Source: Candidatus Margulisiibacteriota bacterium
GTDB taxonomy: Bacteria; Margulisbacteria; WOR-1; O2-12-FULL-45-9
Direction: 5' to 3'
Assembly: GCA_034723395.1 (NCBI GenBank)
Contig: JAYEOW010000015.1
Span: 1-17,131 of the forward strand
Length of the DNA stretch: 17,131 nucleotides
Each line of letters starts with the position of its first letter. Position 1 is the first letter of the stretch. Positions 1 through 17,131 of the stretch are shown piece after piece. The notes beneath the pieces are model-generated. The model searched no databases and was not told the DNA's origin. It worked only from the letters and a program-made list of their open reading frames with translations. The translations under genes were made by a program, and so were the position numbers.

Positions 1-1
1 C

Positions 2-469
2 TGCAATGAAGAAAAGCTGGAATTTACTAGAAGCCGGGCCAACAAGAAAAACGACAATGCTTATGTTGAACAAAAGAACTGGACTCATGTCCGCAAAATC
101 TTTGGCTATTTCCGTTATGATACTCTCAAAGAGCTATCCATCATTAACGATTTATACCGCAATGAAGTCCGCTTGTACAAAAACTTCTTCCAGCCAATTA
201 TGAAATTGCGTAAAAAGGTCCGCATCGGGGCAAAAAGAAAACGTCAATATGAGCCAGCCAAAACCCCTTACCGGCGGCTGATGGAATCCAAACAGATTAA
301 CCAACAAACCAGGAAGCAACTTAAGGCTTCATACGAACAACTTAACCCCGCCGCCCTGAAAAGAACTATTGATCGGAAACTCTATTCTTTATTGCAGGTA
401 TACCAAGCTAAACGTAAAGGCATATCAAAAAGAATAAAAGCAAAGGAGGTGATTTCGGTTAGGTCTTAG
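2..469 (+). CDS. C-terminal part of an integrase-core (DDE, rve-like) transposase, 5'-truncated by the window edge
   Basis: Frame 2 is open from nt 2 and continuous with the 173..469 ORF. It reads CNEEKLEFTRSRANKKNDNAYVEQKNWTHVRKIFGYFRYD...LYKNFFQP...KTPYRRL...LNPAAL, the FTRSRxxKKNDNAxVEQKN / NFFQP / TPYxRL pattern typical of this IS transposase group. Confidence 0.85.
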   Translation, partial: CNEEKLEFTRSRANKKNDNAYVEQKNWTHVRKIFGYFRYDTLKELSIINDLYRNEVRLYKNFFQPIMKLRKKVRIGAKRKRQYEPAKTPYRRLMESKQINQQTRKQLKASYEQLNPAALKRTIDRKLYSLLQVYQAKRKGISKRIKAKEVISVRS

Positions 470-515
470 TTGATTTAACGATACTCATTTCGGTTAGGTT
501 TTTATATGATTTGAC
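452..515 (+). repeat. Two imperfect direct repeats at the probable right end of the IS
   Basis: ATTTCGGTTAGGTCTTAGTTGATTTAAC (452-479) and ATTTCGGTTAGGTTTTTATATGATTTGAC (487-515) share an identical 13-nt core and straddle the transposase stop codon. Confidence 0.7.
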
Positions 516-523
516 ACGGGGGG

Positions 524-2329
524 TCAATAGACATTTATCTTCTTTTCAAGAAGTTCAATAATTACAGGATCAACGATAAATCCGAGCTGTTGAGCTTTGC
601 GTGTATCGGATAAGGCCTTAGAATATTTTCCTAGTTTAAAATAAGCTTCACCTCGTTTAAAATAGGTCTCTTTTAACTTTGGATCCAGATCCAACGCTTT
701 GCTAAAATCGGCAATTGCCTTATGATCTCTTCCCATATGAAGATATGTATTACCCCGATTGTGGTAATAGATTGCCCTTTCCGGCCCTACAGAAATCGCA
801 CTACTATACGCCTGTAAAGCCTCTTTCAATTTACCAACTTGCCCTAAAGAATTACCCAGGTTATTAAACGCTTTATGCTTTGCAGGATCGATCTTAACTG
901 CGCGTCTTAGATCGATAACGGCTAGATGATGCTCCTCCATCTCATGGTATAAAGACCCTCGATTACCTAATACCTTGCTGGAATCGGGCTCCATACTAAG
1001 CGCTTTATTGTAATCCTCCAGAGCTTTTAGGTATTCCTTCCTCTGCTTATAAACATTCCCGCGGTTCATAAACGACTCATAAAAGCCAGGGAACAACCTG
1101 CAAGCTTCATTATTTAAAAAGAGATTATCACGCCAAATACTAATCCTTCTCCAAGTAATGTTCAGCGTGGTTAGGATAAGCACAACCAGCAAAACAATAA
1201 ATAGCTTGCTAAACAATTTGTTGTTTTTAACTTTATCCTGATAAAACCAGACAGTCCCCTCGGCAAACAGATAAAATATCCCTACAACCGGAAGATATGC
1301 GTAACGATCGGCAAAATAACCTACCTGGATAAATAAAATCCCGGGAGCGATCACAATAAAAAAGAATAAGAGACCGAACATGACTTTTATCTTCTTACGA
1401 AACAGTAAAAACAGCCCCCCCAGCAATAAAATTAACAATAGTGGGGATATTAAAAAGCTAAATGGTAATAAGGTGAAGCTTTCCTGCAAATGTTCGGGGA
1501 TAAACGAGGCGTGGGGGAATAATCGAGTGAAATTAAACAACAAGAACACTCTGGGCAAATAGTAAAACAATACTCGATAACTCAATATAAATAGATTCAT
1601 CAAAGAGAGTGGTGGTTCGGGGACAACTAAGCCGCCGGTTGCCTGCTTTGCTAATATAGCGATAATTCCAAACAGAACAGAGAACGCAAAAAATGGTATT
1701 TTATCTTTTAAATTCCAACGTTTTCGATAATAATCGATCAAGATCAAAACCAATGGCAGTGAAATAGCCATCGGTTTTGATAGGAGTGAAAACAAGAAAA
1801 GCAACAGAGCTAAGTAATAATATTTTTTTTGGTCTAAATCACGATACAAGATATATGATATGAGAGATGTGAGAAAAAAGAACGCATACAATACATCTTT
1901 ACGCTCCGCTATCCAGGCGACCGACTCGACCTGGAGCGGATGGATACCGAAGATAAGCCCGGTGATAAAAGCAATTAGAATATTTCCTGATAACAAATAG
2001 ATAAAGCAAAAAACTAATGTGGCGTTAGCCAAATGGAGAATCAGGTTTGTCCAGTGGTATACCACCGGATTAAAACCGAAATAGTGGTGTTCGATCGCAT
2101 AGGACACATGGACCAGCGGGTGGTAAAGGCCGTAATGCGAAGCGGTGAACATAGTTTTTATGCTACCCGGCGAAAGAGAAGTTATCTTATCGTTTTCCAG
2201 CAGCATTTCCTTGTCGTCCCATTCGACAAATTTATTATTCAGCGACGGAGCGAAGGCGATAAAGGCGGCGATCATGGTCAGAATAACCGAAAGCAATATT
2301 TGATTTTTCTTTGACTTTAAAAATTCCAT
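524..2329 (-). CDS. TMTC-like GT-C membrane glycosyltransferase (putative protein O-mannosyltransferase) with C-terminal TPRs
   Basis: Many hydrophobic segments; WDD motif after the first TM helix; YHPL, HPLQVESVAWIAERKD, LLSKP and ADRYAYLP motifs; about five 34-aa TPR units at the C-terminus. Confidence 0.85.
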   Translation of the reverse strand: MEFLKSKKNQILLSVILTMIAAFIAFAPSLNNKFVEWDDKEMLLENDKITSLSPGSIKTMFTASHYGLYHPLVHVSYAIEHHYFGFNPVVYHWTNLILHLANATLVFCFIYLLSGNILIAFITGLIFGIHPLQVESVAWIAERKDVLYAFFFLTSLISYILYRDLDQKKYYYLALLLFLFSLLSKPMAISLPLVLILIDYYRKRWNLKDKIPFFAFSVLFGIIAILAKQATGGLVVPEPPLSLMNLFILSYRVLFYYLPRVFLLFNFTRLFPHASFIPEHLQESFTLLPFSFLISPLLLILLLGGLFLLFRKKIKVMFGLLFFFIVIAPGILFIQVGYFADRYAYLPVVGIFYLFAEGTVWFYQDKVKNNKLFSKLFIVLLVVLILTTLNITWRRISIWRDNLFLNNEACRLFPGFYESFMNRGNVYKQRKEYLKALEDYNKALSMEPDSSKVLGNRGSLYHEMEEHHLAVIDLRRAVKIDPAKHKAFNNLGNSLGQVGKLKEALQAYSSAISVGPERAIYYHNRGNTYLHMGRDHKAIADFSKALDLDPKLKETYFKRGEAYFKLGKYSKALSDTRKAQQLGFIVDPVIIELLEKKINVY

Positions 2330-2339
2330 GAGAATTTTA

Positions 2340-2687
2340 TTATCTTTGAGAATTGATAAGCCCAGATATCATCTTAGACAATTCTTCAAGCTTTTTATAC
2401 AAATCATTTTTTTGTTGAACTGAAATCAATCCCACATCGTTTACAATATCAATTATTGCAACACACTCGAATACCGAACCACGAGCAATAACATAAAAGT
2501 GCCTTTTGTCAGCTTTCGAATAACGTCCCGCCCATTCAGCAATATTTAATGGGATCGAAAGGCTAGCCCTTTGGAGTTGATCAATCATACGAGGGTGGAT
2601 CCCTTTCAACTTAGAAATTAATCCAGATGCTTCGCTGGCAAATTGCTTTGATTTTTTATATACTTCAAACTTCTCGAAATCGAACAT
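2340..2687 (-). CDS. Four-helix-bundle protein (23S rRNA intervening-sequence protein / Avd-like family)
   Basis: 115 aa with FEKFEVYKKS, DQLQRASLSIPLNIAE(W)AGR, FYVIARGSVFEC and SKMISGLI family motifs. Confidence 0.9.
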   Translation of the reverse strand: MFDFEKFEVYKKSKQFASEASGLISKLKGIHPRMIDQLQRASLSIPLNIAEWAGRYSKADKRHFYVIARGSVFECVAIIDIVNDVGLISVQQKNDLYKKLEELSKMISGLINSQR

Positions 2688-2694
2688 ATAATTA

Positions 2695-2703
2695 ATTATA
2701 CCA
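2695..2703 (-). promoter_or_regulatory. Extended -10 promoter (TGGTATAAT) 7 nt upstream of the ATG; probable leaderless transcript
   Basis: Minus strand reads TGGTATAAT-TAATTAT-ATG, with no Shine-Dalgarno sequence between the -10 and the start codon. Confidence 0.5.
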
Positions 2704-2733
2704 CGCCCTCATTCCTCCTCCTCATTCTTCTCC

Positions 2734-2759
2734 TTAAAATTTGCTTGCGCAAATTTTAA
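2734..2759. terminator. Perfect 11-bp hairpin immediately 3' of the tRNA (terminator or processing signal)
   Basis: TTAAAATTTGC-TTGC-GCAAATTTTAA. There is no U-tract on the minus strand, so a terminator role is uncertain. Confidence 0.4.
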
Positions 2760-2760
2760 A

Positions 2761-2834
2761 TGCGCCTGGCGGGATTCGAACCCACAACCCTTAGCTTCGG
2801 AGGCTAATACTCTATCCAGTTGAGCTACAGGCGC
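2761..2834 (-). tRNA. tRNA-Arg (anticodon CCG), CCA not encoded
   Basis: Reverse complement GCGCCTGTAGCTCAACTGGATAGAGTATTAGCCTCCGAAGCTAAGGGTTGTGGGTTCGAATCCCGCCAGGCGCA: 7-bp acceptor stem GCGCCTG/CAGGCGC, anticodon arm TTAGC-CTCCGAA-GCTAA, T-loop GTTCGAA. Confidence 0.96.
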
Positions 2835-2836
2835 AC

Positions 2837-2867
2837 GTCCTTCGACTCACTCCGTTCGCTCAGGATT
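2837..2867. repeat. REP-like short imperfect palindrome
   Basis: GTCCTTCGACTCACTCCGTTCGCTCAGGATT resembles the insert at 4495-4522 and supplies the last codons and TGA of the peptidase gene. Confidence 0.55.
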
Positions 2868-3476
2868 CAATTTTACCACAATCATCACTTTCCTGCCCGT
2901 TTTCCAGTCATGAATAGCATTAAAAGCAACCTGGTATTTATAACGGTAATTCCTTCCCCGCTTCGTGCCGGGGTCGTTGGTTATGAATTCTCCGCTACGA
3001 TCATCATATCCTTTGAACAACATATAATGGTAAGAGGGGCCGGGAGGAGTATAATATGGATTATTAAGCTCTCTCCCTGCCATTGGGGTAATAACTAAAT
3101 TCCCTTTGGCCAATTCATCCTTAATATCTTCGATTGAAATATCGTATTTTACTATTACATTACTATGATCATAATAATCCCTAATCAATTGGGCCGATTG
3201 TGCGGCAGTTAGATCGTAATGCCCGCCTAATTTCCTGCGCTGGAACGCCACTTGATCGAGAATCTCCATCTTCCCATCCGCTTTTGTTACCCCCTTCCCC
3301 TCAACATACCTCATCGCCATAATAATCGCCGCCTCTTCACAGCCATCCTGCCATGGCTGGCTCCAATTGGCGTACGGCGCCTGGCACAAAAAGGGAACGG
3401 GGATGTAGATCTTTATTGGTAAGGCACCTGCCGGGATAATTAAACTAATTAACAATATAATTAATAAAAGTCTCAT
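2847..3476 (-). CDS. Secreted C39-like cysteine peptidase
   Basis: Signal peptide; VPFLCQAP...DGCEEA (Gln and catalytic Cys); HYMLFKGYD (His); FITNDPG (Asp). Confidence 0.85.
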   Translation of the reverse strand: MRLLLIILLISLIIPAGALPIKIYIPVPFLCQAPYANWSQPWQDGCEEAAIIMAMRYVEGKGVTKADGKMEILDQVAFQRRKLGGHYDLTAAQSAQLIRDYYDHSNVIVKYDISIEDIKDELAKGNLVITPMAGRELNNPYYTPPGPSYHYMLFKGYDDRSGEFITNDPGTKRGRNYRYKYQVAFNAIHDWKTGRKVMIVVKLNPERTE

Positions 3477-3478
3477 AT

Positions 3479-3614
3479 GTTTGTTTAAGAATATCAGATG
3501 AACAGATTATCAGAACTGGAATATCAGAATATTAGAGTATCAGAATTTTCTAATATTCTGATTATCTGATCCTCCAGCTCTAGTCTTCTAATACTCTAAT
3601 ATTCTTACACAAAC
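3479..3614. repeat. Long imperfect palindrome built from 8-nt GAATATCA-like units
   Basis: Left arm: GTTTGTTTAA GAATATCA GATGAACA GATTATCA GAACTG GAATATCA GAATATTA GAGTATCA GAA. Right arm reverse complement: GTTTGTGTAA GAATATTA GAGTATTA GAAGACTA GAGCTG GAGGATCA GATAATCA GAATATTA GAA. Confidence 0.85.
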
Positions 3615-3690
3615 CACCAACAACTAATTTTATCATAATAAATCAAATTAGAATGCAAGTTTGGGCAGCGATAGAACGATAAGATATACG

Positions 3691-3864
3691 ATGGCATTTA
3701 CAACCGGGATCGTCCCCTTTAAATTTTACCAGGCAAGACAAAACGATGTTGGGCTTACTGTCGCCGAATTCGCTAACAATAGGAATCTCCCCGTAGAACG
3801 TGTTGAAAGGGAAAATAAGTCCGAAAAAATCGAAGACGGCGAAATGATTATTTTACATAATTAG
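3691..3864 (+). CDS. Small hypothetical protein (doubtful)
   Basis: ATG at 3691 gives 57 aa in an otherwise empty gap. It has no recognisable motif and overlaps the convergent FAH gene by 17 nt. Confidence 0.3.
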   Translation: MAFTTGIVPFKFYQARQNDVGLTVAEFANNRNLPVERVERENKSEKIEDGEMIILHN

Positions 3865-4456
3865 TAAGCTTCCCGACCCCTTCGATCTCGACCACTACCT
3901 CATCCCCAACCTTCATCTCCCCTATCCCCGGCGGCGTCCCGGTAATGATCACATCATCTTTTTGCAGGGGCATGATCTGTGAGATAAATGATATGAGATA
4001 TTTGACGGGGAAAATCATATTTGAAGTGTTGGAAGACTGCTTTAACTCGCCATTCAGATAAGTTTTTATTGCCAGATTGTCCGGATTTATATCTTTTACG
4101 ATCCTCGGCCCTAAAGGACAGAAGGTATTAAACGATTTTGCCCGAATCCATTGCCCATCTCTCCGCTGTAGATCACGCGCCGTCACATCGTTCGCACAAG
4201 TAAATCCTTTGATATGCTTTAACGCTTCCTCCGGCTCGATCTTTTCCGTGTGGTCCTTGATCACAACTGCCAGTTCACATTCGTAGTGTAATTCTTTTGT
4301 CATCGCTGGATAAATAATCGTATCACCATTATAAATCACCGTAGTTGGTGGCTTCATAAAGATAACTGGCTCTTTAGGGATCGGTTTATTCATCTCTTTA
4401 GCGTGATCTATATAATTTAATCCGACACAGACTATTTTAGTAGGCTTTAATTTCAT
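3848..4456 (-). CDS. Fumarylacetoacetate hydrolase (FAH) family protein
   Basis: KIVCVGLNYIDH, PVIFMKP, HYECELAVVI, NDVTARDLQ, RAKSFNTFCPLGP and DVIITGTPPG motifs. ATG 4456 is preferred over GTG 4465 because GAGGTG lies at SD spacing from it. Confidence 0.95.
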   Translation of the reverse strand: MKLKPTKIVCVGLNYIDHAKEMNKPIPKEPVIFMKPPTTVIYNGDTIIYPAMTKELHYECELAVVIKDHTEKIEPEEALKHIKGFTCANDVTARDLQRRDGQWIRAKSFNTFCPLGPRIVKDINPDNLAIKTYLNGELKQSSNTSNMIFPVKYLISFISQIMPLQKDDVIITGTPPGIGEMKVGDEVVVEIEGVGKLTNYVK

Positions 4457-4473
4457 TTCTGACACCTCTATTA

Positions 4474-4594
4474 TAAATCCAAATTAAAAAATCCCCCTCG
4501 GCACAAGTTGCTCGGGGCAAGCAAAATCCCAACAATGTGTTTTTATCATATAATATTTTCCTTGTTTGGATTTTGACATTTGGATTTTGGATCT
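4474..4594. mobile_element. Heptamer-arm cassette, copy 1 (empty, MITE-like), with a 28-nt REP-like insert in the left arm
   Basis: Left arm TAAATCCAAATTAAAAAATCC[4495-4522 insert]AAAATCCCAACAATGTGT and right arm CCTTGTTTGGATTTTGACATTTGGATTTTGGAT, separated by only ~19 nt of AT-rich DNA. Confidence 0.7.
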
Positions 4595-4605
4595 ATCCCG
4601 ACAAT

Positions 4606-5100
4606 TAAATCCAAATTAAAAAATCCAAAATCCCAACAATGTGTCGCCTGCGGCGACATATTATTATATTTCACTTCACCTTTTCGATTATCGAGCTCAA
4701 TATCTTGACCAATTCATTACATTCTGAAAGGAGCATCTTTGCTTTTTCAATATTTGCAGCATTGTTAAGTGATTTTGAATTGATAATCAATCTGAGCCAA
4801 TAAGCAGTTTCTTTGGCCTCATTCCGAGCAATGGTAGTCTTGTTACCGAATTCTTTTCTGCTCCTGGCGCCGTCAGCTTCTTCTACGTTCGCACCGATCG
4901 ATGTTCCGGATCGAATAATTTGCCTTCCAATATCCCTGATCTCTGAATTCCTTAATAAAATCCGGCTAAACTTCACCATCTCAAGCGCAAATCGATAAGT
5001 CCGATCTTTAATATCGTATTTTTTTGTCATATAAATTAAATTCCGAGCGAGAGCGAGGGATACCTTGTTTGGATTTTGACATTTGGATTTTGGATTTCAT
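4606..5100 (-). mobile_element. Heptamer-arm cassette, copy 2, carrying a four-helix-bundle gene
   Basis: The same left and right arms flank the 4671..5030 ORF; internal hairpin TGTCGCC-TGC-GGCGACA. Confidence 0.75.
4671..5030 (-). CDS. Four-helix-bundle protein (23S rRNA IVP / Avd-like family)
   Basis: DIKDRTYRFA, RQIIRSGTSIGANVEEA, SRKEF, EAKETAYWLRL and ELVKILSSI motifs. Confidence 0.92.
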   Translation of the reverse strand: MTKKYDIKDRTYRFALEMVKFSRILLRNSEIRDIGRQIIRSGTSIGANVEEADGARSRKEFGNKTTIARNEAKETAYWLRLIINSKSLNNAANIEKAKMLLSECNELVKILSSIIEKVK

Positions 5101-5105
5101 ATTGT

Positions 5106-5903
5106 CTATTTCTGGCACCTTGGACAAAAATAAGTTCCCCTTTGGGCCATAACTATCCGTTTCACCCTTGACTTTGATTTACATCTTACACAATTTTCCC
5201 CTTTTCTGCCATAGACCTTCAACCGGAGCTGGAAACCGCCTTTTTTTCCCTTCGCGTCAACGAACCAGTTGTCCGATGTCCCCCTTTGCCCTAATGCTTC
5301 GTGCAAAATATTTACGATTTCCCTGTGAAGCCTTTTTATCTCTGCATCTTTCAGGCTGTCTCCCCTTCTTTGAGGCCTTATCCTTGCCCTAAAAAGCGCC
5401 TCGGCCGCGTAGATATTCCCGATCCCGGATATCAATCTTTGCTGCATGAGAATATTTTTTATTTTTGTCTTCCTCGACCCCAATATCCCTTTTAACACTT
5501 CCGGGGTAAAAACATCCGACAGCGGCTCCGGGCCGAGTTTCAGGTCGGGATATTGGCCAAAAAATCTTATCTTCCCGAAAAGGCGCGCGTCAGAATAATA
5601 CAAGGACCTCTTCCCGGAAAGATCAAATATCACTTTTACATAATCATCAGGGGAAAAGAGGAGCCGGCCGGTCATGCCAAGATGGACAACCATATATTTG
5701 CCGGAGGCAAGCTCAAAGAGAAGATACTTTGCCCGCCTTTTAACATCAACGATCTTCTGGCCTATCATCTTTTTCTTAAGTTGTTTAAATGAAATACCGC
5801 GGATCACACGACGGTCGATCGCCTCAACGTTAATTACCTTTCTCCCTTTTACGAAAGGAAGAACATCACGGCGGACTATCTCTACTTCGGGAAGTTCCGG
5901 CAT
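5106..5903 (-). CDS. mutM: Formamidopyrimidine-DNA glycosylase / AP lyase (Fpg)
   Basis: N-terminal MPELPEVE, RRAKYL, HLGMTG, DARLFG, LGPEP, GIGNIYAAEALF (H2TH) and C-terminal zinc finger CVRC...CPRCQ. Confidence 0.97.
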   Translation of the reverse strand: MPELPEVEIVRRDVLPFVKGRKVINVEAIDRRVIRGISFKQLKKKMIGQKIVDVKRRAKYLLFELASGKYMVVHLGMTGRLLFSPDDYVKVIFDLSGKRSLYYSDARLFGKIRFFGQYPDLKLGPEPLSDVFTPEVLKGILGSRKTKIKNILMQQRLISGIGNIYAAEALFRARIRPQRRGDSLKDAEIKRLHREIVNILHEALGQRGTSDNWFVDAKGKKGGFQLRLKVYGRKGENCVRCKSKSRVKRIVMAQRGTYFCPRCQK

Positions 5904-5914
5904 AGAAGACTATA

Positions 5915-7177
5915 CTAGCGGATTACGACGCCAAACTCAACCTCGCGCTCGGCTCCCGACGATTCGTCGGTGACCAGCCATTTAACATTGGTGACATTCG
6001 GATCGACATAAGTTCCAAATGGGGTATAATCCCAGGTCAAACCTTCGTCGCTCGAAAACTGTATAGTAGGAAATGTTTCACCGGTAGCCGATCCGAGCAG
6101 AAATTCGGTAAAATTTGGCGGCACCTTATCGGCAATCTCTATTCCTGAAGAGCGGGCAAATCCATCATTTAGATAGGTAAGTGTATAGGTAATTGTTGAT
6201 CCTGGAACAGGATCATATGGATCGCCCGAATATCCACCAGAGATCGGCGCCTCGGTAGTTAACGATCGGGTAAGCTTCATATGCGGCGCGCTCCCTTCGT
6301 TGGAGAAATCACTTATGTTCCCCGCGTTATCCTGCGCGGCGATCACATAATAGTAGTTATTTCCAAGCGATACTCCGCTATCATCGGTAGCTGTGTCGGT
6401 TAACAATGGAAAGTATAGATAATAACCTGTCCCCCAAACCTCTTCGGTCCGGTAGACATTATATCCGGCGAGACCCGAAAGTGCGTCGGTAGTTGGAGTC
6501 CAGGACAGATAAACGTAAGTTGGTCCTGCATCGGGTGAAGCCAGTGCGGTAATAATTTCGGGAATTAGCGGCGGGACAAAATCGGCGCGGTAATCGTTGG
6601 GAGAACCGCCCAAGACCACCCAATCGCTGTAATAATTCTCGAGATCTTTTACTCTTGCCTGCCAGATATACCCTTCTCCATGCGCTGCTTCTCCGGCAGA
6701 GACCGAAGCATTAAGCGTAGTTCCCGAATAATCGGTCGCGGAACTCTCCCCGCTTACCGAATTTGTAAAAGCCTCGCCGCTATAGGCAATTTCGACCTGC
6801 AGAGTGAGGATATCGCCCGGGTCCGGATCATCCATATCAGCTTTGAATACCTCAACAGTTGTATTTGTCCAGCCAGCCGGCCAGGATATCTGAACCACAC
6901 CGCCATCTTTATATTGATCTAATGATTCGGGGGTGCCCGGTTTTGTATTAGTTTGGTAGGTATAGCCGCCCCAGGCGGTAAAATTTGCCGATCCCTCTTT
7001 GGTCCCAAGATCGGTTCCGTTGCCGACGCGAAGGATATAGCTTGCCGAAGCCCCTTTACTTCCAACCTGCGTTATCCCATCGCTCTGGATCCCATAATTA
7101 CTACTCGACCGCTTGGCAGCGTAAGCGGCTGTCATTGATAGAAGAGCTATTAAAAATATTAGCCATCTATTTTTCAT
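5915..7177 (-). CDS. Secreted protein with fibronectin type III-like and C-terminal DUF11-like domains
   Basis: Signal peptide MKNRWLIFLIALLSMTAAYA; FN3-like VYLSWTP...LAGYNVYR...YYYVIAAQDNAGNIS; DUF11-like PGSTITYTLTYLNDG...IADKVP...VKW...FGVVIR. ATG 7177 is chosen because the two orphan gene starts begin at the equivalent codon (7183 is an alternative). Confidence 0.75.
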   Translation of the reverse strand: MKNRWLIFLIALLSMTAAYAAKRSSSNYGIQSDGITQVGSKGASASYILRVGNGTDLGTKEGSANFTAWGGYTYQTNTKPGTPESLDQYKDGGVVQISWPAGWTNTTVEVFKADMDDPDPGDILTLQVEIAYSGEAFTNSVSGESSATDYSGTTLNASVSAGEAAHGEGYIWQARVKDLENYYSDWVVLGGSPNDYRADFVPPLIPEIITALASPDAGPTYVYLSWTPTTDALSGLAGYNVYRTEEVWGTGYYLYFPLLTDTATDDSGVSLGNNYYYVIAAQDNAGNISDFSNEGSAPHMKLTRSLTTEAPISGGYSGDPYDPVPGSTITYTLTYLNDGFARSSGIEIADKVPPNFTEFLLGSATGETFPTIQFSSDEGLTWDYTPFGTYVDPNVTNVKWLVTDESSGAEREVEFGVVIR

Positions 7178-7192
7178 TACCATTATTGGAAT

Positions 7193-7642
7193 TTAAATAT
7201 TGTTACCAATCTCTTTGATAAAAGATTTGCCCTTTTTGGAATAATCTTTAAGTATATCTAGATCAAGAGTATTGTCGATAATAAAACCATATTGAATTTC
7301 CTGTCTACTCTCTTTAAGGGCTCTCAAAATATTTAAGTAATTTTCAGATATTTGACCAGATTTAATATAGGCATGCTCAAGATAAGTTAATGTACAATAA
7401 TGGCTTCTCTCTTTTATTCCATCCTTAAAAAGCAATGCTCTTGCGGCATGAAAAAAAGCATAGTAAAGATAGATAGAAATTGTTTCGACATCTTCCAGCT
7501 TCAGATAGTTTTCAGCTTTTTCTAAAAAATGCTCTGCCTGGCGGATGCTTTTACCAGCCAATTCTCTGCTTGGCCTGCTTTTGATCAAAAGTCTCTTTTT
7601 AAAACAATCATCAACTTCAGTCAAATATTCCCTCTCCTTCAA
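7193..7642 (-). CDS. HEPN domain protein (putative toxin of the MNT-HEPN pair)
   Basis: AEHFLEKAE...YYAFFHAARALL...GIKERSH...RQEIQY pattern, directly overlapping the MNT gene. TTG at 7624, behind GGAGAGGG, is a likely alternative start. Confidence 0.85.
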   Translation of the reverse strand: MKEREYLTEVDDCFKKRLLIKSRPSRELAGKSIRQAEHFLEKAENYLKLEDVETISIYLYYAFFHAARALLFKDGIKERSHYCTLTYLEHAYIKSGQISENYLNILRALKESRQEIQYGFIIDNTLDLDILKDYSKKGKSFIKEIGNNI

Positions 7643-8174
7643 ATATCGAAGTGAATTTTATGCGGGAGTAAAACTCGGGATCCTTATTTTTTATTCTCTG
7701 CAGCTTATCTTTATTTAATATTAATATATTGGTTTCAACTTTAAGCTCTTTTTCAAAAATTGAAGATATTTTTGAAACCTTTGCCGGATCCATTCTCTCT
7801 GCATAGACCCACAGGTCCAAATCGCTATGCTCATCGTTTGATCCATCGGCAAAAGAGCCGTAGATCCCCGCCACTCCCACCCTGCTAAGCTCAAAGTAAG
7901 CTTTTGATGATAGTAATTCATTAAGATTAATGAATGATTTTACCTTTTGAAGCAAAAGATTTTCCCGCTTTAAAAAAACTATTTTCCTATTCTTTTCTTT
8001 AGAAATTTCAACAAATTCCAAGTTAAGCAGCTTTTTTATAGTTGAATGAGTAACTGAAGTAGAAATCTTTAGAGTACTCGCGATCTCCCGAAGGTAAAAA
8101 TCTCCTCTCGAAAGAAGTCTTATTACTTTAAAACCATTTTTGTCCAACATTTTAAAGATATTCATATCGTTCAC
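7617..8174 (-). CDS. Winged-HTH plus minimal nucleotidyltransferase (MNT) antitoxin
   Basis: N-terminal wHTH (YLREIASTLKISTSVTHSTIKKL) and nucleotidyltransferase signature IYGSFADG...SDLDLWV. ATG 8165 is an alternative start. Confidence 0.88.
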   Translation of the reverse strand: MNDMNIFKMLDKNGFKVIRLLSRGDFYLREIASTLKISTSVTHSTIKKLLNLEFVEISKEKNRKIVFLKRENLLLQKVKSFINLNELLSSKAYFELSRVGVAGIYGSFADGSNDEHSDLDLWVYAERMDPAKVSKISSIFEKELKVETNILILNKDKLQRIKNKDPEFYSRIKFTSIFEGEGIFD

Positions 8175-8234
8175 ATATCAGAACATTTTGTTCTAATGTC
8201 AGAACATTGTATCCTGATTTTTAGAACATTTCAA
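8168..8234 (-). promoter_or_regulatory. Sigma70 promoter TTGAAA-N17-TACAAT overlapped by repeated operator-like sites
   Basis: -35 at 8234-8229 and -10 at 8211-8206. AGAACATT occurs at 8180, 8201 and 8223; palindrome TGTTCT-N6-AGAACA at 8189-8206. Confidence 0.7.
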
Positions 8235-8356
8235 GCACATCCGGGCACTCTTGCCTCGTCGCTTTGGATCCCATAGTTACTACTACTCCGCTTGGCAGCG
8301 TAGGCGGCTGAAATAACTAAACATATTAAGATAAATATTAACAGCTTATTTTTCAT
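8231..8356 (-). pseudogene. Truncated second copy of the 5' end of the FN3/DUF11-like gene (41 aa)
   Basis: MKNKLLIFILICLVISAAYAAKRSSSNYGIQSD vs MKNRWLIFLIALLSMTAAYAAKRSSSNYGIQSD; 8259-8310 matches 7080-7131 at 46/52 nt. Confidence 0.8.
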
Positions 8357-8365
8357 TATATTTAT

Positions 8366-8893
8366 TAAATCCAAATTAAAAAATCCAAAATCCCAACAAT
8401 GTGTCGCCTTCCTCCTTCGCTCTACGAGCTTCGGAGGACAAGTCGGCGACAAATTATTATATTTCATTTAACTTTTTCAACTATCGAGCTCAATATTTTT
8501 ATTAATTCATTACATTCTGAAAGAAGAATCTTTGCTTTTTCAATATTCGCAGTATTGTTAAGTAATTTGGCATCGATAGTCAATCGAAGCCAATAAGCAG
8601 TTTCTTTGGCTTCATTTCGAGCAATGGTAGTCTTGTTACCGAATTCTTTTCTGCTCCTGGCGCCGTCAGCTTCTTCTACATTCGCTCCGATGGAAGTCCC
8701 GGACCGAATGATCTGCCTTCCAATATCCCTGATCTCTGAATTTCTTAATAAAATTCGGCTAAACTTCACCATCTCAAGCGCAAATCGATAAGTCCTATCT
8801 TTAATATCGTATTTTTTTGTCATATAAATTAAATTCCGAGCGCAAGTGAGGGATACCTTGTTTAGATTTTGACATTTGGATTTTGGATTTCAT
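8366..8893 (-). mobile_element. Heptamer-arm cassette, copy 3, carrying a four-helix-bundle gene and a REP-like insert
   Basis: Same arms as copy 2; the hairpin loop is expanded by CCTCCTTCGCTCTACGAGCTTCGGAGGACAAGT. Confidence 0.75.
8464..8823 (-). CDS. Four-helix-bundle protein, paralog of 4671..5030
   Basis: 119 aa with 8 substitutions relative to the 4671..5030 protein, all in the C-terminal third. Confidence 0.92.
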   Translation of the reverse strand: MTKKYDIKDRTYRFALEMVKFSRILLRNSEIRDIGRQIIRSGTSIGANVEEADGARSRKEFGNKTTIARNEAKETAYWLRLTIDAKLLNNTANIEKAKILLSECNELIKILSSIVEKVK

Positions 8894-8914
8894 GTAATCC
8901 TCCACAATCCCTCA

Positions 8915-8947
8915 TTAGGCATTAAAAAACAGCCATCTATTTTTCAC
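8915..8947 (-). pseudogene. Third, very short remnant of the same gene start (MKNRWLFFNA*)
   Basis: 8931-8946 is identical to 7161-7176 (AGCCATCTATTTTTCA). Its GTG lies 10 nt after the stop codon of the giant gene. Confidence 0.55.
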
Positions 8948-8957
8948 GATGTTTTAA

Positions 8958-11900
8958 TTATTGGGTCATTGAGATCGTCTTTAGCTCGATCCGATCAGCC
9001 TTGTTATCAAGCAGCTCGAGAACGGACTCAAGTTTCAACTCAAGTTCTGCAACCTTTGCTTTTAGCTTCTCATTCTCTGACCCCGAAAGCTTAAGTTCCC
9101 TCGATTTTACCGAAGTGGTCAATATCTTTTCGGCCGCTTTGGCGATAACCGGCACCTTTGCCCGGGTCGACTCCTGAACATAAGCTTCGTTCTGTTTATT
9201 AGCAAATTTTTCCCAATTCTCTTTGATCTTTGCCATCTCATAAGCTTTATCGGTGTTCATCGACATTTGCATACCGACCAGTAAATAATTGTCCTCTTGT
9301 ATTTCTTCGGTAAATTCTACCTTTGCAATAAAATAATCTTTCGCTCTCTCAACAATCTCGATCTCACCCTGAGAAGGATCAACCAGGCAGATATTGTAAT
9401 CAGGATTTTCTATATACTTAACATAGTCCTTGTCAATAATAACTTTTACATCACCAGCTTTAGTAAACGGCATCTCACCGGTTAAAGTGATGTTGTTGCC
9501 ATCAACTTCGATGTCCATAAAGGCCTTGTGGGCGTAGATGAGGCCTCTTCTTTTAAGGACATCTAACCGGTCACCCAGGTTCCTGGCATAGGAATCTGCA
9601 TATATCTCGTCCTTTCCGAACTCTACGTGGTGTAGATAACCACCTTGTGTAAACCTTTTATTATCCTTAACCTCTTCAACAATGATAGGATTTTCCAGCG
9701 CCCACTTATCGTGGCGAATACCGGTCACCTGCCACGAGACCTTCATCCCCGGATCCCCTCCAGAGATCTTAAATTTATTACCCTTCACCTCTTCCTTGAT
9801 AAACACATCGGCATAGTTACCAATCGTGGTTAGTTGATACCTAAAATCCTGGTTTAGGGCTTCAAAATATCCGGGCAGTTCGATGACCGCCTCTCCATTA
9901 TCGTTTAGCACAATAACCCCGTCGTAAACGTTCTTCATATCCGGACTTTCGACGAAGCTATGACGCAGAACCTTATTTTCCGGATCTACCGGATGGTCGA
10001 TCAAGAATGTTCCGCCGGCTTTTGTTAGTGTACCATCAACCCATACATTATCCTGGAACTCAGCATCGTCGCTAAAAAAGATATCACTCGCTCCCGTCAT
10101 CCCGTGGCTCATTCCGGTTTCACTGCCAACATAATTGTAATTTCCAATAGGATTATTACCACCAACCCGAATAAGAGAAGTATAGATGCCCTCTCCCCCA
10201 CTAAAGTAGCCACCCCATCCGTCTGGACCTGAAGTAATTCCGTTTACTCCATAGTTCCTATAACCTGCTGTAGCATAACTAGCCCAACCATAAACCCCTC
10301 GACTATATCTCGCCGCTGCCCTTCCATAGATTCCGTAGGTTGTGCCAGTTCCAGTATTACTTTCGTAGCCATAGACCCCATAACCAGAGGCCCCAAGAGC
10401 CCGGAAATATCCGCCGTAATTTGTACTGGCACTATCTGATGCATAGCCATAAACTCCTCTTCCATAATCACCCTGTGCAACAAAATATCCGCCGTAATTT
10501 GTAACGGCAGCTGTATCCGATGCCCAGCCAAAAATTCCCCTTCCAGAATCACCACACGCGCGGAAATATCCGCCATAATTTGTAACGGCGGCTGTATCTG
10601 ACGCACACCCATATGCCCCTATACCGGAATCAGTTGCTGAGTGAAAATATCCACCAATACCGGTACCCGCGCCGGTATTGGTAGTAGTGCCATATACCCC
10701 TCGGCCAGCTGACGAAGCATTGCTAAAGTAACCGCCGTAAGTTGTTCCGGAAATTGCGTATGCGTTAGCATAGACACCCCAGGTGCTCCCACCCAACAGA
10801 CCGCGAGAAACGGCTGTCCCTCCTGCAGGATATCCCGCAACTCCCCATGATCCGCCAATTTCTCCATGAGTTCCACTCGCCTCATTCGTCGCAAATACCG
10901 CAGTTCCGGTCGATCCCCGTGATCTAAAATATCCGCCGTAATTCGTTCCCGCCCCGGAATTGGCTGCGTAACCATAGACTGCTTTCGCGTCAGAGAGACC
11001 GGCAACCTGCCCATAAACACCATAATCTGAATCTGAATAACCCATTACCCCATAATTAGACCCACCTAATCTCCCATACTTATTTACATCATATCGCCCA
11101 TGAACACCATAACTTGCCGATCCTATATATCCCCACTTATTACCGTCAGGGGATACACCATAAACACCATAACTTGGCCCCCCCACATATCCGGAATATC
11201 CGCTCCCCTCATTCGTCGCGAACAGACTATAACCGGAGGAATCTGTGGTTTTAAAATACCCGCCGTACTTACTGCCACTAGCTTCAATCCCCCGGCCGTA
11301 CTCGTAAGTATCATCCCAAAATGCTAGTCTCGCATAGCTGCCGGTGTCCGGATGATAAAAATAACTGCCTTTATATGAACTTCCAGCTAAATAAGCCTCG
11401 CTTACAGGAGACTGCATTCTATTCAACGCGTACAGGCCGTAGCCCGCGGTGCTATCGGTACCAAAATACCCTCCGTAATTGGTGCCGCTCTCCGCGGTGG
11501 CGTATCCATAAACCCCATAGCCGCCTGAGTTAGAGGTAATCGCGGAAACCCCGCGAGCGGAATCAACGCTTAGAGTCAGCGTCCCCGTCATCGTATCGCC
11601 GGCCTTGAGAACATAGGCGCCGAGATCTCCGGAGGTCGCGACCCCCGTCAAATTCGACCCATCGCCGTACAATGTAGTTGCGGTCATCGATCCAGACACA
11701 TTTACCGGACCGTTGAAATATCCAGCCCAGTTCGGAGTAGCTAATTGAGCATAATTATCATGGGTTTCAGTCGTTGCGACCAATCCTACACCATCCCCGT
11801 ATCCTACGGCAAAATATCCACCAACACCAGAATCTCCATTACTATAGCCATATACTCCCCGCCCCGCGTCAGCATGCGATGAAAAATAACCGCCAATGGC

Positions 11901-14900
11901 TGTCCCTTCGCCAGTAGTAGCATGTCCTTTTACCGCAATTCCCGATCCAAGGCCAGCAGAGCCATAAACTCCAGCGTTTAGACCACCTAATTGGCCATAT
12001 CGATAAGAATTTACCCCTTCTCCATGAACAGCAACCGAACTACCGCCGTTTGACCTAAAAAATCCGCCATAGTTTGTCGATCCCGAAGCGGGCGATTCGG
12101 CAGAAATAGCTGCCCCGGTAGAATTGGTAGCCTTTACCCAGATCGCATACGGCTGCGTAGCTTCAGTCTGCATAGCCGAAGGGCCAAGCTCTACATAATC
12201 TCCACCCGCACCGCCGGTCGGTACCCCCGTCAAATTCGACCCATCGCCGTACAATGTAGTTGCGGTCATAGAACCAGAAACATTTACCGGCCCCTCGAAA
12301 TACCCAGCCCAATTCCCAGTCCCCAGCTGTGCGTAATATCCATCTCCGCCAGATGCTTCATTGGTTACTCCCAATCCTATACCATCGGAGCTTTTTACTA
12401 CAAAATATCCGCCATGGGTCGCTCCCGTAGTCGAATATGCCGTCACATGCACTCCGTACCCAAGCGTCCCCATCGCGTAAAACTCGCCGCCGTAATGCTC
12501 AACAGCTCCGGAGTTGGTAGCTTGGCCAACAACCCCCCTTCCCCCAGCCCCGCTGGACGCCCCAATCAACCCTGCCCCGTCCGAAGAACTTGAATTTCCC
12601 TTAACACCCGCCGTCGGACCAACCCCATAAAGACCAATATGTGTCGAATTGCCCCAAACTCCTAAACCATTTGTCCCCGTGGCGTTTGCGTAGACCGCAT
12701 GTCCATTTTGCCCGTTAGCTTGAAAATAACCGCCGTATTTTGTTCCTAAATTAGCGTTGGAAGCGATCCCATAAACCGCTCGACCTTCGGTAGACGAATT
12801 TAGCGCCCTTATCGAATAAACTGAGGATGTATCTACGGTCAGCACTCCCGTCATCGTATCGCCCGTTTTAAGGACGTAGTCGCCCAGATCTCCCGAAGTC
12901 GCAACTCCAGTTAAATTCGATCCGTCGCCGTAAAAACCGGCCGTTGCGGTCATCGATCCCACAACATTCACCGGCCCTTCAAAATAACCGGCATAAGTAG
13001 GAGTAGCCAAAGAAGCTCCCATACCACTCCCCTCGCTGGTAGCATATAATCCGATGCTATCATCACTCGTCGAGTAAAAATATCCGGCATAGTTTGTTCC
13101 TTCGTTTGAGCCTGAATAAGAATACACGCCGTAACCGCTCGGGCTGTAGGTCTCAAAGTAACCACCCCCCCCCGACCCCGCGCCCGAATCATTCGCGGCA
13201 TAAATACCATATCCATTGTCACTCGAAGAAGTAAATTTTCCTCCATAGGTGGCTTTGCTGCCTATATACGTCGCCTTAGCTTCTATGCCATAATCGGTCC
13301 CCTCCACATTTATGGCGTGTATTCCTCCCGTCTGCGCTCCACCGGGTCCCAGCTTCACATAACCCGACAACTCAGGCGCTTCCAGAGTACCGGTGATGTT
13401 CACCGGCCCCTCAAAATATCCGGCATAGTCGTTTCTCGCCAGCTGGGCATAATATCCATTGCCTCCTGCCGCTTCGCTGCTTGCCAACAGGCCCATCCCA
13501 TCCGTGCTGCTGGTGCGAAATCGACCGCCGTAATTGGTACCTTCCGTTGAGATCGCAAAACCACACACTCCGGTCCCATCATCGGCATTGGACTGAAAAT
13601 ATCCGCCCATACCTCCACCGCTACTGCCTAGATGCTCACCGACTACTCCATATCCCGATCCCGCCACCGACGTGAAGTATCCCCCGAAGGTAGACTTCGA
13701 GGTTGCAGTCGCTAAACCCTTTACCCCGGTATTGTCCCCCATTCCGTAGACCCCTACCCCTCCAAAGGATCCGGTCGATTCGGCAGAAATCCCGTATCCA
13801 GAACCATTTGTCGTCTTTATCCGGATCGCGTATAAGTCGGAAGTCTCAACCGTTAACGTCCCGATCATCGTATCGCCCGCTTTGAGGACGTAGAGATCAT
13901 CCGCCGCTTCCTGGGTTAAAAATTCACTGGCATGCTTGCCGTCCACCATGTCGGCGTTAAGATTGGCAACTACGGTTGTTGAAGAAATTTGGAAAGGTGC
14001 TGTTCCGGTTTCAACCGTCGAAATAATCTGCGCTCCAGTCGTCAATACCCCCGTCATCGTATCGCCGGTGTCTTTTACAAAACCGGAAATATCTCCCGCC
14101 GAAAGCGTCCCCGTAATATTCACCGGTCCGTTGAAATAACCCGCCCAGTTGGGATCTGCGAATTTAGCGTAATGGTGAATGCCGGTCCCTTCGTTGGTAA
14201 CCAGCAAACCGGTGCCCTGCCAACTGCGTGTCACGATATAGCCGCCATAATTAAATCCCGTAGTTCCGTTGGCCTTCGCGTATAAACCTATGCCGGAGAG
14301 GCCCCCGCCTATAAACTGTCCGCCATAGTTATGAGAACTGGACCCATAGACCCCCGCCCCCTGCGTCCCAGCAGAAGTAAAATGGCCGCCATGGTTGGTG
14401 TTACCCGACGCATTGCTGGCGTTCCCGTAAACCGCGTAGCCATTAATTCCCGCCGCACTAAATCGTCCTCCATAATTCGTAGAGGAAGTAGTATCAGTCG
14501 CCGCTCCGTAAACCCCGATAGAAATAGCCCCTCCGGTGGAAACTCCGTAGACCCCGTAACTGCTGTCCCCTCCGGCACTCCCATAAAGCCCATGCGAGCT
14601 GACCGCCCCCGACTCTCCATAAACACCGTATGAACTGGCGTTGTTTGAACGGCCGTAAACTCCATAAACCGTTCCTTCTCCGCGAACGCCCGCATTATTC
14701 GCCCCGTCTCCCAGCGTTCCCTTTTCCCCGTTGACGCTTCTTCCAAATACCGCGGTCCCGTCGGCTGAAGCCTCGGCTGATACCACATAACCAGGACTGC
14801 CCGCCGCCTGCACCCAGATCGCGTTATTCCCGGAAGCAGTTTGTTTTGATACCGGCTCAAACTCCACATACTTGCCCTCTAAACTTGTCCCATCATCATA

Positions 14901-16958
14901 GTAATACGAGGAAGCGGTCATCGATCCTACAACATTCACCGGCCCCTCAAAATATCCGGCCCAGTCGGGAGTTGCCAAAGACGCAGCCAAAGTGCTCCCT
15001 TCGCTGGTGGCATATAAACCCGTCCCTAAGCTGCTTTTGGTTACAAAAAAACCGCCAAAGTTTGCAGCCGCCCCCGCAGCCTCGGCAGAAATCCCCTTTG
15101 CCCCGGCGCTGTTTCCTTTTGCCACAAAGTAGCCGCCCACGTTCGCGGCCGAGCCGATCGAATCTCCTACGCCATAAACGCCGACCCCTGAACTACCATC
15201 CGCCCTAAAATATCCGCCGTAGTTAGCGCCGACATTATTATTGGCGAAGCCGTATACGCCGCGGCCCCGCTGCCCTTCCACCTGGAAATATCCCCCGTAA
15301 TTCTCAAAATCGCCAGTATTGGTGGCCTGCCCATCAACTGCGTGCGCTGTTCCTTCACCTGTCACTTCGCTCTGAAGCCCAATTCCGCCAGAGCCCTCTG
15401 TATAAGCCTGGATTCCAATGCTTGCGCCCTCACCCCGCACGCCCGGCCCGGTCCTTCCAAGATAAGCTTTTGAAGAACCGACCTCCACCGTCAATGCTCC
15501 ATCCATCTCATCGCCCGTTTTAAGGACGTAGTCGCCCAGATCTCCCGAAGTCGCAACTCCAGTTAAATTCGATCCATCGCCGTGGAAAGTTGTCGCTGTC
15601 ATCGAACCAGAAACATTTACCGGCCCATTAAAATATCCGGCCCAGGAGGGGGTAGCAAGCTCAGCATAATATCCGTTGCCCGAATAACTCCCGCCTTCGC
15701 TGGTTGCGACAAGACCTTTGCCGGCCGAGCTCCTGGTTATGAATTCTCCTCCGTAAGTCGCCGCGGATTCGTCGGTCGCCAGACCTCTAACGGCGGTCCC
15801 CGTACCAGCACGGGCTTCCATGCCATATTTTCCGCCCTGTGCCCAAACGCCCCAACCACTACCGCTCTGGCTTACAAAATTACCGGCAAGAGTCTCATCC
15901 TCGCCGCTCATAGTCACTTTGATCCCCGACGCTCCTCCCTGCGTGTTTTGGATCCAGATCGCTTTACTCGCAGAAACCGTCTGCTCGGAGGTAGGCGCAA
16001 GCTTTACGTAACTGCCTTCTGTCGCAACATTGCTCAGGTACTGCCCGTCGCCGTAAAACGCATCCGTATAGATCGACGATGTAGCCGTTAATGTTCCGAC
16101 AACATTCACCGGACCGTTAAAATATCCCGCCCAGCCGCCGGCGGTATTTTGGGAATACAAACCGTAACCGGAAGGACTATTAGATCGGAAATATCCGCCA
16201 TAGGTTGTTCCGGATCCGGAAGTTGCCCACCCCCAAACCGCCCTGGCAGAGTTGGGTGAATTCGTGATCGCTTTTATTCCACCACCGGTGGTACCGGAAT
16301 GATCAAAATAACCGGCATAACTTTCATCTCCGCCGTCGGATTTAGCATATATACCTTTGCCTGTTTCCCCATGCGAATAAAAGTACCCTCCGATTCCCCC
16401 ACCATCATACTTGCTTGCTGCGCCATAAACCGCGGTCCCGCCATTATCAGTTGCCTCAGCCGAAATCGCCAGCGCAGATGCCCCAACCGTCAACGTCCCC
16501 GTCATCTCATCGCCCGCTTTGAGGACGTAATCGCCGCCAGTCGCCGGCGCAAAATAACTGCTGTCGTGGCCATCAAGAAGATCCGAATTAAATGCATAAC
16601 CGGAAGGGACAACTCTCTGCCGCGGGGTCATCTCACCATCAGCATCAACATTTATCCCTAAATAGATCGCCTCACGAGTAAAATCGGTGGCCGAAAGCGG
16701 AGTAACCGAACCTAGAAGAACATTGAAGAAGCCGCTTTCGGTCGAAACCGTCTGCGTCTCTGTCCAGAAATACGTGCCGCCAGAAGCGACACTGTATAAT
16801 TTAAACACAAAAGAATAATTCCCATCGTCTTTAGGCACATTACTCGCGTCGGTGAGCTTACCCTGATAGTTCATCAGCGTTGGGACCGCGAATGCTATTC
16901 CCCCTATTAGAATTAGACAAACTACCAGAAACAGGCCGATTCTGATCTTTTTAAACAT
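8958..16958 (-). CDS. Giant secreted Gly/Ser/Thr/Tyr-rich repetitive fibre/adhesin-like protein (2666 aa)
   Basis: SD AAGGAGG; signal peptide then VPTLMNYQGKLTD...WTETQTV...GFFNVLLG...EMTPRQR domain; many GVYG/NYGGYF beta-repeats; YVLKxGDxMTG fibre motifs; C-terminal KAGGTFLIDHPVDPENKVLRHSFVESPDMKNVYDG domain and coiled coil. Confidence 0.85.
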   Translation of the reverse strand: MFKKIRIGLFLVVCLILIGGIAFAVPTLMNYQGKLTDASNVPKDDGNYSFVFKLYSVASGGTYFWTETQTVSTESGFFNVLLGSVTPLSATDFTREAIYLGINVDADGEMTPRQRVVPSGYAFNSDLLDGHDSSYFAPATGGDYVLKAGDEMTGTLTVGASALAISAEATDNGGTAVYGAASKYDGGGIGGYFYSHGETGKGIYAKSDGGDESYAGYFDHSGTTGGGIKAITNSPNSARAVWGWATSGSGTTYGGYFRSNSPSGYGLYSQNTAGGWAGYFNGPVNVVGTLTATSSIYTDAFYGDGQYLSNVATEGSYVKLAPTSEQTVSASKAIWIQNTQGGASGIKVTMSGEDETLAGNFVSQSGSGWGVWAQGGKYGMEARAGTGTAVRGLATDESAATYGGEFITRSSAGKGLVATSEGGSYSGNGYYAELATPSWAGYFNGPVNVSGSMTATTFHGDGSNLTGVATSGDLGDYVLKTGDEMDGALTVEVGSSKAYLGRTGPGVRGEGASIGIQAYTEGSGGIGLQSEVTGEGTAHAVDGQATNTGDFENYGGYFQVEGQRGRGVYGFANNNVGANYGGYFRADGSSGVGVYGVGDSIGSAANVGGYFVAKGNSAGAKGISAEAAGAAANFGGFFVTKSSLGTGLYATSEGSTLAASLATPDWAGYFEGPVNVVGSMTASSYYYDDGTSLEGKYVEFEPVSKQTASGNNAIWVQAAGSPGYVVSAEASADGTAVFGRSVNGEKGTLGDGANNAGVRGEGTVYGVYGRSNNASSYGVYGESGAVSSHGLYGSAGGDSSYGVYGVSTGGAISIGVYGAATDTTSSTNYGGRFSAAGINGYAVYGNASNASGNTNHGGHFTSAGTQGAGVYGSSSHNYGGQFIGGGLSGIGLYAKANGTTGFNYGGYIVTRSWQGTGLLVTNEGTGIHHYAKFADPNWAGYFNGPVNITGTLSAGDISGFVKDTGDTMTGVLTTGAQIISTVETGTAPFQISSTTVVANLNADMVDGKHASEFLTQEAADDLYVLKAGDTMIGTLTVETSDLYAIRIKTTNGSGYGISAESTGSFGGVGVYGMGDNTGVKGLATATSKSTFGGYFTSVAGSGYGVVGEHLGSSGGGMGGYFQSNADDGTGVCGFAISTEGTNYGGRFRTSSTDGMGLLASSEAAGGNGYYAQLARNDYAGYFEGPVNITGTLEAPELSGYVKLGPGGAQTGGIHAINVEGTDYGIEAKATYIGSKATYGGKFTSSSDNGYGIYAANDSGAGSGGGGYFETYSPSGYGVYSYSGSNEGTNYAGYFYSTSDDSIGLYATSEGSGMGASLATPTYAGYFEGPVNVVGSMTATAGFYGDGSNLTGVATSGDLGDYVLKTGDTMTGVLTVDTSSVYSIRALNSSTEGRAVYGIASNANLGTKYGGYFQANGQNGHAVYANATGTNGLGVWGNSTHIGLYGVGPTAGVKGNSSSSDGAGLIGASSGAGGRGVVGQATNSGAVEHYGGEFYAMGTLGYGVHVTAYSTTGATHGGYFVVKSSDGIGLGVTNEASGGDGYYAQLGTGNWAGYFEGPVNVSGSMTATTLYGDGSNLTGVPTGGAGGDYVELGPSAMQTEATQPYAIWVKATNSTGAAISAESPASGSTNYGGFFRSNGGSSVAVHGEGVNSYRYGQLGGLNAGVYGSAGLGSGIAVKGHATTGEGTAIGGYFSSHADAGRGVYGYSNGDSGVGGYFAVGYGDGVGLVATTETHDNYAQLATPNWAGYFNGPVNVSGSMTATTLYGDGSNLTGVATSGDLGAYVLKAGDTMTGTLTLSVDSARGVSAITSNSGGYGVYGYATAESGTNYGGYFGTDSTAGYGLYALNRMQSPVSEAYLAGSSYKGSYFYHPDTGSYARLAFWDDTYEYGRGIEASGSKYGGYFKTTDSSGYSLFATNEGSGYSGYVGGPSYGVYGVSPDGNKWGYIGSASYGVHGRYDVNKYGRLGGSNYGVMGYSDSDYGVYGQVAGLSDAKAVYGYAANSGAGTNYGGYFRSRGSTGTAVFATNEASGTHGEIGGSWGVAGYPAGGTAVSRGLLGGSTWGVYANAYAISGTTYGGYFSNASSAGRGVYGTTTNTGAGTGIGGYFHSATDSGIGAYGCASDTAAVTNYGGYFRACGDSGRGIFGWASDTAAVTNYGGYFVAQGDYGRGVYGYASDSASTNYGGYFRALGASGYGVYGYESNTGTGTTYGIYGRAAARYSRGVYGWASYATAGYRNYGVNGITSGPDGWGGYFSGGEGIYTSLIRVGGNNPIGNYNYVGSETGMSHGMTGASDIFFSDDAEFQDNVWVDGTLTKAGGTFLIDHPVDPENKVLRHSFVESPDMKNVYDGVIVLNDNGEAVIELPGYFEALNQDFRYQLTTIGNYADVFIKEEVKGNKFKISGGDPGMKVSWQVTGIRHDKWALENPIIVEEVKDNKRFTQGGYLHHVEFGKDEIYADSYARNLGDRLDVLKRRGLIYAHKAFMDIEVDGNNITLTGEMPFTKAGDVKVIIDKDYVKYIENPDYNICLVDPSQGEIEIVERAKDYFIAKVEFTEEIQEDNYLLVGMQMSMNTDKAYEMAKIKENWEKFANKQNEAYVQESTRAKVPVIAKAAEKILTTSVKSRELKLSGSENEKLKAKVAELELKLESVLELLDNKADRIELKTISMTQ

Positions 16959-17004
16959 CCAAATCCCTCCTTATTAATAATTCCGAATTCCGAACTTTGG
17001 AACT

Positions 17005-17131
17005 TTAAATCCAAATTAAAAAATCCAAAATCCCAACAATGTGTCGCCTTCCTCCTTCGCTCTACGAGCTTCGGAGGACAAGTCGGCGACAAATTATTAT
17101 ATTTCATTTAACTTTTTCAACTATCGAGCTC
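17005..17131 (-). mobile_element. Heptamer-arm cassette, copy 4 (truncated by the window edge)
   Basis: 127 nt identical to 8365-8491. Confidence 0.8.
17104..17131 (-). CDS. 3' end of a further four-helix-bundle gene (…SSIVEKVK*)
   Basis: Identical to 8464-8491. Confidence 0.75.

Follow-up and report, generated by a model that had tools for sequence, protein, structure and literature searches.

Two complete cassettes, one copy cut off by the contig end and one gene-less mini-unit, all with arms of about 35 nt built of 7-nt units, lie within a 17,131-nt stretch of DNA from Candidatus Margulisiibacteriota (contig JAYEOW010000015.1, positions 1-17131; assembly GCA_034723395.1, here genome G000). 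This whole stretch is referred to as the window. An even chance is given to the reading that the units are accessory, probably selfish cassettes of the intervening-sequence (IVS) type, which entered as DNA and are transcribed along with the host genes; in each, an imperfect hairpin carries a four-helix-bundle gene of the 23S rRNA IVS-protein (IVP)/Avd family in its loop. The cassette gene is under strong purifying selection, and the arms are constrained well beyond neutral (synonymous) sites. Comparison of gene junctions between genomes establishes the units as DNA insertions at those junctions.

Units, arms and insertion sites in the window

The complete units span 495 nt (4606-5100) and 528 nt (8366-8893). 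All units are intergenic and run in the same direction as the flanking minus-strand genes, as the first-pass annotation of this DNA had described; they lie at the junction of mutM with an FAH-family gene and at both ends of a gene encoding 2666 aa. The features are listed below, with arms and motifs given in gene sense.

2340-2687, minus: separate IVP gene from a different subfamily (21% identity), located 72 nt downstream of tRNA-Arg(CCG) at 2760-2835
4455-4467, minus: right copy of the target duplication, AGGTGTCAGAAAT, which now provides the FAH-family gene with its SD-like GAGGTG and its ATG (4454-4456)
4474-4594, minus: gene-less mini-unit, with 5' arm 4560-4594, a 22-nt AT-rich loop and a split 3' arm 4475-4517
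4606-4641, minus: full unit 1, 3' arm, CATTGTT GGGATTT TGGATTT TTTAATT TGGATTT
4642-4656, minus: full unit 1, GC-rich hairpin GTCGCC-loop-GGCGAC between stop codon and 3' arm, also kept in the cassette of a relative (G013)
4671-5030, minus: full unit 1, 119-aa four-helix-bundle gene (PF05635, E 6.3e-19; TIGR02436, E 4.4e-25)
5063-5100, minus: full unit 1, 5' arm, AAATCCA AAATCCA AATGTCA AAATCCA AACAAGG, preceded by ATG 5098-5100
5108-5120, minus: left copy of the 13-nt target duplication, AGGTGCCAGAAAT, at the end of mutM
8259-8356, minus: second, longer 5' fragment of the DUF11-type gene, adjoining full unit 2 on its downstream side, with about 78% identity to 7090-7183
8366-8401, minus: full unit 2, 3' arm, identical to that of unit 1
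8402-8455, minus: full unit 2, extended 3' hairpin, a GTCGCC/GGCGAC stem in which a second hairpin, CCTCCGAAGC...GCGAAGGAGG, is nested; this inner hairpin is also found at other places in the genome
8464-8823, minus: full unit 2, 119-aa four-helix-bundle gene (PF05635, E 1e-19), protein 93% identical to that of unit 1, 33 of 360 nt different
8856-8893, minus: full unit 2, 5' arm and ATG, one substitution relative to unit 1
8931-8947, minus: orphan copy of the DUF11-type gene start, GTGAAAAATAGATGGCT, upstream of full unit 2, 16 of 17 nt identical to 7167-7183
17006-17131, minus: third copy, ended by the contig end, with 3' arm, long hairpin and the gene's last codons, 100% identical to 8366-8491 over 126 nt

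The imperfect inverted arms with a 7-nt period that had been described at first pass recur exactly or nearly so. The 35-nt left arm occurs three times without change (4607-4641, 8367-8401 and 17007-17041) and the right arm three times with at most one mismatch (4560-4594, 5063-5097 and 8856-8890), while 0 of 200 shuffled sequences gave any arm match. A GC-rich insert of 28 nt interrupts a fourth left arm, that of the mini-unit (4475-4517). Complementarity between left and right arms is 74-77% across 42-44 nt; the 5' side is rich in A and purines and the 3' side in T. The ATG before the 5' arm of full unit 1 opens a 30-codon out-of-frame uORF. A REP-like motif, ATTGTCGGGA, beside unit 1 has 12 genomic matches, mostly in coding sequence. 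The original count of four copies stands for two full units and the mini-unit; the fourth copy is known only for its 126 nt.

The mutM/FAH site is not invariant. In three relatives (G002, G026 and G004) the mutM stop codon overlaps the ATG of the FAH-family gene (ATGA), leaving an empty junction; the same junction in G000 spans about 640 bp with two units, which are therefore insertions. The lexA/radical-SAM junction is likewise filled in G000 and in G017 (whose IVP is 75% identical). G019 has a hairpin without the gene at this place, and in G021 and G023 the junction is empty. An exact 33-nt scan of metagenomes with the mutM end, aimed at empty-site strains, gave 0 matches.

The first-pass annotation had noted no obvious target-site duplication (TSD), which does not hold for the window. 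The pair formed by full unit 1 and the mini-unit, which lies in tandem 14 nt downstream, is flanked by an imperfect 13-nt direct duplication (12 of 13 identical), and full unit 2 is associated with an imperfect duplication of at least 17 nt. A general long TSD was not found among 47 loci (the best flank repeats averaged 5.30 against a null of 5.25, a comparison in which duplications of 2-4 bp are undetectable). Campbell-type integration, with a circle entering a resident hairpin and leaving extra direct arms, is a possibility and not a rule: extra direct arms occur in the window (full unit 1 with the empty unit), at C46:1906 and in G017, but in only about 7 of 47 loci, the plain arm-gene-arm order being found in 29 of 47. 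Metagenome DNA contigs of one study that cover the window break at the arms and contain no excision or circle joint. An apparent joint from 8370 to 8816 in contigs X2 and X3 was rejected; it has sides of only 21 nt and derives from arrays of other organisms.

The protein, its relatives and the dispersed arms

The assignment of the cassette protein to the IVP/Avd-like four-helix bundles is borne out by profiles and by a predicted structure. The proteins of the two full units score 68.6 and 71.0 bits against PF05635 (cut-off 33.8) and 88.0 and 88.5 bits against TIGR02436 (cut-off 24). The AlphaFold2 model has four helices at a pLDDT of 94.6, and its best Foldseek matches are 2RLD (TM 0.82-0.90; sequence match E 5.4e-28) and 2GSC, each with five chains (A-E); Avd and an Avd-containing DGR ribonucleoprotein are also near. 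Between units 1 and 2 the gene has a dN of 0.029 and a dS of 0.43 (dN/dS 0.068). The arms of the two units differ at 1 of 71 nt, which at the synonymous rate has P = 2e-11. To our knowledge, PF05635 proteins have no known function outside DGRs. A Xanthomonas member of the family is cited as a homopentamer in a paper on the Coxiella IVS (PMC4990558).

Genes of this family are common. All 31 genomes of this order that were searched have PF05635 proteins, at 1-15 matches per genome, as do many other phyla. G000 has 11 IVP genes, 9 intact and 2 with in-frame stops; 4 of the 11 follow a tRNA gene, a link to stable RNA. The separate IVP gene at 2340-2687 has a purine-rich upstream array and no clear 3' arm, and an Rfam scan of the window returned tRNA only.

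The earlier remark that neither transposase nor reverse transcriptase is present agrees with the 12 window ORFs scanned (the 2666-aa gene apart), in which no such domain was found. The profile match of the cassette protein is to PF05635 only and not to an HUH (Y1) transposase. RVT_1 (PF00078) has 0 matches in this 97%-complete genome, whereas control genomes matched, and the sole Y1_Tnp match is one frameshifted IS200-like gene. A gene for RNase III is present.

Related loci were found with a five-sequence alignment of subfamily A and taken from the best 80 of 598 matches; the 80 loci therefore sample one subfamily. Among these, upstream and downstream arms are inverted at z >= 3 in 56 of 73 loci from many phyla, with a median inverted-repeat arm length of about 33 nt. 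In 74 loci, self-identity at lag 7 reaches 0.69 in each of the two flanks and 0.37 within the gene; lags that are not multiples of 7 give 0.38-0.51. Where neighbours are co-directional, the gene runs the same way in 43 loci and the opposite way in 2. With few exceptions the gene has the orientation of its neighbours or of a tRNA gene, and host transcription is therefore best taken to run through it. In many of the 73 loci the 5' array stops 0-26 nt short of the start codon, and only 15 of 77 have an SD-like core. A promoter before the ATG was considered and rejected as a general feature: the -10-like TATAAT is striking in the copies of this genome, but 8 of 77 loci have it, compared with 17 of 297 positions taken as controls.

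Within arrays, variation concentrates in one or two of the 7 columns (0.845; the null gives 0.728, with a maximum of 0.77). The real order of units out-pairs 95% of unit permutations in 16 of 39 loci, by a test that is biased upward. Of 78 strict arrays, 34 have 4 units and 20 have 5; the extremes are 2 and 18 units. In predicted minimum-free-energy folds the arms pair, in a shifted register, with z of -1.1 for full unit 1 and of -3.3 and -2.55 for other folds. Stem mismatches over 56 loci comprise 87 G:U, 81 A:C and 164 others against 1530 Watson-Crick pairs, with no RNA-type excess of wobble (G:U against A:C). On these predictions, pairing of the arms in mRNA is only plausible. The initial match of five heptamers to five subunits is not specifically supported, because the arms vary between 2 and 9 units and the stems have no G:U excess. 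A strict protein-heptamer code was also rejected: one and the same ATTACG core is found beside two IVPs sharing about 21% identity, and an IVP of G013 at 49-52% identity has arms of the AAATTAA type.

The arms had further been tied to four-helix-bundle genes, a link that proved not to be specific. A genome-wide search found 40 heptamer arrays at lag 7, compared with 0, 14, 7, 1 and 4 at lags 5, 6, 8, 9 and 10, and only 2 of the 40 strict arrays adjoin an IVP gene. Gene-less hairpins of the same arm family lie at C50:30316-30393, C55:2466-2555, C40:48910-49000 and C43:23093-23197, with one-sided arrays elsewhere, and two metagenome loci (L116 and L120) also hold gene-less inverted doublets. The 26-nt arm, together with its odd third heptamer, was found without change in 8 metagenome contigs, 0 of which have an IVP gene within 700 nt. 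The arms are thus mostly found away from IVP genes and therefore have a life of their own. Heptamer arrays also fall within coding sequence, in a hisS linker and in signal peptides.

Readings of the cassettes

On the IVS-type reading, the arms would pair on the host transcript into a long A-U-rich stem. By analogy with the Coxiella 23S IVS, RNase III might cut this stem, which would part the messages of the host genes from one another and set the cassette RNA free, and the pentameric protein may bind the heptamer arrays. Spread would proceed at the DNA level by recombination and not by a classical transposase, because the target duplications vary in length, a full and an empty unit lie in tandem, and no RT or intact transposase was found. 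The first-pass proposal of an IVS-like element is thus upheld as regards a discrete inserted cassette with a design like that of ORF-bearing 23S IVSs; its other part, the pairing of the arms in mRNA, goes no further than plausibility.

The dispersal of the arms would also suit a DNA system like REPIN/RAYT, an unlikely reading in which heptamer hairpins are non-autonomous mobile DNA, spread or maintained in trans by protein from a few master copies. The gene-less hairpins and one-sided arrays, the exact 26-nt arm in eight metagenome contigs that have no IVP gene nearby, the constraint on arm sequence, the excess of arrays at lag 7, the confinement of variation to one or two columns and the strand-symmetric stem mismatches (G:U against A:C) are all consistent with it. 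However, we know of no nuclease or recombinase motif in the four-helix-bundle family. TSDs are not regular in the 47 loci, several genomic array families are without a cognate IVP gene, the same ATTACG core surrounds two dissimilar IVPs, and the strong orientation bias (43 against 2) is unexpected for a symmetric DNA element. If the system acts on RNA instead, the protein might, by analogy, resemble TRAP: the pentamer would occupy single-stranded arrays, about one unit per subunit, in the leaders of its own and other mRNAs, and the gene would be autoregulated and not selfish. This is quite unlikely. The five-chained relatives of solved structure, the place of Avd within an RNA-protein complex, the median arm length, the periodic degenerate position of the arrays, and the position of the 5' array shortly before start codons that mostly lack an SD-like core point in its direction, as do the TAACTGA heptamers directly upstream of start codons in Beggiatoaceae (PMC4679880). 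Presence and absence at conserved junctions nevertheless resembles insertion and not membership of a regulon, arrays occur in coding sequence too, unit number ranges from 2 to 18, and 2 of the 11 genomic copies have in-frame stops.

Slippage-prone arrays might arise from host replication, with the small gene merely tending toward AT-rich spacers. Heptamer arrays are indeed common in this genome without an IVP gene, and the SSR class reported as most frequent in the majority of genomes is that of heptanucleotide repeats (PMC4679880). Such passive association is very improbable given the inverted arms in 56 of 73 loci, the pairing advantage of the real unit order (upward-biased as that test is), the P value for arm conservation and the retention of an exact arm with its odd heptamer across copies and metagenomes. 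Assembly artefact, with the copies being collapsed or chimeric repeats of a metagenome bin, is scarcely credible. The contig stops inside the third copy after exactly 126 identical nt, as a k-1 overlap would, and Logan contigs of one run break at the arms. Yet the ORFs of units 1 and 2 are unlike at 33 of 360 positions, a 33-nt indel further separates the two units, each has unique flanks on one contig, independent contigs enter the arms from unique sides, and related cassettes are present in all 31 genomes of the order.

A broader proposal, held to be doubtful, is that the four-helix-bundle pentamer is a dedicated reader of heptamer arrays at about one 7-nt unit per subunit. IVP genes and gene-less arrays or hairpins would then form one two-component system, which could be a new mobile element that needs no transposase, with master and non-autonomous copies, or else an RNA regulon resembling that of TRAP. 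Under this proposal the arrays may include STRR-type repeats, some of which would now serve as signal-peptide or linker codons.

The window links two puzzles, the PF05635 protein family and the 7-base repeats, which among longer simple repeats are the most common in bacteria. It is a favourable place to address them, with paralogues for a test of selection, a gene-less derivative beside a full copy and empty sites in relatives, and its target duplications constrain the mechanism of insertion. If the IVS-type cassettes are processed like rRNA IVSs, widespread selfish elements could reside inside operons and tRNA transcripts free of polar damage; if the protein reads the arrays, it would represent a new mode of nucleic-acid recognition. 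The array-reader system, if true, would account for a protein family that has been an orphan for 30 years and also for the excess of heptamers in the genomes of bacteria.

Comparison with known systems

Full-text searches turned up no general account of heptamer-armed cassettes; heptamers are mentioned for a single rRNA IVS, in the paper on Coxiella (PMC4990558). The cassettes share terminal inverted repeats, short gene-less derivatives and intergenic insertion with MITEs and TIR DNA transposons. They differ from these in having no transposase in the unit, in target duplications that are not of one fixed length (13 nt and at least 17 nt here) and in a strong orientation bias to host transcription. 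REPIN/RAYT systems have a few gene-bearing copies with inverted-repeat flanks, and the same repeats are scattered as gene-less hairpin doublets. The flanking repeats described here are also dispersed as gene-less inverted doublets, but the gene encodes no HUH/Y1 transposase, tandem 7-nt arrays make up the arms in place of a single REP palindrome, and mobility of the hairpins is putative.

STRR heptanucleotide repeats occur in heterocystous cyanobacteria. Like these and the Beggiatoaceae TAACTGA repeats (PMC4679880), the arrays are short, intergenic and often just upstream of start codons. Unlike them, the arrays are inverted pairs around a specific gene family, a link that the available part of PMC4679880 does not draw. 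Diversity-generating retroelements provide a structural parallel in Avd (PDB 4DWL; DGR ribonucleoprotein 8UB7), which acts in complex with RNA and has the same fold (Foldseek probability 1.00, TM about 0.67-0.73). Identity to Avd is about 16%, however, and neither RVT_1 in the genome nor a template or variable repeat was seen.

The 23S IVS of Coxiella burnetii (helix 45) is 428 nt long and carries GACAGAT heptamers in its 5' stem, which RNase III cuts at the first repeat, as determined by experiment; its protein is thought by the authors not to be made, and the ORF is reported to be decaying (PMC4990558). The window units differ from 23S IVSs in lying between protein genes or after tRNA genes and not inside 23S rRNA, and in having several paralogous copies per genome together with gene-less derivatives. 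The arms here are 74-77% complementary, whereas the 28-bp Coxiella stem has a single mismatch and a single bulge; purifying selection on the ORF is strong here, where that of Coxiella is reported to decay, and cutting by RNase III, experimental there, would apply here by analogy. The resemblance nonetheless extends to ORF-bearing 23S IVSs of Coxiella, Leptospira and others, which encode an S23p/PF05635 protein at a similar size. As in the Coxiella IVS, the ORF lies in the loop of a terminal-inverted-repeat stem, with heptamers in the 5' arm just before the ATG, and runs in the sense of the host transcript (PMC4990558).

Cassette structure and protein conservation

The full cassettes of the window enclose a gene for an intervening-sequence protein (IVP; family of the 23S rRNA intervening sequence, or IVS) between arms built of heptamers. 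Three exact copies of the 35-nt left arm are present, along with three of the right arm that carry at most one mismatch; 0 of 200 shuffles gave any match to either. The two arms are 74-77% complementary over 42-44 nt. The minus strand carries every gene of the window.

Cassettes, their parts and a further IVP gene in the window
2340-2835 region: third IVP gene, of another subfamily, 72 nt after tRNA-Arg(CCG)
4474-4594, minus: mini-unit without a gene; 22-nt AT-rich loop between both arms, 3' arm split by a 28-nt GC-rich insert
4606-5100, minus: unit 1
8366-8893, minus: unit 2, differing from unit 1 by a 33-nt nested hairpin
17006-17131, minus: copy 3, identical to unit 2 across 126 nt up to the contig end
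Full unit, gene sense, 5' part: ATG; heptamers AAATCCA AAATCCA AATGTCA AAATCCA AACAAGG; 32-nt leader; 119-codon ORF
Full unit, gene sense, 3' part: AT-rich tract; GC-rich hairpin GTCGCC-loop-GGCGAC; opposite-sense heptamers CATTGTT GGGATTT TGGATTT TTTAATT TGGATTT

The cassette ORFs match PF05635/TIGR02436, and a structure model from 44 homologues is a four-helix bundle (pLDDT 94.6) that most resembles 2RLD and 2GSC, both with five chains, followed by Avd and the Avd-containing DGR ribonucleoprotein. The ORF of unit 2 departs from that of unit 1 at 33 of 360 positions (22 synonymous and 8 non-synonymous codons; dN 0.029, dS 0.43), and the dN/dS of 0.068 indicates that the protein is functional, as judged from codon substitutions. 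Both arms taken together differ at 1 of 71 nt (P = 2e-11 at the synonymous rate), a likeness that either sequence constraint or homogenisation among copies would explain. That one difference is a C-to-T substitution in the 5' arm, by which a C-G pair would become U-G.

A small GC-rich hairpin, CCTCCGAAGC...GCGAAGGAGG, lies inside the 3' hairpins of both unit 2 (8410-8445) and copy 3 (17050-17085), is absent from unit 1, and is repeated elsewhere in the genome (contigs C7:18046-18089, C7:75325-75358 and C28:14915-14944). A 2666-aa repeat-rich gene (8958-16958) sits between cassette copies in direct orientation, with 100% identity across the 126 visible nt, and recombination between these copies could delete or amplify it. 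At the other end of the window, a Logan contig over 1-518 has a depth of 110 against ~17 and 46 differences; it may stem from a related organism or be a repeat. No family matches the ORF at 2-469.

Insertion sites and target duplications

In three relatives (G002, G026 and G004), whose MutM is 57-63% identical, mutM runs into an FAH-family gene, its stop overlapping the ATG (CAAAAATGA and similar); in the genome of the window, ~640 bp separate the two genes. Unit 1 and the mini-unit fill this gap and are an insertion at the mutM/FAH junction. The lexA/radical-SAM junction is found full, hairpin-only, other-filled and empty among relatives (L127, L129, L132-L134): the window's genome carries a cassette with its ORF interrupted by an in-frame stop (C53:22373-22873), and the cassette in G017 encodes a protein 75% identical to it. 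In G019 the junction has a hairpin of a different heptamer type and no gene, in G028 a different filler, and in G021 and G023 it spans 4-7 nt.

The first-pass annotation described these cassettes as having no obvious target-site duplication, which is wrong in the window. The mutM/FAH insert is bracketed by AGGTGCCAGAAAT at the mutM end (5108-5120) and AGGTGTCAGAAAT, now the FAH Shine-Dalgarno and start (4455-4467). Upstream of unit 2, GTGAAAAATAGATGGCT (8931-8947) is identical at 16 of 17 positions to the start of a DUF11-type gene (7167-7183), and downstream of the unit comes another, longer fragment from the 5' end of that gene (8259-8356, ~78% identical). An MNT-type nucleotidyltransferase (7617-8174) and HEPN (7193-7642) pair separates this fragment from the intact DUF11-type gene (start 7183), the whole being a gene-fragment scar. 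The window duplications are unequal in length, and flank direct repeats in 47 related loci do not exceed the null (mean best score 5.30 vs 5.25). Since duplication lengths vary and the 47 loci give no flank-repeat signal, a fixed-stagger transposase is unlikely to be the inserter; a better fit is recombination, or selection favouring insertions that preserve both gene ends.

Distribution in the genome and among relatives

The genome (1.68 Mb, 97% complete) holds 11 PF05635 matches, two with in-frame stops, and arms with z >= 4.9 surround six of them. Arm units differ (AAATCCA, AATTACG, ATTACGN and the 8-nt GTAGTNTT). A tRNA gene precedes four of the 11: Arg-CCG in the window, Leu-GAG, Leu-TAG and Gly-CCC. 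Upstream of the gene after tRNA-Arg(CCG) lie a perfect hairpin and a purine-rich array. A further IVP gene (C7:70246-70701) has a 40-residue N-terminal extension and no clear arms; it overlaps the genes on either side, in an apparent pilus or secretion operon (PilC/GspF-like; neighbour named by eye).

Heptamers are over-represented genome-wide, with 40 arrays at lag 7 vs 0-14 at lags 5, 6 and 8-10, and an IVP gene adjoins only two of the 40. Gene-less hairpins of the window's arm family occur on contigs C50, C55, C40 and C43, and the exact 26-nt 5' arm was found on eight metagenome contigs, all of them lacking an IVP gene within 700 nt of it. Some repeats are translated. A heptamer hairpin, (AAAATCC)n then (ATTTGTC)n, encodes in frame the signal peptide MKKPKSKIQNPKFIIGILFVICYLTFVIPGALA of a 647-aa protein (C29:122800-122889, minus; L123), its Lys-rich start from the A-rich arm and its hydrophobic core from the T-rich arm; a hairpin is likewise read as the signal peptide of a FlgH-like protein in metagenome loci L116 and L120. 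In hisS (C4:43913-43947, minus; L124), a one-sided AAATCCC array forms the in-frame linker MKSQIPMTKSQQC from the catalytic to the anticodon-binding domain.

IVP genes occur in all 31 genomes searched within the taxonomic order (1-15 matches each). Generality was assessed with species-representative genomes of many phyla: of 598 confirmed relatives of IVP subfamily A, the best 80 were used. Across 74 loci, mean lag-7 self-identity in the best 35-nt window is 0.69 both upstream and downstream, vs 0.38-0.51 at other non-multiple lags and 0.37 inside the gene. Inverted upstream and downstream arms reach z >= 3 in 56 and z >= 5 in 47 of 73 loci (seven of the 80 were left out because their flanks were short or contained N). 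Of 47 loci, 29 have a plain arm-gene-arm layout and ~7 have extra arms; strict arrays have four units in 34 and five in 20 of 78 (range 2-18), and the median inverted-repeat arm is ~33 nt. Non-consensus bases cluster at one or two of the unit's seven positions (share 0.845 vs null 0.728, maximum 0.77). A and G are enriched in the 5' arm, T and C in the 3' arm, a bias that, in an inverted repeat, is true on both strands. Both neighbours were callable in 59 loci and co-directional with each other in 45; the IVP gene shares their orientation in 43 and opposes it in two, where a symmetric element inserting at random would match about half.

Possible modes of action and known systems

That the arms act as an RNA stem on an RNase III route is the most likely, but unproven, reading. 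Predicted folds pair the arms, and orientation and tRNA linkage point to residence within host transcripts. An RNase III gene is present in the genome, and a Coxiella paper describes an IVS cut by RNase III at the first repeat, with GACAGAT heptamers ahead of the S23p ORF (PMC4990558). Several features count against selection for such a stem: fold z-scores are modest (-1.1, -3.3 and -2.55), stems in 56 loci contain 87 G:U, 81 A:C and 164 other mismatches vs 1530 Watson-Crick pairs, and the odd heptamers of the window's two arms do not mirror each other in position. In 16 of 39 loci, the actual order of units gives better pairing than 95% of unit permutations, a count biased upward because stems were picked by score.

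Action at the DNA level, as in REPIN/RAYT systems, is a live rival, as is TRAP-like binding of RNA by protein. A strict code, in which the protein would read its arms base by base, finds no support in these data. The sole IS200-like (Y1) transposase gene of the genome is frameshifted and lies between REP-like CCGACAAT...ATTGTCGG hairpins (C19:37500-38500); RVT_1 was not found in this 97% complete genome.

The IVP family is seldom named in the literature searched, and the full texts searched yielded no account of heptamer-armed IVP genes other than in rRNA. The Coxiella paper notes heptamers in one IVS (PMC4990558), and a Beggiatoaceae paper reports TAACTGA arrays ahead of start codons without linking them to the IVP family (PMC4679880). 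As far as can be told, new findings are the target duplications, the test for selection in the arms, the 43-vs-2 orientation count, the null G:U result, the tRNA linkage, and heptamer hairpins serving as signal-peptide or linker codons.
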